In this document: positions 1-64,000 of the stretch, in pieces
Layout: the number at the start of each line of letters is the position of its first letter
Numbering within the stretch: position 1 is the stretch's first letter
From: a virus
IMG/VR virus record: IMGVR_UViG_3300005265_000001
Span: 32,001-96,000 of that record
Direction: 5' to 3' (one strand)
Length of the DNA stretch: 64,000 nt
The notes under the pieces: model-generated
The model's input: only the letters and a program-made list of their open reading frames with translations
Databases searched by the model: none
What the model was told of the DNA's origin: nothing
Made by a program: the position numbers and the translations under genes

Positions 1-2
1 AG

Positions 3-158
3 GAAGTTTTTAATAAAATACTCAAATTGGAATTGGAATCAGTAAAAAATGGAAACAAAATTGATGATAGTTTTCAACAGGTTCCAAAAATGGTTTACAA
101 TAGAGACTATAATGGTTTGAAAGATTTTTATGGGAAAAAAGTAAAGGAATATAGATAA
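3..158 (+). CDS. 3' end of a small helical protein, partial; putative paralog of ORFs 1110 and 5353
   Basis: Manual translation EVFNKILKLELESVKNGNKIDDSFQQVPKMVYNRDYNGLKDFYGKKVKEYR*, stop 2 nt before the ATG at 161; weak similarity to the small ORFs ahead of the other JAB genes. Confidence 0.5.
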   Translation, partial: EVFNKILKLELESVKNGNKIDDSFQQVPKMVYNRDYNGLKDFYGKKVKEYR

Positions 159-160
159 AT

Positions 161-1108
161 ATGCAAGGGATTGTGTTGAAGGGTCCGCATAAATATTTGC
201 GAAAATATAAAGGTAAGAATGGGAAGTGGGTTTACATTTATAAGGAAAAAAGGGGCAAATCTCATTCAAAAACTCCAAAAACATTATTTTCAGATGTTCC
301 GAATCTTGAGTTTGAAGCCAATTCACACCGATTTAATCCATTTGAAACTTTAATTTTATTTGATGAAAAAGGAAATGTTATTCATAGGGAGAAAGGAAAT
401 TCTGAACGGGTATCAATAGAAAAAATAAGAGATAAACTTGATAATGCACCTATAACTTTTCATAATCACCCTTTGGTAGATGCGTCGTTTTCTCCTAATG
501 ACGTTGGTGTGGCTATGAATCATAGAACAAAAAGAATGGTTGTAGCGTCACCTAATTATAATTATGAAATGACTTTTGATTGGGATAAAATTTATAAACA
601 TTATGGCGGCTATAAAAAGTTTTCAAAGGAAATCAATAAATATTATGCCCATTACGCAACAATTATAAAATTAGAAATGGAATCTGAAATACAACATGGC
701 AGTAAAATAACAGATAAAGAAATTGATAGAAGATTTTTTAGTGGGGTTTGGAGAAGTGTAGCAAGAGAGATTGTGGGAATGGAATATAAACAAGAAAAGA
801 TAAAATTTGATATGGAAACACCCTATGATAATAAGAAGTTTAAAACAAATGTTAAGACTATAAATCCAGACGATTTATCCAAAGAATTTAAAAAATCAAA
901 ATATGTCAAAAATGTTAGAATATTTCCAATGAATAAAATGTATGCTTTTAGCATAATAATGAAAAATGGAATGGTTTTGAATATGACTATTGATAAAAGC
1001 AAACCGCTTACTGAGGCCGTTTGGGGTTCAAAGGGTATATATGGGAAAATGAAAGAAGATGTTCAACGCATTTATTACAAATTCATAAAGGCAAAAGAGG
1101 TAAAATAA
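161..1108 (+). CDS. Leader-tagged JAB/MPN (JAMM-motif) protein 1
   Basis: N-terminal HKYLRKYKGKNGKWVYIYKE; ETLILFD...HNHPLVDASFSPND matches E...HxH-x7-S-x2-D. Confidence 0.75.
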   Translation: MQGIVLKGPHKYLRKYKGKNGKWVYIYKEKRGKSHSKTPKTLFSDVPNLEFEANSHRFNPFETLILFDEKGNVIHREKGNSERVSIEKIRDKLDNAPITFHNHPLVDASFSPNDVGVAMNHRTKRMVVASPNYNYEMTFDWDKIYKHYGGYKKFSKEINKYYAHYATIIKLEMESEIQHGSKITDKEIDRRFFSGVWRSVAREIVGMEYKQEKIKFDMETPYDNKKFKTNVKTINPDDLSKEFKKSKYVKNVRIFPMNKMYAFSIIMKNGMVLNMTIDKSKPLTEAVWGSKGIYGKMKEDVQRIYYKFIKAKEVK

Positions 1109-1109
1109 A

Positions 1110-1274
1110 ATGGATAAAAAGGAAATTGAAAGACTTTTTAATTTACAGTTTAAAGCGGCTATGGAAGTAAAAGATAAAATTGATGATAAAATTCACTTAG
1201 ATTTTTCACGGGCAATGGTAAGGGGGGATCAAGAAAAAATAAAAGAGTTGGAAAAAGAATTTTCAAAAAAATAA
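1110..1274 (+). CDS. Small 54-aa helical protein, candidate partner or immunity protein
   Basis: Manual ORF MDKKEIERLFNLQFKAAMEVKDKIDDKIHLDFSRAMVRGDQEKIKELEKEFSKK with GAGG RBS; fills the gap between JAB genes. Confidence 0.7.
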   Translation: MDKKEIERLFNLQFKAAMEVKDKIDDKIHLDFSRAMVRGDQEKIKELEKEFSKK

Positions 1275-1287
1275 TTGGGGCAATAAA

Positions 1288-1932
1288 GTGAAATCGGAAC
1301 GGGCAAATCACAAATATTTACGAAAATATAGAGGCAAGAATGGGAAATGGGTTTACATTTATAAGGAAGGAAAAAAGAAAAGTGGTGATACACCTGAAAT
1401 TAATGCCTTACCCAAAATTGTAAAAGCTGATATGAATAGAATCAGAAATCATAAATATGAAATCGGCATTTTTTATAATAAATACAATGAAAAAATAGAT
1501 GAGATGACAGATGATGAACCCGATACACTTGAATATGATGACGATGATATCAAATACATAAGAGGTCAAAAACCTACAATTTTTATCCACAACCACCCCA
1601 ATTCGGCGTCATTTTCAATTAATGATATTGCAACGGCCTCCATTTTTAAAGTTCCAAAAATAATAGCAACATCTAAAAAAGCTGATTATTTAATGGTATT
1701 TAAGAAATCATTTATGAACAAATCTATTAAAACGAGAGAAAAAATAGTTAATAAATTGGCTAATCATTACATATTACTTAATGAAATGACAGTTGGAAAA
1801 TTCTTGGATGCTATTGATGCGGGTAAAATGACAGTGGAAGAAGCTGATTTTATCCATTTTCATAATCTAATTGAAAATCTTGTTAAGACATTTCCAGAAG
1901 TTTTTGAAAAATACGAAAGAAAATTAAAATAA
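1288..1932 (+). CDS. Leader-tagged JAB/MPN protein 2
   Basis: Leader HKYLRKYRGKNGKWVYIYKE; YEIGIFY...HNHPNSASFSIND. Confidence 0.75.
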   Translation: MKSERANHKYLRKYRGKNGKWVYIYKEGKKKSGDTPEINALPKIVKADMNRIRNHKYEIGIFYNKYNEKIDEMTDDEPDTLEYDDDDIKYIRGQKPTIFIHNHPNSASFSINDIATASIFKVPKIIATSKKADYLMVFKKSFMNKSIKTREKIVNKLANHYILLNEMTVGKFLDAIDAGKMTVEEADFIHFHNLIENLVKTFPEVFEKYERKLK

Positions 1933-1937
1933 AATAG

Positions 1938-1966
1938 TTGACTTTTTTCCCTTTTACTGTTATAAT
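1938..1966 (+). promoter_or_regulatory. Sigma70-type promoter
   Basis: TTGACT-17 bp-TATAAT with extended -10 TG, upstream of ORF 1993. Confidence 0.8.
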
Positions 1967-1992
1967 GTTTGTGAATTTAACAGAAGGGGGAA

Positions 1993-2721
1993 ATGATGGC
2001 GATTCATGTAACTATTAGTGATAAAGATGGAAAAAAGGTGGTTACTTTTGAACCATTTCAAATGCCCAAAATTAAGGTTGGAGAAAAAGTTGTATTTAAA
2101 ACTGGTGAAAGCAGAAAATATGGTGTTATTGCGAAAGTAAAAAACAATGCTATGTTTCATTATATTGAATGTGTAATGTTTGACACTTTTGTTAGGTCGG
2201 ATGTGGCAAATTCAATTAATTGGGATAGGGTTGCCGCAAAAATCTATAAGGTTAGAGGTGGAAAATCTTTTGAGGTTCCAACAATTAAAACCAAAGCAAT
2301 TGTTTTTGAATTTTCAAATGATAGTAAAAATTTTGGTTGGTTTGCCTTTCCAGAGTCTATGACTGAATATATTGATGAAAAAAATTATAAAGAAGTGGTG
2401 GCGGAAATTAATAGGGTAAGAAAAGAAATTGATACTCAAAAAGCAAAAGAAATTATTAAACTGAGAATGGGTGAATTTGATGCTTGTATTATTGATGAAT
2501 TTAATAAACCACCATTCAATCATGGGTTCCCGTGGGATGAATACAAGGCCGTTTTTCTCAAAATGACTTCTTGTCGGAATACAACGGTTGTGGTTTTCAA
2601 AGATAAAGATGTTCTGAATGTTCCCCAAAAAATTGCGGGTATTGTAATTGGGAAAGGGGGCAGAACTATTAAAGAAATACAAAAAGTTCTGGAACACAAA
2701 GTTTCAGTTAATGTTATTTAG
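1993..2721 (+). CDS. Protein with C-terminal KH RNA-binding domain
   Basis: VPQKIAGIVIGKGGRTIKEIQKVL, the KH GxxG motif. Confidence 0.7.
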   Translation: MMAIHVTISDKDGKKVVTFEPFQMPKIKVGEKVVFKTGESRKYGVIAKVKNNAMFHYIECVMFDTFVRSDVANSINWDRVAAKIYKVRGGKSFEVPTIKTKAIVFEFSNDSKNFGWFAFPESMTEYIDEKNYKEVVAEINRVRKEIDTQKAKEIIKLRMGEFDACIIDEFNKPPFNHGFPWDEYKAVFLKMTSCRNTTVVVFKDKDVLNVPQKIAGIVIGKGGRTIKEIQKVLEHKVSVNVI

Positions 2722-2803
2722 GAATATATTATTGTGAAAAAGGAAATTTTATACAAGGATTGTAATAAAAATATGCCGGCGTTTTTATGTGGATGGTTAA
2801 AAT

Positions 2804-3067
2804 ATGAATAAATATGGAGAAAAGAAGGAAAAGTTTGAATGGTTTTTAGCATGTTCAATAAGGCAGGCTAAAATTTATTGTAAATTAAACAAAATTCCAT
2901 TCAATCCCAATAAAATTATAACAAAATTTCAGGATGTGTTGGGTTTGTATGGAATAATTGTTAGAGCAATTGGAGAATGGTATAAAAATGATGATTTAGA
3001 TAAAATAATAGAATATATGAATAATCATAATATTGTATTGGTAACGGCAATTCAACAACTTGATTAA
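2804..3067 (+). CDS. Hypothetical protein
   Basis: ORF track, same strand as neighbours. Confidence 0.55.
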   Translation: MNKYGEKKEKFEWFLACSIRQAKIYCKLNKIPFNPNKIITKFQDVLGLYGIIVRAIGEWYKNDDLDKIIEYMNNHNIVLVTAIQQLD

Positions 3068-3080
3068 AAGTGAGAGGAAA

Positions 3081-3233
3081 ATGAAAAAAATTGTAATTGA
3101 TTTTAGTGAAGATATTGAAAATTCTGATTGGCTTTATATTAGTAGATTAAAACGAAAAGCCAAACAGGGAGATAAAGAGGCTGAAAATGAATTAAAAAAA
3201 CTTGGAATTAAAATGGAGGAAGAAAATGATTAA
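3081..3233 (+). CDS. Small 50-aa protein
   Basis: Manual ORF MKKIVIDFSEDIENSDWLYISRLKRKAKQGDKEAENELKKLGIKMEEEND with GAGG RBS. Confidence 0.6.
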   Translation: MKKIVIDFSEDIENSDWLYISRLKRKAKQGDKEAENELKKLGIKMEEEND

Positions 3234-3513
3234 TTTGGATGCTTTTGATGATGAAATGAAAGAAAAAATGCAGAAAAAAAATGTTGATTTTATAATGGAG
3301 GTTGAAAGAATAATTAAAAAGTATAATTTGGATGAGGAAAAAGTTGCAACCATGATGAATTTTATGATGGGGGCGTCAGTTGCCACGATGTCAAAAGAAC
3401 AATTGAGAGTTGTAAAAGTTACAGTATGGTTGTTAATGAAATCATATTTGGGAATTGATATTGAAGAGTGGGGGAAAAACAATCTTATAGAAAAGGAAAC
3501 TTTTATAAATTGA
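3226..3513 (+). CDS. Hypothetical protein upstream of the ART gene
   Basis: ATG 3226 preceded by GGAGG; overlaps both neighbours. Confidence 0.6.
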   Translation: MINLDAFDDEMKEKMQKKNVDFIMEVERIIKKYNLDEEKVATMMNFMMGASVATMSKEQLRVVKVTVWLLMKSYLGIDIEEWGKNNLIEKETFIN

Positions 3514-4397
3514 AATTTGTGATATTGGTAAAATCGGAACAGACAAATCATAAATACCTAAGAAAATATAAAGGTAAGAATGGGAAATGGGTTTACATTT
3601 ATAAGGAAAGTAGCGTCAAAAAAGGAAAAGATGAGTTAGATATTCAGATTAAACCCCAATATAAAGCACAATATCAAAAATATTATAATCAATATGCTGA
3701 AATGTTTTCAAAAATTCCAGAAAAAGATGTCAAAGGATTTAAAAATTCCATAAACGGTTGGATGAATATGTTGGGAAATGATAAAACAATTCCACGGGGG
3801 TTTAAAGAAAATCCAGTTGGAAAAATTATCATAAACACAACAAATGAAAATAAAGATGTTAAAGATTTATTGATGATGTGGTGTCATTCTACATATAGTT
3901 GGGGTGGACATGATTTTAGAAAAGCAATTTATGAAATCGAAGATAATGTAGCTGAAAGAAAGAAAATAAAGAAAGAAAAAGATGATTATCACAATCCAAA
4001 AAATCTTGAAATAGTTTTGAAATTGAGGGCATTTGGGCAAGCATATTTTGACGTTATTAAAAATGATGTAAAAGAAATTCAATTATATAGAGCTATTGGG
4101 GGGGATACGGGAAAACAAATATTAAAAGGATTACAAGAAAACGCTGAAATTTCCTATCGTGATTTACCAATGTCTTCATGGACAATAAAAAGGAAAGAAT
4201 CAATTTTTAGAGGAATTGGTGATATAGCAATTAAACACACCTTTTCAACTAAAGACATATTTTTACCACGTGAAATTTTGTATTCAGTTTTTGATAATGG
4301 TGAATTTGCAGATGAACATGAATATATGGTAGTTGGGCGGAATGAAGAAAAACCGATAAATAAAAATGATGTGGTTTTTGTTGAAAGAGGTTATTAA
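3510..4397 (+). CDS. Leader-tagged ADP-ribosyltransferase, R-S-E class
   Basis: Leader present; LYRAI / MSSWT / DEHEY match the R, S and ExE motifs; likely TTG start in a TTGA overlap (ORF track starts at 3468). Confidence 0.7.
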   Translation: MKFVILVKSEQTNHKYLRKYKGKNGKWVYIYKESSVKKGKDELDIQIKPQYKAQYQKYYNQYAEMFSKIPEKDVKGFKNSINGWMNMLGNDKTIPRGFKENPVGKIIINTTNENKDVKDLLMMWCHSTYSWGGHDFRKAIYEIEDNVAERKKIKKEKDDYHNPKNLEIVLKLRAFGQAYFDVIKNDVKEIQLYRAIGGDTGKQILKGLQENAEISYRDLPMSSWTIKRKESIFRGIGDIAIKHTFSTKDIFLPREILYSVFDNGEFADEHEYMVVGRNEEKPINKNDVVFVERGY

Positions 4398-5212
4398 TGA
4401 ATAGAAATCACAAATACCTAAGAAAATATAGAGGCAAGGGGGGGAAGTGGATTTATATTTATAAGGAATCTACATTATCTCATGATCCTGGTTGGAAAAA
4501 AGATTTTCCAAAAGTTTTGAGTAATACAACTGTAAAATATTTAAAATCCAGAAAAGATTATGATAAGGCCAAAAAAGGTCTTGATGTTAAAGCGGCTGTA
4601 AATGTTATAAATGAAGTGGTGAATGAAAAAAAGATAAAACAAACTTTATCAAAATATAATCCAAAAGATACAATTGTTTGCGCTGTTCATGCAATTGAAG
4701 TTCAGGGTCATAATTATTTACCTACGGCGTATGCGGCTAAAATATCGAATTTAATGGGGTTCAAACTTGATGATAATATTGTTCAAGCTAATGTGGTTGG
4801 TAGAACAAAGAAAAATGCTTATGAAAGATTAGTAGCCAAACCAAAATTTTCAGGTAATGTTATCAAAGGTAAAAAATATATTTTAGTTGATGATGTTATA
4901 GGTCAAGGGGGAACAATAAATGAATTGAGAAAATATATAGAAAAACGTGGTGGTGAAGTAGTTCATGTTTCCAGTTTGGCGGTTGGGATTTTTGCCGCAA
5001 CTTTGCCAATTTCAGATAAAACTAAAGGTGAATTGATTAAAAAATATGGTAAAAAAGGATTGAGTGAATTTCTGAAAAAATATAATATAACTGATAATAT
5101 AGATTCAATGACTGAAAAAGATGGCCGGTTATTGCTTAATAATAAATCAATGACAATCGAAAAACTTTCAAAAAAACTTGACGAAATAGTTGACAAATTA
5201 AAAAAGGGATGA
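4397..5212 (+). CDS. Leader-tagged type I phosphoribosyltransferase-fold protein
   Basis: Leader present; PRPP-binding motif YILVDDVIGQGGT. Confidence 0.8.
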   Translation: MNRNHKYLRKYRGKGGKWIYIYKESTLSHDPGWKKDFPKVLSNTTVKYLKSRKDYDKAKKGLDVKAAVNVINEVVNEKKIKQTLSKYNPKDTIVCAVHAIEVQGHNYLPTAYAAKISNLMGFKLDDNIVQANVVGRTKKNAYERLVAKPKFSGNVIKGKKYILVDDVIGQGGTINELRKYIEKRGGEVVHVSSLAVGIFAATLPISDKTKGELIKKYGKKGLSEFLKKYNITDNIDSMTEKDGRLLLNNKSMTIEKLSKKLDEIVDKLKKG

Positions 5213-5218
5213 TATAAT
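5190..5218 (+). promoter_or_regulatory. Perfect sigma70 promoter overlapping the PRTase 3' end
   Basis: TTGACA(5190)-17 bp-TATAAT(5213) with extended -10 TG; GGAGG follows at 5225. Confidence 0.8.
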
Positions 5219-5237
5219 GATGGCGGAGGTGAATGGT

Positions 5238-5369
5238 GTGAAAAATCTTAAAAATGACGAAATTGCAAAATTGCAAAATGAAAAAAATCTTTTGCAAAAA
5301 ATCTTTTTGCAATTATTTGAACACCCCCAAAAAATGAATGAGGATAGTAAAAATGAGAAAAAAAATTGA
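5238..5369 (+). CDS. Small 43-aa protein
   Basis: GTG start after GGAGGTG; MKNLKNDEIAKLQNEKNLLQKIFLQLFEHPQKMNEDSKNEKKN. Confidence 0.45.
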   Translation: MKNLKNDEIAKLQNEKNLLQKIFLQLFEHPQKMNEDSKNEKKN

Positions 5370-5520
5370 TAAATTATTTGATGATGTAATGAGACTTATT
5401 GTGGAGAAGGCGGATAAATTACCTCTTGATAAATATTCAGTAGATGTAATTGAATCCGTGTATAGAGAAGATGCAAAACAGTTACAAAAAATAAAGAGAG
5501 AATTGGAAAAAATTGAATGA
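5353..5520 (+). CDS. Small 55-aa helical protein, putative paralog of ORF 1110
   Basis: MRKKIDKLFDDVMRLIVEKADKLPLDKYSVDVIESVYREDAKQLQKIKRELEKIE; ATGA overlap with JAB3. Confidence 0.65.
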   Translation: MRKKIDKLFDDVMRLIVEKADKLPLDKYSVDVIESVYREDAKQLQKIKRELEKIE

Positions 5521-6140
5521 AAGAGCGGACAACCCATAAATATTTACGAAAATACAAAGGTAAGAATGGGAAATGGGTTTACATTTATAAGGAAACAAGT
5601 TTAAAAGATTCCAAAAATTCTTTATTTGAATTTGAATCTATTGGAAAAATTGCCAATAAAATAAGAAATCAAAAATACGAAACCTTTGTGTTGTTTGACA
5701 ATAAAGGAAATGTTGTATTTCAAAAAGATGGTGGTGAAGATTACGTTAAATTGGACGGCTATTCTTTAAAAAAAGCCATTAAACGAAATAAAACAACTAT
5801 TCACAATCATCCCAAAGGTAGTTCATTTTCTTGGGAAGATATTAATATTGTTTTAAATGCGGGCCACGAATCAATGTATGTTTGCTCGAAAAAATATGAT
5901 TATAAAATTGAATTTGATTATGAAAAAATAAATGAAAAATATGGAGATATTGAAAGATTCAGAAAAGAATTGGCAAATGAAAATTTAAGAGCAAATGTAG
6001 AAGTGCGAAATAAACTTGAAGATATGATAGATGACGGAAAAATAACACCACAAGAAGCAGAAATATTACATGAAAATTTGGTTTGGAATAAAATTCAGGA
6101 TAGAATGGTAGGTATAAAATATATAAGGCGAGAGATATAA
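5517..6140 (+). CDS. Leader-tagged JAB/MPN protein 3
   Basis: Leader; YETFVLFDNKGN...HNHPKGSSFSWED. Confidence 0.75.
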   Translation: MKERTTHKYLRKYKGKNGKWVYIYKETSLKDSKNSLFEFESIGKIANKIRNQKYETFVLFDNKGNVVFQKDGGEDYVKLDGYSLKKAIKRNKTTIHNHPKGSSFSWEDINIVLNAGHESMYVCSKKYDYKIEFDYEKINEKYGDIERFRKELANENLRANVEVRNKLEDMIDDGKITPQEAEILHENLVWNKIQDRMVGIKYIRREI

Positions 6141-6145
6141 ACAAA

Positions 6146-7291
6146 ATGAAAAAAAGAACAAATCATAAATATCTTAGAAAATATAGAGGCAAGGGTGGGA
6201 AGTGGATTTATATTTATAAGGAAGGAAAAAAGAAAGATAGGACTGTAAAGGTAAAATTAACAAAATATCAACAATTAGCTATTGATAGAGTTAATGAAAA
6301 TTCTCCCGAATTGACACTTGAAAATGTCAGGAAATTATTTTATAAATATTTTATAAAAAACAAAAGAATGGCAGATTATCTTAAAAATTATAAGAAAGAA
6401 CATGGTAAAGATTTGATTACAACTAAAGATTTCTATAAATTGGGCAAATTTTTCCAAAAAAATATAGGAACAGATATTTTACCTGTTTACATTTTGAGAA
6501 AATTTAAACGGGGGGATTTAGAAAAAAGTTCATCTTATAAAGATTTGGTAAAAACAAAAAGAATGAAAAATCAATTAGAATTGGGTAAAGCCGCAACATC
6601 CAATGGATCATTGATTCCCGCACCTGGGGATTTGAGGGATTATTGGGAACGTAGGTCTTTTTATGGTGCATTTCAGGAAAATCCAGAATATAAAAAATTA
6701 TTAAAAAGAGAATCAGAATATTTTACTAAAAAATTAGGAAGAGAGCGTCCTATTTATGGGTATATGTCTCTTCATAATTCTTCAATGGATTTTAGAACAC
6801 AATCACAATATGGATTTTTCAAATTTAGAGTGAAACCTGAAATTGTTGAAAAATATGTTACATTTACTCCAAACAATAGCAGTGATTCAGATGAATTAAA
6901 TAGAACATTTACAAAAAAGAATCCGTATTACTTGCTTGAATACATAATGGATAGTATATCAAATAGGAAAACTAAAATTGGTATAATGGAAAAGGATATA
7001 GAAATTATAAAAAACATAATAAAAACGGGTAAAATAGATGCCCCAAAAGAAACTTTTGATAATTTAGCAACATTTTTTAGAAGATATGTTGAATCACAAT
7101 TAATTGGAGATGCAACACTTGATAAATTTGAATATGTTGCCATTGAAGATTGGAAAAATAATGAAAATCTTAAAAGATATTATGGGTCTGATTATATTGA
7201 TAAAGAAATGCAACGATTTTCTCCGAAAATATTAAAACAAATTGCAAAAGAATTGGGTATTCCAGTTAAAATAGAGGGGGGCAATAAATGA
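6146..7291 (+). CDS. Leader-tagged DUF3626-like protein (possible ART-like fold)
   Basis: Leader; TSNGSL, ERPIYGY, QYG, VTFTPNNS and YVESQLIG motifs resemble DUF3626 as recalled. Confidence 0.55.
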   Translation: MKKRTNHKYLRKYRGKGGKWIYIYKEGKKKDRTVKVKLTKYQQLAIDRVNENSPELTLENVRKLFYKYFIKNKRMADYLKNYKKEHGKDLITTKDFYKLGKFFQKNIGTDILPVYILRKFKRGDLEKSSSYKDLVKTKRMKNQLELGKAATSNGSLIPAPGDLRDYWERRSFYGAFQENPEYKKLLKRESEYFTKKLGRERPIYGYMSLHNSSMDFRTQSQYGFFKFRVKPEIVEKYVTFTPNNSSDSDELNRTFTKKNPYYLLEYIMDSISNRKTKIGIMEKDIEIIKNIIKTGKIDAPKETFDNLATFFRRYVESQLIGDATLDKFEYVAIEDWKNNENLKRYYGSDYIDKEMQRFSPKILKQIAKELGIPVKIEGGNK

Positions 7292-7584
7292 AAGTTTTAA
7301 GTATTGACAAACATGAAAATGAATATAGGGTTTATATAGAAAAAAATGGCAAATATTATTTATATTCTATTACTCCAAAAAAACAAACCGAAATAGTAGA
7401 TTATCCCGATATCAAAAATTATGGGCATTTTGTAAATGTTATTTGGAAATTTGACAATTTTGTGTGGTTTACTAAAGAACCTTATGAAATTTCAAAATTG
7501 GATTATGATACAATTCAGAAAGTTCATTCATATTGGAGCAAAAAATATTGGAATGGAAAAGATGGACCTGAATGGGTAGAATAA
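7288..7584 (+). CDS. Hypothetical protein translationally coupled to the DUF3626-like gene
   Basis: ATGA overlap, GAGGGGG RBS. Confidence 0.65.
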   Translation: MKVLSIDKHENEYRVYIEKNGKYYLYSITPKKQTEIVDYPDIKNYGHFVNVIWKFDNFVWFTKEPYEISKLDYDTIQKVHSYWSKKYWNGKDGPEWVE

Positions 7585-7585
7585 G

Positions 7586-7614
7586 TTGACTTTTGCTTGA
7601 AATGGTGATATAAT
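7586..7614 (+). promoter_or_regulatory. Sigma70-type promoter
   Basis: TTGACT-17 bp-TATAAT with extended -10 TG; GGAGG RBS before 7640. Confidence 0.8.
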
Positions 7615-7639
7615 GGTTAAAATTTAATGGAGGAAAATA

Positions 7640-8158
7640 ATGATTATTGAAAGACAAGAAAAAGGGATTGTTCTAAAAAAAGAAGAAGAAAATTCCATTT
7701 CTGATTTTATCGAAAGTCCTGATTTAATCTCAAACTATTTAGAATTTTATTTTTCCAAACAAGACGGTTGGAGTTATCTTTATGATATTCAAAAAAATTG
7801 TGTTTATTGGTTGACTGATTATGGTTTTAGTGCCATAGATGAATTTTTGAATTGTGATAAAGTATTTCTTCCAAAACACCCAAACGATAATACATATAAA
7901 GGATATGAATGGAATGAAGGCCGGCCGTCATGGATACGGTATGAAGTTTTTTTGAGAACTGGTTATTATTTAAAAAAATACAAAGACAGGGATAGGGCAT
8001 TTAAAGAAACTTTGGAATCAATGAAAGAATTGATTGAGGCGAAAGATATTGAAAAAACTGAAATAATGAAAGCATTTAATTTAACATATATGTGGGAGGA
8101 ACCTAACAAAAGACAACAAATGGTAATTGGTATTTTGAAAATTTTATTGGGAGAATAA
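7640..8158 (+). CDS. Hypothetical protein, likely early
   Basis: ORF track, promoter and RBS. Confidence 0.7.
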   Translation: MIIERQEKGIVLKKEEENSISDFIESPDLISNYLEFYFSKQDGWSYLYDIQKNCVYWLTDYGFSAIDEFLNCDKVFLPKHPNDNTYKGYEWNEGRPSWIRYEVFLRTGYYLKKYKDRDRAFKETLESMKELIEAKDIEKTEIMKAFNLTYMWEEPNKRQQMVIGILKILLGE

Positions 8159-8161
8159 AAG

Positions 8162-8419
8162 ATGGATATATGTGGCGTTAAGATTCCACTTTGGAAATAT
8201 ATTGCTTTTAAAATGTGGGAATGGAAACATTGTTGGAGATACATAAATATAGAATACCAAGGCAAAATATATAATTGCAGATGTTGTGATTATTGTTGTG
8301 ATTTACAAATTAAAAATAGCAATGGAAAATGGAAAAAATTCAGGGGCGAAATAGCCGATAATATTTTAAAAACTTTGAAAGAAAAGCATAGAAGAATTAC
8401 AAATATTAAAATAAATTAA
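8162..8419 (+). CDS. Cys-rich hypothetical protein
   Basis: CRCCDYCC cluster. Confidence 0.55.
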   Translation: MDICGVKIPLWKYIAFKMWEWKHCWRYINIEYQGKIYNCRCCDYCCDLQIKNSNGKWKKFRGEIADNILKTLKEKHRRITNIKIN

Positions 8420-8431
8420 AGGAGTATTAAA

Positions 8432-8581
8432 ATGAGAGAATGGGGAACAGATGAATGGGAAAAAATGTATGAAGAAAAAGAACCCCCCAAAAAATCCAAG
8501 AAAGAACCAACTCGTGAAGAAATTGAAAGGGAATATGAGACGGTTGATTATATGTGGCGAAAATATTTGGTTGATGATTAA
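8432..8581 (+). CDS. Small 49-aa protein
   Basis: AGGAG RBS; MREWGTDEWEKMYEEKEPPKK... Confidence 0.55.
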   Translation: MREWGTDEWEKMYEEKEPPKKSKKEPTREEIEREYETVDYMWRKYLVDD

Positions 8582-8587
8582 TTTTGA

Positions 8588-8598
8588 TTTATATTATT
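8588..8598 (+). promoter_or_regulatory. Candidate phage late-promoter motif TTTATATTATT
   Basis: Recurs about 30 nt upstream of the starts at 8627, 13283, 53267 and 59884. Confidence 0.5.
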
Positions 8599-8626
8599 AA
8601 CTAAAATATAAGAGGTGTAAGGTCTT

Positions 8627-8941
8627 ATGAAAGAAATAAAAGATGCCAGAAACGTTAAATCCTTTATAAATCTTGACAAAATTGCGCTAATTTACAAAGA
8701 AATGACGTTTTACGTCATTATTGCCAATGATGGAAGCGAATTGAAGGTAAATGACAAATATTTTTCAGAAATTTTCAAAGAAATAAAAAATAGAATGATT
8801 AGAATCAATGGGAAATATTCAACAGAAATGTGGGTGGACCCAAAATTTATTTCAATGTATCGAGAATACCCAAACGGGGATGCTGAAATTTATCTATCGG
8901 GGCAACAGTTTTTTGCAATTTCTCCAATTGAGTTAAAATAA
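8627..8941 (+). CDS. Hypothetical protein
   Basis: ORF track, GAGGT RBS. Confidence 0.65.
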   Translation: MKEIKDARNVKSFINLDKIALIYKEMTFYVIIANDGSELKVNDKYFSEIFKEIKNRMIRINGKYSTEMWVDPKFISMYREYPNGDAEIYLSGQQFFAISPIELK

Positions 8942-8942
8942 T

Positions 8943-9164
8943 ATGGCTATTCAAATAGAAAATTCAGTTGTAACATTAGAACATTTAAATTATTCAGATG
9001 ATATTACAATATCCAATTCAATTGCGGATATAAATAATTCAAATTGTAGTGGTCATGTGACTATAAGTGCCTCATTGGTTAATATAAACCTATCAACTAT
9101 AAATGCTGAATTATTGAATGTTTCAAATAACAGTGTTGTTAATGCTAATATAACAAATTTATAG
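8943..9164 (+). CDS. Small N/S/I-rich beta-helix-like protein
   Basis: Composition resembles the C-terminus of ORF 22896 and the N-terminus of ORF 11916. Confidence 0.5.
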   Translation: MAIQIENSVVTLEHLNYSDDITISNSIADINNSNCSGHVTISASLVNINLSTINAELLNVSNNSVVNANITNL

Positions 9165-9167
9165 AAA

Positions 9168-10103
9168 ATGAAAGAAAATACTGATTTTGATGGATTGACA
9201 TTTTGTGACACTTCCGGTGGTAGTGTTGATGGTGGTAGTGTAATAAACCTAAATTCGTGTGTTATAAATCATGATTTGGCTGTGGTTGGATCAACTATTA
9301 GAGTAAATTCTACAAGCGGCGGTGGGGAAGTTCAATTAACAGGAAATTCAACCGCTTGGGTTAATACAACAACGCTTGGAAAATTGAAAATTTCTAATAA
9401 TGATGGGTCAAATGCAATTATTTCAAATGTAAAAAATGGCAATTTTCAGGTTAATTTACAAGATGCTTGTAATGGTGTTACAGATGTGGATCAAAATTCA
9501 GGTGATTTTAGGATTGCCTCTAAAAATTTTGATAATAGATTGATTGAAAAACTTCAAACAATTTCAGATATTTTACAACATTGTTACAATACTGATAATT
9601 CCGGGCCATGTTCAAATTGTGGGTCTCCCGCTTCTGGTGGAAGTATGGCGTTCGGTGGTGGTGAGACATTAGAACCCGAAGAAATCGGATTACCAGAACC
9701 AGGTCCAGGAAATTCACCCTTTTATAAATTTTCTAATTCAACTTGGACAGTTTCAAATGATTTGCCAGAATATATTTTATGTGCTCATGGAATAACTTGT
9801 AATGAAAAAGGATATATTTGTGGTGATATTTATAATTTTGAATATGTTTCAAATACATTTACTCAAAAATCATGGCCGGACACGTCATATAATTTTTCTA
9901 TTTCATCATTAAATAACAAAATTTACTATAATCATGGAAGATGGGATGCTCAAACTCCCCCTCATGATGATGGAAATAGAGAATACAACCCTCAAACAGA
10001 TACTTTCACAACTGATATGGACGGTTATCTTTCAGAAGGAAATGGTGCTTTTGTTGTAAATGAGAAAATTCATGTATTTGGTGGGGGCATAGTGCCCTAT
10101 TAA
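9168..10103 (+). CDS. Beta-helix + HC..CxxC motif + partial Kelch protein
   Basis: Paralogous to 11916 (SVINLNSC.INH; SDILQHCYNTD..G.C..CGS); few Kelch-like blades. Confidence 0.6.
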   Translation: MKENTDFDGLTFCDTSGGSVDGGSVINLNSCVINHDLAVVGSTIRVNSTSGGGEVQLTGNSTAWVNTTTLGKLKISNNDGSNAIISNVKNGNFQVNLQDACNGVTDVDQNSGDFRIASKNFDNRLIEKLQTISDILQHCYNTDNSGPCSNCGSPASGGSMAFGGGETLEPEEIGLPEPGPGNSPFYKFSNSTWTVSNDLPEYILCAHGITCNEKGYICGDIYNFEYVSNTFTQKSWPDTSYNFSISSLNNKIYYNHGRWDAQTPPHDDGNREYNPQTDTFTTDMDGYLSEGNGAFVVNEKIHVFGGGIVPY

Positions 10104-10116
10104 AGGAAAAGCAAAA

Positions 10117-10602
10117 ATGAAAAGTAATGATTTTGATGGACTAACATTTTCCAATGGGGCGGCTGGATGCGGATATAATTTAGCACGAAGAGAAGACACA
10201 AGTCATTATGAATATATTCCTTTCGTTTCAAAAACAACGAAAACTGATATGCCCTATGCCGTTTATTTTCACGCTTATACAGATTTAAATAATAAAGGAT
10301 ATTCTTTGTGTGGAAAAGATGATTATGATGATTATGCCACAACTGGATATGTTTTTGAATATTTACCCGATACTTGGGTATCTAAAACAGATTATTCACA
10401 TAATTTGTCCCAAATGGGCGCCACAATAGTCAATAATAAAGTCTATGCGTTAGGGGGATATGAAGTTTATGATGATGAATTTGGATATATGCAATATGCG
10501 TCTGTGAGTTGGGTTAATTATTTAGAAAATGACACTTGGACGACAGATGAGCAAATGCCCGATTCAGTAAATCACATGGGGGCATTTAATAATGTTTCTT
10601 AA
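10117..10602 (+). CDS. Short Kelch-repeat protein
   Basis: NKGYSLCG, DTWVSKTD, NNKVYALGG. Confidence 0.65.
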   Translation: MKSNDFDGLTFSNGAAGCGYNLARREDTSHYEYIPFVSKTTKTDMPYAVYFHAYTDLNNKGYSLCGKDDYDDYATTGYVFEYLPDTWVSKTDYSHNLSQMGATIVNNKVYALGGYEVYDDEFGYMQYASVSWVNYLENDTWTTDEQMPDSVNHMGAFNNVS

Positions 10603-11481
10603 ATGAAATTTTTTCATGTTTCTCCAATAAAACCACAAGGTATTTTCAATTCAGTTAAAACACTATCGAATTATACAAAACAACCATTATATTTAATCAA
10701 TTTTCCTCTACATATCCCCAAAAATATTCCGATTCATTTAAATGTTCCGTGGTCTTTTTCTAAGGTTTATCCATATTTGGTTAATACCTTATCTATTTTT
10801 ACAATTCATCATTCGAGTAATTTAATTGGTATCAAAAGTTTTGAAAATGTTTTTTATGTTGTATTGACAAAATGGTTGTATAATAATTTGGTTGATAATT
10901 TGGAAAATGTTGTTTATATTCCTAATGGAATAGATTTGAATTTTTTCAAACCAAACAAATCATTTTTAGAATCCGAAAAGTTTACAATTCTAATAAATGC
11001 CAAGAATTTCAATATGTTGTATAATATTTTAGATAAGTTGAATGAAAATGATATTAGAGTAATGATATATGGAAATCATAAGAAAATAGAAAAATCATTT
11101 AATTTTGAAATAATAGATTGGGGTTGGGTGGAAAATAAAGTTTTGCTATTACATATTTTGAACGGTGTAGATGTTTTTATTCCTTTGTTTGGAAAATCAA
11201 TGTTACCTAATGTTATTTTAGAAAATATGGCTTGTCAGAATGTTCCAATTGTTTTAGATTATTATGGTGTAGATGAAATAATACGTAATAAAATTAATGG
11301 TTATGTTGTTAATAACATAGATGAGTTAATTGAACAAATTTTTGTTTTGAAAGATAACAAAAAGATTTTGAGAAAAATAGGTATAAATGCAAGGACTAAT
11401 GTTGATAAGTATTTTAATCCAATCATTCAAGCTAACAAATTTTTGAATTTTTATGACTCCATTTCCAAATACCATATATAA
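10603..11481 (+). CDS. GT4-like (GT-B fold) glycosyltransferase
   Basis: YIPNGIDLNFFKP; LPNVILENMAC..PIV; EII.NKINGYVV. Confidence 0.75.
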   Translation: MKFFHVSPIKPQGIFNSVKTLSNYTKQPLYLINFPLHIPKNIPIHLNVPWSFSKVYPYLVNTLSIFTIHHSSNLIGIKSFENVFYVVLTKWLYNNLVDNLENVVYIPNGIDLNFFKPNKSFLESEKFTILINAKNFNMLYNILDKLNENDIRVMIYGNHKKIEKSFNFEIIDWGWVENKVLLLHILNGVDVFIPLFGKSMLPNVILENMACQNVPIVLDYYGVDEIIRNKINGYVVNNIDELIEQIFVLKDNKKILRKIGINARTNVDKYFNPIIQANKFLNFYDSISKYHI

Positions 11482-11962
11482 AAATGCTGAAAATTTACAA
11501 CATATTCCTTTTGAATGTTTAATGCTATTTGATAAGCACGGCAATTTATCAGTTTTTTATACGTCTTTTTCAAAAACCAAAGTAAAATTAAAGAAAAAAG
11601 AAATCAAATATCCAATTGAATCTCGCCATTTTTCTATTCATAATCATTTGAAAGATAATTCCTTTTCTCTTGTGGATATTATTACAATTATGAATTTATT
11701 GATAAAATGGTCAATAGTTGTAACACCTAATAGATGGTTTTGCCTGGAATTGGATGTGAAAAATTTACTTTTATTGAATAGATGGGAAGAAATGCAAAAA
11801 ATTAAAATGGAATGGAATCAATTGAAACGATATACCCATACAACAAACCATTATAAAATGAAAGAAATAACAAAAAAGTATCCAAACATATTTAATAGTT
11901 ATATTATTTTACACAATGGAAAATTCAGTAATAAATCTAAATTCATGCTCAATAAACCATAA
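11453..11962 (+). CDS. Leaderless JAB/MPN protein 4
   Basis: FECLMLFDKHGN...HNHLKDNSFSLVD, homologous to JAB1 and JAB3. Confidence 0.65.
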   Translation: MTPFPNTIYKNAENLQHIPFECLMLFDKHGNLSVFYTSFSKTKVKLKKKEIKYPIESRHFSIHNHLKDNSFSLVDIITIMNLLIKWSIVVTPNRWFCLELDVKNLLLLNRWEEMQKIKMEWNQLKRYTHTTNHYKMKEITKKYPNIFNSYIILHNGKFSNKSKFMLNKP

Positions 11963-13205
11963 AATTGAAGTATCAAATTCCACTTTAGAAATTAACTCAA
12001 GCAATGCTCAAAATGTTGATTTGAAGAATGGAAGTGCGGGTAAAATTAGTTCAAGTGATTTGTCTGAATTAAATATTGAAACGGATAATAATTCAACCGC
12101 AATAGTTTCAACTGTAAAATCAAGCAATTTTAATGTAAAAGCTAAAGATGGATGTAATATAAATGAAGTTCAGCAAAATAGCGGAGATGTTAAGTTTTTT
12201 TCAAAAAATTATGATGAGAGATTAATAGAAAAATTTCAATCACTTTCAGATATTTTACAACATTGTTATAATACTGATGTTTCTGGAATTTGTGGTGTCT
12301 GTGGAAGTGGTGGACCTTCGCATGTTCCAAAAGGTTATATTTTTGGGGGATTTAGTGGGTCTGATGGACAACCAAGTTATTCAATTATGGATGATATTGA
12401 TGAATATGATGAAAATGGTGATTTGTGGTCGTCTAAAAGCAATTTATTATCTCCCGCAAGGGATTATACGTCGGCTTTTTATATTTCCACAAAAGGGTAT
12501 ATAGTTGGGGGAAGGGGTGGATATCATACTTTGGATGATACCATTGAATATACACCCGAAATTGATAGTTGTATTTTACGTGGAAATATGGTTCATGATA
12601 GACAAGATGGCACGGCGTTTTCTATAAATAATAAAGGTTATTATAGTGGCGGATTTGGAAGTGATAGTTCCAATCAATCAAATACAAATTTTGAATATGA
12701 TGTAGCCGGGGATAGTTGGGTTACAAAACACACAATTCCCTATCCCGCAAGAAGGGAATTAAGGTCTTCTACTATAAATAATAAAGGATATTTGTTTTCT
12801 GGTTTTAATATGAGTCTTCATTATCTAAGAGATACAGAAGAGTATAATCCTTTGAATGATACATGGGTATCAAAAACAGATCATAATAGTCCAGGACGGG
12901 GACTAAATGCGGCGTCTCCATTTGATAATAAAAGTTATATAATAGGTGGGGATACTGGTAGTTCTTATATAAATGATGTTGATGAATATGAACCTGGTGG
13001 TGATACATGGGTATCAAAAACTAATTATCCTACAATTATAGGAAGACAAGTTAGTAATAATTTATCAAATGGTATATGTGTCTTTGGAGGAGAAAATTCA
13101 TCTACAATTGTTCGAGATGTATATGAATTTAATAACAATTCATGGACTTCAAAAGCAAGTTTACCATCGCCTTCAAGAGCAAATGCGTCAGGAACACCAA
13201 TTTAA
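11916..13205 (+). CDS. Beta-helix + HC..CxxC + Kelch beta-propeller protein, putative virion appendage
   Basis: About six repeats of KGY..GG...EY....D.W.SK....P.R. Confidence 0.75.
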   Translation: MENSVINLNSCSINHKIEVSNSTLEINSSNAQNVDLKNGSAGKISSSDLSELNIETDNNSTAIVSTVKSSNFNVKAKDGCNINEVQQNSGDVKFFSKNYDERLIEKFQSLSDILQHCYNTDVSGICGVCGSGGPSHVPKGYIFGGFSGSDGQPSYSIMDDIDEYDENGDLWSSKSNLLSPARDYTSAFYISTKGYIVGGRGGYHTLDDTIEYTPEIDSCILRGNMVHDRQDGTAFSINNKGYYSGGFGSDSSNQSNTNFEYDVAGDSWVTKHTIPYPARRELRSSTINNKGYLFSGFNMSLHYLRDTEEYNPLNDTWVSKTDHNSPGRGLNAASPFDNKSYIIGGDTGSSYINDVDEYEPGGDTWVSKTNYPTIIGRQVSNNLSNGICVFGGENSSTIVRDVYEFNNNSWTSKASLPSPSRANASGTPI

Positions 13206-13242
13206 TTTTTATATTATTTTTAAAAAATTGGGGAATAAAGTT

Positions 13243-13253
13243 TTTATATTATT
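13243..13253 (+). promoter_or_regulatory. Candidate late-promoter motif upstream of the sheath (second copy at 13208-13218)
   Basis: TTTATATTATT about 30 nt before the ATG. Confidence 0.5.
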
Positions 13254-13282
13254 AAAAGAGAAAATAAAAGGAGAGCTATATA

Positions 13283-15658
13283 ATGGGTAGTTATGTATCA
13301 CCGGGTGGTTACGTTAGAGAAATAGATTGGAGTCTATATGCACGGTCTTTATCTTCAACTTCGGTTGGATTTATTGGTGCATTTGATAAGGGGCCAATAA
13401 ATGAGGCAACTTTAATTACTAATGTGGATGAATTAGTAAATGTTTTTGGCACACCAAATTTAAATACTTATGCGTGGGATGCCATAAAGCAATATTTAAG
13501 AAGTGGTAGAAGGGCTTGGGTTGTAAGAGTAGCGGATGATGATGCGGCAAAAGCAAAAATTGATGTAAATTCTGAAAATCAATATGGATTTATTTTGTCG
13601 TCAAATAAAAATTTGTTTACTTTTGATCCACCTTATGCTGGAACACTAAAAGGAAGTGAGGTTGAAACATATATTATAAATTCTTATGATGCCTTAAAAT
13701 TTAAGGTTGATGGGAGTGATATAGTTGCTGTTAATTTAACTTCTGGAATTAAAAGCGCACAAGCAATTGTAAATGAAATCAATTCACAAACAACTGGAAT
13801 TACGGCGGTTTATAATAATGGGTATGTTTGGGTTAAATCAAACACAATTGGAAGTTCATCTTCAATTGAGGCAATGGCGGTTGATTGTGTGAGACTTGAT
13901 GTTGAAAGTGTTTCAGGGGATTTTACAATTGGAGAAACAATTACAGGCGGAACGTCTGGGGCAACAGGGGTTTTATATGCCACAGATAATTCAACTTATA
14001 TGGATTTACATAGTGTAACAGGAACATTTTCGCCTTCCGAAACGGTTACAGGTGGAACATCTTCTGAAACGGCTGATATTACGGCGGCGGGTGTTCATGA
14101 AAGAACAGATGCAAATTCAACATTGGGATTTACAACAGGAACAGTTTACACTGGAAGTGACGGAAATAATACATTAAATGTTTCAATTGATGGCGGTGGG
14201 ACACAAACATTTAAAATGATTCCCGATACGGCAAATGAAACAATTTCCAAAACGGCACAACAAGTTGTAAATACTATCAATGCGTCAATTTCAGGCGGAA
14301 AGGCATATAAAACTTATGATGGAAGTGTCAAAATAGTCACAGATACGATTGGAAGTTCAGGTTCGGTTCAAGTTTTGTCTTCTTCAACGGCTGATACTGT
14401 TTTGGGATTTGATAATAATGTTCATTCTGGAAACGATTCAGCGGCTAAATGCTTTTCAGTGGAAGCTATTAATGAAGGTGTTTGGGGGAACAAAATATCT
14501 TTAATGATATCAACTGGAACAAGAACAAATACTTTTAGATTGGCCGTGATTTATGATTCAAAAACAGTTGAAGTTTTTAATAATCTTTCAAAGGTTCAAA
14601 CTTCAAGTGACTATTTTGTTAATAAAATCAATGGAGTATCAAGATATATTACAGTCACAGATAATACAGTTGAAACAAATATGCCGGCATTTGATACTTA
14701 TACTTTGGTTGGTGGAAATTCAGGAATTTCTTCTTTGAATGATGCTGATTATATAGGTATTAATACAGGGTCCACAAAAACAGGATTACAAATTTTTAGA
14801 AATGCGGAAAAATTGCAAATTAATTTACTTGCAATTCCTGGTATTTCAAGTGCGGCTGTAATTTCTGAAATGTTATCTTTGTGTGAGGATAGAGCCGATT
14901 GTATGGCAGTGGTTGATCCACCAAGGGGCTTGACACCACAAACAGTAGTTGATTGGCATAATGGAGAAGGAATTTGGTCTGGAAGTCATACGGCTTTTAA
15001 TTCAAGTTATGGGGCTTTATATTGGCCTTGGGTTAAAGTTTATGACAGTTATAATGAAATTGAAAAATGGGTTCCACCTTCAGGGTTTGCCTTGGATAGA
15101 ATGGCATATACTGATAAAATTGCGGAAGAGTGGTATGCACCTGCTGGATTTACACGTGGACGTTTAACAAATGTTCTTGGATTGGAATATGATACGTCAC
15201 AAGGTGACAGGGATTATATGTATTCCGATGGAAATGCTGTCAATCCAATTGTTGACTTTACACAAGAAGGTGTTGTAATTTGGGGTCAAAGAACACTTCA
15301 AAGAAAACCAACGGCACTTGATAGAGTTAATGTTAGACGGTTGTTACTTTATATTAGAAAAGTTGTAGCAACTACTACAAAATATTTCGTCTTTGAACCT
15401 AATGATAAATTATCATGGGCAAGATTACGAAATGCCCTTATTCCATATTTTGATTGGTTGTATGATCCTGAAACTGGTAGAGCATTGTATTATTACAAAA
15501 TTCAATGCGATAAAACAACCAACACAGATTTGGATATTAACAATGGAGTAATGAGGGTTAAAATCTTCTTACAACCGGTCAAAGCGGCTGAAATTATTGT
15601 ATCAGATTTGATTCTGTTACCAACAGGCGTGACTGCGGAAGATTATGTTATTTCATAA
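13283..15658 (+). CDS. Contractile tail sheath protein, T4 gp18-like
   Basis: YVSPGGYVREID, YWPW, WYAPAGFTRG, IWGQRTLQ...LDRVNVRRLL. Confidence 0.95.
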   Translation: MGSYVSPGGYVREIDWSLYARSLSSTSVGFIGAFDKGPINEATLITNVDELVNVFGTPNLNTYAWDAIKQYLRSGRRAWVVRVADDDAAKAKIDVNSENQYGFILSSNKNLFTFDPPYAGTLKGSEVETYIINSYDALKFKVDGSDIVAVNLTSGIKSAQAIVNEINSQTTGITAVYNNGYVWVKSNTIGSSSSIEAMAVDCVRLDVESVSGDFTIGETITGGTSGATGVLYATDNSTYMDLHSVTGTFSPSETVTGGTSSETADITAAGVHERTDANSTLGFTTGTVYTGSDGNNTLNVSIDGGGTQTFKMIPDTANETISKTAQQVVNTINASISGGKAYKTYDGSVKIVTDTIGSSGSVQVLSSSTADTVLGFDNNVHSGNDSAAKCFSVEAINEGVWGNKISLMISTGTRTNTFRLAVIYDSKTVEVFNNLSKVQTSSDYFVNKINGVSRYITVTDNTVETNMPAFDTYTLVGGNSGISSLNDADYIGINTGSTKTGLQIFRNAEKLQINLLAIPGISSAAVISEMLSLCEDRADCMAVVDPPRGLTPQTVVDWHNGEGIWSGSHTAFNSSYGALYWPWVKVYDSYNEIEKWVPPSGFALDRMAYTDKIAEEWYAPAGFTRGRLTNVLGLEYDTSQGDRDYMYSDGNAVNPIVDFTQEGVVIWGQRTLQRKPTALDRVNVRRLLLYIRKVVATTTKYFVFEPNDKLSWARLRNALIPYFDWLYDPETGRALYYYKIQCDKTTNTDLDINNGVMRVKIFLQPVKAAEIIVSDLILLPTGVTAEDYVIS

Positions 15659-15682
15659 ATGGATGAATTAAATCCATTTTTC
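15657..15682 (+). terminator. Weak hairpin/U-tract between sheath and tube
   Basis: aaatggat-gaattaa-atccattt followed by T-run. Confidence 0.35.
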
Positions 15683-15712
15683 TCTTAAAAAACAAAATGG
15701 AGGATATATTAA

Positions 15713-16192
15713 ATGTTAAGAGCAACACATTTAACTACTAATTTTGAACCTCAAAGGAAATTTGATTTTGAGATAGATTTTGGGGATGATATTTTGAGAC
15801 TATCCGTTTCAAAGGCGTCTCTACCTTCGGGTTCAAATGAAGAAATTGAGTTAAAATATGGAAATGAAAGGGTATGGATTGCGGGTCAAGCTAATTGGGA
15901 AGCCTCTACGCTTGAAATTCGTGATACTCTTGATGCTGGAACGGCGGAAATTTTGTGGAATTGGCGTCGGCAAGTATATGATGAAGAAACGGGGGCAATT
16001 GGACGGGCGGCAACTTATAAAAGAGTTGGGTCTTTGTTTTTACTTGCACCCGATGGGTCTGATTATAGAGAATGGCAGTTAATTGGATGTTGGCCTCAAT
16101 CACTTAAAATGGGTGATTTGGATATGAGCGACAATAATATTGTTTTAATTGAGGCAACTATTCGATATGATAGGGCTGTCTTTTTGGGATAA
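15713..16192 (+). CDS. Tail tube protein, T4 gp19-like
   Basis: Follows the sheath; WRRQVYD..TG, YKR, WQLIGCWP. Confidence 0.9.
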   Translation: MLRATHLTTNFEPQRKFDFEIDFGDDILRLSVSKASLPSGSNEEIELKYGNERVWIAGQANWEASTLEIRDTLDAGTAEILWNWRRQVYDEETGAIGRAATYKRVGSLFLLAPDGSDYREWQLIGCWPQSLKMGDLDMSDNNIVLIEATIRYDRAVFLG

Positions 16193-16232
16193 TCAAAAAA
16201 TATATTTTAAATCTTTAAAAGGAGATAAATAA

Positions 16233-16967
16233 ATGAGTGAAGTTATTAATCTGCCTTCAAATGGATGTTTTGGTTACGATAGTGAAATTTCAATTAAAGA
16301 AATGAGGGTTGGGGAAGAAAAATTACTTTCTAAAATTAACAAAGTCAATTTTACAAGAACAATGATGGACATTTTTGCACGGTTAATAGATGGAAAAGAC
16401 ATTGATTTTGTGAAAAATATGTTAATTTCAGATGGAAATTATTTGTATATGAAAATACGGGAATATACATACACCCCAAAATATGAATTTTCTGTAAAAT
16501 GTTCAAATTGTGGTGAAATTATCAAAAATGAAATTGATATTCCCGATGATTTAAACATTACAGTTGCAGAATGTGATAAAATAGAAGGTGATGGAGAAAT
16601 TACATTTACACTACCCAAATCTTCCGATGAAATTACATATCGGTTTATAAGATATGCAGATCAAATTAAAATTGAAAACAATATTAGACGATTAAAATCA
16701 AGTGACAGTGCTATTGATTATATTTTTTCAATAGCATACGCAATTAAAACAGTGAATGGCAATGAAATGAAAATTACTGAAAAACTGAAATATGTTGAAA
16801 ATCTATCAAGTTATGATTACTCATATTTACAAGAATATGTCAATTCCTTAACACCCGGTGTTGACCCATTTATAAATGTAGAATGTGGTGAATGTGGCTA
16901 TGAAGATAGATATTTGATGCCATTCAATGAACACTTTTTTCGTCCAAGAGTTATTCGGAAATCCTAA
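16233..16967 (+). CDS. Baseplate hub/tail assembly chaperone, T4 gp26-like, two CxxC
   Basis: INLPSNG, MRVGEEKLL, CSNC, CGEC, C-terminal FFRP; lies between tube and tape measure. Confidence 0.8.
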   Translation: MSEVINLPSNGCFGYDSEISIKEMRVGEEKLLSKINKVNFTRTMMDIFARLIDGKDIDFVKNMLISDGNYLYMKIREYTYTPKYEFSVKCSNCGEIIKNEIDIPDDLNITVAECDKIEGDGEITFTLPKSSDEITYRFIRYADQIKIENNIRRLKSSDSAIDYIFSIAYAIKTVNGNEMKITEKLKYVENLSSYDYSYLQEYVNSLTPGVDPFINVECGECGYEDRYLMPFNEHFFRPRVIRKS

Positions 16968-17124
16968 TTTAGCCGAAATACTTTCAATTCAATATTATTT
17001 ATCAAAATTCCTTCACCTTTCTATTAGTGAACAGGATATTTTAAATGTTTCAGAATTTCAATTCTTTTGGGAAAAGTTGAAAGAAGAAAATGAACAACAG
17101 GAATATGTAGAAGATGGCTACTAA
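16927..17124 (+). CDS. Small tail assembly chaperone, gp51-like or frameshift extension
   Basis: Overlaps the chaperone in the +1 frame, directly before the tape measure. Confidence 0.55.
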   Translation: MNTFFVQELFGNPNLAEILSIQYYLSKFLHLSISEQDILNVSEFQFFWEKLKEENEQQEYVEDGY

Positions 17125-19642
17125 AGACACAGAAAAAACAGAAGCATTAACCGGGGATTTTGAGCAAGATATTAAACGGCCAAAGGCTGTAATAAAAGAC
17201 ATTCTTTCAATGCTTGAATTACTTTCCCAACGGGGGGGTAAAACAGGCAAATCTTTTGAGGGAATGTATAATATTATAAAGGACGTTTCATCATTAAAAT
17301 TAAGTAAAGAACAAATTGAAAAGTTGACAGGTGTTTTATATGGATATGGTCAGACAATGGCTGACATATCTAATAAAGGTGAAACGTGGAACACTATTAA
17401 TAATGCTTTGGCATATACAATGAACATGCGGTTACGTGGTGTTCTTGAAAATTTGATGAGGGATTTTACGGAAGTTAGAAAAGAAGGTTCCAAAACAAAT
17501 GCTGTAATTAAGGCCATTATTGGAAACATTGTAAAATATGGTAGAATGTATTTAGGTATTCATACATTCAGAAAGTCTTTTTTAATGACGGCACATTTAC
17601 AAGATGAGGCAGTTGAACTTACTGAATTAACTGATAAATACAAAAATGTATTTGAAGCACGTCGGGCACTTATCAAATTTTTTAATCAAATTCCTATTTA
17701 TGCCGAAAATGCTGTGAAGGTTTTGGGGGAATTGTGGAAAAGTGGGTTTACAGGTGGAAAAGAGAAGGCGGAAGAATTTGCAATGGGAATTGCCAAAATA
17801 TTTCAAGCGGTCAAGTATTTAAATAATGAAGTTTTGGTTAAAGGTGCCGTTGGGTTTGAAAAAGTGGGCCTTTCAATCCATGCTTATCAAACCATAGTGG
17901 GAAACTTAATTCAATTAAAACGCCATGCACAAGCCACAACTGAACAAATCAATAGAGCTTTACAGGATGCAGTGGAAAATCATGCAACTTTAGCGTCAAT
18001 AGCAAAAGAACAACATAAAAATTTAGTAGAAGTTGTAAGTGATTATAATAGAGCGTCAATTGCGGCCAATAAACTTGGAAAGGGTGGTAATGAATTATTT
18101 CAACAAATGTTCAAAGCATATAGAACTAAAGATTATGCTGTTTTAATGGATTTATTTGGGCCAAAATTGGGAAAAATGGTCACTGTTACAATAGATCAAA
18201 TGAGAAAAGGTGGAAAAGGATTTACTGAAACTTTTGATGCAATGTTAAAAACAATAATGAGAAGTGGAAATTTTAATGAGGCACTTCTTAAACACTTAGG
18301 TTTTGATGTTTCAACGGAACAAATTAAAAGATTTAGATTGCAATATGATAGATTTATGAAATCCGCAAAACATATTGATTTTGAGGCGGGAGCTGAGCAT
18401 TTTGAAGAAGCTGTTCATAAATATGAAAAAACATGGGAAGCATTTAATAAAAATTTTGTAAATCAATTTAAAGGTGCATTTTTAACAGTTGGAACATATT
18501 TACTTGATTTTTTTAACAAACATAAAGAAACTATTAATAAATTTTTACATACAATTTCCGGGTTTATCAAAAATCACCCCATTGTTACAATGTTAGCGGG
18601 TGGGGCTTTAACATTTGGGTCCGGAAGTTTGATTAAAACATTATTTAGTAAGATTTTTGGGGGATTTTTTGGAAAAGGTGTGTCTGATAATACCAAAAAA
18701 ACCGCCACAAACACAGGTCGTATTTATAGACTTTTATTAAGAGGTGGTATGTTTGAAGGCGGGGCAATTACAAAATTAAGAGGGGCAATTTTATCAAGAT
18801 TGGGAATTGATAGTTTCAAATCAATGTTTACGGCAAGTTTGCCCGCTATGTTTTCAAATTTATTTGGTGGTGGAATGATAGGAAGTATTGCTGGAATAGT
18901 TGGTCCTATTGTAATGGTTATATTGGGATCAATTGCAGTTTATACAATTGTTTCCAAAATTTTCAAATTTTTTGGATGGGATAAAAAAATAGAAGAGGCA
19001 AGTGCAAAATTTTTCAATGATGTTGAAAGGGAACGTAAAAAAATTACAGGATTTTATGAAAAAGAAAGAGTGGCAAAACAAGAAAAAGTTTATCTTGATG
19101 TTCATAAAGGGGATATAATCAAGTGGAAAAATGAATTAGTAAAGGCCGGATTGATATCAAGTGGCGAAAAATATGGGCTTGGAGAAAGTTTATCAAAAAT
19201 TTGGCAAGCAAAACAAATGGGATTAAATGGAACAGAAAATTTAACAAATAAAGAAATGGTTATAATTGCACGCAAAATGGAAAATGAAAGATGGGGCGGA
19301 AAAACATATTCGGCTTGGGATAGGGGTATATTAACACTTTATCAACTTGAATCATATTTACCATTTTTGAAAAAATATAGTCAAAAACGGGCCGCTGAAT
19401 ATATAGAAAGAGAAAAACTTGTCACAACAGAAGGACGTGGACCTGTAACTTTAAATGATGTTAGACAAGTAATTGAAATCCCAGAAGCCAAAGAATTATC
19501 AAGTTCCGCACAAAATTTACAAATATCTTCTGATAATTTGAATAAAGCAACAGATAAATTATTAGCATTGGTAAATGGTATTCCAACATTAAACCATTCA
19601 ACTCAAAACCAAAGTCTTGCGAGATCATGGGGGGTTCCTTAA
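17114..19642 (+). CDS. Tape measure protein
   Basis: Synteny; helical composition; Gly/hydrophobic segments. Confidence 0.8.
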   Translation: MATKDTEKTEALTGDFEQDIKRPKAVIKDILSMLELLSQRGGKTGKSFEGMYNIIKDVSSLKLSKEQIEKLTGVLYGYGQTMADISNKGETWNTINNALAYTMNMRLRGVLENLMRDFTEVRKEGSKTNAVIKAIIGNIVKYGRMYLGIHTFRKSFLMTAHLQDEAVELTELTDKYKNVFEARRALIKFFNQIPIYAENAVKVLGELWKSGFTGGKEKAEEFAMGIAKIFQAVKYLNNEVLVKGAVGFEKVGLSIHAYQTIVGNLIQLKRHAQATTEQINRALQDAVENHATLASIAKEQHKNLVEVVSDYNRASIAANKLGKGGNELFQQMFKAYRTKDYAVLMDLFGPKLGKMVTVTIDQMRKGGKGFTETFDAMLKTIMRSGNFNEALLKHLGFDVSTEQIKRFRLQYDRFMKSAKHIDFEAGAEHFEEAVHKYEKTWEAFNKNFVNQFKGAFLTVGTYLLDFFNKHKETINKFLHTISGFIKNHPIVTMLAGGALTFGSGSLIKTLFSKIFGGFFGKGVSDNTKKTATNTGRIYRLLLRGGMFEGGAITKLRGAILSRLGIDSFKSMFTASLPAMFSNLFGGGMIGSIAGIVGPIVMVILGSIAVYTIVSKIFKFFGWDKKIEEASAKFFNDVERERKKITGFYEKERVAKQEKVYLDVHKGDIIKWKNELVKAGLISSGEKYGLGESLSKIWQAKQMGLNGTENLTNKEMVIIARKMENERWGGKTYSAWDRGILTLYQLESYLPFLKKYSQKRAAEYIEREKLVTTEGRGPVTLNDVRQVIEIPEAKELSSSAQNLQISSDNLNKATDKLLALVNGIPTLNHSTQNQSLARSWGVP

Positions 19643-19647
19643 AATAA

Positions 19648-20166
19648 ATGAATAGCACAGAATTTTTAAATCAATGTTACATAAAAGACCTGGTTGATGA
19701 ATGGATTTATAAATTTCAATTGATGCCAAATGAAATAACACTTGAAAAAGGAACTAATTGGGAAGATGTGGAAATTCCTGGGCGGTCTGTTCCACTAAAA
19801 TTTTATAGGTCGTCAAATTCTGAAAAATTATTATTAAATTTGCAATTAGTAACATCTATGTTTCAAGGGGATAATGCTGAGGCTATGGTTTATCAAGCTA
19901 TAAGAAATTTAAAATCAATGCCTTATCCTGATTATTCTGGAAGATATGTTAAACCACCGCATAAATATTTAATTGTGATTAGTAACACTTTTAATGACCC
20001 AACTTTTGATATGTATCAATATATTGCAGTTTGTCGAAATGTTAGAGTCACTTATAAATTACCTTATGATTTTACAAGCGGTCGATCAATGTATGTTGAA
20101 GTTCAAGCGGATTTTGAAGAGGTAAGAGATGAACCTTATGATTTGAATATAATTAGAGGTGTTTAA
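19648..20166 (+). CDS. Tail tube initiator / baseplate tube-like protein
   Basis: FQLMPNEI...W....IPGRS.P motif; follows the tape measure. Confidence 0.7.
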   Translation: MNSTEFLNQCYIKDLVDEWIYKFQLMPNEITLEKGTNWEDVEIPGRSVPLKFYRSSNSEKLLLNLQLVTSMFQGDNAEAMVYQAIRNLKSMPYPDYSGRYVKPPHKYLIVISNTFNDPTFDMYQYIAVCRNVRVTYKLPYDFTSGRSMYVEVQADFEEVRDEPYDLNIIRGV

Positions 20167-20168
20167 AA

Positions 20169-20528
20169 TTGTTAAATATCAGTAAAAAACAATCAAAACA
20201 TTTAAAATATGAGGTAAATACTGTTGATGATAAGTTACTTTCAGATGATAAATCAAGATATTATGGTTTGAAATTTTTAGAATCGGCGGTTGTTACGGAT
20301 TCCTTGTGGATTGAAAGTTTTGAAAGAAAAGAAATTCCTGAAAGTGATAATGATTTATACATAGAATTTCAAAAAGGTGACAGATTAGATTTATTATCAT
20401 TTCATTATTATGGAACTTCAAGGTTATGGTGGGCTATTGCAATAGCCAATAATATCCAAAACCCATTTAAAGAAATAAAACCGGGAACAATGATTCGGAT
20501 TCCCGATATAAATTTAATTAGAAGGTAG
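20169..20528 (+). CDS. LysM-domain baseplate wedge protein, gp53/tail X-like
   Basis: GDRLDLLSFHYYGTSRLWWAIAIANNI..PF...PG..IRIP. Confidence 0.85.
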   Translation: MLNISKKQSKHLKYEVNTVDDKLLSDDKSRYYGLKFLESAVVTDSLWIESFERKEIPESDNDLYIEFQKGDRLDLLSFHYYGTSRLWWAIAIANNIQNPFKEIKPGTMIRIPDINLIRR

Positions 20529-20533
20529 GTTCC

Positions 20534-21928
20534 ATGTTCAATTATAATCAATACATACCCCAACCCGCTTTTGGGTTTGTTCATTTTGAATTGTTTAATA
20601 GAAATAAAAAAGTTGTATTGAAAACTCCAAGTATAAATGAAAAATTAAATTCAAGAATAATTGAAATGCAATACACACGGAACATGGCGAATAGAGCCAA
20701 TCAATTGACATTTAAATTGTTTGATGAAACATGGGGGGAACTTGAAGACGATATTATTGAAATTTATAGAGATGATGATTCAAGATTGTTGTTAAAATAT
20801 GGGTGGATAGGAAATGATGGCGAAATTTATGAATCTCAGTATTATTCTTTATCTTTGACACATATTCGACCTGAATTTAGAATTGATGGACTTATTTTAA
20901 CTTTTGATGCTATTTCAAATGTAGATGATTTTTTTCAAAACAAATTCAAATATAATACATTTGCTTTAAAGGAATTTGCGTGTAGGCATTTACCATATTT
21001 GAATCAATATCTTAAAATGGATCATAAAACATCTAAAGTAAATGCTGATTTAATAGAAAGGTCTCCCGTTTCCCCTTCGGATGTAGTAAAAGCCTTTGCA
21101 ATATTTAAAAAATTTGATTATGATATTGATGAAACTCATATTGTTTTGCACCATTGGTCCCATACAAAAACGATTAGACAACCTTGGGTTCCACCAATGA
21201 ATGATGTTACAATTGGGAGCTATATAAAAGATGAAATTCTACCAATTTCATGTGGTAGAAACAATAAACCTGGATATTATTTTTGGGTTGAAGACGGGGA
21301 AGAAAGGCCAAAAATAATTTTTAAACAAATGAAAGAAAGTGATGATGTTTTGAAATATATATATTTAAGAGAAGAAAATAGTGAAGTGATAAGTTTTAGT
21401 CCCGTTTTATTAGGAAAATTTGCAAGTTTAAAAACACCTTCTGAATCAATGCAATATGTAGATTTGCAAACAGGGCACAAAAAAATCATACTGAAACATG
21501 CGGAGAGGGTTAATTGTGGTGGAAATAATCATTTGCCAATTGATAAAATAGGCGGGAATTATGTTACTTTGAAAAAAAGAGATAATGACACAATACCAGA
21601 AAAAGAAAAAATTGCGAAAAACACACATAATATTAAAGATCAACATCACACCCTTGAAATGAGTGAAATTAAAACGGCGCATAGTATGATTTATGATATG
21701 AATACAACTTTTGAGGCGGAATTGCGTATAATTTGCAACCCTAAATTAAATCCATACGCAACAATTTATGTAGAAGTTCCAAAACCAAACGGGGAACTTC
21801 ATTATGCAAGTGGGCAATATAGAATAACCGAAATCACAGATAGATATGTTAATGGTGTTTTGGAATCAACTATAAAATTGATAAGAAATTCACTTTTAAC
21901 ACAATCACAACAAGTGGTGAAAGACTAA
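20534..21928 (+). CDS. Baseplate hub protein, gp27/gpD-like
   Basis: Synteny; C-terminal SGQYRITEITD...ESTIKL. Confidence 0.7.
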   Translation: MFNYNQYIPQPAFGFVHFELFNRNKKVVLKTPSINEKLNSRIIEMQYTRNMANRANQLTFKLFDETWGELEDDIIEIYRDDDSRLLLKYGWIGNDGEIYESQYYSLSLTHIRPEFRIDGLILTFDAISNVDDFFQNKFKYNTFALKEFACRHLPYLNQYLKMDHKTSKVNADLIERSPVSPSDVVKAFAIFKKFDYDIDETHIVLHHWSHTKTIRQPWVPPMNDVTIGSYIKDEILPISCGRNNKPGYYFWVEDGEERPKIIFKQMKESDDVLKYIYLREENSEVISFSPVLLGKFASLKTPSESMQYVDLQTGHKKIILKHAERVNCGGNNHLPIDKIGGNYVTLKKRDNDTIPEKEKIAKNTHNIKDQHHTLEMSEIKTAHSMIYDMNTTFEAELRIICNPKLNPYATIYVEVPKPNGELHYASGQYRITEITDRYVNGVLESTIKLIRNSLLTQSQQVVKD

Positions 21929-22896
21929 TGATAACAGGAATTTTTTTAGCAACAGTTGAATATAATCTTGACCCATTACAAAGGGGGAGAATAAAGGTAA
22001 GAGTCAATGGAATTGATGATATGGATAAACCAGTTGATGATTTGAATTGGGCGGAAATTATTAATATTGGGGGGGCTGGAAATGATTTTGGAAATATAAA
22101 TATCCCTGAAGTGGGTTCAACTGTTTACGTTTCTTTTTTAAATGGTGATCCTAATAAACCTTTGGTTTTGGGGGGATATTATCAACATTCGGCAAATGAT
22201 AAAAATTATGTTTTTAATGAGGAAAGTGAAAAATTAAGAGAAAATATTTATGAAGATGTTGGAGAAATGTGGGCTGTTACTACAACTCCAATTATACCAA
22301 CACCGCATAATATTAATGAATATCCAATAGAAAGTCAAACATTATTGAATAATCAACCAACAAAAAGATTATCAAAAACTTTAAAAGGGCACACAATTTT
22401 AATTGATGATATGGATGGAGAAGAGTCTTTTGAAATTATAGACAGGGCGGGGCAACTTTTAAAATTCAGGGCGAATGTTATAAAGAATCACAATGCACTT
22501 AACAAAAACAGACGTGGTATAAAAAGAGCGGATGCAAAAAACACCTTTTCAAATGATATTTTTGAAGATAGTGGAACCGAAATTGATTTACTTGACATAA
22601 AAGGGCAAGGACTTAAAATCAAATCCAAAAAACACTTGGAAGAAATAAACATAAAATCTATTTCAAAAGATAGCACACAGGAAATTCAATTAAATTCAGG
22701 AAAAGATGATTTTAACATAACAATAAAAAACAAAAATTCTCAATCAACTATTAGAATAAATAATGGAGAAGTTTCTATATTTTCAAATGGCAACATAAAT
22801 ATCATATCGGACAAAAACATTGTAATGAGTGGCAAACAAATAATAACAAATGAAACAAATGAAATTGATGATGAATTTTTTACGGGAAAAGACTAA
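21928..22896 (+). CDS. Baseplate central spike, gp5/gpV OB-fold
   Basis: DPLQRGRIKVRV; IPEVGSTVYVSFLNGDPNKPLVLG. Confidence 0.9.
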   Translation: MITGIFLATVEYNLDPLQRGRIKVRVNGIDDMDKPVDDLNWAEIINIGGAGNDFGNINIPEVGSTVYVSFLNGDPNKPLVLGGYYQHSANDKNYVFNEESEKLRENIYEDVGEMWAVTTTPIIPTPHNINEYPIESQTLLNNQPTKRLSKTLKGHTILIDDMDGEESFEIIDRAGQLLKFRANVIKNHNALNKNRRGIKRADAKNTFSNDIFEDSGTEIDLLDIKGQGLKIKSKKHLEEINIKSISKDSTQEIQLNSGKDDFNITIKNKNSQSTIRINNGEVSIFSNGNINIISDKNIVMSGKQIITNETNEIDDEFFTGKD

Positions 22897-24848
22897 TGGG
22901 TGATATACAGAATCTTATTGATAAATCTTTAACTGAAAGTGAAAATTTTGTGTCTTCAATTAACTGTATTCGGTTAAATGATACAAATGTCAATTTACCA
23001 CGTGGAAATTCCATTAGATTTTATCATAGCAAAATTACAGGTATATTTAAAAATGTCGAAACATATAAGGGGCGGGGGGATATTTTCAATAAAAGGGAAC
23101 AAACTGAATTTATTGATGATAATAACAAATATTATAATGCAATAGTAACAGAATATTCCCTTTTTAATAAATTCCATGTGAAAGGATCGGAAATAATTGC
23201 AGTTTCAACAACATTTCAAGAAATTGAGCTTGATGGTTGCAATGCAAAAATTATTGGAAATCCCTATTATGGTGATATTATTGAGGATTATCATGGAGCC
23301 ATTAAAGATACTTATATAAATGTTACAAATGGGAAATTGATAATCAAACACATGATAATAAAAAATTTGGATGTTTTACTCAAAGATTGTGAAAATGCTG
23401 TAATTGAATTTATAAATTGTGATTTTGATGCTATTAAAGAATTTGGGAATGTTACAAATTGTGAGATATATTTTGCACAATGTAGGGGAGTATCATTTTT
23501 GAGAAAAGGGCTTGTAATGACCAAGTCAAAAATTACTATAAATAATCAAGAAATAAAAAGTAGAAATGATGTAATTTTTAGTGGCACAGAATCGGAAATA
23601 ATTATAAACAATTCTCCCAATATATACTCTTCGGTTGGAATTGTAAATGGAAATGGAACTGATATTAGTATTTATAATTCAAAAATAGATGGAAATCCTC
23701 AATGCGCTTTTGAATTGAGTAATAAAAGCAATTTGAAAATTTCAAAAATTTTTGATGATATAAATTCAGAAGTCTTTCTTAAAAGTAATGATTCGGCAAT
23801 TGATATAAATAATATTCAATCAATATATTCTGAATCAAGTTGTTTTAGTGTTAAAAATTCTTTTGTGAAATTGAATGGGTTTAATATTATTGAAAGTCAA
23901 GATGAAATAATCAATTCAAATCAATCAACCATTAATTATTTCGACGGGAACACAATAAAAGGAATTTCTTTGACTTCTAATAATGATAATTCAATTTTGT
24001 TTAAATCTATAAATACTATTGAAATAGAAACATCGTCATATACCAATTCAAATGTTAAATTTATTGATATAACAGATTTAGATAGTATTATAAATTATAG
24101 TAATTCCAATATATTGAAACTTAATGTTGATACAATAGATAAAGACATAACAACAAACAATTCTAATTTATCTATATATAATAATAGAATACTTAAAAAT
24201 GTCACAGCAAGCAATAAAAGCATTTTTAAGATTTTAACATTTAATGAAATGGGCAATTTTACTTCAAATGATAGTGTGGCAATTATAAAAAAAGGAACTA
24301 AAACAGGAAATATAAATTTGAATGGATCAAAGATAAAAATAGCAAATCTTAATGAAATTGGGTCAATCAACGCAAATAATGATAGTTATTTGGAGGTAAA
24401 ATATATTTCAAATGTTGATGATATAAATGTTTCAGATGGTAGATTCTTAAATCTTTATGATTTGGCTATAACAAGTGGATTGAACTTTGATGGATTTACT
24501 TGTATTTCTAAAGATATAAAAATGGGGTCTTTAAATATTGCCGCAAAAAAAGCGGATTTGTTAAAAATTTATTGTAAAGGAACAATGGAAATTTCGGGGG
24601 CATCTAATGTTGATATGGCCGATATTAGAACAAACGGTTTAAATATAGCAAATTCGTCTAATGTAATGGGAAAAACAGTAAATTCGGGAAGTTTAAATAT
24701 TAGTGGTGGAAGTGTAAATATAAACATTTCGGGTCTTAATGGATGCGGAACTATTTCTGTAAGTAGTTCTCATGATGTTAGCATTTCGCCTGTTACTGCC
24801 ACAAACATCACAATATCCAATTCTAAATGTAATTTGATAAATTATTAA
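22896..24848 (+). CDS. Long N/S/I-rich beta-helix protein, spike-associated
   Basis: Repetitive beta-solenoid composition; coupled to the spike gene. Confidence 0.55.
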   Translation: MGDIQNLIDKSLTESENFVSSINCIRLNDTNVNLPRGNSIRFYHSKITGIFKNVETYKGRGDIFNKREQTEFIDDNNKYYNAIVTEYSLFNKFHVKGSEIIAVSTTFQEIELDGCNAKIIGNPYYGDIIEDYHGAIKDTYINVTNGKLIIKHMIIKNLDVLLKDCENAVIEFINCDFDAIKEFGNVTNCEIYFAQCRGVSFLRKGLVMTKSKITINNQEIKSRNDVIFSGTESEIIINNSPNIYSSVGIVNGNGTDISIYNSKIDGNPQCAFELSNKSNLKISKIFDDINSEVFLKSNDSAIDINNIQSIYSESSCFSVKNSFVKLNGFNIIESQDEIINSNQSTINYFDGNTIKGISLTSNNDNSILFKSINTIEIETSSYTNSNVKFIDITDLDSIINYSNSNILKLNVDTIDKDITTNNSNLSIYNNRILKNVTASNKSIFKILTFNEMGNFTSNDSVAIIKKGTKTGNINLNGSKIKIANLNEIGSINANNDSYLEVKYISNVDDINVSDGRFLNLYDLAITSGLNFDGFTCISKDIKMGSLNIAAKKADLLKIYCKGTMEISGASNVDMADIRTNGLNIANSSNVMGKTVNSGSLNISGGSVNINISGLNGCGTISVSSSHDVSISPVTATNITISNSKCNLINY

Positions 24849-24871
24849 AATAAAAACAAAGGATAATAAAA

Positions 24872-26293
24872 ATGGATTTAGAACCAAGAATTTCATACAT
24901 AAATAAAACTTATGATGATATTAAAGAATATATTATAAGGTTAATTCCAAAAATAACTGATAAATGGACAAATTTCAATGAATCTGATATTGGGATTGTT
25001 ATTATTGAATTATTTGCGGCAATTGCAGATATGTTAAATTTTTATATTGATAATCAAGCCAATGAATCCTATCTCAAAACCGCACTTGAAAGAAAAAATA
25101 TCTATAAATTAGTTCAATTAATTGGTTATAAACCACACAATTATATATCCTCACAGGGAACGGCAATAATTTCAATTGATAGTCCAATTTCAAATGATAT
25201 TTTGATACCAAAATGGACACAAATATCCTCAAAATCTAATCTAAAATTTTATACAATGGAAGAGGCAATTATTCATGCGGGTGATGTTTCCACAAGTGTT
25301 AAAATAAAAGAAGGATTGTTGGCAATTGAAACAGTAAATTCACCTGGTATTCAAGATTGGGAATATAAATTAAACAATCCACAAATTGATATAACAACTA
25401 TTTCAGTTCGATTCAATAATATTGAATGGGAATGGAAAAAAACACTTATAAATTCCACAAAAGATGATACTCATTACACAACTTATTTGGATGCGGAGGG
25501 AAATGTGTATTTAATTTTTGGAGATGGTATAAATGGAAAAATGCCGGATTTAGAAGATGTTGGAGAAATTAAATACTTGTTATCAAATGGAGAAATTGGA
25601 AATGTTGGTAGTGATTTTTTGACAAATATAGACAATGTGATTTATGATTCGGCTGGAAATAAAATTGACAATATCAATGTTCAAAATAATGAAAATATTA
25701 CGGGGGGAACGGGGGTAGAAACACTTAATCATATCAAAAAGTATGCTGGAAAAGAATTACGGACACTTGATAGAATGGTGACAGTTGATGATTATAAAAC
25801 TATTATAGATTTACACCCCTCTATTTGTAAATCTGCGGTTTATGATATTTCAAATGCCGATAAAATTCCATTTCGATTTGCAAAGATTTATGCCATTCCT
25901 AATGGAGGTGGAAATTTAACAACATCTCAAAAGGCAGATTTGCTTGAATATGTCTCAAATTATGCTTTAATTGGAACAACTGCTATTATTGATGATGTGA
26001 AATACAAAAATATTGATTTTGAAATAAATGCCTATTATTATTCACAATATGATAAAAATGTGATTAAAAATACTTTGAATCAGATTATTACTGATTATTT
26101 TTCCGTGGAATCTGAATATATTGAATTTGGAACTAATATTGTAAATTTAACTGAATTATATTCAATGTTAAATGAGGTTGAAGGTGTAGCATACATTGAC
26201 AACATAAATCCAACTGAAAGTTTTATTGAATTGGAAGAGGGCGAATATCCTCTATTATCAACATATAAAATAAATATGGAAAAGGTGAATTAA
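24872..26293 (+). CDS. Baseplate wedge protein, baseplate J / T4 gp6-like
   Basis: WTNFNESDIG, FYIDNQANE, FGDGINGK, RMVTVDDY. Confidence 0.9.
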   Translation: MDLEPRISYINKTYDDIKEYIIRLIPKITDKWTNFNESDIGIVIIELFAAIADMLNFYIDNQANESYLKTALERKNIYKLVQLIGYKPHNYISSQGTAIISIDSPISNDILIPKWTQISSKSNLKFYTMEEAIIHAGDVSTSVKIKEGLLAIETVNSPGIQDWEYKLNNPQIDITTISVRFNNIEWEWKKTLINSTKDDTHYTTYLDAEGNVYLIFGDGINGKMPDLEDVGEIKYLLSNGEIGNVGSDFLTNIDNVIYDSAGNKIDNINVQNNENITGGTGVETLNHIKKYAGKELRTLDRMVTVDDYKTIIDLHPSICKSAVYDISNADKIPFRFAKIYAIPNGGGNLTTSQKADLLEYVSNYALIGTTAIIDDVKYKNIDFEINAYYYSQYDKNVIKNTLNQIITDYFSVESEYIEFGTNIVNLTELYSMLNEVEGVAYIDNINPTESFIELEEGEYPLLSTYKINMEKVN

Positions 26294-26295
26294 CT

Positions 26296-27285
26296 ATGAA
26301 ATACATATTAGATAGAGTTATTTTGATGGTTATAATTGCGGGGATGCTTTTTGCTGGATTGTGGGCTTTTAAATCTTATTTGGAAACAAAAAAAGCAATT
26401 GCATACAAACAACTTGAACACCAAGATAAAGAATATTTGAAAGAATTTGTGAAATTGAAGGATGAAATAGTAAAATTAAAAAGTGAAAGTGTTTCTGAAA
26501 GAAAAATCAAAAAAATAATCAAAGAAGAAATGGGAAAGGTTGTAGTTGATGCAATTAAAAAACATAAAGAAAAACCACAACTTATAACTGTTTCAACCGT
26601 AAACACGAAACAAGAAGTCGAATTGGACCCAAAAATTTGGAAACATTATGAAAATAAAGATAATCCCCATGCTGAATACTATTTTATGAAATTATATAAA
26701 ACTGATTCAAGTGGAACGAAAATTCCTTGGGCATGGGTCATGTATTTTCCAAATAGAGATAAAAAATGGAAATATGGGTTTTATCCATTGAAGTTAAGGT
26801 CAAAAACAGTTGTAACTAAACAAGAAACGGGCGGATTAAATACCTATACTCAATTGACAGTCGAAAATGAAAAGGATAAAGATTCGGCGGGAAAAATTCA
26901 AAAATTAACAATTTCCCCAAAAGATTCTTATGTTAAATTTGTATATCCCCCAAAAAGAGAACGTTTTCATTGGTGGAATCCTAATTTGTCAATTGGTTAT
27001 GGGGTCTATTATAATATAGATGATGATAATTTTGTAAATGGTTTGGAATTTGGTTTTAACTTTTTGAATTATGGAGTTAAAGAACGTGTAAATTATAAAT
27101 TTTTAACATTTGGAATTGGGTCTAATTTTGGTGATGATAATTGGGGCTTTGTAAGTCCTGTGGAAATAAATTTGCAAAAATTTAGAATCCCTCTAATTCA
27201 CCATATTCATTTGATACCTGTAAAAGCGGGATATACAGATGGAAGTGATTGGTTAATTGGAAGCGGATTAAATATTGAATTTTAA
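26296..27285 (+). CDS. Membrane-anchored protein with coiled coil and C-terminal amphipathic beta strands
   Basis: N-terminal TM segment; ends GSGLNIEF. Confidence 0.55.
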   Translation: MKYILDRVILMVIIAGMLFAGLWAFKSYLETKKAIAYKQLEHQDKEYLKEFVKLKDEIVKLKSESVSERKIKKIIKEEMGKVVVDAIKKHKEKPQLITVSTVNTKQEVELDPKIWKHYENKDNPHAEYYFMKLYKTDSSGTKIPWAWVMYFPNRDKKWKYGFYPLKLRSKTVVTKQETGGLNTYTQLTVENEKDKDSAGKIQKLTISPKDSYVKFVYPPKRERFHWWNPNLSIGYGVYYNIDDDNFVNGLEFGFNFLNYGVKERVNYKFLTFGIGSNFGDDNWGFVSPVEINLQKFRIPLIHHIHLIPVKAGYTDGSDWLIGSGLNIEF

Positions 27286-27305
27286 TAAAAAAGGAGATTG
27301 TAAAA

Positions 27306-28316
27306 ATGGCAATTAAAAGAATACCTGGGTATTATGTTTTATATGATAGGTTGAGAAGTGATAAGTATTTTATGGGATATGATTATGGATTTAGAGTTCA
27401 ATTAATGCAGGCTGATTTTGTATTTGATCCTGTAAATCATAAGTCTTGGAATAATATTTCGTCACACGCTTTACCTTCTGGAAACGGTTATTCTCCAATA
27501 ACAGTAGATCATGGATATTTAAGAGACCCAACCAGAGCAGGTGCAATTTACACTAATTCAGAAGGAAATTATGTATCGTCAGCAAGATATAAATATAACA
27601 ATTCTACTGATTCTGTTTTGTGGACGGCTTCTGGGGGGGACATTGGTCCAACTTCGGGGGCCTGTATATGGCATACCTATGGGAATGCAAATGCGGGAGT
27701 TGCGTATGCTATTGTTGGTTATATTGATTTTGGGCAAAATATAACTATAACAGATGGTGACACTTTAAAATTGGATCATTGTTTTTGGTTCGATTTTGTA
27801 AATGATTCAGAATATATTTCCAACTCCATATTTAGGAATTTTGCCTATTATGATGTTTATAAAAATAGATGGGACGTTTTTTCGTCACAATATGAACTTC
27901 AAACATCTGAAAAAGTTCAAATGGCTTTGGTTAAACCAAGTTTTGTTTGGAGTAAAGGTATTAAAACAAAAGGGGATGTAAATTCGGCGGATCTTTTACC
28001 CGCTGGAAATGGTTATAGTGTAAAAAATTTAAAAAATCCCCACCAAACCATTGTGTATGAGAGTGATAAAGCCTATGTTCAATTTTCGTGGGACAATGTT
28101 ATTTGGATTGCGTCTGGGGGAGATATTGGACCAACGTCGGGAGCAATATTATATAGTTTAAATACAAATGTTAGATTGATAACATCTACTTCTAATTATG
28201 AAAGCGTAAATTACCCAATGTTAGGTTATATTGATTTTCTCAGTGATATTACTGTAACAGATGGTCAAACATTAACAGTTAAAAATATAAAAATTAAAAT
28301 AAATTCAATATATTAG
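27306..28316 (+). CDS. Virion protein with two tandem copies of the ORF-53267 domain
   Basis: Two copies of LP.GNGYS...W.ASGGDIGPTSGA...GYIDF. Confidence 0.7.
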   Translation: MAIKRIPGYYVLYDRLRSDKYFMGYDYGFRVQLMQADFVFDPVNHKSWNNISSHALPSGNGYSPITVDHGYLRDPTRAGAIYTNSEGNYVSSARYKYNNSTDSVLWTASGGDIGPTSGACIWHTYGNANAGVAYAIVGYIDFGQNITITDGDTLKLDHCFWFDFVNDSEYISNSIFRNFAYYDVYKNRWDVFSSQYELQTSEKVQMALVKPSFVWSKGIKTKGDVNSADLLPAGNGYSVKNLKNPHQTIVYESDKAYVQFSWDNVIWIASGGDIGPTSGAILYSLNTNVRLITSTSNYESVNYPMLGYIDFLSDITVTDGQTLTVKNIKIKINSIY

Positions 28317-28328
28317 GACTAAAAACCT

Positions 28329-30575
28329 TTGGCGGCTATTGTAATTGAAAGCAAAATTGATTTTAAAGAAAACGATTTTCATCCATTATATGATGTGGAT
28401 GGAACCAATTTTGTTCATTCTAAAATTGATTTTCAGGGGATACCGTCAAAATTTTCAACTAATGAATTAACCTATGATGGGCATGTTATAGACAATTACA
28501 CACATGCCCAAAGTAACCTTTATTTACAAAGTGTTGATATTTCCCATGAAGAAGCAATAGGTTCCGCAACACGAGTTGATTCAAAACTTTATTTAATTTC
28601 AGAAATCAATGGTGATTATGATATTGACCATTATAGGTTTGTAGATACCTGGATACAATTTAAAGGTATTCCAAACAAATTTTCAACTAATGAATTAACC
28701 TATGATGGACACGTTATAGACAATCAAACAAACGCCAAGTCTAATTTGTTACTTGAAAGTTCGGGGCCAAGCGGTGAAACTGATATTAGAGATGCCATAA
28801 GAAAAACTTCTAATATTCAATTTAGTTCTGAGCATTTATTGGGATTTTATGATGTTGATGGTGTTGTTTTTGCCCATTCAAAAATTGATTTTGAAGGTAT
28901 TCCAAACAAATTTTCAACTAATGAATTAACCTATGATGGTTATACAATTGATAATCAAACAGATGCAAAGTCTAATTTATATTTTGAAAGTGATTATATA
29001 AGTAAAGAAGTTGAAGCTGGTAGGGGGGAAAGAATTGAAACTAAAAAGGTTTTTAATGTAACACTTGAATGTGAAATAGATGATAATGTTAGTATTTTTG
29101 ATATTTCTTTACCAACAGAAACATCATTATCATATTTTTTACAAGTTGATAGATATTTTTATAATTTAGGGTTAGATGGAATTGCGGAAATATCCGCCAC
29201 AGAACCGCATTTGGGAAAGGTTTTAGAAGCAATTCCAATTGAAAGTGATACTGAAATTAATGCTGTATTTGCGGAAGAATATTGGGCAACCCCCGGAAAT
29301 GTAGAATCTATTTCAGAAATTTCAAATGGATTATATGTAGATAAAATACTTTATGGCAATCTTTTTAATTCAGAAACTAACATTGGTTTTGATTATGTTG
29401 TAGATGTTTATATAAATGAAAATTTATTAAATATTTCTACTGAACTTATTTCAGAATTGGCAGTTGGTGTTTTGGTAGAACCAACTGAATTAAATGTTGA
29501 TTCTAATATAGATGCCACACAATTTTTGAATATAAATGCTTTTCCTGGGCCTATTGAATCTATAACTGAATTAATTGGATTTTATACACAAGACACTATT
29601 ATTATGAATCCCACCCTTATAAGTGAGGGTGAAAATAAATTTGATTCACTTATTTTAGAAGTATTTGGTGATTATTTCAATTCAATTGGAAGTTTTGATT
29701 TTAATATTGTTAAAGGTCTTGTAATTATTCCCAATTCTTTGAAACTTTCTACTGATATATCTTTTAATTTAGAGGTTGGGTGGATAAATATACATGCAAT
29801 TGTAATGTATTCTAATTTATCTCTTGGGGCACATGCGGCAACTGATACACTTATATATCCAAACCCATTAAATTCAATAAATTCTTTAAATTATTATCAA
29901 ATAACTGATCTCATAGTTAGGGATTTTGATTTAGAAAGTATTGCTAAATTAAAATATTTGCCCGATACAGTTGTAAATTTAAAAGACCCGATTCTATCAA
30001 ATTCGGAAGTATTATATTTATTAGGGGATTTAAAAGGGCCTCCATTACACACAAACACTGAAATTAAGTATAATTTTGAAATTTATTATACAAAAAAACC
30101 TGGACATGATTATTTAGTAAGTATAGAGCGGTTAGGGAAAAGAAGTCAAGAATTATTTTCCCAAAAAACTCAAAAAACAATAGGAAATGGGGTAGATTTT
30201 CCGTTTAAATATGATAAAGAGGGGCTTGATACAAATGCTGGACTTGAATTGATAAACGATTCGATTGAAATGATACTTTCAACTTGTAAGGGGTCGAGAT
30301 TTTTTGAACCTGAATTTGGGTCAAATTTATGTAAAATGGCCTTTGAGCCAATTGATGAATTGTTTTTTGAGAGATTAAAAATTGAAGTTGTTGATGCGTT
30401 AAGAAAATGGGAAAAAAGAATAAAAATTAAAAGGGTTGAATTATCAGATAAAGATGAAAACTTGATAAATAATGGAATAGTATATATTAAAATATTTTAT
30501 TCCATTAGAAACACACAAATAGAGGGTAACTATGTTTATCCATTTAGAACAAAAGAATTTTATGAAAGACAATAA
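28329..30575 (+). CDS. Repeat-extended protein with C-terminal gp25/GPW baseplate domain, copy A
   Basis: INDSIEMILSTCKGSRFFEPEFGSNL...FEPID...RKWEKRI. Confidence 0.8.
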   Translation: MAAIVIESKIDFKENDFHPLYDVDGTNFVHSKIDFQGIPSKFSTNELTYDGHVIDNYTHAQSNLYLQSVDISHEEAIGSATRVDSKLYLISEINGDYDIDHYRFVDTWIQFKGIPNKFSTNELTYDGHVIDNQTNAKSNLLLESSGPSGETDIRDAIRKTSNIQFSSEHLLGFYDVDGVVFAHSKIDFEGIPNKFSTNELTYDGYTIDNQTDAKSNLYFESDYISKEVEAGRGERIETKKVFNVTLECEIDDNVSIFDISLPTETSLSYFLQVDRYFYNLGLDGIAEISATEPHLGKVLEAIPIESDTEINAVFAEEYWATPGNVESISEISNGLYVDKILYGNLFNSETNIGFDYVVDVYINENLLNISTELISELAVGVLVEPTELNVDSNIDATQFLNINAFPGPIESITELIGFYTQDTIIMNPTLISEGENKFDSLILEVFGDYFNSIGSFDFNIVKGLVIIPNSLKLSTDISFNLEVGWINIHAIVMYSNLSLGAHAATDTLIYPNPLNSINSLNYYQITDLIVRDFDLESIAKLKYLPDTVVNLKDPILSNSEVLYLLGDLKGPPLHTNTEIKYNFEIYYTKKPGHDYLVSIERLGKRSQELFSQKTQKTIGNGVDFPFKYDKEGLDTNAGLELINDSIEMILSTCKGSRFFEPEFGSNLCKMAFEPIDELFFERLKIEVVDALRKWEKRIKIKRVELSDKDENLINNGIVYIKIFYSIRNTQIEGNYVYPFRTKEFYERQ
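28449..28940 (+). repeat. Three internal repeats (KFSTNELTYDG..IDN) at about 76-77 aa spacing
   Basis: aaattttcaactaatgaattaacctatgatgg at 28449, 28677 and 28908. Confidence 0.85.
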
Positions 30576-30593
30576 AAATAGGAGATTTTAAAA

Positions 30594-31526
30594 ATGGCAC
30601 ATAAAAAAATTATAACACCTGAAGTATTAAAGGAATTGTTATATAAAGGAAGTAGTTCTACGGGAATTTACAGCACAGGAAGAACGTTAAAAGTTTATTT
30701 AATGAATGATTCTTTTGTGTTTAATCCGGCCACTCATAAACAGTGGCCTAATGTTTCTTCTTATGTTCTACCTTCTGGAAATGGGTATTCTCCAAAGTCG
30801 CATTATTTTAATTCTCGGGCACATTGGGCGAATTATTCATATAATACCGCAAAATTATATTACTATCCTGGGGATAGTTGGGCGTCATGGACAGCAAGCG
30901 GGGGGAGTATAGGACCCACAAATGGGGCAATATTGTGGCTTGATTATTCAAGTCATGATTATATATGGGCGTATGTTGATTTTGGTGGAAGTATTACTAT
31001 TCCCGATGGAGAAAGTTTGGTAATAAAAAATATAGATGCTTTTTATTTTAATGATTTATCTACAAGTTGTATTTATAAAGATATTGTGGTTTCAGCACAA
31101 CAAAATTCATTATACATGACAGATATAAATGGTCATAATACACGATTATATTTAATGCAGTCTGGATTTACATGGAATCCTAATGTAAAAAAATGGGATG
31201 ATATTTCCTCACAAGCGTTAGCGTCTGGAAATGGTTATACGGCTGGAACAAAATTGAGTTATGTATCTTGTGGAGCTACAACTTCGGGAGAACTTTATAG
31301 TTATATAAAATATGGAGATTTAATATTTGCGGCAAATGGGGGACCTATTGGGCCGTCACCTGGGGCTATTATAATGGCATATAAAAGTGTTTATGTAGGT
31401 TCAACAACTATAAACAATCCAATTTTGGGGTATATAGATTTTGGTGGGGATAAAACCGCAAATGATGGAGACAATTTTGTTATTAACAATATAATGTTTA
31501 AACTATCTTCAAAAGATACTATTTAA
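30594..31526 (+). CDS. Virion protein with two tandem ORF-53267 domains, paralog of 27306
   Basis: LPSGNGYS...WTASGGSIGPT.GA; LASGNGYT...GGPIGPSPGA...LGYIDFG. Confidence 0.7.
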   Translation: MAHKKIITPEVLKELLYKGSSSTGIYSTGRTLKVYLMNDSFVFNPATHKQWPNVSSYVLPSGNGYSPKSHYFNSRAHWANYSYNTAKLYYYPGDSWASWTASGGSIGPTNGAILWLDYSSHDYIWAYVDFGGSITIPDGESLVIKNIDAFYFNDLSTSCIYKDIVVSAQQNSLYMTDINGHNTRLYLMQSGFTWNPNVKKWDDISSQALASGNGYTAGTKLSYVSCGATTSGELYSYIKYGDLIFAANGGPIGPSPGAIIMAYKSVYVGSTTINNPILGYIDFGGDKTANDGDNFVINNIMFKLSSKDTI

Positions 31527-31537
31527 AAAAGTGAATT

Positions 31538-33433
31538 ATGGAATTTGATGTTTTATATTCAACAGGATTTATAACAAACGGTGTTGGAAAAATTTCCAAT
31601 GATTCTGTTCTTGTAAATAGATACGATGTAACAGATTTTATAGTTCCTGCTAATGGTAAAATATCAAATGATTCTGTTCTTGTAAATAGATACGATGTAA
31701 CAGATTTTATCATTTCCGCTAATGGTAAAATATCAAATGATTCTGTTCTTGTAAATAGATACGATGTAACAGATTTTATAGTTCCCGCTAATGGAAAGGT
31801 TTCTAATGATTCCATTTTGGTAAACGCAAACCGTGGAATTGCTTTTAGATTGAGGGGTGCATATAATTATGAGCAATTAATTGATGAGCCTGAAAAAGTT
31901 ACTATTGATGGATATGCCGATTTAGATTTTAGTCATTTAGCAATTGATAAAATAATGACAAATTCAGAAGTTGATTCAACATCAGAATTGACTTCAATGG
32001 AACCTCATTTAGGAAATGTATTAAATGCAGATTCTTTAAATTCAATAGCTGAATTAACTGGTGGGAATTATTTTGAAGAGTATTGGGCCATTCCAACATC
32101 TAATTTGGGCATAAGTAGTCAAATTTCAAATACATTACTTGTTGATAAACTATTTTACGGTCTTGTTTTAGAATTAAATACTCAATTATCCAATTCATTA
32201 GTAGTTGACAGAATTTTTTATGAAAACAATTTTGAATCAAATGGAGAAATTCTAAACGATTTGGCCGTTGGTTTTTCTAATCTTAACAGCACAATTTTAT
32301 CACAAACATCATTAGAATCAAGTCAATTTATTAATAATAATGTTTATGTATCTGAACTTGATGGAAATACTGAAATTGATTTTTCAAGTGTTGGTATAGA
32401 TATTTTAGTTTTTCCATTGAATATTGTTTTAGACATTTTATTTGATTCTATAAATATGGAACAAGCGGTAAATCCATTAACAACCAATAGTAGTTTGGAT
32501 AGTCAACTTTCAACGGGTGTGGTTGAAGCCGTTCCAATGATATCAACTGCTAATATTGGGTTTGATGGTTTAGTTTTTGAATTTGAAAATTTGGCACCAT
32601 TTAACTCAAATACAAATATAACTTTCAATCTTGAAGAAGATGTAATTTCTCATGTTTTAGATACAAATTCTGATTTAGATTTTGATGGAGCAATAAGCGA
32701 TGTCATTATTAGGCCGTCCGAATTGACAACAGGAAATTCCTTATATTATTTAAAAATAATAGATGTTTTTATAAATAATGGTGTCATAAATGCTCAATCT
32801 GATTTAAGTTTCCTACCAGACACCAATATATATTTAACGGAGGCGATTTCTACAAATTTAATGTTGTTATATATGTTGGGGGAATTAAAAACCAGCAAAT
32901 TAACAACATATAGTAGATTAACATACAACATTGGAATTTTTTATGATAAATTAACTGGACATGATTATTTTGTAAAAACTGAACGATTTAATTATAGAGA
33001 GGAAAATAAAGAAATTTTAGAAAAAACGGGCAAAATAATAGGAACGGGGGTTGATTTTCCTTTTGAATACGATCATTATGGTGTTGATAGAAATGTTGGT
33101 ATTGAGGTAATAAATGATTCAATTGAAATGATTTTGTCAACTTGTAAGGGGTCAAGATTTTTTGAACCTGAATTTGGGTCGAATTTATGTAGATTGGTTT
33201 TTGAACCGATTGATAATATTTTGTTTGAAAAATTAAAGGTAGAAGTTGTTGATGCTTTGAGAAAATGGGAAAAAAGAATAAAAATAAGAAAGGTAGAAAT
33301 TTCAGATAAAGATATGAACGCTATAAATAATGGTATTGTTTATATAACTGTTTATTATTTAATCCGAAATACACAAATTGAAGGAAATTATGTTTATCCA
33401 TTCAAAACAGAAAATTATTATAAAAGGATTTAG
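31538..33433 (+). CDS. Repeat-extended protein with C-terminal gp25/GPW baseplate domain, copy B
   Basis: gp25 domain nearly identical to copy A. Confidence 0.8.
   Translation: MEFDVLYSTGFITNGVGKISNDSVLVNRYDVTDFIVPANGKISNDSVLVNRYDVTDFIISANGKISNDSVLVNRYDVTDFIVPANGKVSNDSILVNANRGIAFRLRGAYNYEQLIDEPEKVTIDGYADLDFSHLAIDKIMTNSEVDSTSELTSMEPHLGNVLNADSLNSIAELTGGNYFEEYWAIPTSNLGISSQISNTLLVDKLFYGLVLELNTQLSNSLVVDRIFYENNFESNGEILNDLAVGFSNLNSTILSQTSLESSQFINNNVYVSELDGNTEIDFSSVGIDILVFPLNIVLDILFDSINMEQAVNPLTTNSSLDSQLSTGVVEAVPMISTANIGFDGLVFEFENLAPFNSNTNITFNLEEDVISHVLDTNSDLDFDGAISDVIIRPSELTTGNSLYYLKIIDVFINNGVINAQSDLSFLPDTNIYLTEAISTNLMLLYMLGELKTSKLTTYSRLTYNIGIFYDKLTGHDYFVKTERFNYREENKEILEKTGKIIGTGVDFPFEYDHYGVDRNVGIEVINDSIEMILSTCKGSRFFEPEFGSNLCRLVFEPIDNILFEKLKVEVVDALRKWEKRIKIRKVEISDKDMNAINNGIVYITVYYLIRNTQIEGNYVYPFKTENYYKRI
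31586..31825 (+). repeat. 69-bp tandem repeat, about 3.3 copies (NGKISNDSVLVNRYDVTDFIVPA)
   Basis: aatgattc at 31598, 31667, 31736 and 31805. Confidence 0.9.
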
Positions 33434-33436
33434 AAA

Positions 33437-35113
33437 GTGTCTTTATTAGTATTATTTAATCAACCAGTTGAAGAGTATATATTAGAATCAACAGGTGAAT
33501 TAAATGCAACATATTTTATAGGTATTGAAAATATAGTTGTAGCAAATCCTTTAGAAACCACCGGATCATTACAAAGTGAATTAGGCAGTAATGATTTAAA
33601 TTTAATTGCAGATGCGCTAAATTCAACTTCGATACAATCTTTTAATGGGGTATCACTTGGAAATGTTATAAATACAAGTGAATTAAATGCCATTACCACA
33701 AATTTATTTGATAGTTTAGTAATAGATTCAATATTAAACGCCACAGAATTAAGTGCAAATACAGAAATTCTTGAACCTAATACTTATTTAAATTTAAACG
33801 TCGATGTTTTAAATGTAGTTTCAAGTCAATTATATTCGAGTGTTGTTACTGATAATGGAGTAATTGCTACACCATTAGAAACAAATTCAGAAATTGATTT
33901 TGCAAATATAGCAATTGGAGAAGTTGTAAGTGTCAATAATTTGACAGCAAATTCAAGTATTTTGTTTAGTAATATTATACTTGGAAATGTTGTAAATGCC
34001 GATGTGGTAAATGCAACATCACAAATTCAAGGCATTATGGCCGTATCAAATCAAGACACGGTTTTGGAAACAAATTCTCAAACACTTTTCACACAATTTA
34101 CTAATGTTCTTATTACAAATCCAACATTAACTTTAAATGTTTCATTAGATGGTCTTCAAATCGGTAAAAAAGTAATAAATGCCGTTCCTTTTGAGGCTAA
34201 TGTTGAAATTTTGGCAATTACAAATAAATTGATATATGCTGAACCATTAACACTTAATTCTTTAATAAAATTTTCAAAATTTCATTCTCATCCGGTTCAA
34301 AGTGAACATCCAAAAGATGAATATACTGAATTTGATTTATATAAACTGTTTCCAAACTATGTCCAATTTGTAGATAATTATGTATCTGATTATCCTTATT
34401 TAATGGCATTTGCAAGAATTTTTACAAAAAACACGAAAGTTCCAAACAGTCCAATTGTGGCTGATGACGGGGTTTTTGATTTATTATTGAAAGCAACAGA
34501 TGATTTGATTAAATTATTTTCAATAGAAGACGTTCCCGAAAAATTTATTGATTATTTAGCACATTTACTTGGACATACAAATTTTAAGAATGAAGATATA
34601 GATAATCAACGCAAACGTTTGAAAAATTTAATATATTATTATCAAAGAAGGGGGACAAAAAGAAGTCTTGATGGAATATTTAGAGAAACAAAAATTGATT
34701 ATGAATTGGTTAATCAAGTCTATAATTTGGCGTCAACAAGTTTTAATGGGAGGTTGTCTTTCTTTGATTGCGCTTTAGAAGATGAAAAATATTGGCACGA
34801 AGGGTCATTATTAATCAAAATGTTTACTATTATAAATGGGGTAAATTTTGAGGTGTTAAAAGAACGGGTTAAAGATGTAATTCCATTGGGATTTATTGTT
34901 TGGTATCTATTATATTTATATAGATTTTTTGATTATCAATTAGTAATAAATCATTCATATTCAATGACAATACCAGAAGAAGATTTGAATATTTTTAAAT
35001 ATAGCGAAAATTGGAAATGGAATAATACATGGGTTAGATTTTCTAATAGTGATTTTAAATTTAATACGGTCCCATTGAATTTGAGGGCTGATACAGATTA
35101 TCACTTTGTATAA
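33437..35113 (+). CDS. Repeat-extended baseplate wedge protein with P2 gpI/gp7-like C-terminal domain
   Basis: PEKFIDYLAHLLG...RKRLKNLIYYYQRRGT. Confidence 0.7.
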   Translation: MSLLVLFNQPVEEYILESTGELNATYFIGIENIVVANPLETTGSLQSELGSNDLNLIADALNSTSIQSFNGVSLGNVINTSELNAITTNLFDSLVIDSILNATELSANTEILEPNTYLNLNVDVLNVVSSQLYSSVVTDNGVIATPLETNSEIDFANIAIGEVVSVNNLTANSSILFSNIILGNVVNADVVNATSQIQGIMAVSNQDTVLETNSQTLFTQFTNVLITNPTLTLNVSLDGLQIGKKVINAVPFEANVEILAITNKLIYAEPLTLNSLIKFSKFHSHPVQSEHPKDEYTEFDLYKLFPNYVQFVDNYVSDYPYLMAFARIFTKNTKVPNSPIVADDGVFDLLLKATDDLIKLFSIEDVPEKFIDYLAHLLGHTNFKNEDIDNQRKRLKNLIYYYQRRGTKRSLDGIFRETKIDYELVNQVYNLASTSFNGRLSFFDCALEDEKYWHEGSLLIKMFTIINGVNFEVLKERVKDVIPLGFIVWYLLYLYRFFDYQLVINHSYSMTIPEEDLNIFKYSENWKWNNTWVRFSNSDFKFNTVPLNLRADTDYHFV

Positions 35114-35128
35114 AAGGAGAAAAATTAA

Positions 35129-35650
35129 ATGTCAACTGGAATAACAACAAATTATAGCAAAATACATAATGGAATAAGATTCAAAAATCAAACACTTTGG
35201 ATGGCAATAGGTAGAACTACACCGTGGACTAATGAATCAAGTCCACCGGCTGAAACATCCACCACAACTTCAATTGATGAAATTAAAGGATTTGTAAAAA
35301 TTACAAATAAATCAATGGTTTATGAAGTTTCAAGTGGTGAAGATATTGTGGTTTTGGGAAATAAATATAAATTTTCATCCGATAATGATGCTTATTCCAA
35401 TAATGCAAAATTTGTCTATCTTAAAGGTGAAATTTTAAATAGTTATTTTATTGAAACACCATTTTTTAAATATAGACAAATAGGAATATATTCTAATTTA
35501 GTTCCTGTTACTGGACATGAGGGTGATTTGTATTTGGACCCAAGTAATGTTTCAGATGCGGGAATTTTGGAATATTATTCAAATGAACAACCAATTGAAC
35601 GTAGAAACGATAGAAAAGATGTTTTTGAGTTTATTTTAGAATTTTTTTAA
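35129..35650 (+). CDS. Baseplate wedge protein, gp8-like
   Basis: LWMAIGRTTPWTNESSPP; YRQIGI; C-terminal FILEF. Confidence 0.65.
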   Translation: MSTGITTNYSKIHNGIRFKNQTLWMAIGRTTPWTNESSPPAETSTTTSIDEIKGFVKITNKSMVYEVSSGEDIVVLGNKYKFSSDNDAYSNNAKFVYLKGEILNSYFIETPFFKYRQIGIYSNLVPVTGHEGDLYLDPSNVSDAGILEYYSNEQPIERRNDRKDVFEFILEFF

Positions 35651-35662
35651 AGAGGTAGAAAA

Positions 35663-38600
35663 ATGAGTTACTACAAAAGATATATAAAACCGCTTGAAGG
35701 TCCTAAAGATGTTGTGATATCTTGGACGGGAGATGTTGGAACAAGAACCTATTATTATGAAATCACCGTTTATAATCTTGACGGGGAATCAACGTCTTCT
35801 GGATTGATTTCAATTCCGAATTGTAAAGATGTTCTTGATGATTTGAATAAAGTCACTTTAACATGGAATAAAGTTAAAGGGGCTAAAGGATATAGAGTTT
35901 ATGGAAGAGATTTAAATTCAAGAACATTGATTAAAGATATTACAAATCCTGACATTACAAGTTATGTAGATAATGGTCTCGATTCTCCCGATGGCACAAC
36001 CCACGTCCCAACAGTAAATAGAACACATAGATTGGAATGGGATGAATTGTTATTTAGAGAAGGAAAAATAATTCAATCGGCTGAATTAAATGATATTCAA
36101 GGAATTTCTAATATCAATTTGCAGAGGTTGGGAGATAGATTTTATAATGATGGCGATATTATTAGTGGGGCACAATTAGTCACAAAACAATACAAAAGTT
36201 TGCAAATTACTAATATTTCAGGTGATTTTGAATTAAATGAATTAATTACTGGACAAACTTCTGGAACAAGTGGGAAACTTGTAAATACTGATAACAACAC
36301 CTATATTTTTGTGAGTGATTATAATGGCAGTTTTTCAGTTGGAGAAACAGTAATTGGGGGAACTTCGGGTAATACGGCGGTTATTTCTGGAATTTTGGAT
36401 CATTATGAGGCATATATAACAGATGGTGAAATATATCTTTTAGGAAAAATTAGAAATGTTGAAGGAACAAAAAATCCAATTGTTTTGACTGGAAGTGGAA
36501 TTGAAAAAATTGGGCTAAAATATGAAGAAAAAATAATAACTGAAAGTGATGATTCAATTTTACTTGACCCGGCAGAGGGCGTTCCTAATTATGGAAAACC
36601 TGGGGCGCATAGATTAACTTATGATTTTACATGGATTAAAGATGATCCTAATATGGTTGAAGTTTTTCAATTAAAAGATGGGAAACAATCAATTAGACGG
36701 GCAAGTATGAGTGAATTGGAAAAATCACTTGCACGAAGAACTTATGACGAAAGTGGGAACTATACAGTTACAGATGTTAAATTAACAGCTAAAAATCTTA
36801 CGAGTTCAAAATTTGAATTGTGGCTTGATCCAATGAAATGTTATGTTTTGGGATATGAATTGGAAAAAATAAATCCCGAAAAAATTGAAATTGATAGGAC
36901 ACTTGATAAGCAATATCAAGACGATGTTCAATTTCAATATACGGCACCAACACCAAATTTTATATATTTGGGAAATGAATTTATTTCTGATGTTGTAAAT
37001 GTTACTGGAATTAAGACAATTTCGGATGAAATGCAGTCTTTTGGGGCGTCGGCACCCAATAATCAAGTAACATTAAATCATACACCTGTATTTACGGTTG
37101 ATAGTATATGGTCTGGGCCGGGGGAAACAGGAACACAATTTATTGAGGGAAGTGATTGGGAACGAAATGGTAACACTGTTACAAATTTAACTGGAACAGC
37201 ACAAACATGGTATATCAATTATAAATACAATGCCTCTTTCCAAAAGGCAGTTAGAACGAAAACACATGAAACTGAAACTGGACTTGATTTTACCACAACA
37301 AATCCGGTCACTTTATCTCATTCTGATTTAATTAAAGTTACAGATTGTTATCAAGGGGCCGTTCATTATTCCGAAGGTGTGGATTTTGAAATAGATAACG
37401 GTCAAACTGATACGGCATATAATAACGCTACAATAACATGGTTGGGGGGAACTTTACCAACAAACTTAACACTTGAATATGATTATTGGGCACATACAGT
37501 TGAAGGGGATTATGTAAGTGCGGATTCTTATGATGTCTATGATGAAATTTTATCATATAAAGGGCAAAATTTAAGAGATGTTATTGATTTTAGAACAAAT
37601 GGGGAAAAACCGGCAAATCCTTCCGTTGTAGTGGTTGATTTTAATTATTATTTATCACGGGTTGATTTGGTTTATATTGATAGCAATGGAATTTTTAATT
37701 ATCAAAAAGGAAAACCAGAATTTAATCCAATTAGGCCAAAAGAGAAAGATGAGGTTTTGTATATTGCCGAAATTTGGTTGCCTCCATATATTTATAGCAT
37801 TGATGATGTTGCAATTGCATATAGAGAACCAAAAAGATTTACAATGCACGATATTCATTTATTGGAACATCGTATTGACCAATTGGAATATTATCAATCT
37901 TTGAATCAACTTGAAAATGAAGCTAATTATGAACCAACTGCTTATAATAAATCGGGAATTTTTGTGGATAATTTTACAGGTCATTCAAGAGGTGACGTAA
38001 ATCATCCTTCTTATAATTGCTCAATAGATGAAAAAGATAAGGAAATGTTATTGTCATTTACTTATGAAATTAAACAGTTGGAATATGAGCCTTCATTAAC
38101 TTCGGGTATTAAAACAGACAATGAAAAATTGTTTACACTTGGATATACAGAAGAAGAGTGGTTAAAACAACCATTTGCAACTGATTTTATAAATGTCAAT
38201 CCCTACGATGTTTTTGAATGGACGGGGGTAATGAAATTAACACCTGAAACTGATTTTTGGGTTGATACAGAACGTGTTCCTGATATTCAGGTTGATTTTG
38301 ATAATAATAACGCTGGATGGAAAAACGATGGATGGAAAAAATATTACGGAAGTTGGAGGGGACATTGGACAGGGTGGCATAGATACGCAAGAAATTGGCC
38401 TTATCATAAATCAAAACAATTTCCAAACGGGTCACAAATGAGAAATTTGTATGTGGCTAAAAGAACAGTAACAGCAATTAAACACGTTCCAAACACAGTA
38501 ACAAAATCACTTGGGGATAGAGTGGTTGATGTTAGTATTATTCCATACATTAGACAAAGACCAATTAGTGTGACTTGTGAACGAATGAGACCTGATACCG

Positions 38601-40009
38601 ATAATATTTCACTTTATTTTTCAAACATAAAGGTTGATTTTATTCCCGCTAATGCTACTTATCAAGGTTCGACGGCTGGAACTGGAAAAACAGACGCACA
38701 TGGCATTTTAAAAGGGTCATTTATGATACCAGAAGGTGTGGCGGTTGGAAAAATAAAGGTTGAAGCCAAAGATGATTTGGGATTAACGGCGTCTGCGGCA
38801 TATTATACAGCACAAGGAATGACACAAAAGAAAAACAAAACAATTTTGGGAATAACAAATTGGACAACCAAGAAAATGACTTGGACTGAATCTAAAATTA
38901 TTGCAAAACGATATGCTGATCCTCTTGCTCAAACATTTCTAACACCCGAAGAAGATTACATTTTTGTGTCTTCAATTGATTTATATTTTAAAACCAAGTC
39001 GGCAAATATTCCCGTAACTGTTCAGATTCATACAACTGATAATGGATATCCGGCGGATACTGTTTTACCAAACGCTTCAAAAACTTTATATCCAAGTGAA
39101 GTAAATATTTCAGACGATGGAAGTGCCGCAACACGCTTTACTTTTGATGACTTGGTTGTTTTACAGCCCGGAACGGAGTATTCAATAGTTATTTTGGCAA
39201 ATTCCAATGAATATTATATTTGGAAATGCACATTGGGCGGCAAAGATATTTCAAGTGGGAATCTTGTAACAAAACAACCTTATAATGGTGTATTTTTTAA
39301 ATCTCAAAATGCTTCAACATGGACAGCGGATCAAAATTCCGATTTGAAATTTAAGATAAACAGGGCAAAATTTCAAACAAGTGGAAGTTTGGTATTCAAA
39401 AATGTCAATTTGAATCAAGCCAATGGTGGATTCGGGGTATTTTCTCCAATGATTACAGATTTGGTTTTGGAGAACACCAATATCACTTATTTTTACTGTC
39501 TTGATGGAAGTGGGGCAATATGGAATCAATATGATCCCGCAAATGATGTTCAAATGAATGAACCAAAAGCCAATTTAATGATTAAGGCAGAATTTTCAAC
39601 CAATTCAGATTATGTTTCACCAATGATAAATAAAGAAAGATGTGGTGTAAATGGAATTTTGTTTAATCCAACTGGAGCCTATGTTAATTTTGAAACTAAA
39701 TTAAATAATGATTCCAATAACATAAAACTGATTGTTCAAGTAGATAAAACGGGTGTTGTTGGGGTTGATGGATTTAAACCATATTTTTCAACTTCAAAAG
39801 ATGTTTCAGTCGATCCCGGAAGTGAAACATGGGTTCCAATGACTCAAACGTCTTCAACTTATATTGATGATGGTGGGGCATTTTATGAATATTATTTTGA
39901 AAATTCTGGATTGAGTGTGTTTAATTATTTTAGAATAAAAATTGATTTGGATACAAATAATAGAGCATTTTCACCGAAATTGAGAAAATTGAGAGTAATA
40001 ACGGGGTAA
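35663..40009 (+). CDS. Large baseplate/tail protein, DUF4815/VrlC-like
   Basis: QSAELNDIQ, LARRTYDESGNY, GIFVDNF, NVNPY, DPLAQTF, WTADQNSDLKF. Confidence 0.8.
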   Translation: MSYYKRYIKPLEGPKDVVISWTGDVGTRTYYYEITVYNLDGESTSSGLISIPNCKDVLDDLNKVTLTWNKVKGAKGYRVYGRDLNSRTLIKDITNPDITSYVDNGLDSPDGTTHVPTVNRTHRLEWDELLFREGKIIQSAELNDIQGISNINLQRLGDRFYNDGDIISGAQLVTKQYKSLQITNISGDFELNELITGQTSGTSGKLVNTDNNTYIFVSDYNGSFSVGETVIGGTSGNTAVISGILDHYEAYITDGEIYLLGKIRNVEGTKNPIVLTGSGIEKIGLKYEEKIITESDDSILLDPAEGVPNYGKPGAHRLTYDFTWIKDDPNMVEVFQLKDGKQSIRRASMSELEKSLARRTYDESGNYTVTDVKLTAKNLTSSKFELWLDPMKCYVLGYELEKINPEKIEIDRTLDKQYQDDVQFQYTAPTPNFIYLGNEFISDVVNVTGIKTISDEMQSFGASAPNNQVTLNHTPVFTVDSIWSGPGETGTQFIEGSDWERNGNTVTNLTGTAQTWYINYKYNASFQKAVRTKTHETETGLDFTTTNPVTLSHSDLIKVTDCYQGAVHYSEGVDFEIDNGQTDTAYNNATITWLGGTLPTNLTLEYDYWAHTVEGDYVSADSYDVYDEILSYKGQNLRDVIDFRTNGEKPANPSVVVVDFNYYLSRVDLVYIDSNGIFNYQKGKPEFNPIRPKEKDEVLYIAEIWLPPYIYSIDDVAIAYREPKRFTMHDIHLLEHRIDQLEYYQSLNQLENEANYEPTAYNKSGIFVDNFTGHSRGDVNHPSYNCSIDEKDKEMLLSFTYEIKQLEYEPSLTSGIKTDNEKLFTLGYTEEEWLKQPFATDFINVNPYDVFEWTGVMKLTPETDFWVDTERVPDIQVDFDNNNAGWKNDGWKKYYGSWRGHWTGWHRYARNWPYHKSKQFPNGSQMRNLYVAKRTVTAIKHVPNTVTKSLGDRVVDVSIIPYIRQRPISVTCERMRPDTDNISLYFSNIKVDFIPANATYQGSTAGTGKTDAHGILKGSFMIPEGVAVGKIKVEAKDDLGLTASAAYYTAQGMTQKKNKTILGITNWTTKKMTWTESKIIAKRYADPLAQTFLTPEEDYIFVSSIDLYFKTKSANIPVTVQIHTTDNGYPADTVLPNASKTLYPSEVNISDDGSAATRFTFDDLVVLQPGTEYSIVILANSNEYYIWKCTLGGKDISSGNLVTKQPYNGVFFKSQNASTWTADQNSDLKFKINRAKFQTSGSLVFKNVNLNQANGGFGVFSPMITDLVLENTNITYFYCLDGSGAIWNQYDPANDVQMNEPKANLMIKAEFSTNSDYVSPMINKERCGVNGILFNPTGAYVNFETKLNNDSNNIKLIVQVDKTGVVGVDGFKPYFSTSKDVSVDPGSETWVPMTQTSSTYIDDGGAFYEYYFENSGLSVFNYFRIKIDLDTNNRAFSPKLRKLRVITG

Positions 40010-40012
40010 AAA

Positions 40013-40195
40013 ATGAGTCTTTATGATGTTATTCCACCCGGAGCTATAAGGGACAGAAAATCAAAAGCCATTGTTTTTGCCAAAAACGAAAATAGACAAC
40101 TAAAAAAAGAAATTGATGAATTGAAATCAATGATAAATTATTTGGTTGAAAAAATAAACAAAATGGAGAAAAATAATCATGATACAAGGCAGTGA
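40013..40195 (+). CDS. Small coiled-coil protein
   Basis: RDRKSKAIV...LKKEIDELKSMI; follows the DUF4815-like gene. Confidence 0.6.
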   Translation: MSLYDVIPPGAIRDRKSKAIVFAKNENRQLKKEIDELKSMINYLVEKINKMEKNNHDTRQ

Positions 40196-41285
40196 TTATG
40201 AAGCAATAGTTTATTCGGGAACAACACCCGATGATGCACCAACGGGGGCACAAAAAATCAATAATAATTTTAAAAAGATAACATTTTGCCCACCCGTCGA
40301 TACTTTTGCCCATTTACCAACTACAAATAATAATGCGGGTGATGTTAGAAAAACACTTGATACTGGTAAAGAATATATGTGGGATGGGGCAAATTGGGTT
40401 GATTATGAAAAAAAGATAATTGTGGATGAAATTGGAAATGCAACAATTGATACAGATACAATAGAAAAAACTTATGATCCAAGCGCACCAAGTATAAAAT
40501 ATGATATTAAGAATGATTCAATTACAAATGCTCATATCAAATCAAATGCTGGAATTGAATGGAGTAAAATATCAAAAAGTGGGTCTTCAATTAGTGATTT
40601 TGATTCAGCAAACCACAATGATTTAGATAATATTCAGGGTGGACAATTAACCGAAAGGTTCCATTTAACAAATAATGAACACGATACACTTACAACGGGT
40701 TCAAACGCAGATGGTCTTCATATTCACGATCACAAAAATCTTCAAAATATTCAAGGTGGGGCCGTAAATGATTATTATCATTTAACACACACCCAACACG
40801 ATACACTTACAACTGGGTCAAACGCAGATGGTCTTCATTTACATGACCATAAAAATTTAGAAAATTTACAGGGCGGAACTACAAATGAATATTATCATTT
40901 AACTGATAATGAACATTCTTTATTGGTTTCAAATGGATTAGCTGATAGTTTACACAAACACACACATAATACACTTGAAGGTTTGAATTTGGGAGATTAT
41001 CAGCACTTGACAGCAACCCAAAAAACCGATTTAACGGGTGGGGCAAATGCGGATGGGCAACATTTACATTCTCATGCAAATTTAACAGGTTTACAAGGCG
41101 GAGCGTCAGGTGAATTTTATCATTTAACAAGTGACCAATATACAAAATTGGGTCAAGTGTATAATTATACTCCAACTTCTTCAAGTGACGCAAATGGAAA
41201 TGTTGATGATATTGCCTATGATGGAAGTTATTTATATGTTAAAACTTCAAGCGGGTGGTTAAGAGCGGCTTTATCATCATTTTAA
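40179..41285 (+). CDS. Tail fibre-like protein with His-rich repeats
   Basis: About five repeats of H.NL..[IL]QGG...YHLT..H..LT.G.NADG.H.H; C-terminal YLYVKT..GWLRAAL. Confidence 0.7.
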   Translation: MIQGSDYEAIVYSGTTPDDAPTGAQKINNNFKKITFCPPVDTFAHLPTTNNNAGDVRKTLDTGKEYMWDGANWVDYEKKIIVDEIGNATIDTDTIEKTYDPSAPSIKYDIKNDSITNAHIKSNAGIEWSKISKSGSSISDFDSANHNDLDNIQGGQLTERFHLTNNEHDTLTTGSNADGLHIHDHKNLQNIQGGAVNDYYHLTHTQHDTLTTGSNADGLHLHDHKNLENLQGGTTNEYYHLTDNEHSLLVSNGLADSLHKHTHNTLEGLNLGDYQHLTATQKTDLTGGANADGQHLHSHANLTGLQGGASGEFYHLTSDQYTKLGQVYNYTPTSSSDANGNVDDIAYDGSYLYVKTSSGWLRAALSSF

Positions 41286-41319
41286 TTAAATTATTAAAAT
41301 AAACAAAATGGAGAAAAAC

Positions 41320-42414
41320 ATGAAAAAACTTTTAAAAATTTTTTGGGTATTTATGATTGTAATGAGTGTTGCATTTTTAGGGTGTAAACACCACCATGAT
41401 GATGACAATAATCATCCACCAATTTCGGAAAATCCGGCAAGTTATAATTATGTTGCGACAGAAGTTGGGCACCACCAACCTGGATTTTTCAGTTGTTATT
41501 GGTTAAACGGTTTGAATATGGGAACATATATGGATTATAATCATAAACATGATATGCAAGCACAGTTTTGTCGATTTGAAAATGGTAGAGTTGTAGTGAA
41601 ACGTGTTGTTCATGGAGCCGAAAGTATCTATAATTTAAGAAAAATTGATGATAATTCACTTTTTGCACCTGGGGAACAATCACATTTATTTGGAATGAAA
41701 CTTGATGGGTCTTATTGGATTATTCATCCAAAACATTTAAGAATGGGTCATTATCAAGCACAATGGTGGAATCACGATGGAATAGCTGAATGGGTAACAA
41801 CTGAAAAAGATACAATTTCAACCCAAAACAAATCACAAATTTGGATAAATGGAAAGTTGTTATATGAAACTTCTGATTTTACGTGGAAAGAGTTTGTGAT
41901 TAAGGGAAATGATTGTTATCTTGCTACTTATTTTATATGGAAACATACAGAAGGTGGGGTTCTTAAAGTTAATTTAAAAACTGGGGAACCTGATTTGTTG
42001 TATTCAGAAAGATGGACTTCATGTTATTGTATTGGATTAAATAAAAAGACAGAAAAAGTTTGGTATGCTTTAGAACATGGAAATTCAAGCACACTTTGTA
42101 AATTACCTCATGATGTTGTTCAAGATATTCCCGCAAAAGCATGGAGATTTAGGTTTATTAAAAAACCGGATCATAGTGACGGAACTTTCTTTTTAACAGC
42201 GTCAAAAAATGGATGGAGACACGGCGGGCCTTCTTATGTGTATGTTTATAATACTGAAACGGGCGTTTTTGATTTAAAAATTACAATTCCAGAGGGGGCT
42301 TCGGAACCCTGGGATATTTGTGGTTCGGATGATCCAAACGTTTTTTATCTTGTTACAAGGGATGAAAGCAAAGGAAATTTAGGTAAAATTTTCAAAATTA
42401 CACGGTCAAAGTAA
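41320..42414 (+). CDS. Lipoprotein, beta-propeller-like
   Basis: Signal MKKLLKIFWVFMIVMSVAFLG-C lipobox (track start 41308). Confidence 0.7.
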   Translation: MKKLLKIFWVFMIVMSVAFLGCKHHHDDDNNHPPISENPASYNYVATEVGHHQPGFFSCYWLNGLNMGTYMDYNHKHDMQAQFCRFENGRVVVKRVVHGAESIYNLRKIDDNSLFAPGEQSHLFGMKLDGSYWIIHPKHLRMGHYQAQWWNHDGIAEWVTTEKDTISTQNKSQIWINGKLLYETSDFTWKEFVIKGNDCYLATYFIWKHTEGGVLKVNLKTGEPDLLYSERWTSCYCIGLNKKTEKVWYALEHGNSSTLCKLPHDVVQDIPAKAWRFRFIKKPDHSDGTFFLTASKNGWRHGGPSYVYVYNTETGVFDLKITIPEGASEPWDICGSDDPNVFYLVTRDESKGNLGKIFKITRSK

Positions 42415-42432
42415 AGGAATAAACACTTTATT

Positions 42433-44595
42433 ATGGGTTGGTTAAGTGGGTTTAAAAATAGGAAATTACATACTATAAACAGTGCTTCCGGTGCTGGAAA
42501 CGGATATCAAGTTCTTATAAATGTTAGATATGGGACTGGAACAGACACCGGAAATACTGTTTTTTTAGGGGGAAAATGTAAAGAAGACTTTAGTGATATT
42601 AGATTTACTCTATTTGATGGAATTACTCAATTAAGATATAAAATAATTGAAAAAACAAATGGTGATAATGCTAAAGTTTGGGTTCAAATTATTCAAGATT
42701 TAAGTAATTATGATGTAAATATATATTTATATTATAATAATTCAAATGCTATTGATGTTTCAGATGATGATACTTTTGAAATATATGATGATTTTTCGGA
42801 TACAAGTATTTCAATAGAAAAATGGTCATATTGGAATATGATTATTGATAATGGAGTTATTAAATCAACAGATGATTCCGCCAATTTAATTAGTAAAGAA
42901 AATTTAATTAAAAAGGGTCATAATTATTTACTTGAAGCAAAAATGCAATTGGCTGGAAACTATGATTTTGATTTGAATTATTATTATGATTGGAATAATA
43001 GAATATTTTTGAGACTTAGTAATTATCCTCCTGGAACATCTCAAATATTAAAAAGAATAAACGGAACACAATCTAATCTTGGGAGTGTTGGTCCCACTGT
43101 AAATTTGAGTGAGTGGTATTTATGTCAAATAGCAAGAATCGGAACAGACTATACGTTTTATGTAAAAAGGTTATCAACATCTGATGATGGTAGTAATACA
43201 ATTTCCATAACTGATACAGAAGTAAATGATAAGGACCTTAAAGTTGTATTATTACCTTTTAAAACGGGCGATTCTTGTGATTATATATTTTTAAGAAAAT
43301 ATACAAGTCCAGAACCAACACACGGAAATTGGGGAAATGAAGAAAATGAACCATTTAGATATATAGAAATTGATGAGGGAAATGATAAAAAAATTGGAAC
43401 AATTGTAATAAATTCAGATGAACATATTCAAAGAATAACTAAAGCAAAAAATGACATAAAATTTCAAGAAGTTTTGCATGGTTCCAATTTAAATGGAGCT
43501 GAATCGGATTGGATTGAATGTAATGGAATGGAAGAGGTGTATGTAAAAACATATTTTAAAAATAGTTCTGATACAGCTAATATTAGAATTGGATTTTTGG
43601 ATTTTTCAGATGAAATAGTATATTCACCTCAATATACAATAAATAATTTGGGTCAAGCGGATAATGGTGATTGGGTTGGTGATTTGAAAATAATAAATGT
43701 GTCAGGTTATCAAAAAATACAAGTTAAATTAGTAAGTTCGCCTTCAAATGAAATAAGGGTGGAAATTGGGGGAAAACCCAATTCAGTTGATATTTCTAAA
43801 GGACATTATTTTAGAAATACTCAAAATGTAGAATATACAGCACAAACCGATACTTGTTTGAGTAAAGCACCCAATATAAACATGCAAGATAGACCTTCAG
43901 GGGCAAATGTTAAAGGTCTTGGTTATTGTATAACTGGTTATGATTCATCGGCAGGGGAATATACTAAATATTGTAATGAATATAATAAAAATACAGATAG
44001 TTGGTCCTCTAAAACGCAATGTCCAAGTCCAAGTCGAAATGATGCTTATGCAAGTAATATTTATTCTAAAATTTATATAGTTGGGGGTAGAAATTCGGCT
44101 GGTAGTGGTATTAGTGATAATGATGAATATATTCCAATAACAGATGGTTGGTCCTCTAAGACTAATTATCCACATGCTTTTGCCGGGCCACGATCCGGGG
44201 TTTTGTATAATAAAAGTTATGTCGCTGGGGAAAGTTATTGTGATATGTATGTTCTTGATAGTTGGACAACAAAAACAAACAGACCCGTAAATGAGGTTAT
44301 GTGTGGGTGTTTTGTATTAACACACTCAAAGCTATATTTAGCGGGGGGATACCATTATACAAGTAGGCATGACGAATACACACCTGATACATGGGTAAAT
44401 AAAACCGATTTACCTACACCCGCACGTGGTATTATGGACGGAACAACAATTCAAAATAAAGGGTATGTTTTGGGGGGTTATACTGGTTCAACAGAAGCTC
44501 ACGATGTAGATGAATATGATTCAGTTACTAATTCATGGGTATCAAAAAATGATTGCGCTTCTTTTGGGGCTTCAAATACAGTTATAACATTATAG
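42433..44595 (+). CDS. DUF2341-like + shared adaptor + Kelch protein
   Basis: DFSDIRFT, VWVQI, IYLYYNN; EGNDKKIG..HIQR; Kelch repeats. Confidence 0.75.
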   Translation: MGWLSGFKNRKLHTINSASGAGNGYQVLINVRYGTGTDTGNTVFLGGKCKEDFSDIRFTLFDGITQLRYKIIEKTNGDNAKVWVQIIQDLSNYDVNIYLYYNNSNAIDVSDDDTFEIYDDFSDTSISIEKWSYWNMIIDNGVIKSTDDSANLISKENLIKKGHNYLLEAKMQLAGNYDFDLNYYYDWNNRIFLRLSNYPPGTSQILKRINGTQSNLGSVGPTVNLSEWYLCQIARIGTDYTFYVKRLSTSDDGSNTISITDTEVNDKDLKVVLLPFKTGDSCDYIFLRKYTSPEPTHGNWGNEENEPFRYIEIDEGNDKKIGTIVINSDEHIQRITKAKNDIKFQEVLHGSNLNGAESDWIECNGMEEVYVKTYFKNSSDTANIRIGFLDFSDEIVYSPQYTINNLGQADNGDWVGDLKIINVSGYQKIQVKLVSSPSNEIRVEIGGKPNSVDISKGHYFRNTQNVEYTAQTDTCLSKAPNINMQDRPSGANVKGLGYCITGYDSSAGEYTKYCNEYNKNTDSWSSKTQCPSPSRNDAYASNIYSKIYIVGGRNSAGSGISDNDEYIPITDGWSSKTNYPHAFAGPRSGVLYNKSYVAGESYCDMYVLDSWTTKTNRPVNEVMCGCFVLTHSKLYLAGGYHYTSRHDEYTPDTWVNKTDLPTPARGIMDGTTIQNKGYVLGGYTGSTEAHDVDEYDSVTNSWVSKNDCASFGASNTVITL

Positions 44596-44604
44596 GTGTT
44601 TATT

Positions 44605-45918
44605 ATGAAATATATAACAATTAATAGTGGAACCGATAAAAAAGTTGCAACATTTAGAGTAGATGAAGAAGTTCATTTACAACGGTTATTATTTGATAAT
44701 GCTCCAATTTATTTAACAAATTTAACATATTCAAATGATAAAATTGGGCAAGCACTTATAAGTAAAAAAGTAGATTGCCGAAATTTGAAATATGTTATTT
44801 TTAAAGTATTATTTCCTAATACCACAGATGTTTGTGATGTTGTAATTTCATTATATAACAATAATCTTGAAAAAACCACTTATCAAACCGTTTCACTTGG
44901 AAATACTGGATATTATGATTCTGATTTAAAAATGTATGATAGTGAAATGGTTATTGTGGATGTAAAGGATTTTGATTTTGCTATTTTTAAAATTAAAACT
45001 GATATTGTAAATGAAGTTGAAATTATGGGTGGGGGAAGTAAAAATCAAGAAAGTTTTAACGGTTATGTATTTGGAGGTGGAACTGTTAATGATGCCAATA
45101 TTGATATAAAATGGTATCAACAATATTTTGTATCAGCAGATAGTTGGATTACAAAACATAATATACCTTCAACCCATTTTTCTTTTCCTTTGGATGGGCA
45201 ATTTGTTTTGGGAATAGATTTTACAACATTTGTTTTGAGTCCTGAACTTGATATGTTTTTTTATAAAACGGCTATGCCAAGTCCCGCCAGGCATTGTGTA
45301 GATGGAATGGAAATTAAAAATAATGGATTTGTAGTTGGGGGAAATGCTGGTATTGGGGCGGGATGGAATGTTATGTGTAAAGATACTGATAGTTATATTT
45401 TGGGATTGGATAGTTGGAGTGGTAGAACAGATATAAATAGTCCCGAAAGAAGATTATATGGGGCCACAAGCATTGGAAATAAAGGTTATATTATTTGTGG
45501 TCAAGCACCGTCTGGGTTTTTGAGAGATATGGAAGAATATCAAATTGATTTTTGGACAAGTAAACTTGATAAACCTTCTCCCAATGTAATTTCTAATCAT
45601 GGAGCCGGACAAATAAAAGATAAAGCCTATTTAATTGGTGGATATATGTGGGATACGGAAGTGTATAAAGATATTTATGAATTTGATCCAAGTGGAAATA
45701 CATGGACTAAAAAAACAGATATGTTAAGTCCCGCAAGAACTTCTCACGCCACAATTTCATTAAATAATGGAATTTATTTGGTTTATGGTTCAGATGGCAC
45801 AAAAATTACAAATGGAAATTATTATAATCAAACAGAATTTTATCAAAATGATACTTGGGTTTCCAAGGCCGATGCTCCGTTGCCGTTAAGGTGTCAATCC
45901 TTTGGAGATGTTTTATGA
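44605..45918 (+). CDS. Shared adaptor + Kelch protein
   Basis: YITINSGTDKKVAT..HLQR; Kelch repeats (track start 44596). Confidence 0.75.
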   Translation: MKYITINSGTDKKVATFRVDEEVHLQRLLFDNAPIYLTNLTYSNDKIGQALISKKVDCRNLKYVIFKVLFPNTTDVCDVVISLYNNNLEKTTYQTVSLGNTGYYDSDLKMYDSEMVIVDVKDFDFAIFKIKTDIVNEVEIMGGGSKNQESFNGYVFGGGTVNDANIDIKWYQQYFVSADSWITKHNIPSTHFSFPLDGQFVLGIDFTTFVLSPELDMFFYKTAMPSPARHCVDGMEIKNNGFVVGGNAGIGAGWNVMCKDTDSYILGLDSWSGRTDINSPERRLYGATSIGNKGYIICGQAPSGFLRDMEEYQIDFWTSKLDKPSPNVISNHGAGQIKDKAYLIGGYMWDTEVYKDIYEFDPSGNTWTKKTDMLSPARTSHATISLNNGIYLVYGSDGTKITNGNYYNQTEFYQNDTWVSKADAPLPLRCQSFGDVL

Positions 45919-48218
45919 AAAACTGGTTTAATGATAATTGTAAATATGAACGAAAAATAACAATAGATCACAGTAAAGTATCGGGAGATTTTTTCTTTTT
46001 TCCTTTCATACTCAAACTTGATTCCAATAATTTTGATTTTTCAAAGACAAAAACAGACGGTTCAGATATATGTTTTTCTAATTCAACCAAAGAGGTATGG
46101 TTATTTTTTCAAAAAGTTGTATATGATGTTACAAATGAAATAGGAATTTTTATTATAAATATTCCAAAATTAGATAGTGTAAATGATTTAGATATTTTTA
46201 TGTATTATGGGAACGATAATCCTGTTTATCCACCTATTGATACTAATAAACTTAATTCGTATTATCATATACATTTTCCGTGTATGGATTATTCCACAAC
46301 TTCAATAAAAGATATTTTTACAAATGAAATAATAGCAACAAAAAATGATTCAAGTCATGTTTATGAAGATGATGGATTTTTATATAAATCTCAATATTTT
46401 GATGGAAGTGGATTAGCATTGTTTGATAATCCTGACCCATTAAAAAAATCTAAATTTACTATTGAAATGTTAATAAAAATACCTGATACACCAAACAATA
46501 ATGCGTGTATAATTTCATGTGGTAGATGTGATACTGGGGGATGGTCTGTTAGAACTCAAAGTGATAAAAAAATTAAATTTAATTGGTATGATGGAAATCA
46601 ACACAATTTATATAGTTCTCCTATCACTTCTAATGAATGGCATTATATTACTTTTGTTTTAGATGGTTCAAATGCAATAGGATACATTGATGGTGTTCCG
46701 TCAGTAACGTCAGTTGCCGCAGATATAACATACGATACAAATTATCCTGATATTCAATTTGGAAAAATATTTTATTGGTCGGACCCATATTATAAAGGTC
46801 ATTTAGAAATGTTTCGATTTTCTTTTTATCCACGAAGTTCTAATTATGTTTTACAAGTTTATAATAATTTATTTGGAAATATGGTTCAGATAGGCAATGA
46901 AAATGAATATCCTACTAAGATTTATATTAAAAGAGATGAAGGAATAAATGATAAAATAGGAATATTTGAAAAAAATACAAATCAGTTAATTCAAAAATTT
47001 CAATATTTTTGGCCTAATATACAATTTACAGAAATTATGGAAGAAACAAATGTAATAAAATCTCAATCCCAATGGGTCAATTGCGATGGTCTTGAAAATT
47101 TATTTATAAAATCCTTGTTTTCTGATTTATCTGATACAAGTGTAGATATTAGAATTGTGGTAAAAGATTATAATAATTATTGGTCTTATAGCAAAAAATA
47201 TACAATAACAAATACGGGTATTTTAGATACAAATAGCCCGTATTATTTGGGTGAATTATTTAAGTTTAATGTGAGCGCAATTAAAGATTTTGGAATAAGA
47301 TTAGAATCAAGTCCAAGTGGAAATATAAAATTTGAGGTTGGGATTGACAATATATCACGATCTTTTGGAATAAATGGAGAAGAAATAGGATTATTTTTTG
47401 GGGCCGTTGCTACTTCTTATGATTATACAACAAATAGTTTTAAAAATTTAATGGAAAATACAACAAATATAAACGCTACGTCCCCCGGAGCCGGAAGAGA
47501 TGGAGATAAAAATATAGTGGCTGGATATGCAACATCATGGAACGGAAATTATGAAGCACGTGTAAATTTATATAATTCCAAATTAAATATTTGGGTTGTT
47601 AGAAACAATTTTCCTCCTCCCGCAAGAAGTTTTTTTGGTTTTACAACTAAAGTTTTAAATGGAAAATTGTATTTAACGGGTGGTTATTATTATACAGGAA
47701 GTTCAAGTGATTGTATAGAAAATTCTATTATTTCAGATGTATGGGTTTCAAAAGCTAATATACCAGAAATAAAAAATGCTCACACAAATGCGCTTGTGAA
47801 TGGAAAGATATATAATATTGCGGGAAGTGATAGCACCAAAAGTTCAGGTTTTCATGTATATGAATATACTCCAACTTCGGACACATGGGCAAATAAAACA
47901 AATATGCCACAGGGACGAAAGGAAGCGGATGGAAGTGAAATAAATGATAAAATATATATTTCGGGAGGAAGAGATCAAGATGCTGGGGTTCTTTTAAAAG
48001 ATAATTATGAATATATTCCCTCTGGGGATACATGGAACAATAAAACTGATATGCCAAGTCCAGAAAGAAGTCAAGTTCGTTCTATGCCGTTAAATAACAA
48101 ACATTATACGTTTTCGGGGCAATATTTGGCTATTTACAATCCAACAGATGATACCTGGGTTCAAAGTATGGATATAGCAACCAATAAATATTATATTGGG
48201 GTTGCAAATACGCCATAA
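45915..48218 (+). CDS. DUF2341-like + LamG-like + shared adaptor + Kelch protein
   Basis: DGSDICF, MYYGN; FTIEMLIK..WHYITFV..YIDG; Kelch repeats; ATGA overlap start. Confidence 0.75.
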   Translation: MKNWFNDNCKYERKITIDHSKVSGDFFFFPFILKLDSNNFDFSKTKTDGSDICFSNSTKEVWLFFQKVVYDVTNEIGIFIINIPKLDSVNDLDIFMYYGNDNPVYPPIDTNKLNSYYHIHFPCMDYSTTSIKDIFTNEIIATKNDSSHVYEDDGFLYKSQYFDGSGLALFDNPDPLKKSKFTIEMLIKIPDTPNNNACIISCGRCDTGGWSVRTQSDKKIKFNWYDGNQHNLYSSPITSNEWHYITFVLDGSNAIGYIDGVPSVTSVAADITYDTNYPDIQFGKIFYWSDPYYKGHLEMFRFSFYPRSSNYVLQVYNNLFGNMVQIGNENEYPTKIYIKRDEGINDKIGIFEKNTNQLIQKFQYFWPNIQFTEIMEETNVIKSQSQWVNCDGLENLFIKSLFSDLSDTSVDIRIVVKDYNNYWSYSKKYTITNTGILDTNSPYYLGELFKFNVSAIKDFGIRLESSPSGNIKFEVGIDNISRSFGINGEEIGLFFGAVATSYDYTTNSFKNLMENTTNINATSPGAGRDGDKNIVAGYATSWNGNYEARVNLYNSKLNIWVVRNNFPPPARSFFGFTTKVLNGKLYLTGGYYYTGSSSDCIENSIISDVWVSKANIPEIKNAHTNALVNGKIYNIAGSDSTKSSGFHVYEYTPTSDTWANKTNMPQGRKEADGSEINDKIYISGGRDQDAGVLLKDNYEYIPSGDTWNNKTDMPSPERSQVRSMPLNNKHYTFSGQYLAIYNPTDDTWVQSMDIATNKYYIGVANTP

Positions 48219-48230
48219 AATGAGGTAAAA

Positions 48231-49532
48231 ATGGGTTTTGTTACAATAAATGAAGGCATAAATAAATCAATCGGAACAAATTCTAAAGATTTATTATATA
48301 TTCAAAGATTTATAAGAGATACCTATAAACCAACTTTAGAAAATATGTTAGATTCAACTAACTTAAATGGGGCTGAATCTTTTGTAATGAATTGTTCTGA
48401 ATATGATATGGTGTTTTTTAAAGTTTTGTTTAGTGTTTCAAATGCAAGCGCAAAATTTAGAATTAAATTGTATGATTTAAATGATGTTTATATTTATAGT
48501 GAACAATATACAATAAGTTCAACTGGAATTTTAGAAGATAGTTTATATGTGGGTGAATTATTAGTGGCTGATGTTAGAGGGTTTAATAAAGTTGCTATTA
48601 GATTAGATTCTGATATTACAAATGGGGGAAATGTTAAAATTTTGGGGGGTGGAATGGGAAATGATGTAATTGTGGATAAGGGATATATAATTTATGGAAA
48701 AGATTCATCCGTTGGACTTAGGGATACAGATGAATATAATAATCAAACAGATTCATGGGCATCTAAAACAGATGGATTAAGTCCTGAACGGTGGTCGGTG
48801 GGATCTGTTAAGATTTTAAATAAAGGATATGGAAATTATGGAAGAGATTCATCTGTTGGACTTAGGGATACAGATGAATATAATAATCAAACAGATTCAT
48901 GGGCATCTAAAACAGATGGATTAAGTCCTGCCCGAATAATATTTCCTGCTAATACTATTTTAAATAAGGGATATATGTATGGTGGAAGCCCAATAGATTA
49001 TTCTACTTATTATAAAGATGTAGATGAGTATAATCCAGATACATGGGTTTCAAAAATGGATATGCTTTCTCCCGCAAAAAATGGAATATTTAGCACAACT
49101 ATAATGTTGCAAAATAAAGGGTATATTGCTTATGGAACGGCCAGTGGTATTGGGGGAGTTAAAACTAACTATGAATATAATCCCGATACATGGGTAATTA
49201 AATCTGAAGCTATATCTCCTATAAGAAGTTTATGCGCAACTAATTCTGTAATAAATAAAGGATATATTACGGGGGGATGGGATGATAATCAAAATTTATT
49301 ACAAGATACAGATGAATATAATAATCAAACAGATTCATGGGTTTCTAAAACAAATTCACTATCCCCACCCCGGCGAGATGCGGGTTTATTTCCCCTTTTA
49401 AATAAAATATATTTTGTTGTTGGGGGGGATGGCACAAATTATTATAAAGATATAGATGAGTATAATCCAGATACATGGGTTTCAAAAATGGATATTATCA
49501 GCCCCGCAAGATGGGTAATTGGAACAATATAA
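48231..49532 (+). CDS. Shared adaptor + Kelch protein with recently duplicated blades
   Basis: FVTINEGINKSIG..YIQR, LNGAES; Kelch repeats. Confidence 0.75.
   Translation: MGFVTINEGINKSIGTNSKDLLYIQRFIRDTYKPTLENMLDSTNLNGAESFVMNCSEYDMVFFKVLFSVSNASAKFRIKLYDLNDVYIYSEQYTISSTGILEDSLYVGELLVADVRGFNKVAIRLDSDITNGGNVKILGGGMGNDVIVDKGYIIYGKDSSVGLRDTDEYNNQTDSWASKTDGLSPERWSVGSVKILNKGYGNYGRDSSVGLRDTDEYNNQTDSWASKTDGLSPARIIFPANTILNKGYMYGGSPIDYSTYYKDVDEYNPDTWVSKMDMLSPAKNGIFSTTIMLQNKGYIAYGTASGIGGVKTNYEYNPDTWVIKSEAISPIRSLCATNSVINKGYITGGWDDNQNLLQDTDEYNNQTDSWVSKTNSLSPPRRDAGLFPLLNKIYFVVGGDGTNYYKDIDEYNPDTWVSKMDIISPARWVIGTI
48692..48930 (+). repeat. Near-identical ~95-bp direct repeat at 144-bp period (duplicated Kelch blade)
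   Basis: gttggacttagggatacagatgaatataataatcaaacagattcatgggcatctaaaacagatggattaagtcctg occurs twice. Confidence 0.9.
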
Positions 49533-50109
49533 AAATATTGGGGGTTTACAAGTGTATAAACTAAAAACAAATTATATTCAACCTATTTATGAAACAAATG
49601 AAGTAAAAGAATCAAACATTTTAAAGGTTAGATATCAATTAAATTTTTCACCTTGGGATGGACCGGCATGTTTTTTTCTTGGGGCGTTGGAACCAGAAGT
49701 TTTTAATTATTTGAAGGATAAAGATGTGGTTGATGCCGAAATTGTTGAAATTTATGGTGAATTTCCATATAGAATTGACAGTTATGAATTAAATCAAAAA
49801 CTTCCAATGAAAGAAGTTATACCTGAAATTGTATATAAACCCAATTGGAACGAAGATAATTTTTTTACACGGTTGGAAAAATCAATTAAAGAAGATGGAT
49901 TAAAACACCCAATTCCCGTTTGTATTTTTGATGAGGATTTTGTATGGTGTGGTAAGGAATATAAAAAAGATGTTCCTTATATGGGGAATATAGGAAATTC
50001 AAGATATGCGGTTTTTAAACACATGAGAAAACGAAAATTACCTGTAAATATATGGTATTTTTCCAAAACAAACAAAAGAGTTTTATTAGATTTAGCGAGG
50101 GTAGAATAA
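49519..50109 (+). CDS. ParB/Srx-like domain protein
   Basis: LEKSIKEDGLKHPIPV...GNSRY. Confidence 0.5.
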   Translation: MEQYKNIGGLQVYKLKTNYIQPIYETNEVKESNILKVRYQLNFSPWDGPACFFLGALEPEVFNYLKDKDVVDAEIVEIYGEFPYRIDSYELNQKLPMKEVIPEIVYKPNWNEDNFFTRLEKSIKEDGLKHPIPVCIFDEDFVWCGKEYKKDVPYMGNIGNSRYAVFKHMRKRKLPVNIWYFSKTNKRVLLDLARVE

Positions 50110-50573
50110 TGAAAAAAATAATTGTGTTTATATGTATGATTTTATTGGTTTTCACTTCAAATCTATATGGAAAACAAGATATTGATTATTTAATTACAAA
50201 CATAAACAAAAATACTGAAATAATTGCAAAAACCCATGACCCAAAATTATTATTACAAAATTATAACATGATTGCGGATGCCATTGCATTAGATTGTGAT
50301 ATGATTACAAAAAGTTGCACTTGCAATGATTGTATTAGGCAATGTCAAATGGCCGTTACAATAAATAAAGATTTAATAGATTCTATTGATAGGTTATTAG
50401 AAATTTTGGAAAATATAGATAAAACTGAATCACCTGAACTTGGATCATTATATTTGAAAATTCAGGATTCTAAAAAAATTATATTAGGATGCCGACGGAG
50501 GGGGATAGTAAAATTACTTTATCAACCCAAAATTCCACAATTTCATGATATAGAACCGGCAAGTGCCTATTAA
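50109..50573 (+). CDS. Secreted/membrane protein with Cys cluster
   Basis: Signal peptide MKKIIVFICMILLVF; CTCNDCIRQC. Confidence 0.55.
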   Translation: MKKIIVFICMILLVFTSNLYGKQDIDYLITNINKNTEIIAKTHDPKLLLQNYNMIADAIALDCDMITKSCTCNDCIRQCQMAVTINKDLIDSIDRLLEILENIDKTESPELGSLYLKIQDSKKIILGCRRRGIVKLLYQPKIPQFHDIEPASAY

Positions 50574-50609
50574 ATTATTAACAAAACGATTTTGGAAAGC
50601 AATTAAACA

Positions 50610-51881
50610 ATGTCATATATTACTATAAGAGAAGGAACCGATAAAAAAATAGCAACTTTGGAAATTACAGAAGGTTCAGATGTAATACATATCCAAAGAA
50701 TTGCTATTGATGTCTTTAATGTATATTTTGCAAATATTTTGGACCCAATTAAATTAAATGGGGCTGAATCCTTCAAAATATCTTGTGGTGATATTCCCTT
50801 TGTTAAAATAAAAGTTGGATTTGCGTCAAGTTCTGATTCTGATATTGATATTGGAGTTAAATTAGCTAATAATAATGGGGTTAGTATTGCAAAAAAAATA
50901 AATGTGAATAATACTGGTATTTTAGACCCAAACCATAATTATTATATTAGTGAAGAAGTTAGTATTGACACACTTGGATTTGATAATGTAGAAGTTATTT
51001 TATTAAGTTCTCCAACTGGTAATGTCAGAATGTGGGGGGGTGGGGAAAAAATAGATGTAACACGTGGATATGTTTTTGGTGGTGTTGATAATAATTGGGC
51101 GCAATATAATACAAATATTGAATATAGTCATGATTTGAATACATATACTTTTAAATTAAATATTCCGGTGGCGTGTGGTTATCATTCTTCTGCCAGTTAT
51201 TTGTTTAAAGGATATGTTTTGGGGGGTATTGGGTTAAATAAAAATTATGTATATGATAAAAAATCAGAAACATGGTTATCTATTGCAAATATACCCTCTC
51301 CTGATAAACGCTATTCTTGGGCAAATAATGTGGGGGGGAAATTATATTTATTATATGGAAAAGACGGTTCTAATAATTATTTAAAGTCTAATTATGAATA
51401 TAACACACAAAATGATACGTGGGTTATAAAAACAGAAGGGCCAAGCCCCGGAAGGGCTGGATTGGCGGGATTTGTTCTTAATTATTATAATTATGCTATT
51501 GGTGGTGGAACGTCTTCTGCTGTTTATGTTGATAATGATAGATATGATTATAAAACAAATTCTTGGGTATCAAAAACTAATTATCCAAGAGGAAGTTCTT
51601 CAAGATATTTTTCTGGTAGAACTATTATAAATAAAGGATATACCGTTGCTTATACAAATTATACGGATGAATATATAGATGATGTTTGGATAAATAAAAC
51701 TAATTTTCCCCCACCAAACAGGGGCCACCAAAAATCATTTTCAATAGGAAACAAGTTCTATCAAATTTATGGTGATGGGGTTAGGGATTGTGATGAATTT
51801 AATCCCCAAACTAATACATGGGCAAATAAAGCCGATGCTCCAAGCCCCGCTTTAAAAGATTCACAGGCAACACAAATTTAA
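50610..51881 (+). CDS. Shared adaptor + Kelch protein
   Basis: YITIREGTDKKIAT..HIQR, LNGAES; Kelch repeats. Confidence 0.75.
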   Translation: MSYITIREGTDKKIATLEITEGSDVIHIQRIAIDVFNVYFANILDPIKLNGAESFKISCGDIPFVKIKVGFASSSDSDIDIGVKLANNNGVSIAKKINVNNTGILDPNHNYYISEEVSIDTLGFDNVEVILLSSPTGNVRMWGGGEKIDVTRGYVFGGVDNNWAQYNTNIEYSHDLNTYTFKLNIPVACGYHSSASYLFKGYVLGGIGLNKNYVYDKKSETWLSIANIPSPDKRYSWANNVGGKLYLLYGKDGSNNYLKSNYEYNTQNDTWVIKTEGPSPGRAGLAGFVLNYYNYAIGGGTSSAVYVDNDRYDYKTNSWVSKTNYPRGSSSRYFSGRTIINKGYTVAYTNYTDEYIDDVWINKTNFPPPNRGHQKSFSIGNKFYQIYGDGVRDCDEFNPQTNTWANKADAPSPALKDSQATQI

Positions 51882-51944
51882 ACCATAGAAATTAAATTAT
51901 ATTATTTAACGTAACATATTTAACCATTTTGGAGGTAAATTAAA

Positions 51945-52220
51945 ATGGATGAAGAAATCAGAAAAATCCAAAAAAGAATCAATTTATTAAAAGAAGAACT
52001 TAAATTACTGAATGAACTTGTGGAATTAAGAGAAAAATTAGAGGAAATGAATAAACCAAAAGAATATATTCCGTATGTTCCTTATGTCCCATGCCCACAA
52101 CCATATCCATACGATCCTTGCAAACCTTATATTTGGTATTGGTATGAAAAAGATTCAAGTGGGTCAATTTCAATTGATTCAGTATCGGTTTCATCCGGTA
52201 ATTATAAATGTTCAATGTGA
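51945..52220 (+). CDS. Coiled-coil plus Pro/Tyr-rich small protein
   Basis: GGAGGT RBS; YIPYVPYVPCPQPYPYDP. Confidence 0.65.
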   Translation: MDEEIRKIQKRINLLKEELKLLNELVELREKLEEMNKPKEYIPYVPYVPCPQPYPYDPCKPYIWYWYEKDSSGSISIDSVSVSSGNYKCSM

Positions 52221-52260
52221 TAATAAATCTGTAAAATCTTAAAAATATAAGGGATTTAAA

Positions 52261-52431
52261 ATGATTATATTTACCGATGAGAATATTGTAGAACAAAACA
52301 TTGTAGATATCCAAAATAAAAACTATATAACAGAAGGCATTTCATTAGTTATAAAATGCAACAATAGTCTATTAGAAATCTTACTTGAAAAAAGTGAATT
52401 AGAAAAAGCAATTAAACTATTAAATCAATAA
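52261..52431 (+). CDS. Small 56-aa hypothetical protein
   Basis: Manual ORF MIIFTDENIVEQNIVDIQNK... filling the gap. Confidence 0.45.
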   Translation: MIIFTDENIVEQNIVDIQNKNYITEGISLVIKCNNSLLEILLEKSELEKAIKLLNQ

Positions 52432-52443
52432 AGGAGTAAACGT

Positions 52444-53115
52444 ATGCGTAAACTTTCTGAATTATTAAAAGATCACCAAATGTTTCATTCAAAATTTCAA
52501 CAGGATCATTTGATTACGAAAAGGGCGGGGGGAACACTTTATGGACAATACAAACAATCTTTAAGAGAACTTTATAAAAGAGTTAGAGGATTGGCCTCAG
52601 ATTGGTATCAAATGGAAAAATTAAAAAATAAAATCAAACAATTACAAGTCAAAGAAGAAAAATTAAATGTTCAAATACATGAATTAGAATATATTGAGCC
52701 ACACAATAAAACAAATCTAACCAACATTGAAATCAAAGAATTGAAAATAAAAAAAGAGAAAATTCAATTAGATTTGAAACATTCTATTATGTTACTCGAA
52801 AGTGCTGAACGGTCAACTAAAGAAACATTCAGGGAATTGAAACGATTTTATTCACAAGCCAATTATTTAAAAGATGAAATTGAAAAAAAATATGGGCCTT
52901 TGACAGATAAATTAAAAGAAAAACTTGATAGAGATATGTGGATGTATCGAATTAAAGAAATGTGTGCAATTGATTTAGTTTATAATGGTCGATTGTTAAA
53001 TACAACTTATGAATTTTTGATTGCTTTACCAGACGATATGAAACATGAAGTTTTTCAGATTTTAAAAGAAGGTAAAGTAATGATTGAGGATATAAAAAGA
53101 GATTTAATTGAATAA
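52444..53115 (+). CDS. Coiled-coil hypothetical protein
   Basis: AGGAG RBS; HSKFQ, YGQYKQSLREL. Confidence 0.65.
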   Translation: MRKLSELLKDHQMFHSKFQQDHLITKRAGGTLYGQYKQSLRELYKRVRGLASDWYQMEKLKNKIKQLQVKEEKLNVQIHELEYIEPHNKTNLTNIEIKELKIKKEKIQLDLKHSIMLLESAERSTKETFRELKRFYSQANYLKDEIEKKYGPLTDKLKEKLDRDMWMYRIKEMCAIDLVYNGRLLNTTYEFLIALPDDMKHEVFQILKEGKVMIEDIKRDLIE

Positions 53116-53116
53116 A

Positions 53117-53215
53117 TGTCATAGGGTGCATAAGATTCATACCTTTTTTTAAATTATATAAATCTATATTTAAAACTTTTTTAAAAAGGGTATGAATCCT
53201 ATGAAGGGTGTGACA
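53117..53215. repeat. About 100-bp imperfect inverted repeat, intergenic
   Basis: tgtca..cataagattcatacctttttttaaa versus tttaaaaagggtatgaatcctatg..tgaca. Confidence 0.75.
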
Positions 53216-53226
53216 CAAAATAAATC

Positions 53227-53237
53227 TTTATATTATT
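53227..53237 (+). promoter_or_regulatory. Candidate late-promoter motif
   Basis: TTTATATTATT about 30 nt upstream of 53267. Confidence 0.5.
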
Positions 53238-53266
53238 AAAAAAAGAGAAAGGGGGTGTTTTAGAGT

Positions 53267-53692
53267 ATGGCTACTGAACATTCAAATCATTACAAATATC
53301 AGTTGGCACAGGGAGCTATTGATTTAGACACAGATACTATTAAGTGCGCTTTGATGGCGAGCGGATTTGTCTTCGACAAAGATGCTCATGCTACATGGGC
53401 CGATGTATCTGCCAATGAACTATCTGCTGGAAACGGTTATACTTCTGGGGGAGCTACACTTTCGGGTGCAAGTATGACAGAAGATGACACAAATGATCGA
53501 ATGGAAGTTACCTATGATGATGTTTCTTGGACAGCAAGTGGTGGAAGTATTGGTCCCACACCTGGGGCAATTCTTTACGATACCACAACATCCGATAGCA
53601 CCGTCATTGGATATCTTGACTTTGGTTCCGATCAAACAGCGGCAGATGGAGCTAATTTTGTCATTAAAAACATTACAATCCGAATTAGTTAA
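53267..53692 (+). CDS. Small virion structural protein, single-domain member of the 27306/30594 family
   Basis: DTIKCALM...WADVSANEL.AGNGYTSGG...WTASGGSIGPTPGA...IGYLDFG. Confidence 0.7.
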   Translation: MATEHSNHYKYQLAQGAIDLDTDTIKCALMASGFVFDKDAHATWADVSANELSAGNGYTSGGATLSGASMTEDDTNDRMEVTYDDVSWTASGGSIGPTPGAILYDTTTSDSTVIGYLDFGSDQTAADGANFVIKNITIRIS

Positions 53693-53702
53693 TGTTTGAA
53701 AA

Positions 53703-53740
53703 ATTAGTTGTTCTTCCGGTGAAAAGCCGGAAGACACTAA
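53703..53740 (+). terminator. Strong hairpin after 53267
   Basis: tcttccgg-tgaaaag-ccggaaga; no clear U-tract. Confidence 0.5.
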
Positions 53741-53834
53741 TCCACAATAACCTTAATAACCATTTATATTATTATGCAAAATGAAAAAAATCTTAAAAAT
53801 TTTAGGTTTTTTAAAAAAAAAGGAGGATGTTATC

Positions 53835-54023
53835 ATGAAATGGGAAACAGTCGTTGAATGGTTAGGAAAAATCTTGGGTATGGTATTGCCTGTTCTTACC
53901 CCCTCAATCAAAGATGAATTATTTTCATTTTTGAAGAAACTTCACGAAAAAGCAGTTGAAACAGACAATCCAATTGATGATTTTCTGACACAGTTTTTAC
54001 TTGATATTTTTGGAGTTGAATAA
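53835..54023 (+). CDS. Small amphipathic protein
   Basis: AGGAGG RBS before ATG 53835 (track start 53781). Confidence 0.55.
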   Translation: MKWETVVEWLGKILGMVLPVLTPSIKDELFSFLKKLHEKAVETDNPIDDFLTQFLLDIFGVE

Positions 54024-54058
54024 AATTGAATTGGGGGATTTTCCCCCAACTTAATTTT
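54024..54058 (+). terminator. Hairpin terminator
   Basis: ttggggga-ttt-tcccccaa followed by ttaatttt. Confidence 0.55.
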
Positions 54059-54074
54059 CGGAGAATTTTTAATT

Positions 54075-54395
54075 ATGCCGGATGCCGTAAATACTCAAAA
54101 TTTTGAAAAATATAGTGAATCAATTCTCGATTATTCCTTTGATTGGAGTGATTGGTTGGATTATGATACTCATGAAATAATTCAAACTTATGATTTTGAA
54201 ATAGTTGGACCTGATACAAATTTAACAGAAGTTAATAGGGATATTTCAAGTGATAGAAAAATGATTACAATTTGGGTTACAGGTGGAACACCAAAGGCAC
54301 GGTATAAAATAATTGGTAAAATTACAACAAATTCAACCCCAATAAATAGACATGATATAAGGTTTATTCGTCTTTTAATACTACCAGAAGATTAG
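54075..54395 (+). CDS. Small phage structural/adaptor protein
   Basis: LDYSFDWSDWL...IWVTGGT...Y.I...ITT motif seen in phage tail-region proteins. Confidence 0.5.
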   Translation: MPDAVNTQNFEKYSESILDYSFDWSDWLDYDTHEIIQTYDFEIVGPDTNLTEVNRDISSDRKMITIWVTGGTPKARYKIIGKITTNSTPINRHDIRFIRLLILPED

Positions 54396-54399
54396 TAAA

Positions 54400-54960
54400 A
54401 TGAAAAAGAAGATAATCGTTTTTGGCGGTCATACAACCAAAAAACCCGGTTGTTTCAGAAATGGGATAAGTGAAGTTGCCTATAATTGGCAAATGGCAAA
54501 ATTGGTTGTAAATGGTGTTGATAGTGAAGATGTTATTTTAGGTCCTGAAATTGATTTACACGAAAGAATTAAATGGATAAATGAGAACTATCCAAAAGCT
54601 AAATTAGTAATGGAAATTCATTTAAATTGTTCTGAAAATGAAAAAGCGCACGGAACAGAAGTTTTATACAATGCTATTTGGAATTTAAAATCCCGTAAAT
54701 ATGCGAAATTATTTTTAAAAAACATTTGTATCAAATTATGGGGGACAAAAAAATCTGATAATTGCAGAGGAACTAAAACATGTCGGACATTAAAAAGAAC
54801 ACTTTCATTTTTAAAACACACAAAGCCTCCGGCAATTATTACTGAAAGTTTATTTATTTCAAATAATAAAGACAGTTATTATTTGGTAAAAGGTCTTGGA
54901 TTTGAAAATATAGTTGAAGCGCATATTGATACAATTAAACAAATTTTGGATGGTGAATAA
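54400..54960 (+). CDS. N-acetylmuramoyl-L-alanine amidase (Amidase_3), putative endolysin
   Basis: GGH...E...EIHLN...GTEV...PAIITESLFISN. Confidence 0.85.
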   Translation: MKKKIIVFGGHTTKKPGCFRNGISEVAYNWQMAKLVVNGVDSEDVILGPEIDLHERIKWINENYPKAKLVMEIHLNCSENEKAHGTEVLYNAIWNLKSRKYAKLFLKNICIKLWGTKKSDNCRGTKTCRTLKRTLSFLKHTKPPAIITESLFISNNKDSYYLVKGLGFENIVEAHIDTIKQILDGE

Positions 54961-54962
54961 AA

Positions 54963-55757
54963 GTGAAATACACTTTTTATGAAACAGTTGGAGATGTTTA
55001 TGGAAATGCGGTATCAAATGCAGATGTGTATGTGTATTTATCGGGAACTACAACAGCGGCAAAGGTTTATATAGATGGATCAGCGGTGACAACAGCACCG
55101 CAAACTTCAACAGATAGTTTTGGATTTTATACTTTTCAAGTTGATGATGATGATTATAGTTATACCCAAACTTTTGATATCAAGGTTGCTAAGAGTGGGT
55201 ATGTAGATAAATGGATAAAAAATATCAATATAATTGAAGGTGGTAAATTTGTTAGATTGGATGGAAATTCTTTACCAGAGGCCGATAACACCTATGATGT
55301 GGGGGATTCAACACATCGTTTCAAGAATATTTATGCGGTTAATTTCAACGGAACGGCGTCAAGTGCTACTTATGCTGATATTGCGGAAAAATATACAATT
55401 GAAGATATTGAAAATGTGAAGGTCGGAGATGTAATTATTATTTCAGATAAAGATGAATTTGATGGAAAAGTTTCAGATGAAATTGCTTCAAATAAAGTAA
55501 TTGGTGTTGTTAGTGAAAATCCGGCATTTAAAATGAACTCGAATTTGGAAAATGGAAAATATATTGCTTTGCGTGGTAGGGTAAAATGTCGAATCTTTGG
55601 TGTTGTATCAAAGGGTGAAGAACTTGTATCTTATGTTAATGGTTGCGCTATTGGTATAAATAATGTTAAAAATTTCCTGGAATCCTATCAACCAGTGGGA
55701 AAATCATTGGAAAATAAGCGGACTTCCGAAGTTGGATTGATTGAAATAATTGTGTAA
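54963..55757 (+). CDS. Tail fibre/spike protein with C-terminal intramolecular chaperone-like domain
   Basis: YADIAEKY, VIGVVSENPAF, IALRGRVKC, KGEELV. Confidence 0.6.
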   Translation: MKYTFYETVGDVYGNAVSNADVYVYLSGTTTAAKVYIDGSAVTTAPQTSTDSFGFYTFQVDDDDYSYTQTFDIKVAKSGYVDKWIKNINIIEGGKFVRLDGNSLPEADNTYDVGDSTHRFKNIYAVNFNGTASSATYADIAEKYTIEDIENVKVGDVIIISDKDEFDGKVSDEIASNKVIGVVSENPAFKMNSNLENGKYIALRGRVKCRIFGVVSKGEELVSYVNGCAIGINNVKNFLESYQPVGKSLENKRTSEVGLIEIIV

Positions 55758-55780
55758 CATTTAAACACAATGAGGAAAAT

Positions 55781-56254
55781 ATGAATAAATCAATTGATGA
55801 ATTAATTCTTTTAATAACTACAAGTCGATATTTATCACGAAAACATTATGAGCGTTTTTTGGAAATGTTTGAAGATATCAAAAATGATAATGTTCAAACA
55901 AAATACAAAGACTTGATTATAGATTGTTATGAAAAAGACAGGGAAATGGTATCACTTTTAGTCAATATGGAGAGATATTTTGCTCAAAATATTGAGTATT
56001 ATGAAAATGATGGAAAGATTGGAATAAAAGATTTGATTGGATATAGAAATGTTATAGATAGAAAGGTGGGGGATGAGCTTTTTGAAAAATATAAAGACAC
56101 AGAGGAAATAAAAGAAATCGTAAAGGGGTTTAAGAATCCTTTTTATACTATGAAAGCCATTTTTCTTGTATTTTTGGCTTTTCAAAATTCCGGTTCACCA
56201 TATTCCAAAGGTGACAAATTTGAACTTACAAAATTATTTAGTGAAGATGAATGA
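55781..56254 (+). CDS. Hypothetical protein coupled to the radical SAM operon
   Basis: ATGA overlap with 56251. Confidence 0.65.
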   Translation: MNKSIDELILLITTSRYLSRKHYERFLEMFEDIKNDNVQTKYKDLIIDCYEKDREMVSLLVNMERYFAQNIEYYENDGKIGIKDLIGYRNVIDRKVGDELFEKYKDTEEIKEIVKGFKNPFYTMKAIFLVFLAFQNSGSPYSKGDKFELTKLFSEDE

Positions 56255-57453
56255 AACGAGATTTTTTTCAGAAAAAAGTATTAAATCGTATTCACTCGAT
56301 AGAGCTTGTAATAAGCGAAAAGTGTCAAAATGCTTGCACTTATTGTTACAGAAATCGGTTGCATAAAAAATCAAACATAATAACAGTAAATCCCAAAACA
56401 ATTGAAATTTTTATTAAAAATCTATATGAATTATTTCCCGAATTAACAAAAATCGAAAGATTTGAACTATTTGGGGGAGAACCTTTTTTAGATTACAGCC
56501 ATATATTTTCAATCTTTGAAATACTTAATAAATTTGATAATATTAAGAAAGTTGTAGTGCCCACCAATGGTAGATTACTACTATCTTTGAATAAAATTGA
56601 TAGAGAAAAATTATTAAATTCTTGGAATTTTGAGGTTGGAATATCAATGTCTATTGATGGAATAAACGGGCAAAGAAATTTATCAAATTTTGGTAGAATG
56701 TTGGGATATGAGGAAATTGAAGAGAATGATGAATTTTTTAAGAATTTGAGAGATTTACAAAAAGAAATTGGTTTTGGCGTTCATCCAATGCTATATTTCG
56801 GAAATAATCAAAATTGGGTAGAGCAAGTTAAAAAATGGGTGGAACATGGATTTATACCATATTTATTAGAAATTAGACATCCTCTAAGCAATGATGAAAT
56901 ACTTGATTCAGTGAAAAATCTTGTATTTGTGGCTAATTACATTTTTAAAAATGTTGATAAAAAACATCATAAAAGATTCAATACAATTTTCCCCATAAAA
57001 GTTCCAAGGGGGCTTGGTTGTTCAGCGTTGACAACTATCACTATTATGCCCAATGGGGATATTCCCTTTTGCCATAGAGTTATAGAACCGCCTTATGTAA
57101 TGGGGAATGTTTTGACAAAACAAATTGATTACTCTAAATTTGTAAATTATAAAACATTCGATCACCGAAACAATCCTGAATGTGTGGGTTGCCCTATTAG
57201 AAAAATATGTTCAGGGCAATGTCTTGGGGCGGCGTATGAATATTATAGAGGCTATCCTTGGTTGAATATTCCTTCAATTTGTCAATATAATTTATTGAAA
57301 TATTATGTTTTTTCAGAATTTTTTGAAATATGGAACAATTTTTTAATTGAAAATAGAGTAAATAAAAAAGATATATTGAAAGCATTGAAACGCAATAATA
57401 CAATAAAAGAAAAAATGGGAAAAATGATGAAGGAAATAAAATGTGGGATTTAA
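56251..57453 (+). CDS. Radical SAM/SPASM maturase 1
   Basis: CQNACTYC, FGGEP, SIDG; SPASM cysteines C..PNGDIPFC..GNV..CVGC....CSGQC...C. Confidence 0.92.
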   Translation: MKRDFFQKKVLNRIHSIELVISEKCQNACTYCYRNRLHKKSNIITVNPKTIEIFIKNLYELFPELTKIERFELFGGEPFLDYSHIFSIFEILNKFDNIKKVVVPTNGRLLLSLNKIDREKLLNSWNFEVGISMSIDGINGQRNLSNFGRMLGYEEIEENDEFFKNLRDLQKEIGFGVHPMLYFGNNQNWVEQVKKWVEHGFIPYLLEIRHPLSNDEILDSVKNLVFVANYIFKNVDKKHHKRFNTIFPIKVPRGLGCSALTTITIMPNGDIPFCHRVIEPPYVMGNVLTKQIDYSKFVNYKTFDHRNNPECVGCPIRKICSGQCLGAAYEYYRGYPWLNIPSICQYNLLKYYVFSEFFEIWNNFLIENRVNKKDILKALKRNNTIKEKMGKMMKEIKCGI

Positions 57454-58967
57454 ACATATATGGATTTAGCACAATAGGACCCGCAACACCCAAAGAATAT
57501 AGTATTAATTTGGGCGATTGGGAAATTATTGATATACCTTTTGATGTGGATAAAGAAGAGGCAAAAAGATATATTTCCAATTTTTTGGATAAAATAGTTG
57601 CCATTGAAATGCCCACTTCATTACAATGTAATTTGAGGTGTAAATATTGTTATATTACTAATCCGAAATATAAAAATACGGTGGTAAAATCAAGTCAAAT
57701 AGAAAAAATTATCAATAATGTTAAGAATTTGCTTCCAAACTTCAAAGAAAATTCTAAGGAAAAGATATATTTTACACCTTGGGGGGCGGAACCCCTTATC
57801 AATATTAATACAATTGAGGTAATTTATAACAAAATTAAAGAGTTCAATTATAAAAATGTCACAATGAATTTTTCCACAAATGCTACGATATTAAACGAAA
57901 AAGTAAAAGATATTCTTTATAAATTGATTGATAAGGATATAATTAAAGATATTCAAGTTTCTATTGATGGTCCACCCGATATTCAAAACTATTATAGGCC
58001 ATTTTTAAATGATTCTCCAAGTTTTGATTCTGTTGTTGAATTTGTAAAATGGATAAAAGAAATAGAAAGAGAGAAAAAGAAAAAAATTTTGCATTTTTGT
58101 TCTACCATTTATTTAAGAGACGAAAATTTTATTAATGATTGGTATAAGGCAACAGATTTTTTCTCAGATAAAGATAATGAACTATTTTTTACACAGGTTA
58201 TGCCGTCACGTATGAGTGGTGAGGATTTAACAAATGATGAAATGGTGGAAATTTTTGTTGAAGCCATGAGACAAAGCACGGATTTACTTACTAAAAAGGC
58301 TAAAAACCAAAATATTGGGTTAGTTGATTTTTATACAAATAAATTGTTTGGTATTCCTTCGGCGTGTAGTAGAACAGCATATCCTTATTGTTCCGCTTTA
58401 AATACTCAAATTGCAATTGATTTGGATGGATCATTATATCCATGTCACGGTCCTATAACAAATCCAATAAACGAAAAACCGTGGGTATGGTTTGGAAACA
58501 TTTTTGAAAAAAAGATATCATATAGAAGACTAAAAAGGGCAATTTTTTCATTATACGGTGGAACAATTTTTAAAGGGAAATGCAATGATTGTATTATTTA
58601 TCAATTAACTCGATCCCCTATTTGTTGGAGTTGTTATTCTCATAATTTGGCAGTTTCAAATGAACCTTTAACAGATAGTATTTATAGATGTTTTGCCTTT
58701 AATAAATCATTTAAATATTGGTTGATTCAAGCACTTGTATCTATTGAAAATTCTTATGTTTTTCCATTATTAACTAAAAAAATGATAGAGTTTTTGGGTA
58801 TTGAAAAAATTGAATCTAATGTAAAAAATAAGATATCATATAAAACTTCAAGTAAATATACATACGGTTATGATGGGGTTTTGGTAAATGCCTGTAAAAA
58901 AATGGAAAAAAATATTAGTTTTGGTGGATATGTTTCTGAATGGTGGCGAATGGATGATTTTAATTAA
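57441..58967 (+). CDS. Radical SAM/SPASM maturase 2
   Basis: CNLRCKYC, WGAEP, STNA, SIDGP; YCSAL..DGSLYPCH..GNI..CNDC..CWSC..C. Confidence 0.92.
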   Translation: MWDLNIYGFSTIGPATPKEYSINLGDWEIIDIPFDVDKEEAKRYISNFLDKIVAIEMPTSLQCNLRCKYCYITNPKYKNTVVKSSQIEKIINNVKNLLPNFKENSKEKIYFTPWGAEPLININTIEVIYNKIKEFNYKNVTMNFSTNATILNEKVKDILYKLIDKDIIKDIQVSIDGPPDIQNYYRPFLNDSPSFDSVVEFVKWIKEIEREKKKKILHFCSTIYLRDENFINDWYKATDFFSDKDNELFFTQVMPSRMSGEDLTNDEMVEIFVEAMRQSTDLLTKKAKNQNIGLVDFYTNKLFGIPSACSRTAYPYCSALNTQIAIDLDGSLYPCHGPITNPINEKPWVWFGNIFEKKISYRRLKRAIFSLYGGTIFKGKCNDCIIYQLTRSPICWSCYSHNLAVSNEPLTDSIYRCFAFNKSFKYWLIQALVSIENSYVFPLLTKKMIEFLGIEKIESNVKNKISYKTSSKYTYGYDGVLVNACKKMEKNISFGGYVSEWWRMDDFN

Positions 58968-58992
58968 ATTATTATTTTGAGGTGTTTGTAGA

Positions 58993-59442
58993 ATGGGTTA
59001 TACGTGGACGGATGAGACTTTAGATTCCGATGATGATATTAGAACGTTTCATGTTTCTGAATTAAGAACAAATCTTAATAATGAACGTAACAGAAGAAGT
59101 ATGACTCAATTTAGTTGGACAGATGATCCATTGGATTCAGATACTAAGATAAAAACCGTTCACATAAATGAATTACGAAATGGTTGTGATACAACACCTG
59201 TAAATACAGGGTGTTCTGCGGAAAAAGGAAGCTACTATTCCGATAATGATTCAACTGTATATTCAGATAAAGATGCTACGATTCATTCTGATGAAAATAC
59301 TGGAATAAATTCCGGAAGAGATGTTACGGTGTATAACGGGAGAGATGGGAGCTATCATAATGGATTTGATAGTGACCAATGCGGAACAGATTATGGGGGC
59401 GATGATAGTGATAAAAATAGCGGGATTCATAATGTGGGGTAA
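58993..59442 (+). CDS. Putative rSAM substrate 1: two leader-like domains + tetrad-repeat core
   Basis: Two copies of WTD..L......H..ELR, then 19 tetrads. Confidence 0.65.
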   Translation: MGYTWTDETLDSDDDIRTFHVSELRTNLNNERNRRSMTQFSWTDDPLDSDTKIKTVHINELRNGCDTTPVNTGCSAEKGSYYSDNDSTVYSDKDATIHSDENTGINSGRDVTVYNGRDGSYHNGFDSDQCGTDYGGDDSDKNSGIHNVG

Positions 59443-59445
59443 AAA

Positions 59446-59787
59446 ATGAGTTGGACAGATGACCCTCTTACAGCGGAACTTACAAAAGTAAAAACAATTC
59501 ATATAATTGAATTAAGAAATGCTATTGATGATTTAAGTGAGGGTTGTGTTTCTTATAATAGTTCTTATGATTCGGATAAAGACGCCACAGTTGATTCAAG
59601 TAAAAATAATACGGTAGATTCTACACAATATTCTGGGGCCGATTCATCTCAAAATAGTTCGGCGGATTCCACAAAAGATAATTCAGTAGATGGCACAAAC
59701 TGGAACACAGATTATTATGCTAATCATGGAACTCACCACAATTCATGGTGTTCTGGAAACTACACAGATAGGTGTATAGGATATTAA
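59446..59787 (+). CDS. Putative rSAM substrate 2: one leader-like domain + tetrad-repeat core
   Basis: SWTDDPL...KTIHIIELRN, then 20 tetrads. Confidence 0.65.
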   Translation: MSWTDDPLTAELTKVKTIHIIELRNAIDDLSEGCVSYNSSYDSDKDATVDSSKNNTVDSTQYSGADSSQNSSADSTKDNSVDGTNWNTDYYANHGTHHNSWCSGNYTDRCIGY

Positions 59788-59815
59788 ATTTAATGAATAT
59801 GATTGTTTGTAACAT

Positions 59816-59838
59816 GGGGATGTCAATCCCCTTTTTTT
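59816..59838 (+). terminator. Intrinsic terminator closing the rSAM operon
   Basis: gggga-tgtcaa-tcccc followed by a T-run. Confidence 0.7.
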
Positions 59839-59843
59839 ATGTC

Positions 59844-59854
59844 TTTATATTATT
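59844..59854 (+). promoter_or_regulatory. Candidate late-promoter motif
   Basis: TTTATATTATT about 30 nt upstream of 59884. Confidence 0.5.
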
Positions 59855-59883
59855 TTTCAAAAATTGTGAGTTAGATACTTAAA

Positions 59884-62800
59884 ATGCCCGATATTTATCC
59901 AAGTTCTCTAAATTCAAATACAAGTTTTTCTTTTAATTTGGGCGGAGATTTTTTAAAATATAGAAGCCTTACAATAGAGAGTAAGGATGTTGAAATTGAT
60001 ATTGATCCAATTATTTCAAACGTTGAATTAACATATTCTATTGAAGTATCTGATTTTTATTTGGGTTTAAGTTCTGAAATATCATTTAATTTTGTGGTTG
60101 GATTTTCTAATATAAATCCCACTTTAACAAGTTATTCTAATCTGTTTTCAGATTTGACATTAAAAGATTTTCAACTTAATTCGTATTCCAATTTATCATA
60201 TTTACTTGATGGAGATTTTTTAAAATATCGAAGTCTTGTTTTACGGGCATATAATGTAATAATCGAAGATAACACTGAAATAGAATCAAATGTAAGTGTT
60301 GATTTTGATGTAAATATAGAAAATGAAACAGATATTTTTTCTACTAATACAAACATAAATTTTCAAAATATTGATATCATTTTTCAAGCCGAAATATTAA
60401 ATTCAATAAGTCAAATAATCACTGAAATTGAGTTAATAAAATCAGTTGATTTACTTTCTACGAATACACTTTTTAGATTTGATGGAACTGCTACTGGAAA
60501 TGTGGTAATTTCGGACTTATTACAGACTCAGGCTGATTTACTATATTCTAAAATAGTAACTGGAAATGCAATTGCAAGTGAAACACTTGATTCCAATTCC
60601 AAATTATTTTATTCTGGACTTATTAACAATAGTGTTGTAATAAATGCCACAAGTTTAGGCACAAATGTAATTTTAGATTTTGTAGAATATACTGAAAAAG
60701 TTGCAAAAACCTTAAATAGTCAAACTCATTTATCTGTTTCAAGTCCTGTTATTGATAAAGTATTAAGAAATTTTATTATCCAAACCAATTCAAGCATAGT
60801 ATTTTCTTTTGTAAAAGGCATTTCAATTTCAAATAATATTTTTGAATCTGATTCTCAATTATCGTTTAATTATGCTATTGGTAAGGTTGTCTCAGATTTT
60901 CAATTAAATGTTGATTCTGATTTGTCATATTCCGGCGTGGCTACCGATATAGTAATTGATTCCGAAAAACTTGATGCGGTTTCGGAACTTAATTATGGTG
61001 GTGTTGTAACTGGAAATGTCATAAGCAACTTTTTGTTAGAGGTATCAAGTGATTTAATTTATAGTAATTTTGTAATTGATACAATAGTAAATACCATTCC
61101 TTTAATTTCAAATGTCAATTTGTTGTCTTCTTTTGTGATTGGAACGTCAATTACAGCAAATTCGATGGGATTAGATACTGAAATTGACTTTAATTATGTG
61201 GTTGGAACGGTTGTAAGAAATTTTAATTTAGATTCGGTATCTGAAATATCATTTTCAAGTGTTTTTCGTGATACTATAATAGAAGTTCAGGAATTAAATT
61301 CCAATACTTCTTTACAATTTGATTCAGTAATTATTGGAAATGTTGTTTCTAATTTTCTATTTGAAACGTTAAGTGAAATAGATTTTGGTCTATTTATTGA
61401 CAATGTTGTAAGCAATTTTAATTTAGATTCAACTTCTTATTTAGATTTTTCTAATCTTTTGATTGATACTGCCATAACACCTAATATATTAAATTCATTG
61501 GTTTCAAATGTCTTTGATTATGCGGTTGGAAAGGTTTTAAAGGATTGGTTATTACAAACTGTTTCAGATATTAACTTTCATGTTGTGGTTGGTAGTGTCG
61601 TTTCAAATTTTACGTTTGGCACTAATACTTTCTTAACATTTTTGAAAACTGTAATTGGAAATGTTGTTACAGTAGATAGTTTAAATGTTGATCTTGATAT
61701 TGATTTTAATATTGTAAAGGGGCATGTTTTAAGAAGTGGTGTTTTATCTACCAATTCCAAACTGAATTTTGAGAAGATTGTAGATGTTAGCATACCTCAA
61801 AACTCCATTGAAACAAATTGTAATATTGGTTTTGATGGTGTTGTAACTGGTATAGCAATTCAAAATAATGTTTTTGATGGGTTTGTAAATATTTTTTATG
61901 ATTCTATTAGGGTTGGAACGGTTGTAAGAAATTTTGATTTAATATCAAATTCAAATATTTTGTTTTCAAATTTAATAGTAGATGTAATAATATCAAAAAA
62001 TAATGAGATATTAAGCAATTCTGATTTATTGTATCAATCGATAGTTACTGGAAATGTGTTAATTGTAAACGAAATTGAAAGCAATTCTACTATTAATTTT
62101 CAAAATATTGCAATTGGAAAAGTAATACATTCAGATGTTACTAATGTTTATACTGATATAAATTCAACTTTTGTAATTGGAAATGTTGTTAAAGATTTTG
62201 ATTTATTGAGTGATACTACAATTTCTTTTGAAAAAATAATCATTGATACTGTAATTGACAATAATATTCAAACAACACAAACCGAAATTAACTTTGGAAA
62301 TATCGAAATATCTGTTTTCGATATTGTTTTAAATTCGGCGGCTTCTTTAATATCTATTCCTGAAATTGAAGTAGATGGAAACATAATAGAATCGGCAACA
62401 AGTCAATCTTTTCAAAACATACAAATTGAGTTTGAAATAAGTCAAATTGATTCTTTTACAAATATATTGTTCGATTTTTATATTGATAGAATTATAAAAA
62501 ATAATTTCTTAGACACTGTTTCGGAAATTTCAAATGTTTTTTATGTAGATAAGATATTTACAGATAATAAATTAGAGACAAACGGTGAAATAACTTTTGG
62601 ATTCTATGTTGATGTTGTATTAGATAACAATGTAATTACCTCAAATTCACAATTAAATAACACCTATGAATTACAATTTATTCCAAAGGCACTTGAAACA
62701 GAAGGATCAATTTCATTTAATTTTATCATAGATATTTATTTGTATTTAGATAATTTGGAAAGTTTTGTTAATTTATATATTGACATTATTCAAAAAGACT

Positions 62801-63258
62801 TTTTATTGTGGATTTATTCATTTCTTTCATATACAGGGCGGCTTGATTTTACTGAATTATGTAATATTTTCAATGTTTACAAAGAGGACAGGAAATTTTC
62901 AGTTGAAAGAGAAGATAGGACCTATCACATTTATGCTGAAACATATTCACAAGAAATTGAAATTCAAAACATTTTTAGAATCCAAAAAGAAAACAGAACC
63001 TACCATATCTATGCTGAAACATATTCACAAGAAATTGAAATTCAAAACATTTTTAGAATTGAAAGAGAAGATAGGACCTATCACATTTATGCCGATACAA
63101 TTTCCCAAGAAATTGAATTGATTGATATTTTCAAAATACCAAAAGAAAATAGGGTATTTAAGATTTTTTCGGAGAATAGAGTATTTGAAATATCCAAAAT
63201 TGATAGAATTTTTAATGTATTCAAACGGACTAAAGTTTATAAATTATTATGCAAATGA
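59884..63258 (+). CDS. 1124-aa degenerate-repeat protein, putative virion fibre
   Basis: Recurrent G.VV..F.L.S.S.I.F units similar to the N-terminal parts of 28329, 31538 and 33437. Confidence 0.6.
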   Translation: MPDIYPSSLNSNTSFSFNLGGDFLKYRSLTIESKDVEIDIDPIISNVELTYSIEVSDFYLGLSSEISFNFVVGFSNINPTLTSYSNLFSDLTLKDFQLNSYSNLSYLLDGDFLKYRSLVLRAYNVIIEDNTEIESNVSVDFDVNIENETDIFSTNTNINFQNIDIIFQAEILNSISQIITEIELIKSVDLLSTNTLFRFDGTATGNVVISDLLQTQADLLYSKIVTGNAIASETLDSNSKLFYSGLINNSVVINATSLGTNVILDFVEYTEKVAKTLNSQTHLSVSSPVIDKVLRNFIIQTNSSIVFSFVKGISISNNIFESDSQLSFNYAIGKVVSDFQLNVDSDLSYSGVATDIVIDSEKLDAVSELNYGGVVTGNVISNFLLEVSSDLIYSNFVIDTIVNTIPLISNVNLLSSFVIGTSITANSMGLDTEIDFNYVVGTVVRNFNLDSVSEISFSSVFRDTIIEVQELNSNTSLQFDSVIIGNVVSNFLFETLSEIDFGLFIDNVVSNFNLDSTSYLDFSNLLIDTAITPNILNSLVSNVFDYAVGKVLKDWLLQTVSDINFHVVVGSVVSNFTFGTNTFLTFLKTVIGNVVTVDSLNVDLDIDFNIVKGHVLRSGVLSTNSKLNFEKIVDVSIPQNSIETNCNIGFDGVVTGIAIQNNVFDGFVNIFYDSIRVGTVVRNFDLISNSNILFSNLIVDVIISKNNEILSNSDLLYQSIVTGNVLIVNEIESNSTINFQNIAIGKVIHSDVTNVYTDINSTFVIGNVVKDFDLLSDTTISFEKIIIDTVIDNNIQTTQTEINFGNIEISVFDIVLNSAASLISIPEIEVDGNIIESATSQSFQNIQIEFEISQIDSFTNILFDFYIDRIIKNNFLDTVSEISNVFYVDKIFTDNKLETNGEITFGFYVDVVLDNNVITSNSQLNNTYELQFIPKALETEGSISFNFIIDIYLYLDNLESFVNLYIDIIQKDFLLWIYSFLSYTGRLDFTELCNIFNVYKEDRKFSVEREDRTYHIYAETYSQEIEIQNIFRIQKENRTYHIYAETYSQEIEIQNIFRIEREDRTYHIYADTISQEIELIDIFKIPKENRVFKIFSENRVFEISKIDRIFNVFKRTKVYKLLCK
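62903..63120 (+). repeat. 78-bp tandem repeat, about 3 copies (RTYHIYAETYSQEIEIQNIFRI)
   Basis: ttgaaagagaagataggacctatcacatttatgc at 62903 and 63059, with an intermediate copy. Confidence 0.85.
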
Positions 63259-64000
63259 ACAGAAAAACACTAAAATTTTTGATTATTTTAATACTATTTT
63301 TGGTTGGATGCGCTCACAAAAAACCACATGATAGACCTTCCAACTATGCCCATAGGTATATAGATGGTGTGAATTTATTTGTTTTTGAATCCGAAATAAA
63401 TGATGTTGATTTATTGATTGCAAAACATATTAGAGCGGTTCGATTACCAATTAGATATGAATTTCAAACTAAAACGTGTCAATATATTGATAAATTTTTA
63501 AGTCATGGTGTTACAGTTTTATTAACTTTTGATTTAACTGAAAATGATAGAAAATTCCAAAAAGCAATTGATTTTTATTTAAAACGATACGGAAACAGAG
63601 TTTTTTATGAGATTTTTAATGAGCCTTGGGCATATAATGGAAATCCTGGTTACAAAAAATTTGATTCAACTGAACGAATTTTTGTGGAACAAACAAGATG
63701 GATTGATTATATTCATTCAAAATGTCCTAATTGTAAGACATTAAACGGTGGAATTGCTGATTTTTGTAATGATATTGAAATGGATTTATTGTTAAAATAT
63801 GTGGAAAGAGGCCACCAAGATATTTTTTCAATCCATATTTACGGATATTGTGAAAATGCTTTGATATCCAAAATAAACATGATGAAAAAAACAGGCAAAA
63901 AAATATGGATAACTGAAATCGGAACAACAGGAAACAAAGAAAATTACATAAATACATATTTTCCCAACATTGTAAAAATAGTTCAACCCGAAAAATTGAT
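63255..64000 (+). CDS. Lipoprotein glycoside hydrolase, clan GH-A (GH5-like), truncated at the window end
   Basis: Manual translation: lipobox LFLVG-C, AVRLPI, YEIFNEPW (acid/base), SIHIY, IWITEIG (nucleophile); absent from the ORF track because it has no stop codon. Confidence 0.8.
   Translation, partial: MNRKTLKFLIILILFLVGCAHKKPHDRPSNYAHRYIDGVNLFVFESEINDVDLLIAKHIRAVRLPIRYEFQTKTCQYIDKFLSHGVTVLLTFDLTENDRKFQKAIDFYLKRYGNRVFYEIFNEPWAYNGNPGYKKFDSTERIFVEQTRWIDYIHSKCPNCKTLNGGIADFCNDIEMDLLLKYVERGHQDIFSIHIYGYCENALISKINMMKKTGKKIWITEIGTTGNKENYINTYFPNIVKIVQPEKL

Follow-up and report, generated by a model that had tools for sequence, protein, structure and literature searches.

A basic β-hairpin tag shared by an array of twelve phage genes is a candidate address for loading enzymes into the virion

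The array described here comes from an uncultured large tailed phage, represented by a myovirus contig of 105,897 bases (106 kb) that is about 58% complete. The window analysed is a 64,000-nucleotide stretch of this contig (genome positions 32001-96000). Six ORFs at window positions 161-7291, all on the plus strand, carry the near-identical 20-residue motif HKYLRKY[KR]GK[NG]GKW[VI]YIYKE, as the initial annotation had reported. The features of the region, in window coordinates, are as follows.

161-1108, plus strand: tagged gene 1, 315 aa, tag at 188-247; RadC-like JAB/MPN domain with H-N-H-P...S-x-x-D (phmmer 2e-24 to gene 5)
1110-1274, plus strand: small 54-aa ORF immediately 5' of a JAB gene, with a relative at 5338-5520
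1288-1932, plus strand: tagged gene 2, 214 aa, tag at 1309-1368; RadC-like JAB/MPN domain (motif, similarity)
1938-1966, plus strand: sigma-70-type promoter-like site, TTGACT-17-TATAAT with TG, 11/12, 27 nt before the KH-domain gene
1993-2721, plus strand: untagged protein of 242 aa within the array, KH (nucleic-acid-binding) domain at the C-terminus (PF00013, 1.4e-6)
2725-2733, plus strand: TATATTATT, a copy of TTATATTATT one base short, about 70 nt before an 87-aa ORF
3510-4397, plus strand: tagged gene 3, about 290-295 aa, tag at 3549-3608; possible R-S-E ADP-ribosyltransferase (motif)
4397-5212, plus strand: tagged gene 4, 271 aa, tag at 4409-4468; type I phosphoribosyltransferase (Pfam, PHROG)
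5190-5218, plus strand: sigma-70-type promoter-like site with a perfect 12/12 match, TTGACA-17-TATAAT with TG, heading the run with genes 5 and 6
5338-5520, plus strand: small 60-aa ORF 5' of JAB gene 5 and overlapping its start, related to the ORF at 1110-1274
5517-6140, plus strand: tagged gene 5, 207 aa, tag at 5535-5594; RadC-like JAB/MPN domain (fold, motif)
6146-7291, plus strand: tagged gene 6, 381 aa, tag at 6164-6223; DUF3626 (Pfam)
11453-11962, plus strand: untagged JAB-cargo paralogue, 169 aa, with I-H-N-H-L, among fibre genes (motif)

A search of the whole contig with a profile of the motif revealed 12 copies, each scoring 46-55 bits, with the runner-up at 7 bits. The six additional copies lie upstream of the window in the following genes (genome coordinates, identified by the motif profile).

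22448-23059: upstream tagged gene
28070-28564: upstream tagged gene
28578-29015: upstream tagged gene
29752-30153: upstream tagged gene
30146-30481: upstream tagged gene
30483-31508: upstream tagged gene

The array is therefore larger than the six genes and 7 kb originally proposed; it holds 12 genes over about 17 kb, with a replication/tRNA region on one side and a tail module on the other. The tags of the window genes begin 5-10 residues past the start codon, or 14 in gene 3 if the TTG at 3510 is used; this start, one of the candidates at 3468, 3510, 3519 and 3525, is implied by a 295-aa database protein. Across all 12 tagged genes just 1-13 residues precede the tag.

The cargo that follows the tag was assigned with varying confidence. 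Gene 4 matched the phosphoribosyltransferase family PF00156 (28.8 bits; cut-off 26.3) and phrog_22413 (2e-40), and gene 6 matched DUF3626 (PF12294, 42.7 bits; cut-off 27), both as predicted from the sequence. The DUF3626 family takes in Salmonella SopF. The three predicted JAB/MPN domains gave no sequence-level match to Pfam or PDB sequences and are instead backed by fold and metal motif. The tagged JAB fold is that of the RadC-like JAB/MPN protein 2qlc, Pyrococcus JAMM1 (5ld9) and CBASS Cap3 (9ild), with Foldseek probabilities of 0.99-1.0 and VIA-align Z scores of 6.5-7.6 across about 100-113 residues. The metal motif is H-x-H-x(6-7)-S-x-x-D, with an upstream Glu within a RadC-like E-x-F-x-V-L-x-x-D-x-K-G-N strand. 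Unlike known RadC-like enzymes, the tagged JAB proteins have an additional helical C-terminal half. Gene 1 has an additional C-terminal region of ~100 aa beyond the JAB/MPN domain, and one JAB paralogue upstream of the window has no metal ligands. No homologues of the gene 3 cargo were found by searching. Residues spotted by eye (L-Y-R-A, M-S-S-W-T and E-H-E, for R / S-S / E-x-E) and a weak language-model lead to DraT in the ESM Atlas (0.92) make it a possible ADP-ribosyltransferase. The known or probable cargo of the 12-gene set comprises RadC-like JAB, phosphoribosyltransferase (PRTase), SopF-family and ADP-ribosyltransferase (ART) domains and five unassigned proteins.

The tag itself behaves as a module. 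Beyond it, kinship was found only among the three JAB proteins, indicating that the tag is not a remnant of whole-gene duplication, and the proposed architecture of a constant module with swappable enzymes holds for this array. Between copies, the 20-codon core shows 3-8 synonymous codon changes but 1-4 amino-acid replacements, all conservative (K/R, N/G, V/I), suggesting that selection acts on the peptide. This synonymous excess, together with conservation of the peptide in the six more diverged upstream copies and in unrelated phages, some of them apparently high in GC and using other codons, and its constant in-frame placement at protein module boundaries, largely refutes a role of the 60-bp repeat as a DNA-level homology patch for cargo-gene shuffling with no peptide function, for which the 76-94% nucleotide identity of the six window copies beside unrelated genes could be cited. 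For gene 5, AlphaFold (mean pLDDT 80) predicts a two-stranded β-hairpin (residues 9-14 and 20-24), a low-confidence, disordered linker (residues 25-33) and then a separate domain, in line with the hairpin-like structure anticipated for the leader. Searches of Pfam, PHROGs, NCBIfam and PDB sequences returned no significant match to the tag, so that it does not correspond to a characterised domain in these collections. The HKY motif, 20-25 residues long, is on this model a β-hairpin module, portable and without catalytic function.

To place the tag among other phages, 1.84 billion representatives were searched with the profile at E <= 1e-3, which yielded 120 tag-bearing protein clusters with the consensus H-K-Y-[IL]-[RS]-[KR]-x-[RK]-x-[GN]-[NG]-K-W-x-Y-x-Y. 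A survey of 50,697 phage records turned up no cultured carrier of the tag. The tag had been described as an N-terminal leader, which is true of this phage but not generally of the others: of the 151 copies outside it, 59 are N-terminal, 91 internal and 1 C-terminal, and 29 proteins have 2-4 copies each, at spacings of 75-1232 residues. Among the 49 large carriers 16 Pfam families were detected; NUDIX was the commonest fused domain (27 proteins), followed by RelA/SpoT (5), SNF2 (4), LPD1 (4), ART-PolyVal (2), InPase (1) and Zeta toxin (1). An S-AdoMet lyase domain was found in one small carrier. MuF was not among the 16 families, and the tag may therefore stand in for it. The motif [LIVMF]-x-K-[AGS] occurs within 10 residues upstream of 63 of 92 internal tags (68%), compared to a background of 4.8%. 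This hydrophobic-x-K-[A/G/S] motif looks like a head-protease cut site; a stricter form, with D/E/S/T in front, occurs in the related phage L013 at 6 sites in the scaffold, at 4 in the protease and also in the capsid protein, close to its residue 30.

Tagged genes lie within the head-gene block in seven of ten related viral contigs, six of which place them between portal and head protease; most of these contexts belong to a single phage lineage and do not count as independent cases. In L012, L013, L015, L018 and L019 the tagged genes are flanked by the portal gene on one side and head protease, scaffold and major capsid genes on the other. L011 has the same gene order with its portal outside the fetched stretch, and in L014 a tagged gene adjoins the capsid gene. 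In contrast, PHROG scans of the large ORFs detected no head genes on the 106-kb array contig, and a T4-type portal, a T4-type prohead protease and MuF domains were sought there and not found.

These contexts recall the phage polyvalent proteins of Iyer, Burroughs, Anand, de Souza and Aravind 2017 (PMC5512222). In the sections of that paper considered here, polyvalent proteins have a cargo repertoire in common with the tag carriers (ART, PRTase, RadC/JAB, NUDIX, SNF2, RelA/SpoT, InPase and LPD1) and the same predicted logic of enzymes delivered alongside DNA and processed into units; there, RadC is confined to the polyvalent proteins of conjugative elements and occurs in phages as solo copies. 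The portal/head-gene neighbourhood is likewise that seen in the related tag-bearing phages. The array contig differs in its lack of detected head genes, and with one cargo domain per gene its products are not strictly polyvalent. The searched sections and terms of PMC5512222 yielded no mention of the shared hairpin, which has no Pfam model either. [quoted passage not shown] It too is a short conserved N-terminal peptide on diverse proteins, T4's being ones that counter defence. However, the basic HKY hairpin shows no sequence resemblance to it, is double its length and can be internal or C-terminal in other phages. A third parallel is the family of MuF polymorphic toxins in temperate phages (Jamet et al. 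2017; PMC5576092), which also join a constant N-terminal part to variable C-terminal toxin-like domains; their genes lie in the DNA-packaging module, and delivery by the phage has been proposed. Their constant part is the ~110-residue MuF head-morphogenesis domain. The phage studied here is a large myovirus and probably lytic.

Since the tag separates modules of polyvalent proteins beside head genes, it probably addresses enzymes for delivery with DNA. We reasoned that the tag directs each enzyme unit to the interior of the phage head, a reading to which we give a probability of roughly one half. The array would then probably be a disassembled polyvalent-effector set with a common address tag. 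The HKY hairpin would belong to the polyvalent effectors, mostly placed between modules of giant proteins, and this phage would encode 12 ready-made units of one tag and one cargo each. The tag would bring its enzyme into the head through contact with the DNA or with a component of head assembly, and a mix of host-modifying or counter-defence enzymes would enter the next cell together with the genome. Loading, injection and the tag's binding partner are the parts of this explanation that we infer. One point against it is that a single address per polypeptide suffices, so that multiple internal tags require added proteolytic processing; a head-protease cut before each internal tag would yield units starting with the tag, as this phage encodes them. 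The delivery framework is already in the literature (PMC5512222, PMC5576092, PMC3012670), and what is new is an uncatalogued hairpin as a variant of it rather than a new principle.

Against head addressing stand the array contig's lack of detected head genes and the promoter-like sites within the array. Three near-consensus sigma-70-type sites with an extended -10 lie in or beside it (window 1938, 5190 and 7586). The remaining sites of this type lie in the replication region (genome 10776 and 17910), suggesting early or middle transcription of at least tagged genes 3-6. It is possible, if doubtful, that the hairpin instead binds DNA or RNA and keeps the enzymes on phage or host nucleic acid in the infected cell. 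The tagged genes would then be ordinary early or middle genes with unpackaged proteins, or packaging would be a mere by-product of DNA sticking. Besides the promoters, this is supported by the composition of the tag, in which 7-8 Lys/Arg and 5-6 aromatics among 20 residues alternate along two strands. Such alternation resembles the base-stacking surfaces of RNP-type and OB-type strands. The KH-domain gene inside the array, cargo acting on nucleic acids or nucleotides (SNF2, NUDIX, RelA/SpoT, PRTase, RadC-like) and the several tags per giant protein, which suit multivalent polymer binding, are also consistent with tethering, as is a non-significant likeness to the rRNA-binding hairpins of ribosomal L35Ae (E 1) and L44e (E 0.24). 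However, searches of Pfam, NCBIfam and PDB sequences gave no match between the tag and known nucleic-acid-binding domains, and tethering alone leaves unexplained both the close pairing with the upstream cut-site-like motif and the portal/head-protease location in other phages.

That pairing, the related motif in the head proteins of L013 and the need for polyvalent proteins to be processed into units, as set out in the sections of PMC5512222 considered, would also fit a hairpin that docks a phage or host protease for polyprotein cleavage or timed enzyme destruction, with no addressing. We regard this as improbable. A cut-site helper would be dispensable in this phage and in N-terminal carriers because their units are already separate, yet the tag is almost invariant in the 12 genes here, and 15 of the 59 N-terminal copies elsewhere begin within 4 residues of the N-terminus. 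Quite improbable, too, is an assembly handle, by which hairpins would pair with one another or with a hub protein to form a multi-enzyme complex. Aromatic-faced β-hairpins are able to extend sheets, and 12 separate units would rebuild non-covalently what relatives do by fusion. However, the tag is equally conserved in the covalent fusions, where a handle is superfluous, and no hub candidate was found in common between this phage and the related loci. Head addressing remains our preferred reading of the tag.

Two further features accompany the array. TTATATTATT occurs 16 times on the plus strand and twice on the minus strand, compared to about 2.7 expected. It sits 21-39 nt 5' of the tail sheath gene and several more tail/fibre-region genes, and precedes two upstream tagged genes at 28 and 24 nt, which we count in favour of head addressing; the 87-aa ORF downstream of TATATTATT heads the run holding tagged genes 3 and 4. 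Some replication-region genes are likewise preceded by TTATATTATT, which is therefore only a candidate late signal. Finally, three related small ORFs (27-28% identity, nine invariant columns) lie one before each putatively active JAB gene, and are candidates for a JAB partner or inhibitor.

The initial annotation had reported six tagged ORFs between window positions 161 and 7291, and all six were confirmed, each carrying the motif HKYLRKY[KR]GK[NG]GKW[VI]YIYKE (the HKY tag) near its N-terminus. The tag is common to the six genes as proposed, but the size given for the array did not hold. With a tag profile, the contig scored 46-55 bits at exactly 12 places and no more than 7 bits anywhere else, and six additional tagged genes were located just 5' of the window at genome positions 22448-31508 (whole-contig coordinates). 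Two flavours of tag were observed in the array, the first in the window genes and two of the upstream genes, and the second of the type H-K-Y-L-S-K-K-[RK]-V-G-x-[KR]-W-x-Y-K-Y; both are also present in other phages. In all 12 genes the tag is joined to at most one recognisable cargo domain, and outside the tag, mutual similarity is limited to the three JAB proteins. A tRNA-Pro (UGG) lies between tagged genes in the upstream half of the array (positions 2018-2093 of L008, the upstream part of the same phage genome; genome about 29107-29182), and further tRNA-like stretches appear in the ORF list near genome 10.7, 12.3, 18.1, 19.8, 20.7 and 24.7 kb.

Of the 19-20 tag positions, 7-8 are Lys/Arg and 5-6 are aromatic; the turn is Asn-Gly or rich in Gly. 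In an AlphaFold model of the gene 5 protein (six-sequence alignment, pLDDT 80), the tag was predicted to form a hairpin of two strands (9-14 and 20-24, pLDDT about 70), followed by a low-confidence linker and then by the enzyme domain. When the tag was compared with characterised domains, Pfam (E ≤ 1), PHROGs, NCBIfam and PDB sequences all gave no significant match. The PDB sequence search returned only the hairpins of ribosomal L35Ae and L44e, at non-significant E values of 1 and 0.24, respectively, and a literature search using tag hexapeptides gave nothing relevant, only an unrelated plant paper.

The assignment of gene 4 as a type I PRTase was borne out by PF00156 (28.8 bits against a cut-off of 26.3, residues 137-195), the matched region including the PRPP loop I-L-V-D-D-V-I-G-Q-G-G-T. 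Many PRTase matches were also obtained in NCBIfam, all below their cut-offs. The match of gene 4 to phrog_22413 (2e-40) spans residues 48-252 only, and phage homologues of gene 4 therefore occur without the tag. Salmonella SopF is an ADP-ribosyltransferase. It contains DUF3626 (PMC6682159), the domain expected in gene 6, and PF12294 matched gene 6 at 42.7 bits against a gathering score of 27 (residues 132-327). For genes 1, 2 and 5, the fold and the metal motif agree on a JAB/MPN domain, as previously proposed, of RadC-like type. In these three proteins H-N-H-P...S-x-x-D lies downstream of a RadC-like strand with Glu, and the combination of H-x-H-x(n)-S-x-x-D with the upstream Glu is also found in a homologue, P0118, while an upstream tagged JAB paralogue has lost the metal ligands. 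The gene 5 model matched RadC (2qlc), archaeal JAMM1 (5ld9), CBASS Cap3 and Rpn11, with 2qlc and 5ld9 as the top Foldseek rows (E about 3e-3, probability 0.99-1.0). Using VIA-align, the top 50 matches to the model were nearly all of the MPN fold and mostly JAMM enzymes (Z 6.0-7.6), a homogeneous list with middling scores that supports a JAB fold. The JAB domains gave no Pfam match at E ≤ 1 and no PDB sequence match with the family profile.

In gene 3, the proposed ART, the motifs L-Y-R-A, M-S-S-W-T and E-H-E-Y-M-V are present in order, spaced by about 29 and then about 47 residues by inspection, but support from fold or profile was not obtained: there was no Pfam, NCBIfam or PDB match, homology searches returned the protein itself alone, and the AlphaFold model built from the single sequence was too poor to use (pLDDT 36). 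ESM Atlas features gave a DraT lead at 0.92. Judged from its motifs, gene 3 possibly encodes an ADP-ribosyltransferase. Five further upstream cargo proteins (111-341 aa) have no Pfam family, and the largest of them (341 aa) had no ESM Atlas match above 0.9.

A HMMER profile of the tag was searched against 1.84 billion cluster representatives (E ≤ 1e-3). The search of this genome and of databases that the initial annotation had called for, with a tabulation of fused domains, yielded the 12 own copies, 120 tagged proteins and a Pfam tally on 49 large carriers. Thirteen of the 120 cluster representatives are from the phage itself. Proteins of other origin hold 151 tag copies (59 N-terminal, 91 internal and 1 C-terminal), and 29 proteins have 2-4 copies each, spaced by 75-1232 residues. 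The Pfam families in the 49 large carriers were NUDIX (27), RelA/SpoT (5), SNF2 helicase (4), LPD1 (4), DUF5661 (4), ART-PolyVal (2) and DUF6321 (2), as well as InPase, Zeta toxin and DUF7178; MuF was absent from them. An S-AdoMet lyase domain was found among the small carriers. Those carriers that were looked up had no informative protein names. The tag and two carriers were also searched by tblastn against 50,697 cultured phage records and gave no tag match, the only matches being to the NUDIX domain and another untagged region of one query. One tag scan of species-representative prokaryote genomes gave no match.

To establish gene order around the tag in other phages, ten related IMG/VR loci were fetched. 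Four viral contigs (L012, L013, L015 and L018) share one gene order. The terminase, where the locus reaches that far, is followed by the portal, the NUDIX-tag polyvalent protein, a conserved protein of 304 aa, an N-terminally tagged protein, the head protease, a scaffold-like gene and, again where the locus covers it, the major capsid gene. The order in L011 is the same, with the portal outside the fetched stretch. With portals 52-64 % identical, these five loci are of a single lineage and therefore amount to roughly one observation. In L019, a more distant phage, a tagged gene lies between portal and protease, and in L014 a tagged gene adjoins the capsid gene. Minor head or pilot proteins, MuF among them, are usually encoded in the slot between portal and protease. 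In L016, from a jumbo phage (183-kb contig), the tag stands at the C-terminal end of an SNF2 helicase (8417-10072; residues 528-549 of 551), the one C-terminal placement among those inspected; the helicase gene has the large terminase on one side and an RNA polymerase beta-prime-like gene on the other. Besides the tag region, no genes are common to the phage and the ten related loci.

These results are best accounted for if the HKY hairpin serves polyvalent-type effector units as a portable address or adaptor module, the phage having a disassembled set of twelve such units. We put the probability that this address leads into the virion at about 0.5. A more far-reaching version, that the tag is an autonomous signal of ~25 residues sufficient to load any protein into heads and the next host, that it replaces MuF in diverse uncultured phages and that the twelve proteins form an injected mixture here, is tentative and on balance somewhat doubtful.

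Several of the carrier domains are signature domains of phage-type polyvalent proteins, according to Iyer et al. 2017 (PMC5512222). As described there, polyvalent proteins combine at least two disparate domains per polypeptide, which is true of the tagged relatives but not of the 12 genes. Their cargo repertoire is also represented in the phage, with the PRTase identified by profile, the RadC-like JAB by fold and motif, and the ART by motif only. The portal/terminase/head neighbourhood of polyvalent proteins was found in the related L011-L015, L018 and L019; on our ~58 % complete contig, no portal, prohead protease or MuF was found. No mention of the HKY motif was found in the searched sections and terms of PMC5512222. 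The T4 CTS proteins, whose peptide is removed by a gp21-type protease, likewise carry a short N-terminal peptide on diverse cargo; by inspection, the CTS has no sequence resemblance to the HKY tag. MuF toxins (PMC5576092) start with the MuF domain PF04233, which was found neither on the contig nor in the 49 large tag carriers.

The contig is an IMG/VR viral sequence of 105,897 bases, ~58 % complete by CheckV, of which the window covers positions 32001-96000. Its G+C content is ~29 %, and 37 of the 38 ORFs that lie downstream of the array and have 120 aa or more are on the + strand. Tail sheath, tape measure, baseplate wedge and fibre genes are located 3' of the array, identifying a large contractile-tailed phage. 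Replication genes and tRNAs lie 5' of the array, and the right end of the contig returns to genes of this kind, with RNA ligase and ribonucleotide reductase. Searches of the 106-kb contig for a T4-type portal, a T4-type prohead protease and MuF gave no match. The prohead protease profile PF03420 had no match on the incomplete contig and matched no control genome either; the MuF profile PF04233 had no match on the contig, whereas control genomes did match. The head module therefore presumably falls in the missing part of the genome. The gene 5 protein is encoded in an identical copy on a 172-kb contig, and a sheath-based scan of IMG/VR revealed no relatives of the phage. What is distinctive in the array of this phage is its position outside any visible head module, its bare N-terminal tags, its two flavours and its mixed promoter types.

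Two classes of promoter-like signal were located.

Promoter-like sites
Genome 10776, 17910, 29279, 33938, 37190, 39586 and 99444 (33938, 37190 and 39586 being window 1938, 5190 and 7586): sigma-70-type sites
Window 8589, 11899, 13209, 13244, 51897, 53228, 53764, 59845 and others: TTATATTATT sites (16 on the + strand and 2 on the - strand over all, about 2.7 expected)

The sigma-70-type class is near-consensus (AATAG-TTGACT-17-TGnTATAAT), and each copy has a strong ribosome-binding site (AGGGGG or GGAGG) after it, a style that suggests a Firmicute-like host. Three copies are situated at the window array, either inside it or next to it, and the tail module has none, which argues for early or middle transcription of genes 3-6 at least. 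The second motif, TTATATTATT, is usually found 21-39 nt ahead of a start codon. The genes concerned include that of the tail sheath, which has two such sites, and several others in the tail/fibre region. Two of the upstream tagged genes also have the motif, at distances of 28 nt and 24 nt, and a copy that is one base short stands ahead of the run with genes 3 and 4. It is a candidate phage-specific promoter element, late or middle; it also precedes three replication-region genes and may therefore not be strictly late. The T4 late promoter TATAAATA was uninformative in a genome of 29 % GC. Set against each other, the sigma-70-type and TTATATTATT sites make the timing evidence mixed. The sigma-70-type sites at the array would fit a nucleic-acid tether acting within the infected cell, an explanation of the tag that we consider unlikely. 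The tether and virion loading could coincide if loading amounts to riding on the DNA. A tether on early enzymes would revise the assumption that polyvalent-type domains are virion cargo.

The residues preceding the tag would fit proteolytic cutting. The motif [LIVMF]-x-K-[AGS] is present within 10 residues upstream in 63 of 92 internal copies, against a background of 4.8 %, typically in the context D-L-x-K-A-R-x-H-K-Y. In L013, the scaffold-like protein (282 aa; 16478-17326) has six copies of the extended form [DEST][LIVMF]-x-K-[AGS] and the protease (15454-16269) has four; this form is also present near residue 30 of the capsid protein (17337-18794) and near residue 27 of the portal, with about 0.3-0.5 sites expected per protein by a rough estimate. 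This distribution is consistent with the motif being the maturation head-protease site of the L013 lineage. Cutting at the motif would give units starting with the tag, the form of the twelve proteins in the phage. Genes 1 and 3 have vestiges of the cut-site-like motif (I-V-L-K-G and I-L-V-K-S) ahead of the tag. We give smaller weight to the tag itself being a processing or turnover signal and to its being an assembly handle. A DNA-level cassette boundary is largely excluded, since the tag peptide is conserved in other phages' proteins and the 20-codon cores differ between copies by 3-8 synonymous codons and 1-4 conservative replacements, indicating selection on the peptide and not on the DNA.

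If the HKY tag is a loading or delivery address, injected effectors could be found in metagenomes as whatever follows the tag, and at least 120 protein clusters, with mostly uncharacterised cargo, are already flagged. The giant polyvalent proteins would then consist of units of cut site, tag and cargo, and the short peptide would be a candidate cargo tag for engineered phages. Should the ~25-residue signal be autonomous, it would be a ready-made cargo label for phage protein delivery, and new factors for host takeover or anti-defence would be represented by the five uncharacterised cargo proteins. The phage is a natural experiment in which the units, including three predicted-active JAB proteins with their own small ORFs, the PRTase, the SopF-family domain and the possible ART, are already separate, so that each cargo protein can be expressed and assayed alone.

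Untagged ORFs among the tagged genes
Genome 31976-32158 (partly window 3-158): small ORF before a JAB gene
Window 1110-1274: small ORF before a JAB gene
Window 5338-5520: small ORF before a JAB gene
Window 1993-2721: KH-domain protein, 242 aa

Each of the three JAB genes with an intact metal motif is directly preceded by one of the small ORFs (54-60 aa), which are related to one another, with 27-28 % identity and nine columns invariant. The one ahead of gene 5 overlaps the start codon of that gene, and the other two stop 2-13 nt before their JAB gene. The degenerate and untagged JAB paralogues have no such ORF in front, and the small ORFs are candidate cognate partners or inhibitors of the JAB enzymes. 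The untagged JAB paralogue (window 11453-11962) has I-H-N-H-L and lies among Kelch and fibre genes, with a 292-aa ORF (10603-11481) directly 5'. The KH-domain protein matches PF00013 at its C-terminus (1.4e-6) and has its own strong promoter-like site in front.

Follow-up and report, generated by a model that had tools for sequence, protein, structure and literature searches.

Four diverged JAB/JAMM-like paralogs in a large myovirus as candidate virion-delivered or early-acting effectors

Four JAB/JAMM paralogs in one phage contig

What use does a phage have for four JAB/JAMM-like proteins, and on which bonds might they act? The question is raised by a 64,000-nucleotide stretch of DNA (positions 32,001 to 96,000 of the IMG/VR record IMGVR_UViG_3300005265_000001), hereafter called the window. 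Its source is an uncultured large myovirus of ~180 kb, which looks like a lytic-type phage; the contig spans 105.9 kb, with a completeness of only ~58%. An earlier note on this DNA suggested that the four proteins may counter ubiquitin-like (Ubl) anti-phage defence. The JAB genes, and the genes flanking the fourth, are as follows.

161-1108, + strand: JAB paralog 1 (ORF161), 315 aa; HKY leader, JAB core at approximately residues 46-221
1288-1932, + strand: JAB paralog 2 (ORF1288), 214 aa, GTG start; HKY leader and JAB core
5517-6140, + strand: JAB paralog 3 (ORF5517), 207 aa; HKY leader and JAB core
10603-11481, + strand: group-1 glycosyltransferase (GT1; Pfam PF13692, E 5.1e-11), directly 5' of ORF11453 and overlapping it
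11453-11962, + strand: JAB paralog 4 (ORF11453), 169 aa; without leader, HNHL replacing HNHP
11916-13205, + strand: Kelch-propeller virion/fibre protein (Pfam Kelch, E 1.3e-18; phrog_16120, E 3.6e-17), directly 3' of ORF11453

Judged by sequence, the four ORFs belong to the JAB/JAMM zinc-hydrolase superfamily as diverged paralogs and represent an uncatalogued branch of it. Pairwise identities range from 23 to 37%, and exactly these copies were detected when all six frames of the entire 105.9-kb contig were scanned with an HMM. E62, H101-N-H103, S109-F-S111 and D114 (ORF161 numbering) are invariant in the four-paralog alignment; the HxH and SxxD motifs are separated by x7 in ORF161 and by x6 in the remaining paralogs. 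The earlier note had described these + strand ORFs as paralogs with intact catalytic E, HxH, S and D residues and a RadC-type HNHP signature, and all of this is borne out, HNHP being present in three paralogs and HNHL in ORF11453. ORF161, which matches the four-paralog profile with an E value of 1.6e-71, carries ~95 extra C-terminal residues of no assigned fold beyond the JAB core, and the closest outside relative of ORF1288 is the protein P0002. Searches with Pfam, NCBIfam, PHROG and PADLOC models gave no match to any of the four ORFs.

ORF11453 overlaps the 3' end of the GT1 gene and the 5' end of the Kelch fibre gene, which agrees with its earlier placement in the midst of fibre genes adjacent to the tail module. 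Since an in-frame stop is found at 11444, 9 nt 5' of its start, ORF11453 is unable to carry a leader.

Predicted fold and relationship to known JAB clades

AlphaFold2 models of ORF5517 (pLDDT 90.2) and ORF11453 (pLDDT 87.8) are predicted to adopt the JAB/MPN (deaminase-like) fold, in keeping with the JAB/JAMM identity first proposed from the motif residues. The top PDB matches of the ORF5517 model, obtained using Foldseek and VIA-align, were all JAB/MPN proteins, as were the best 50 VIA-align rows (Z up to 7.4). In an unbiased scan of 48,161 PDB chains with the ORF11453 model, the top 14 matches were all JAB/MPN (Z up to 7.8), and cytidine deaminases came next. The Z values are middling, and the fold call therefore rests on the consistency of the matches and on the motif. 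By clade, Z was 7.4-7.8 for PfJAMM1, 7.1-7.3 for Cap3, 6.7 for a bacterial Ubl-deubiquitinase and 6.1-6.4 for RadC; on these models the clades are tied within ~1 Z unit, and values of 6-8 cannot separate them.

In profile comparisons, the branch appears to lean to RadC and not to the Cap3 or Bil deconjugases. Alignment A5 matched E. coli YicR with 80% probability in hhalign (E 1.4e-5; 52 columns, single target sequence), the HNHP core being paired with AHNHPSG of YicR; lambda K, a DUB-type prokaryotic JAB featuring HSHP, reached a probability of only 3.5%. Among 77 family members, RadC was the commonest weak Pfam match at E<=1 (11 matches, compared with 6 for Prok-JAB), and the RadC cut-off of 22.1 bits was exceeded by P0007 (28.8) and P0008 (23.5). 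None of the four ORFs reached the Pfam or NCBIfam RadC models. RadC-like JABs (PF04002; YicR; PDB 2QLC) share the E...HNHP...S..D pattern, with Asn between the two His residues. In contrast, the RadC motif reads PSxxD, whereas that of the four-paralog branch is SFSxxD. The branch also adds a helical hairpin of ~60 residues and a closing strand, which occupy the C-terminal part of the JAB core in the ORF5517 model. RadC partners are HhH, ArdC-N and helicases, while those of the JAB branch are capsid proteins.

To our knowledge, all JABs characterised biochemically are (iso)peptidases. This activity would suit Ubl-deconjugating isopeptidases that undo the Cap2 priming of CD-NTases (type II CBASS) or Bil conjugation of fibres, with the leaderless copy cleaning fibres during assembly. 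PfJAMM1 with SAMP2, Cap3 with CD-NTase and the bacterial Ubl-deubiquitinase are among the best structural matches; none of the catalytic residues (Glu, two His, Ser and Asp) is missing, and the leaderless copy lies among fibre genes. Cap3 (PDB 9ILD) and the Bil-type deubiquitinase (PDB 8TYY) share the JAB fold and the five catalytic/metal-binding residues with the phage proteins. However, their core is HS/THP and not HNHP, the JABs described here are phage-encoded and leader-tagged, and the Z of 6.7 obtained for 8TYY_B is, like the others, not discriminating. We consider this role distinctly unlikely, as the profiles favour RadC, with the invariant Asn of HNHP, over lambda K, and no PADLOC model, including Cap3 and other defence-system JABs, matched at E<=10. 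The neighbourhood contains no Ubl, E1 or E2 gene, and no operon of Cap2 E1/E2 and CD-NTase surrounds the JABs, whose neighbours are tagged effectors, GT1 and Kelch. It has also been argued that RadC-like and toxin JABs lack the tunnel for the Ubl tail (Zhang et al. PMC3482391, Iyer et al. PMC5512222). No phage JAB countering CBASS or Bil turned up in the paper library searched. The data allow an anti-Ubl function without lending it specific support.

JAB domains fused to capsid-internal proteins

A search with the four-paralog profile retrieved 1,592 cluster representatives at E<=1e-3, 144 of them at E<=1e-10. The hallmark of the branch, HNHPxxxSFSxxD, is present in these matches too, and because they carry the same core, the likeness of the motifs is not due to chance. 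In sets of 77 and 59 family members, conservation of the E, HNH, SFS and D residues is complete or no lower than 90%.

Of 59 mid-size members, 31 are fused to Phage_Mu_F, two to minor capsid protein 2 and one to portal. Giant polyvalent proteins contain two to four JAB copies in tandem. For instance, P0007 combines MuF with a DRAT-type ART and four JAB copies, and P0009 joins two JAB copies to min_cap2 and an ADP-ribosyl toxin. Structural neighbours in the ESM Atlas feature fusions to MuF, min_cap2, Phage_portal_3 and VG15, and 2H phosphoesterase, ART toxins and portal co-occur with the JAB domain family. In L005, an IMG/VR relative, the JAB domain ends a MuF-like protein of 476 aa, and the top BFVD matches of ORF5517 are phage proteins without annotation and 'minor capsid proteins' of 550-630 aa. 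Elsewhere, the JAB domain appears mostly as C-terminal cargo of capsid-internal proteins of the portal site (MuF, SPP1-gp7-like minor capsid protein 2, portal). This role as MuF, minor-capsid or portal cargo is the strongest clue to function, and was overlooked in the earlier note.

Capsid-packaged polyvalent and MuF effectors are an established framework (PMC5512222, PMC5576092, PMC3482391), although the JAB cargo type is not named in these three papers. The effector domain is shared with the variable C-termini of MuF toxins and polyvalent proteins, and neighbouring tagged genes (PRTase and others) encode domains typical of polyvalent proteins. In contrast, no MuF, portal or minor-capsid carrier is found in the same polypeptide, and the JABs are encoded by separate small genes with a 20-residue leader. 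Phage_Mu_F is absent from the four JAB proteins and from the whole contig; no MuF, portal, capsid or prohead-protease gene was found on the 105.9 kb available, ~58% of the genome.

The tandem JABs reside in giant polyvalent proteins thought to be processed (PMC5512222), and peptidase chemistry is the sole activity shown for the fold, as would befit virion-maturation peptidases removing the leader or cutting cargo or polyproteins during head assembly. This is highly improbable. One protease would be enough, so that four diverged copies are hard to explain; three of them are themselves leader-tagged, and the processing of polyvalent proteins has been ascribed to zincin-like peptidases (PMC5512222).

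A leader shared by otherwise unrelated genes

The HKY leader of the JABs recurs in other genes of the array.

188-247, + strand: 20-codon leader HKYLRKYKGKNGKWVYIYKE of ORF161
1309-1368, 3549-3608, 4409-4468, 5535-5594 and 6164-6223, + strand: further copies of the leader
3468-4397, + strand: leader-tagged protein of no assigned family (P0004), true start probably near 3510
4397-5212, + strand: leader-tagged phosphoribosyltransferase (Pfam PF00156, E 8.6e-7; phrog_22413, E 2.2e-40)
6146-7291, + strand: leader-tagged DUF3626 protein (Pfam PF12294, E 4.5e-11)

Twelve genes, the products of which are otherwise unrelated small proteins, have the leader in common, and three of the four JABs are tagged. 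DNA identity is 88% within the leader and 34% in the following 60 nt. Differences among leader codons are mostly synonymous (70, compared with 25 non-synonymous) and the protein sequence is nearly invariant, a pattern that points to purifying selection. Rich in Lys, Arg and Tyr, the leader is predicted to form a basic 20-residue beta hairpin (residues 9-24 in the AlphaFold2 model of ORF5517). Leader variants also start solo JABs elsewhere (P0002, P0011, P0014, P0071, P0073, P0099, P0143 and P0145).

In phage T4, the internal proteins and Alt carry a capsid-targeting sequence, a short N-terminal address that loads unrelated enzymes into the head for injection. The leader described here is longer, is predicted to be a beta hairpin and has an unrelated sequence. 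We infer that it stands in place of MuF as the carrier.

Because the domain is fused elsewhere to head-packed proteins, the JABs are probably enzymes that are sent into the host or made early in it, and we give an even chance to their being a diversified set of virion-delivered or early-acting hydrolase effectors. On this view, the tagged JABs would be part of a set of effector enzymes that is packed into the virion and leaves it together with the DNA; in a weaker form of the proposal, they would at least be active at the very start of infection. Each would hydrolyse a host target by metal-dependent chemistry, and the several diverged copies may have arisen as the enzymes diversified to meet host targets or inhibitors that vary. 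ORF11453, which is leaderless, would be expressed with the fibre genes and act inside the infected cell. Candidate substrates are isopeptide or peptide bonds, which all characterised JABs cleave, and nucleic acids or nucleotides, which have been proposed for RadC. The array lies between replication genes and tail genes and not in a head module; this location, and the absence of a leader from one JAB copy, speak against packaging.

An isopeptidase battery erasing the antiviral Ubl marks of the host has a slimmer chance still than the general anti-Ubl role discussed above. In it, the three tagged copies would arrive along with the DNA and, on entry, disarm Cap2-primed CD-NTases or conjugates of a similar kind, while the leaderless copy, made together with the fibre proteins, would strip Bil-type Ubl adducts from tail fibres as these are assembled. 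If it were real, the uncatalogued family of MuF-cargo JABs, with its 1,592 or more sequence clusters, would amount to a widespread class of counter-defence; if a Ubl conjugate were the substrate, a phage counter to this class of defence would have been found for the first time.

Whatever the substrate, the JAB family is large, occurs in phage-specific contexts and is absent from Pfam, NCBIfam and PHROGs annotation. The phage offers it in an unusually clean experimental form: its four JAB genes are small and stand alone, and the 20-residue leader, present in three of them and absent from the fourth, is separable. Both the substrate of RadC-like JABs and the replacement of MuF by a short leader as the address of capsid cargo are therefore directly testable.

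Promoter-like sites and small ORFs in the array

Promoter-like sites and small ORFs adjoin several of the JAB genes.

-39 to 158: small ORF before JAB 161
1110-1274, + strand: small ORF of 54 aa, rich in Lys/Glu, lying between JAB 161 and JAB 1288
1938-1966 and 7586-7614, + strand: near-perfect sigma-70-type promoter-like sites
5190-5218, + strand: promoter-like site of the sigma-70 type with a perfect match (TTGACA-17-TATAAT with TG), preceding the gene run 5217-7584
5338-5520: small ORF before JAB 5517, comparable to those at -39 and 1110
11899-11908: TTATATTATT promoter-like motif, inside the 3' end of ORF11453

Twelve promoter-like sites matching the consensus at 11 or more of 12 positions were observed on the + strand, compared with 5.2 +/- 2.0 in shuffled sequences. 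Sites of the sigma-70 type are concentrated in the non-structural half of the contig, and the run 5217-7584 includes JAB 5517. The perfect site before this gene fits early expression by the host RNA polymerase better than late synthesis, an observation that weighs against packaging. The TTATATTATT motif also heads the gapless gene run containing JAB 161 and JAB 1288, and precedes the tail-sheath gene; two runs of tagged genes lie downstream of this motif.

The JABs may alternatively be early intracellular enzymes of host takeover, transcribed by the host RNA polymerase and never packaged, with the leader acting as a localisation, nucleic-acid-binding or partner-binding module. Sigma-70-type promoters with an extended -10 are located in or at the intergenic gaps of the array (1938, 5190 and 7586), which adjoins replication and recombination genes, and the Lys/Arg/Tyr-rich leader resembles nucleic-acid-binding hairpins. 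Such a takeover role has a modest chance of being correct, as the family is elsewhere overwhelmingly fused to capsid-internal carriers and the two tagged runs, including that of JAB 161 and JAB 1288, follow a motif that also precedes the tail-sheath gene. Moreover, the promoter calls are consensus matches only.

The small Lys/Glu-rich ORFs, which abut three JAB genes, are reminiscent of the toxin/immunity pairs of MuF polymorphic toxins, in which the small neighbour would restrain the toxic JAB in the producing cell and the pair would serve competition among bacteria or phages. ORFs 1110 and 5338 are 27% identical over 52 aa, and the third small ORF is weakly similar. Tox-JAB-1 and Tox-JAB-2 (DUF4329) have been described with immunity proteins; they are likewise divergent JABs that serve as delivered effectors alongside small partner proteins, and are predicted not to act on Ubls (PMC3482391). 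Unlike the JABs described here, they are delivered via RHS, T6SS or T7SS, with no phage carrier. PF14220 (Tox-JAB-2, DUF4329) gave no Pfam match, and its ESM Atlas feature score was only 0.77. Overall, a toxin/immunity function has a small chance of being correct: the similarity of the small ORFs is weak and could reflect low-complexity composition, ORF11453 has no such neighbour, and MuF toxins have been described in temperate phages (PMC5576092), whereas this phage has the look of a lytic-type myovirus.

Outside the window, an ORF at L001:8448-9059 may be a fifth, degenerate JAB relative. The E and HNH residues are missing and the likeness is confined to 23 residues (pairwise E 7e-4), but the leader is present.

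Four JAB paralogs in a myovirus genome

The four JAB/JAMM proteins encoded in the window are best explained as diversified members of an uncatalogued family of capsid-cargo JABs, for which a short leader would provide the delivery or targeting that MuF, a domain of capsid-internal carrier proteins, provides elsewhere. The record that carries them is a linear IMG/VR virus sequence of 105,897 bp, ~58% complete according to CheckV, with a G+C content of about 29% and nearly all genes on the + strand; the window covers its bases 32001-96000. On the basis of PHROG matches, the virus is assigned to the myoviruses. The main features are as follows.

Window 161-1108, + strand: ORF161, JAB gene with leader
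Window 1288-1932, + strand: ORF1288, JAB gene with leader, GTG start
Window 5517-6140, + strand: ORF5517, JAB gene with leader
Window 11453-11962, + strand: ORF11453, leaderless JAB gene
Window 13283-15658: tail sheath (PHROG match)
Window 17114: tape measure (PHROG match)
Window from 24872 onward: baseplate wedge proteins (PHROG match)
Upstream of the window: UvsX-like recombinase, exonuclease, SbcCD and a primase-like gene

The earlier note had described four JAB paralogs with intact motifs, and this description was confirmed, as all four frames are open and the motif is conserved. The proteins align at 23-37% identity. One Glu, H-N-H, S-F-S and Asp, corresponding to the JAMM pattern E...HxH...S..D, are invariant in all four, and a six-frame HMM scan detected exactly these copies on the contig. 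The protein encoded by ORF5517 is also recorded on a 172-kb contig. Searches of the 105,897-bp sequence for MuF, a T4-type prohead protease and Gp23 were negative, which says little since the contig is a fragment.

A fifth, degenerate copy was considered upstream of the window, at L001:8448-9059, where a tagged protein of 203 aa is encoded. The candidate was rejected because only 23 residues are similar to the start of the JAB domain (E 7e-4) and a tag-free HMM does not detect it. The protein lacks both the catalytic Glu and HNH, and may be a JAB remnant.

The four copies are as distant from one another as from outside relatives. For instance, ORF5517 is 42% identical to the database protein P0002 and 36% identical to ORF161. 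The paralogs were not grouped in a tree of 159 domain copies, in which 77 of 156 branches remained open. An AU test on 43 rows did not reject their monophyly (p 0.667); the tree constrained to it even scored 16 lnL better. Either an old duplication within the lineage or separate capture may account for the four genes. Small ORFs of 54-65 aa adjoin three of the JAB genes (window -39 to 158, 1110-1274 and 5338-5520). The second and third share 27% identity across 52 residues; the first resembles them only weakly. Complex prediction for ORF5517 and the 60-aa ORF upstream gave a score of 0.00, which counts neither way.

Three Kelch-type genes (window 9168-10103, 10117-10602 and 11916-13205) share the N-terminal phrases DFDGLTF and INLNSC.INH, and the first two appear to encode partial propellers. 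GT1 and the leaderless JAB gene form an insertion-like pair between Kelch-type genes, where G+C drops to 27%.

Predicted fold and relationship to known JABs

None of the four proteins matched a family in Pfam, NCBIfam, PHROGs or PADLOC, and hmmsearch of PDB sequences with the paralog and family profiles returned nothing at E<=10. Structure prediction decided the fold. The model of ORF5517, obtained from a 77-sequence alignment, has a pLDDT of 90.2 and a pTM of 0.81. Its best PDB rows in Foldseek are RadC (2QLC), PfJAMM1 (5LD9), Cap3 (9ILD), Rpn11, AMSH and CSN5, with probabilities of 0.9-1.0 and E values of about 3e-3. JAB/MPN proteins occupy all 50 of the 50 best rows in VIA-align, including PfJAMM1 (Z 7.4, rmsd 3.5, 108 residues), Cap3 (Z 7.1) and RadC (Z 6.1, rmsd 3.2, 96 residues). 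ORF11453, the most divergent copy, was modelled with a pLDDT of 87.8. In an unbiased comparison with 48,161 PDB chains, the top 14 matches are all JAB/MPN proteins, and cytidine deaminases, which belong to the same class of folds, come next; Z values are 7.8 for PfJAMM1, 7.3 for Cap3, 6.7 for the bacterial Ubl-deubiquitinase 8TYY, 6.5 for AfJAMM and 6.4 for RadC. Though the Z values are middling, the unanimous matches of the models and the conserved metal-binding residues make membership of the JAB superfamily secure. Within the superfamily, the models do not separate the clades, as the matches to Cap3 and Bil enzymes are tied with others.

Sequence comparisons lean towards RadC. The family alignment matched E. 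coli YicR with 80% probability (E 1.4e-5), over 52 columns only, ending in HNHP...S..D; the corresponding figure for lambda K, a prokaryotic JAB whose core reads HSHP, was 3.5%. Among 77 small members, the only recurrent Pfam families at E<=1 were RadC (11/77) and Prok-JAB (6/77). Two large relatives score above the RadC cut-off, and the Asn of HNH is invariant in 136 aligned family members. Taken together, these data indicate a separate branch within the JAB clan with RadC as its nearest neighbour; the branch falls outside the curated RadC family and is not recognisable as a relative of Cap3 or Bil. The idea that ORF11453 is a tail-assembly JAB resembling lambda K was discarded, as the protein clearly belongs to the cargo family and its alignment with lambda K is confined to the HxHP motif.

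These results bear on the proposal of the earlier note that the JABs undo ubiquitin-like (Ubl) defence marks, as in type II CBASS or Bil systems. To our knowledge, all JAB chemistry described to date is that of an (iso)peptidase, which speaks for the proposal, as does the presence of Cap3 and Bil enzymes within the tied structural matches. However, the sequence affinity is to RadC, PADLOC returned zero matches to defence-system models, the four genes are located outside any Ubl context, and a literature search yielded no report of a phage JAB that acts against CBASS or Bil. The proposal is possible but not specifically supported.

A family of JAB domains associated with capsid proteins

The case for capsid cargo comes mainly from the relatives. 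A profile built from the four domains was run against 1.84 billion proteins; 1,592 cluster representatives scored E<=1e-3, and 144 of these E<=1e-10. The best 150 members include 76 solo proteins of <=275 aa, 39 proteins of 401-600 aa with the domain at the C terminus, and 11 proteins of >1,000 aa. Among 59 mid-size members, the additional domains recorded were Phage_Mu_F (31), Phage_min_cap2 (2), a portal domain (1), an XkdF protease (1) and a 2H phosphoesterase (1). Giant members combine several modules. For instance, P0007 joins four JAB copies to MuF and a DRAT-type ADP-ribosyltransferase, and P0009 joins two to minor capsid protein 2 and an ADP-ribosyl exotoxin domain.

Structural neighbours in the ESM Atlas are fused to MuF, min_cap2, Phage_portal_3 and VG15, and the nearest feature clusters, the largest of which has 2,535 members, are unnamed. 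The best BFVD matches are uncharacterised phage proteins and "minor capsid proteins" of 550-630 aa, with RadC-labelled phage proteins ranking lower. A search for related loci with the four-sequence alignment found only two, both distant; in the relative L005, an IMG/VR contig, the JAB domain ends a 476-aa MuF-like protein. ORF5517 had no tblastn match in 50,697 GenBank phages.

The fusions have the same architecture as MuF polymorphic toxins and phage-type polyvalent proteins, for which packaging into the head and injection together with the DNA have been proposed (PMC5576092, PMC5512222, PMC3482391). The JAB cargo domain of the present family is not named in these papers. Zhang et al. described two other toxin JAB clades and argued that these, like RadC, do not have the tunnel for the Ubl tail (PMC3482391).

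A conserved leader on diverse enzymes

Three of the four JABs open with the basic leader HKYLRKY(K/R)GK(N/G)GKW(V/I)YIYKE. ORF11453 cannot carry it, since the ORF starts 9 nt after an in-frame stop. The same 20 residues open ORFs 3468, 4397 (phosphoribosyltransferase) and 6146 (DUF3626), and looser versions open another six genes a short way upstream of the window, for a total of twelve genes (genome 22448-39291). Pairwise codon differences among the six window copies are 70 synonymous and 25 non-synonymous, and DNA identity falls from 88% within the leader to 34% just past it. The synonymous excess and the drop in identity indicate that selection keeps the leader peptide, and that recent recombination is not the sole cause of its conservation. 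In the ORF5517 model, the leader is predicted to form a beta hairpin (strands 9-14 and 20-24).

Variants of the leader occur on solo JABs from other sources, for example as HKYIRK... (P0002, P0011) or as (A/S)KYIKRWKGKDGKW.YEY (P0014, P0071, P0073, P0099, P0145). A degenerate DNA pattern of the exact leader matched no further IMG/VR contig. The simplest reading is that the leader stands in for MuF and would send diverse enzymes to one place.

In the solo and giant family proteins P0080, P0086, P0102 and P0104, (D/N)QPRD..GRWT replaces the HKY/KYIKR leader, at the start or inside the protein. This motif may be another short address or linker of phage cargo proteins.

Putative expression signals

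In the main rival to the capsid-cargo reading, the tagged proteins would act early in the cytoplasm as enzymes and would never enter the virion. Promoter-like sites, all of which are consensus matches only, bear on this alternative. Sites of the TTGAC(A/T)-17-TG-n-TATAAT class with >=11/12 matches number 12 on the + strand, compared with 5.2 +/- 2.0 in shuffles. The five sigma-70-like sites with the TG element (GTTGACTTTTT...TGnTATAAT) are all located within or beside gaps between genes of the non-structural half, and weaker sigma-70-like sites were seen in other gaps. The element TTATATTATT has 16 copies on the + strand and two on the - strand, where shuffles predict 2.3 +/- 1.5, and lies 17-40 nt upstream of gene starts.

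Window 1938-1966: sigma-70-like extended -10 site
Window 5190-5218: sigma-70-like extended -10 site (12/12)
Window 7586-7614: sigma-70-like extended -10 site
Genome 10776 and 17910: sigma-70-like extended -10 sites
Window 8589-8598, 11899-11908, 13209-13218 and 13244-13253: TTATATTATT, with more copies across the whole record

Two copies of TTATATTATT precede the tail sheath gene, one precedes the Kelch gene at 11916, and one precedes each of two runs of tagged genes. The element is a candidate phage-specific, possibly late, promoter element. ORF161 and ORF1288 lie in a gapless run behind TTATATTATT, and ORF11453 belongs to a run opened by the copy ahead of ORF 8627. ORF5517 is downstream of a perfect sigma-70-type site. 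The expression evidence is mixed, and fits co-expression with virion genes in part and early expression in part.

A 242-aa protein encoded inside the effector array (window 1993-2721), directly behind a near-perfect sigma-70-type promoter-like site, matches Pfam KH_1 (E 1.4e-6), an RNA-binding domain, at its C terminus.

Neighbouring genes upstream of the window

A 693-aa protein is encoded immediately ahead of the tagged-gene run (L001:11913-13994; genome 25913-27994). It has no PHROG, Pfam or PDB match, and its C-terminal part looks TerD-type-like by eye. A 626-aa protein encoded upstream of the MuF-JAB gene in the unrelated contig L005 (L005:4005-5885) shares 25% identity with it (E 9e-16). 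By this similarity, the two proteins represent a conserved neighbour. Sequences that read as tRNA-like, with GGTTCGA.TCC arms, are found at L001:15032-15529 and in left-half gaps at genome 10638, 12293, 17933, 19758 and 24696; one ORF among these gaps has, by eye, a HicA-like tail.

Follow-up and report, generated by a model that had tools for sequence, protein, structure and literature searches.

Radical SAM/SPASM enzymes are best known as makers of small bioactive peptides. The locus described here raises the question of what a phage would make with two of them, encoded side by side among fibre, spike or baseplate genes. It lies on a contig of 105,897 bp from marine sediment (IMG/VR record IMGVR_UViG_3300005265_000001), of which a stretch of 64,000 nt was analysed; this stretch is referred to as the window, and all coordinates are given within it. 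An earlier, sequence-only reading had proposed that the enzymes act on two small neighbouring proteins to yield either a modified virion protein or a RiPP released at lysis.

Anatomy of the operon

All five ORFs of the coupled operon that had been proposed are present at their positions (Table 1), with the start of rSAM1 sitting in an ATGA overlap with ORF157 and an overlap of 13 nt between rSAM1 and rSAM2. The proposed terminator is also found, as a hairpin and T-run 3' of pepB, and exactly three copies of the WTD..H..ELR unit are found in the 105,897-bp contig, always in pepA or pepB, as had been claimed. Family searches of the flanking ORFs confirmed that no peptidase or exporter family is adjacent; the sole flanking match is a weak one to the Peptidase_G2 intramolecular chaperone, in a tail-fibre-like gene (54963-55757). 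Family searches with pepA and pepB themselves detected no fibre domain. No RNA holder is listed for the operon.

Table 1. Features of the operon, in window coordinates.
Feature	Position	Strand	Description
ORF157	55781..56254	+	157-aa orphan ORF; translational coupling with rSAM1
rSAM1	56251..57453	+	400-aa radical SAM/SPASM enzyme, 'rSAM-b' lineage
rSAM2	57441..58967	+	508-aa radical SAM/SPASM enzyme, 'rSAM-a' lineage (A1 subfamily)
pepA	58993..59442	+	149 aa; recognition ('leader') domain and ladder core
pepA recognition ('leader') domain	58993..59211	+	residues 1-73; two WTD..L..H..ELR units
pepA ladder core	59212..59442	+	19 tetrads, invariant Cys74 to C-terminus, stop codon included
pepB	59446..59787	+	113 aa; recognition domain and ladder core
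pepB recognition domain	59446..59544	+	residues 1-33; one WTD..H..ELR unit
pepB ladder core	59545..59787	+	20 tetrads, Cys34 to C-terminus, stop codon included
Intrinsic-terminator-like hairpin, then T-run	59816..59841	+	3' close of the operon; hairpin with T-run at 59816-59831

The intact operon recurs, at about 99% identity, in contigs of three samples from a second study. Among the SNPs listed between strains both enzymes show a synonymous excess (11 synonymous versus 7 non-synonymous in rSAM1, 10 versus 8 in rSAM2), while pepA carries one change and pepB none.

The first ORF of the operon stands apart. ORF157 falls into no Pfam, NCBIfam or PHROG family, a search of 5.8 billion clusters turned up no homologue and the ESM Atlas no lead, and the ORF is absent from L167 and L168, two of the closest loci. 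A conserved accessory family of related loci, A4, was considered as its counterpart and rejected, with an hhalign probability of 0.1 and an HMM score that ranked 470 among 1,963 shuffles, indicating no resemblance. The idea that ORF157 is a component of the system was therefore not upheld, no homologue having been found in the closest loci or anywhere else searched, and its membership is doubtful.

Two SPASM enzymes and two ladder proteins

Both enzymes are complete, as the sequence-only reading had it, and both possess the CX3CX2C motif and C-terminal seven-Cys SPASM domain of radical SAM/SPASM proteins. Each matches Pfam Radical_SAM, Fer4_12 and SPASM, with PF04055 above and PF13186 just under the cut-off in both cases, and rSAM1 also exceeds the NCBIfam TIGR04085 threshold (44 bits versus a cut-off of 27). 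The CX3CX2C motif occupies residues 25-32 in rSAM1 and 63-70 in rSAM2, and each protein has 8-9 Cys past residue 250. In rSAM1 the seven conserved SPASM Cys span residues 257-344, the invariant set in the rSAM-b family alignment (A7) being C25, C29, C32, C257, C274, C311, C314, C320, C324 and C344; in rSAM2 the SPASM Cys fall at residues 317-417 (family alignment A1). An AF2 model of rSAM2 (pTM 0.79) places a short N-terminal beta-hairpin and helix of ~50 aa before the barrel, with residues 19-51 at pLDDT >90. No PqqD/RRE Pfam match was found in rSAM1, rSAM2 or ORF157.

The best matches of both enzymes are peptide-modifying SPASM maturases, namely PapB, SCIFF/CteB, QhpD and TigE. PapB is the top NCBIfam match for each, with the QhpD and SCIFF maturases also high; the nearest solved chain to rSAM1 is TigE (8vpo, 6e-9), and the nearest folds to rSAM2 are CteB, anSME, ChlB and TigE. 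Homologues of rSAM2 number 28, at 36-44% identity. Two lineages recur in related loci; rSAM1 and rSAM-b, and likewise rSAM2 and rSAM-a, are reciprocal best hits. The tree places rSAM1 with the rSAM-b clade (support 98/93) and rSAM2 with the rSAM-a clade, where support is weak (76/92).

The putative recognition domain was captured as an HMM of 62 positions built from 150 relatives; leader clusters number 643. AF2 models residues 1-70 of pepA at pLDDT >90 as an extended segment and a helix, twice over; no solved relative was found by sequence, and none by fold (Z <5). In many larger proteins without a ladder, a domain of the wider leader-like family forms the true C-terminus. Truncation of these proteins at contig ends was rejected, since what follows the domain is always 2, 4, 5 or 7 residues long and ends in a conserved way; no protein of this C-terminal class was found in IMG/VR. 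Because it also ends these ladder-less proteins, the domain may be a general docking or oligomerisation domain instead of the 'leader', an enzyme-recognition element, that had been proposed.

The cores had been described as low-complexity. They are repetitive, but more than that they are strict four-residue ladders. Divided into tetrads from the first Cys of the core up to the C-terminus, pepA and pepB have C, D, N, Y, H or W at position 1 in 38 of 39 tetrads, including all 20 in pepB. With F admitted to the set the counts are 18/19 for pepA and 20/20 for pepB, neither of which was reached in 200,000 shuffles. The position-1 series of pepA reads C K Y D Y D H N N D Y D H D C Y D N H, and across both cores D, N, Y, H or W accounts for 33 of the 39 positions and Cys for five. 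Cores contain 3-4% Cys (2-3 per core), with three Cys each in pepA and pepB. The first core Cys (Cys74 in pepA) is the only Cys that is invariant in the family alignment A3. Position 1 switches among D, N, Y, H and F from one relative to the next, and the register is unbroken over 19-45 tetrads in independent loci. One relative (L165) has a mixed Cys/Asp ladder; another (L075b) has a single Cys in its 19 tetrads and is almost without aromatic residues, with both enzymes kept. AF2 gives no confident structure for the ladder core.

Related loci and known systems

The sequence-only reading had named leader-domain genes unlinked to rSAM genes elsewhere as evidence against itself. Instead, linkage was found in many phage contigs. 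In 14 of 160 rSAM-centred loci the same strand carries a leader-domain ORF no more than about 3.5 kb away; a search begun from the leader alone led to two viral loci, both with an rSAM gene directly downstream; and a leader-domain ORF accompanies 26/36 rSAM-b-family loci versus 20/205 other rSAM/SPASM loci. This linkage across many unrelated phage contigs, together with the conserved enzyme pair, provides comparative support for the enzyme-substrate pairing that had been claimed. Gene order and substrates are kept in the closest loci (L167, L168 and L001). L167 and L168, with enzymes 44% and 36% identical to rSAM1, respectively, encode rSAM-b then rSAM-a, plus leader-ladder proteins, and in L001, the closest relative of rSAM2 with context, two homologous ladder proteins follow the enzyme.

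Several relatives carry the module in fused form. The second ladder protein of L001 joins leader and ladder to a tail-fibre Gly_rich_2 domain, the L002 protein consists of a GDSL esterase, a leader and a Cys ladder, and those of L010 and L168 combine leader and ladder with a Hint domain. Relatives' loci, too, lie among fibre, spike or baseplate genes. Overall, the conserved enzyme pair and long periodic proteins are found in a tail-fibre module here and in at least 20 other uncultured phage contigs. Enzyme clade follows core type, with TIGR04115-like enzymes beside Cys ladders and the rSAM-a/rSAM-b pair beside D/N/Y/H ladders. At the L075 locus an M28/M42-like peptidase lies between substrates and enzymes, which may permit leader removal in some systems, and a GT1 glycosyltransferase in six related loci indicates that other modifications may also target the ladder.

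No cultured phage was found to carry the system: the operon DNA, rSAM2, pepA, a strong leader, rSAM-b and rSAM-a were each without a match among GenBank phages. A metagenome scan with generic rSAM patterns from A1 returned distant enzymes only, a scan of genome contigs with A2 returned no relative, and a family-specific DNA pattern in IMG/VR re-found only the L001 contig, its other three matches being due to chance. Literature searches on CXXX-repeat/TIGR04115 rSAM enzymes, phage RiPPs with SPASM enzymes and phage thioether tail fibres gave no description of the system. The sequence-only reading had also taken Fe-S dependence as a hint of an anaerobic host. The hint is weak; the source is marine sediment, yet rSAM genes are reported for marine T4-like viral genomes (PMC5332604).

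Among known systems the computationally defined CXXX-repeat rSAM system comes closest, and the operon is a cysteine-poor variant of it that lies outside its membership criteria. As set out in NCBIfam/TIGRFAMs, that system comprises a TIGR04115 maturase, TIGR04119 and related accessories, and the target repeat Pfam PF27846. We know of no published biochemistry for it, and searches of the available papers found none. In both cases an rSAM/SPASM maturase adjoins a protein with a special residue at every fourth position, the first repeat Cys is common to the two, and both occur among tail-fibre genes; phage members of the CXXX-repeat system (L002, L004, L010 and L115) even have the WTD..H..ELR leader before the repeat. 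However, their target has Cys at about every fourth residue where Asp, Asn, Tyr or His stands here, and against TIGR04115, whose cut-off is 350 bits, rSAM1 reaches 33.3 and rSAM2 62.3 bits, compared with 234-303 bits for phage Cys-ladder loci. The enzymes here form a separate co-conserved pair, and there is no TIGR04119/TIGR04116-type accessory, ORF157 having no NCBIfam match; a 169-aa neighbour in L010 matches TIGR04119 weakly.

The best family and structure matches, PapB of the freyrasin ranthipeptides, QhpD/QhpC and CteB, represent thioether chemistry at C-beta/C-gamma of Asp/Glu in periodic CX3D-type motifs, and QhpD acts on a protein subunit, not a free peptide. PapB membership (NF047865) calls for >340 bits and repeated Cys-X3-Asp/Glu, whereas rSAM1 and rSAM2 score 64 and 111 bits and their putative substrates have few Cys, too few for a thioether at each repeat. 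The N-terminal RRE of CteB appears to be without counterpart here, rSAM2 residues 39-341 aligning to CteB 81-371. A further group, comprising PqqE/PqqA and the enzymes for triceptides (3-CyFE), darobactin and dynobactin, forms C-C or C-O cross-links between an aromatic ring and a side-chain carbon on a residue close by. The E-x3-Y spacing of PqqA, i to i+4, equals that of the alternating Tyr/His and Asp/Asn in pepA, but similarity to these enzymes is generic only (DynA 65, YhhB 56, GrrM 42 bits) and ladders such as L075b are almost devoid of aromatics. Nearest to rSAM1 among solved structures is TigE (8VPO), which like TvgB is a cyclopropylglycine synthase; these rSAM/SPASM enzymes act on a single residue in every copy of a short tandem repeat (TIGSVS, TVGG; PMC10878394), and by analogy they offer a precedent for repeat-by-repeat processing without cross-links. 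A Gly-Tyr-Trp motif, with Tyr as ligand to auxiliary cluster I, is said to be unique to all cyclopropyl synthases (PMC10878394). In contrast, no GYW is conserved in A7, rSAM1 having G-Y-P-W where its clade has G-D-M-F, and neither Val nor Ile occupies position 1 of the repeat in this operon.

A candidate role in building the tail

We consider the balance to lie slightly in favour of an account in which pepA and pepB, the most likely substrates of rSAM1 and rSAM2, are modified along the ladder by way of a leader that is kept. The WTD..H..ELR units would form a RiPP-leader-like recognition domain, probably retained and not cut off, and we infer that the enzymes bind it. From the invariant Cys they would work repeatedly down the four-residue ladder, most likely on whatever stands at position 1 (Asp, Asn, Tyr, His, Trp or Cys). 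In each of these residues a beta-CH2 lies beside a pi system or sulfur, so that a radical at C-beta would be stabilised. Once covalently modified or cross-linked, the ladder would become part of a tail-associated fibre or stalk of this myovirus, and not an antibiotic-like free peptide. This place in the virion is suggested by the relatives: because these carry the module joined to tail-fibre, esterase or Hint domains, amid fibre genes, a structural protein that is retained is likelier than a free peptide, and because the Cys-poor gene set recurs beside tail-fibre genes of many uncultured phages, the enzymes probably modify a part of the virion fibre.

Three alternatives compete with this account. 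Leader, core and rSAM/SPASM enzymes make up the classical RiPP layout, pepA and pepB are small and without a fibre domain, and the peptidase of the L075 locus shows one setting in which a leader might be removed. A host or distant protease could then free the modified ladder peptide, and lysis would release it to act as a bacteriocin, signal or anti-competitor molecule. We judge this quite unlikely, given that no peptidase or exporter lies in or near the operon, that the fusions in relatives to enzymes and fibre domains leave the leader internal, that the systems are found consistently among tail-fibre genes, and that cores of 76-180 residues in strict register far exceed typical RiPP cores. 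Of the two products put forward by the sequence-only reading, the virion protein is thus favoured, by the fusions and the fibre-gene setting, and the lysis-released RiPP less so. At the opposite extreme, the ladder proteins might be unmodified structural, docking or metal-binding proteins while the enzymes act elsewhere, on a different protein of the virion or host or on a small molecule. The leader-like domain is, after all, widespread as a ladder-less C-terminal domain, and rSAM/SPASM genes without an assigned role are common in large phages (PMC5332604). The tight same-strand adjacency to these rSAM clades across very divergent loci, whatever the start of the search, and the correspondence between enzyme clade and core type make this highly improbable.

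Modification at a few sites only is an unlikely alternative of another kind, in which a handful of Cys-to-Asp/Asn thioethers of PapB-ranthipeptide or QhpD/QhpC type would be made per protein and the periodicity would be purely structural, as an Asx-turn or metal-binding fibre ladder. The prominence of PapB, QhpD and the SCIFF maturases among the family matches, CteB as the nearest solved relative of rSAM2, the invariant first core Cys and the mixed Cys/Asp ladder of L165 all fit such chemistry, and C, D, N, H and Y at position 1 could all act as classical metal ligands. Yet every score is far under its family cut-off (64 and 111 bits against 340 for PapB), a pair of distinct, co-conserved enzymes looks like more than one to three cross-links would need, A3 retains one invariant Cys, and L075b keeps both enzymes for a single Cys in 19 tetrads. 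More generally the ladder is nearly cysteine-free, and the usual thioether chemistry therefore cannot explain it.

Returning to the modified ladder, a more specific version, which we put forward tentatively and regard as possible without expecting it, is that rSAM-a and rSAM-b together place a new kind of modification or cross-link, other than a thioether, on C-beta of the Asp, Asn, Tyr or His that recurs at four-residue intervals along a protein of 76-180 residues, which would thereby become an enzymatically 'laddered' phage fibre. If true, the chemistry would form a new RiPP-like class, and the fibre would be the first virion appendage matured by radical SAM enzymes. The system is small, with two enzymes and a substrate of 113 aa, and is directly testable. 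Were every tetrad modified, this would be new enzymology and would mean that phages covalently engineer their adsorption apparatus.

Operon organisation and the two small proteins

The operon belongs to a myovirus with a GC content of ~30%, and the window reads as one strand. Its genes and their surroundings are tabulated with features of collected loci (L numbers; mostly on other, uncultured phage contigs). The reading frames of ORF157 and rSAM1 overlap, as do those of rSAM1 and rSAM2, so translation of each pair is probably coupled. Searches of Pfam and PHROG gave no family match for the long repeat protein 3' of the operon, which is probably a fibre. A 172,161-bp contig carries identical operon proteins, and the 106-kb contig of the window may therefore be incomplete.

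Features of the window and of collected loci (window coordinates unless a locus is named)
Feature	Coordinates	Remarks
Tail sheath gene	13283-15658	
Tape-measure-like gene and baseplate wedge genes		in window
1448-aa protein	35663-40009	matches PHROG 358 and 877 (800 and 731 bits), families of unknown function
Amidase_3 endolysin	54400-54960	3' of baseplate/fibre region
Tail-fibre-like gene	54963-55757	just before operon
ORF157	55781-56254	157 aa
rSAM1	56251-57453	
rSAM2	57441-58967	
rSAM2 N-terminal extension	57441-57600	residues 1-51
pepA	58993-59442	
pepB	59446-59787	
Hairpin and T-run	59816-59831	after pepB
1124-aa protein	59884-63258	~21-residue repeats; first gene 3' of operon
Glycosyl-hydrolase-like gene and LamG gene		farther 3' of the repeat protein
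Ribonucleotide reductase large-subunit gene	L247:9321-10697 (genome 104520-105896)	contig end; contains intein splicing domain
Cys/Asp-repeat protein	L165:8001-9446	
Ladder-Hint protein	L010:3606-4721	Cys ladder
Ladder-Hint protein	L168:11722-12672	D/N/Y/H ladder
A4 family member	L059:9480-9983	
A4 family member	L075:9440-9904	
A4 family member	L101:9156-9698	
A4 family member	L012:8012-8500	
GT1 glycosyltransferase	L167:9196-10215	
M28/M42-like peptidase	L075:6082-7017	

Both putative substrates, pepA (149 aa) and pepB (113 aa), begin with a leader, a recognition domain of WTD..L..H..ELR units, of which pepA has two and pepB one; no further copies are present in the 105,897-bp contig. From an alignment with 76 relatives, AF2 predicts residues 1-70 of pepA as an extended segment and a helix, twice over (pLDDT >90), and it gave no model of the core. 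The leader domain has no match among solved or viral folds. A cysteine that is invariant across the family opens each core, and from this first Cys to the stop codon the cores can be parsed into tetrads, a four-residue 'ladder' in which position 1 is C, D, N, Y, H or W in 38 of the 39 tetrads of the two proteins, small residues (S, G, N, A, T) predominate at position 2, as do S, T, D and G at position 3, and position 4 varies. The periodicity was matched by none of 200,000 shuffles.

The enzymes and their association with leader-ladder proteins

Matches to Radical_SAM, Fer4_12 and SPASM are found in both rSAM1 (400 aa) and rSAM2 (508 aa), and each contains a CX3CX2C motif and seven conserved C-terminal cysteines. 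In NCBIfam both score best against peptide maturases (PapB, SCIFF, QhpD, DynA and the CXXX-repeat family), with all scores far under the family cut-offs. The closest solved relative by sequence is CteB for rSAM2 (5wgg, 2e-15) and, for rSAM1, TigE (8vpo, 6e-9), a cyclopropyl synthase acting on a tandem-repeat peptide. The AF2 model of rSAM2 (pTM 0.79) has CteB, anSME, ChlB and TigE as its closest folds. Whereas CteB contains an RRE, the rSAM2 model has in its place only a short beta-hairpin and helix (residues 19-51, pLDDT >90), part of a conserved N-terminal extension that may, judging from the model, be a minimal leader-binding element used instead of an RRE.

The sequence-only reading had joined the leader domain to the radical SAM genes, and the same association is found elsewhere. 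A leader-domain ORF lies on the same strand within ~3.5 kb in 14 of 160 loci chosen solely for an rSAM/SPASM gene, and a search seeded by the leader alone yielded two viral loci, both with an rSAM gene immediately 3'. Leader-domain ORFs are present in 26/36 loci of the rSAM-b family (the clade of rSAM1) as against 20/205 other rSAM/SPASM loci, counts that include some duplicates of one contig and some short loci. HMMER recovered 643 clusters with pepA at E <=0.001, some of which keep the full architecture of two-unit leader, invariant Cys and D/N/Y/H-rich core; a member of one pepA-like cluster is on a 42,863-bp contig, and P0004, a metagenomic rSAM2 homologue, is likewise on a 42,863-bp contig. 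Neither enzyme type nor the leader was found in the cultured phages of GenBank.

Two types of ladder occur. The loci with Cys ladders (L002, L004, L007, L010 and L115) are near-members of the CXXX-repeat system, and the enzymes scanned (L002, L004 and L010) score 234-303 bits against its maturase, TIGR04115 (cut-off 350 bits). The D/N/Y/H ladders (window, L001, L012, L059, L075, L101, L167 and L168) span 19-45 tetrads without a register shift, and their loci contain two distinct rSAM/SPASM enzymes. rSAM1 and the 'b' type are each other's best match, and in the tree they cluster together (support 98/93); rSAM2 and its 28 metagenomic homologues group with the 'a' type at weak support (76/92). 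Scanning with the rSAM-b alignment found L167 and L168, whose enzymes are 44% and 36% identical to rSAM1. The order in L167 is rSAM-b, a GT1 glycosyltransferase and an rSAM-a of the rSAM2 family (alignment A1), with four leader-ladder proteins in the locus, and in L168 it is rSAM-b, rSAM-a and two leader-ladder proteins. Of the rSAM2 relatives with known surroundings, the closest is in L001, where two pepA-homologous ladder proteins lie 3' of the enzyme. In the L165 protein (481 aa), three leader units precede a core of ~350 residues built from an eight-residue Cys/Asp repeat (CxxCDxDx-like), and an rSAM gene lies directly 3'; this core is intermediate between Cys and Asp ladders.

Fate of the ladder proteins and accessory genes

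The sequence-only reading had allowed for either modified structural proteins or a peptide released at lysis. Among relatives, the second L001 protein consists of leader, ladder and Gly_rich_2 (PF21722), an L002 protein of GDSL esterase, leader and Cys ladder, and proteins of L010 and L168 of leader, ladder and a Hint domain, which directly follows the ladder in both and is homologous between them (2e-29). Adjoining genes are tail-spike, fn3, DUF2793, phage-tail-repeat and baseplate genes, and neither a peptidase nor an exporter was found at the window operon. At the level of sequence, these fusions and neighbours are evidence for a retained structural role, and the placement of the intein-like Hint domain suggests self-cleavage or ligation at the C-terminus of the ladder. 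In L075 a peptidase gene separates the rSAM pair from the ladder substrates (L181 has an identical copy, L185 a weak match); its product may remove the leader in that lineage. Of the 148 top matches that carry the leader-like domain, 94 have it as their authentic C-terminus, and sampled proteins that end in it contain Kelch, M4 (thermolysin-like) or S8 (subtilase) peptidase, CHRD and Ig domains. Proteins of this class (P0083, P0127, P0139, P0161, P0167, P0173 and ~90 more) have a WTD..H..ELR double unit at the extreme C-terminus, with tails of fixed length (2-7 residues) and endings such as ELRxAVxALE; no protein of this C-terminal class was found in IMG/VR. Since it is often a true C-terminus, the domain may serve for docking or oligomerisation and have come to be recognised by the enzymes.

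No homologue of ORF157 was found in any search, nor in L167 or L168, and it is tied to the system by translational coupling only. Of the 36 rSAM-b loci, 21 also encode a conserved accessory protein of ~160 aa (family A4, which matches no known family); most of the farther D/N/Y/H loci have it, and it was not found in the window, L167 or L168; ORF157 was rejected as a member, bearing no resemblance to it. A GT1 glycosyltransferase stands inside or beside the operon in six D/N/Y/H loci (L167, with homologues in L173, L168, L169, L186 and L101), and the window's 106-kb contig has no homologue. Many tetrads read N/D-x-S/T, so ladder glycosylation is possible in some phages.

Possible ladder chemistry and natural occurrence

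At position 1, D, N, Y, H and F swap between relatives; these residues, with Trp and Cys, have in common a beta-methylene beside a pi system or sulfur. It is at positions of this sort that known SPASM enzymes work: hydrogen is abstracted at Asp C-beta by PapB and QhpD, at C-beta by the triceptide, darobactin and dynobactin enzymes, and at Cys or Ser C-beta by anSME. In pepA, Asp/Asn alternates with Tyr/His at position 1, and this i to i+4 spacing resembles that of the E-x3-Y motif in PqqA and the C-x3-D motif in PapB substrates. As each core has 2-3 Cys, modification of every tetrad is not explicable by thioethers. A substrate Cys reportedly binds an auxiliary cluster in CteB and, by analogy, the Cys that opens each core, invariant in the family, might fix the register in the same way.

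A marine sediment metagenome is the source of the window DNA; three samples of another study also contain the whole operon, ~99% identical. Among the SNPs listed, beyond which sixteen more exist, 11 are synonymous and 7 non-synonymous in rSAM1, 10 and 8 in rSAM2, one falls in pepA (K78R, at its sole non-conforming position 1) and none in pepB. Judged from its sequence, the operon is a genuine rSAM/SPASM maturation module, conserved and carried by phages. It is akin to the CXXX-repeat system, itself defined only computationally, in design and through the leader domain, but differs in its cysteine-poor Asp/Asn/Tyr/His ladder and an enzyme pair of its own, and the chemistry of the ladder may be new.

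Follow-up and report, generated by a model that had tools for sequence, protein, structure and literature searches.

Radical SAM enzymes with SPASM domains have so far been known as maturases of bacterial peptide natural products, of a few protein cofactors and of one defence system. Triceptide synthases (YhhB/XyeB-type SPASM enzymes) form a link that is independent of cysteine, joining the ring of Tyr, His, Trp or Phe to a nearby residue, often Asn or Asp, at its beta-carbon. Several described systems act on larger or repetitive substrates. CrpC of Methanococcus voltae shows that a SPASM enzyme can modify a whole protein, CrpA, and not a short peptide only (PMC13692751). In the HXS antiphage system (HxsA/B/C/D), two radical SAM enzymes and a small helper mature a repeat protein as a protein (Li et al., Nat Commun 2026, PMC13128918), and the cyclopropylglycine synthases TvgB (TVGG repeats) and TigE (TIGSVS repeats) introduce one modification per short tandem repeat (PMC10878394). 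CXXX-repeat systems (target TIGR04114, maturase TIGR04115, PF27846) set tandem radical SAM/SPASM genes beside a protein with a non-repeat N-terminus followed by a core of period 4; we found no characterisation of their chemistry in the literature. Nor did we find a description of a phage system of the kind reported below, and a review of jumbo-phage genomics makes no mention of radical SAM (PMC7824862).

The locus analysed here lies in a 64-kb stretch of DNA (the window) from a viral record of 105.9 kb, estimated to be 58% complete, with a G+C content of 30%; all long ORFs of the window are on the + strand. The order from 5' to 3' is Gp77, an amidase, a tail-fibre protein, a small accessory protein, the two radical SAM enzymes rSAM-1 and rSAM-2, precursors of type A and type B, a terminator-like hairpin and a large repeat protein (Table 1). 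We put the probability at roughly 60% that the two precursor ORFs are paired substrate proteins of a conserved phage cassette with two radical SAM/SPASM enzymes, modified along four-residue repeats, kept whole and associated with the fibres.

Table 1 Features of the cassette and its flanks in the window
Feature	Position	Strand	Remarks
Fibre-tail adaptor	5' of the amidase in the cassette neighbourhood		Pfam Gp77
Tail-fibre protein, 264 aa	54963..55757	+	PHROG tail-fibre families; directly 5' of the cassette
Accessory protein, 157 aa	55781..56254	+	Small helical family fam3 (C-terminal half)
rSAM-1, 400 aa	56251..57453	+	Pfam Radical_SAM, Fer4_12, SPASM
rSAM-2, 508 aa	57441..58967	+	Radical SAM/SPASM enzyme; CX3CX2C at residues 63-70
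Precursor type A, 149 aa	58993..59442	+	Two modules, junction Cys74, 19 tetrads (59212-59439)
Precursor type B, 113 aa	59446..59787	+	One module, junction Cys34, 20 tetrads (59545-59784)
Terminator-like hairpin	59816..59841	+	6-bp stem with 4 G-C pairs, then a T run; closes the cassette
Repeat protein, 1124 aa	59884..63258	+	Directly 3' of the cassette; no family match

The 264-aa tail-fibre protein has a weak, sub-cut-off Pfam match to Peptidase_G2, an intramolecular-chaperone cleavage domain (E 5.5e-4), and the accessory protein has no Pfam, NCBIfam or PHROG family. The 1124-aa protein could itself be a fibre; the 3' end of its gene holds a young 78-bp tandem repeat (62903-63153, about three copies, 80-83% matches). 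Two Kelch beta-propeller proteins are encoded in the fibre region (48231-49532 and 50610-51881), and at another locus (L029) Kelch proteins of the same cluster adjoin the same radical SAM cassette. An ORF that extends past the end of the window (63249-63998) combines a lipoprotein-like signal (LVGC) with a Glyco_hydro_cc catalytic core, and its predicted product is possibly a secreted or lipid-anchored phage glycosidase.

Translation of the two precursor ORFs (58993-59442 and 59446-59787) gives exactly the four-residue units, or tetrads, that an initial annotation of the window had listed. Each core opens at a Cys directly preceded by Gly and continues to the stop codon without interruption, over 76 residues from Cys74 in type A and 80 residues from Cys34 in type B. 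As annotated, position 1 is D, N, Y, H, W or C in 38 of the 39 tetrads (18/19 and 20/20); the overall frequency of this class is 0.41 in the type A core and 0.45 in the type B core, and the observed count was matched by none of 100,000 shuffles of either. Position 2, which had been described as nearly always small, is indeed small or polar in 35 tetrads (S 18, N 7, G 6, A 2, T 2, V 2, Y 1, I 1), position 3 is S, T, G or D in 36, and position 4 is variable, with V/I alternating with K/R/Q in the window proteins to give an additional period of 8. Tandem Repeats Finder detected no DNA tandem repeat in either precursor gene; thus, the period is kept at the protein level. Two details of the annotation need adjustment. 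The interval that it assigned to the cores, 59209-59787, holds both of them but also takes in the N-terminal module of the type B protein (59446-59544), and the exact fit of the tetrads to the C-terminus is found in both window proteins but is not general, as core length is divisible by 4 in just 13 of 33 relatives.

After a word-based homologue search with the type B protein alone had matched only itself, relatives were sought via rSAM-2. Among 1.84 billion proteins, about 21 cluster representatives fall into the rSAM-2 family at E<1e-30, and an alignment of 13 rSAM-2 sequences (A1) served as the query for locus scans. A viral scan with rSAM-2 as a single sequence gave no match, whereas the scans with A1 recovered three useful viral loci (L003, L004 and L007) and 26 close metagenome loci (L025-L050). 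The family spans about 30 viral or metagenomic loci of uncultured phages, and the searches brought up no cultured phage that carries it. With rSAM-2 and the double N-terminal module as queries, tblastn found no match in 50,697 GenBank phages. A single peptide pattern run against 185,579 cellular species genomes retrieved only distant radical SAM enzymes with 21-27% identity, a result that does not imply absence from cells.

Clustering of the ORFs revealed two radical SAM/SPASM genes in all 30 loci. In 27 these are joined by precursor genes, one or two in number and in rare cases three; the other three loci are short contigs. A Glycos_transf_1 glycosyltransferase of about 330 aa is found in 17 of the 30, often between the two radical SAM genes, and two families of small, apparently all-helical helper proteins without a Pfam match (fam3 and fam4) occur in 8-9 loci, fam3 lying 5' of rSAM-1 in nine. 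The division into type A precursors with two modules and type B precursors with one holds across the relatives. A profile search added 16 further precursors from public protein sets, none with a Pfam domain and all those with a name being called hypothetical protein. The precursors match no Pfam, NCBIfam or PHROG family, and no notable NCBIfam match was obtained for any of 21. The precursor genes form a real family that travels with both enzymes, and their association with these enzymes is strong.

The initial annotation had proposed homologous cores as a check on the register, which proved to be clearly conserved. Period 4.0 ranks first in most of 60 scorable cores, and the period-4.0 signal of a D/N/Y/H/W/C indicator usually exceeds z>5 against shuffles; in about one fifth of the family cores period 4 is weak or absent. 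The longest unbroken registers extend over 240 residues (P0153) and 233 residues (one protein of L036), and the cores are up to about 250 aa long. When all 13,408 ORFs of the loci fetched were scanned blindly for runs of 12 tetrads, only 13 were returned, and all 13 lie in loci that had been found via the radical SAM gene. Family-wide, position 1 is D in 20%, N in 19%, Y in 14% and H in 9% of tetrads, position 2 is drawn from S/T/A/N/G, position 3 is most often T (18%), S (18%) or G (11%), and position 4 varies. Where relatives do carry DNA repeats in their cores, the repeat units (12, 24, 36, 48, 72 and 144 nt) always correspond to whole tetrads. The four-residue register is the hallmark of the family.

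The frequent glycosyltransferase raises the question of whether the repeat is a scaffold for sugars, with [D/N]-x-[S/T] tetrads as acceptors for this enzyme and the radical SAM enzymes preparing or tailoring them. Position 3 is S or T in about 45% of tetrads family-wide, in keeping with such a scaffold, but S/T at this position is no commoner after D/N than after aromatic residues, the position-3 residue being independent of the position-1 class. Moreover, N-glycosylation is impossible on Asp, and the cassette glycosyltransferase is missing from 13 other loci as well as from the window's record, where it was not found in the 58% that is represented. We regard glycosylation as the purpose of the repeat as highly improbable.

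Both enzymes are members of the radical SAM/SPASM superfamily. Pfam Radical_SAM scores above cut-off in each and SPASM just below, rSAM-1 carries the canonical SPASM motif CX2CX5CX3C and matches the TIGR04085 SPASM domain with 44 bits (cut-off 27), and alignment A1 shows seven invariant Cys in the C-terminal half of rSAM-2. The radical SAM motif CX3CX2C and a Cys-rich C-terminal SPASM region are kept over 20 and 25 family members. The two enzymes share 24% identity with each other. The best NCBIfam match of both is PapB, with 110.8 bits for rSAM-2 and 64.2 bits for rSAM-1 against a cut-off of 340, followed by weaker matches, all far below their cut-offs, to the SCIFF, QhpD, CcpM, DynA, CXXX-repeat, HxsB and YhhB maturases. 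Among solved structures, rSAM-2 is closest to CteB (PDB 5wgg) and rSAM-1 to TigE (8vpo, E 6e-9). Neither enzyme appears to have an N-terminal domain of the size of a (PqqD-like) RRE: rSAM-1 lacks any extension, and in rSAM-2 the N-terminal RRE of CteB is not present at full length, the alignment beginning at CteB residue 81 and rSAM-2 residue 39.

In the precursors, the N-terminal module is defined by the motif WTD..L..(I/V)(K/R)..H(I/V).ELR, of which the entire record contains three copies, two in the type A protein (residues 3-25 and 40-62) and one in the type B protein (module residues 1-33). The Cys at the junction of module and core never varies among 11 type A sequences and hardly does in type B. 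It coincides with position 1 of the ensuing register in 25 of 33 sequences, which suggests that this Cys acts as one more position-1 residue.

PapB and CteB being the best-matching enzymes, the invariance of the type A junction Cys might be taken to mean that only a few Cys are modified, for example the junction Cys in a PapB-type CX3N/CX2(D/E) thioether, the tetrads being an unmodified spacer. Alignments do show a core-start consensus of C-[ST]-x-[HY]-N, and 68% of the tetrads opened by Cys have H, N, Y, D or E at position 4. Several family members lack the junction Cys, however, and some have no Cys at all and yet adjoin both enzymes, as do the second precursor of L004 and the first of L027. 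In the window itself, the type A protein has K at +4 from its junction Cys, and two enzymes and a register over hundreds of residues exceed what a single staple needs. Modification restricted to Cys is therefore quite unlikely. PapB, CteB and CrpC join Cys sulfur to carbon, whereas several substrates of the phage family have none, so thioether formation cannot be the general reaction. PapB-type ranthipeptides contain several Cys-X3-Asp/Glu motifs in their cores, unlike the window proteins, in which only five core Cys are found over both proteins, each opening a tetrad, with one CX3N. The view that Cys is too scarce here for a CX3D ranthipeptide is thus strengthened by the wholly Cys-free members.

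The CXXX-repeat systems are closest in layout, sharing with the phage cassette the non-repeat N-terminus, the period-4 core and the tandem radical SAM/SPASM genes. A cultured example is provided by Erwinia phage vB_EamM_ChrisDB, in which three small ORFs with Cys-x-x-x cores stand together with two radical SAM genes, near genes annotated as virion structural or tail-assembly-like. A protein-language-model search provides a lead only: the viral clusters closest to both window proteins have PF27846 in 13-52% of their members (scores 0.79-0.81). The two systems differ in that position 1 of the window tetrads is D/N/Y/H, Cys opening only 5 of 39. Searched at E<=10, the record yields no match to the TIGR04114 target model, the TIGR04115 maturase model reaches 62.3 bits with rSAM-2 and 33.3 bits with rSAM-1 against a cut-off of 350, and comparison of the type B profile with a ChrisDB Cys-repeat protein detected no homology of the N-terminal parts (hhalign probability 0.4%). 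On the enzyme side, similarity to ChrisDB gp183 is at the superfamily level only (18% identity). Because these sequence-model tests fail, we call the phage cassette a Cys-poor counterpart of the CXXX-repeat systems by architecture and not a member. In the ChrisDB locus (L114), an unannotated ORF at 2139-2522 (+) encodes a 127-aa Cys-x-x-x repeat protein paralogous to gp187; gp188, annotated across it on the opposite strand (2276-2533), is probably a mis-call.

The phage cassette likewise shares with the HXS system its two radical SAM enzymes, a small helper and a repeat-bearing protein, but it is phage-borne, and in place of His-Xaa-Ser repeats it has tens of copies of a period-4 repeat with D/N/Y/H at position 1; the HxsB model TIGR03978 gives 46-50 bits with the window enzymes (cut-off 370). 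The tig cluster also has two radical SAM enzymes, and TigE is the best solved match of rSAM-1. The defining feature of TvgB and TigE is an invariant GYW motif, which provides a ligand to auxiliary cluster I (PMC10878394). We discarded the identification of rSAM-1 as a cyclopropylglycine synthase, as the corresponding column is not conserved in 20 relatives and reads GYPW in rSAM-1. The substrates differ as well: Val/Ile occupies no conserved repeat position in the phage family, V making up 11-15% of position 4 family-wide. The residue classes linked in triceptides are the same as those that fill position 1 here, although the triceptide motif is three residues long in contrast to the four-residue register. 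In the triceptide motif, aromatic-X-X, the third residue needs a beta-carbon; in the phage family, 14% of tetrads with an aromatic residue at position 1 have Gly two places further on. The YhhB model scores 56 and 40 bits with the window enzymes (cut-off 445).

What the enzymes do to the repeats is constrained by this evidence. With precursors and two radical SAM/SPASM genes occurring together in 27 of 30 loci, action of the enzymes on the repeat is the most economical reading, and a Cys-independent reaction on the tetrads is, judging from the sequences, most likely; that the modification falls at tetrad positions is plausible. Asp, Asn, Tyr, His, Trp and Cys all present a beta-CH2 beside an sp2 centre or sulfur, and the related SPASM enzymes PapB, QhpD, NxxcB, DynA and DarE abstract hydrogen at such beta-CH2 sites. 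By analogy, position 1 would be the most plausible site of hydrogen abstraction. Among the reactions suggested by the initial annotation, cross-linking of residues i and i+4 in pairs does not hold up as a family rule: alternation of aromatic with acid or amide residues at successive positions 1 is weak (z ~2) family-wide, and we dropped pairwise i/i+4 cyclophane links on the same ground. The modification of every fourth residue and the rigid rod that the annotation envisaged are conjectural, as is the type of chemistry.

A polar repeat of period 4 and 8 in which positions 2 and 3 are small and position 4 is hydrophobic in alternation, sitting in a tail-fibre module, could also be an unmodified structural element of a fibre, such as a narrow polar beta-helix, a turn spiral or a metal-binding ladder, while the enzymes act elsewhere; every residue type found at position 1 could bind a metal or form hydrogen bonds. 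The precursors nevertheless co-occur tightly with both enzymes, and the loci share no other candidate substrate. AlphaFold2 gave a mean pLDDT of 47 for the type B protein alone and 57 with an alignment of 48 sequences, in which the core is modelled as one long low-confidence helix. Neither these two runs nor the Atlas models yield a confident core fold, and thus the possibility that the core folds as an ordinary beta-solenoid, which the initial annotation had named as its counter-case, finds no support in these models. Sequence searches of the PDB with a long relative and with a family profile found nothing meaningful and matched no solved structure. We consider an unmodified structural repeat very unlikely.

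Several lines of evidence bear on whether the product is a peptide or a protein. A leader followed by a hypervariable core beside SPASM maturases is the layout of a classical RiPP, the nearest enzyme families (PapB, SCIFF/CteB and CcpM) are RiPP maturases, and among close relatives the N-termini are kept while the cores diverge strongly. If the cassette were a phage-encoded RiPP pathway, the module would be cut off as a leader and the core released, perhaps as a bacteriocin, a signal or an anti-defence factor. The genes for leader removal and export that usually stand beside a RiPP precursor are, however, absent from the gene families shared by the 30 loci (0/30 with a peptidase or transporter), and Pfam and PHROG searches of positions 54000-64000 of the window likewise identified neither. 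Cores of up to about 250 aa speak against release as a peptide, as do domains fused to the C-terminus: in an L003 precursor a Hint domain (PF05203, E 2.6e-9) follows directly after the repeats, and an L030 precursor ends in a glycine-rich domain (PF21722). The cassette also sits within late tail-gene blocks; tail-fibre genes adjoin it in the window, in L004 and in L035, whereas some loci have no recognisable tail gene and one group adjoins a transposase. Finally, the module itself is found outside the precursors. P0168, a 945-aa BACON/FN3 protein from a JGI metagenome, carries (F/W)TDDPL...IK..HI.(E/Q)LR three times at its C-terminus and has no tetrad core, indicating that the presumed leader is a more widely used small module. 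An Atlas structure search, taken as a lead only, aligned residues 1-84 of the type A protein with parts of FN3/Peptidase_S74 fibre-type proteins (TM ~0.42). A cleaved and exported peptide is therefore unlikely, and a modified protein is instead what core length, fusion to other domains, the missing peptidase and exporter genes and the location in a tail module point to. Association with fibres or virions is plausible, from gene position and domain fusions.

We propose that in the paired-substrate cassette each enzyme engages the conserved N-terminal helical module and then acts repeatedly along the tetrads, most likely at or beside position 1, in a general reaction that may be C-C, C-O or C-N cross-linking, desaturation or epimerisation. 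The product would probably keep its N-terminal module as a modified, extended protein on the tail fibres, in many relatives perhaps also glycosylated, rather than a cleaved, exported peptide. More tentatively, the enzyme pair may perform a novel Cys-independent reaction once in every four residues, at the beta-carbon of Asp/Asn/Tyr/His and along proteins of tens to hundreds of residues, and so produce a covalently stapled or rewritten fibre component of the virion; this is possible, and RiPP-type chemistry would then serve as a structural post-translational modification of the virus particle. With a cassette conserved in phages and substrates that are long, strictly periodic and often Cys-free, confirmation would add a new reaction or substrate logic to the radical SAM/SPASM class and would mean that viruses chemically tailor their own proteins, probably those of host recognition. 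Should the products be located on fibres, host range could be affected, as could the stability of the particles in anoxic habitats. The strict register offers a clean experimental handle, since the same mass or stereochemical change is expected per tetrad, and the window's short substrates (113 and 149 aa) lend themselves to such tests.

The surroundings of the cassette vary among the relatives. L030 (10067-11098) and L035 (10725-11723) each have a third radical-SAM-like gene 3' of the cassette, which is shorter (333-344 aa) and matches phrog_1802 weakly. In one subgroup (L026-L028, L035 and L039) a Metallophos (calcineurin-like phosphoesterase) gene and an ORF for a coiled coil of 54-62 aa regularly follow 3' of the precursors. 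Five activated-sludge contigs (L041-L044 and L048) carry a variant cassette with a single 225-aa precursor and different small helper genes, one of which contains a poly-Gln stretch that differs in length; 5' of this variant, L042 has a transposase gene.
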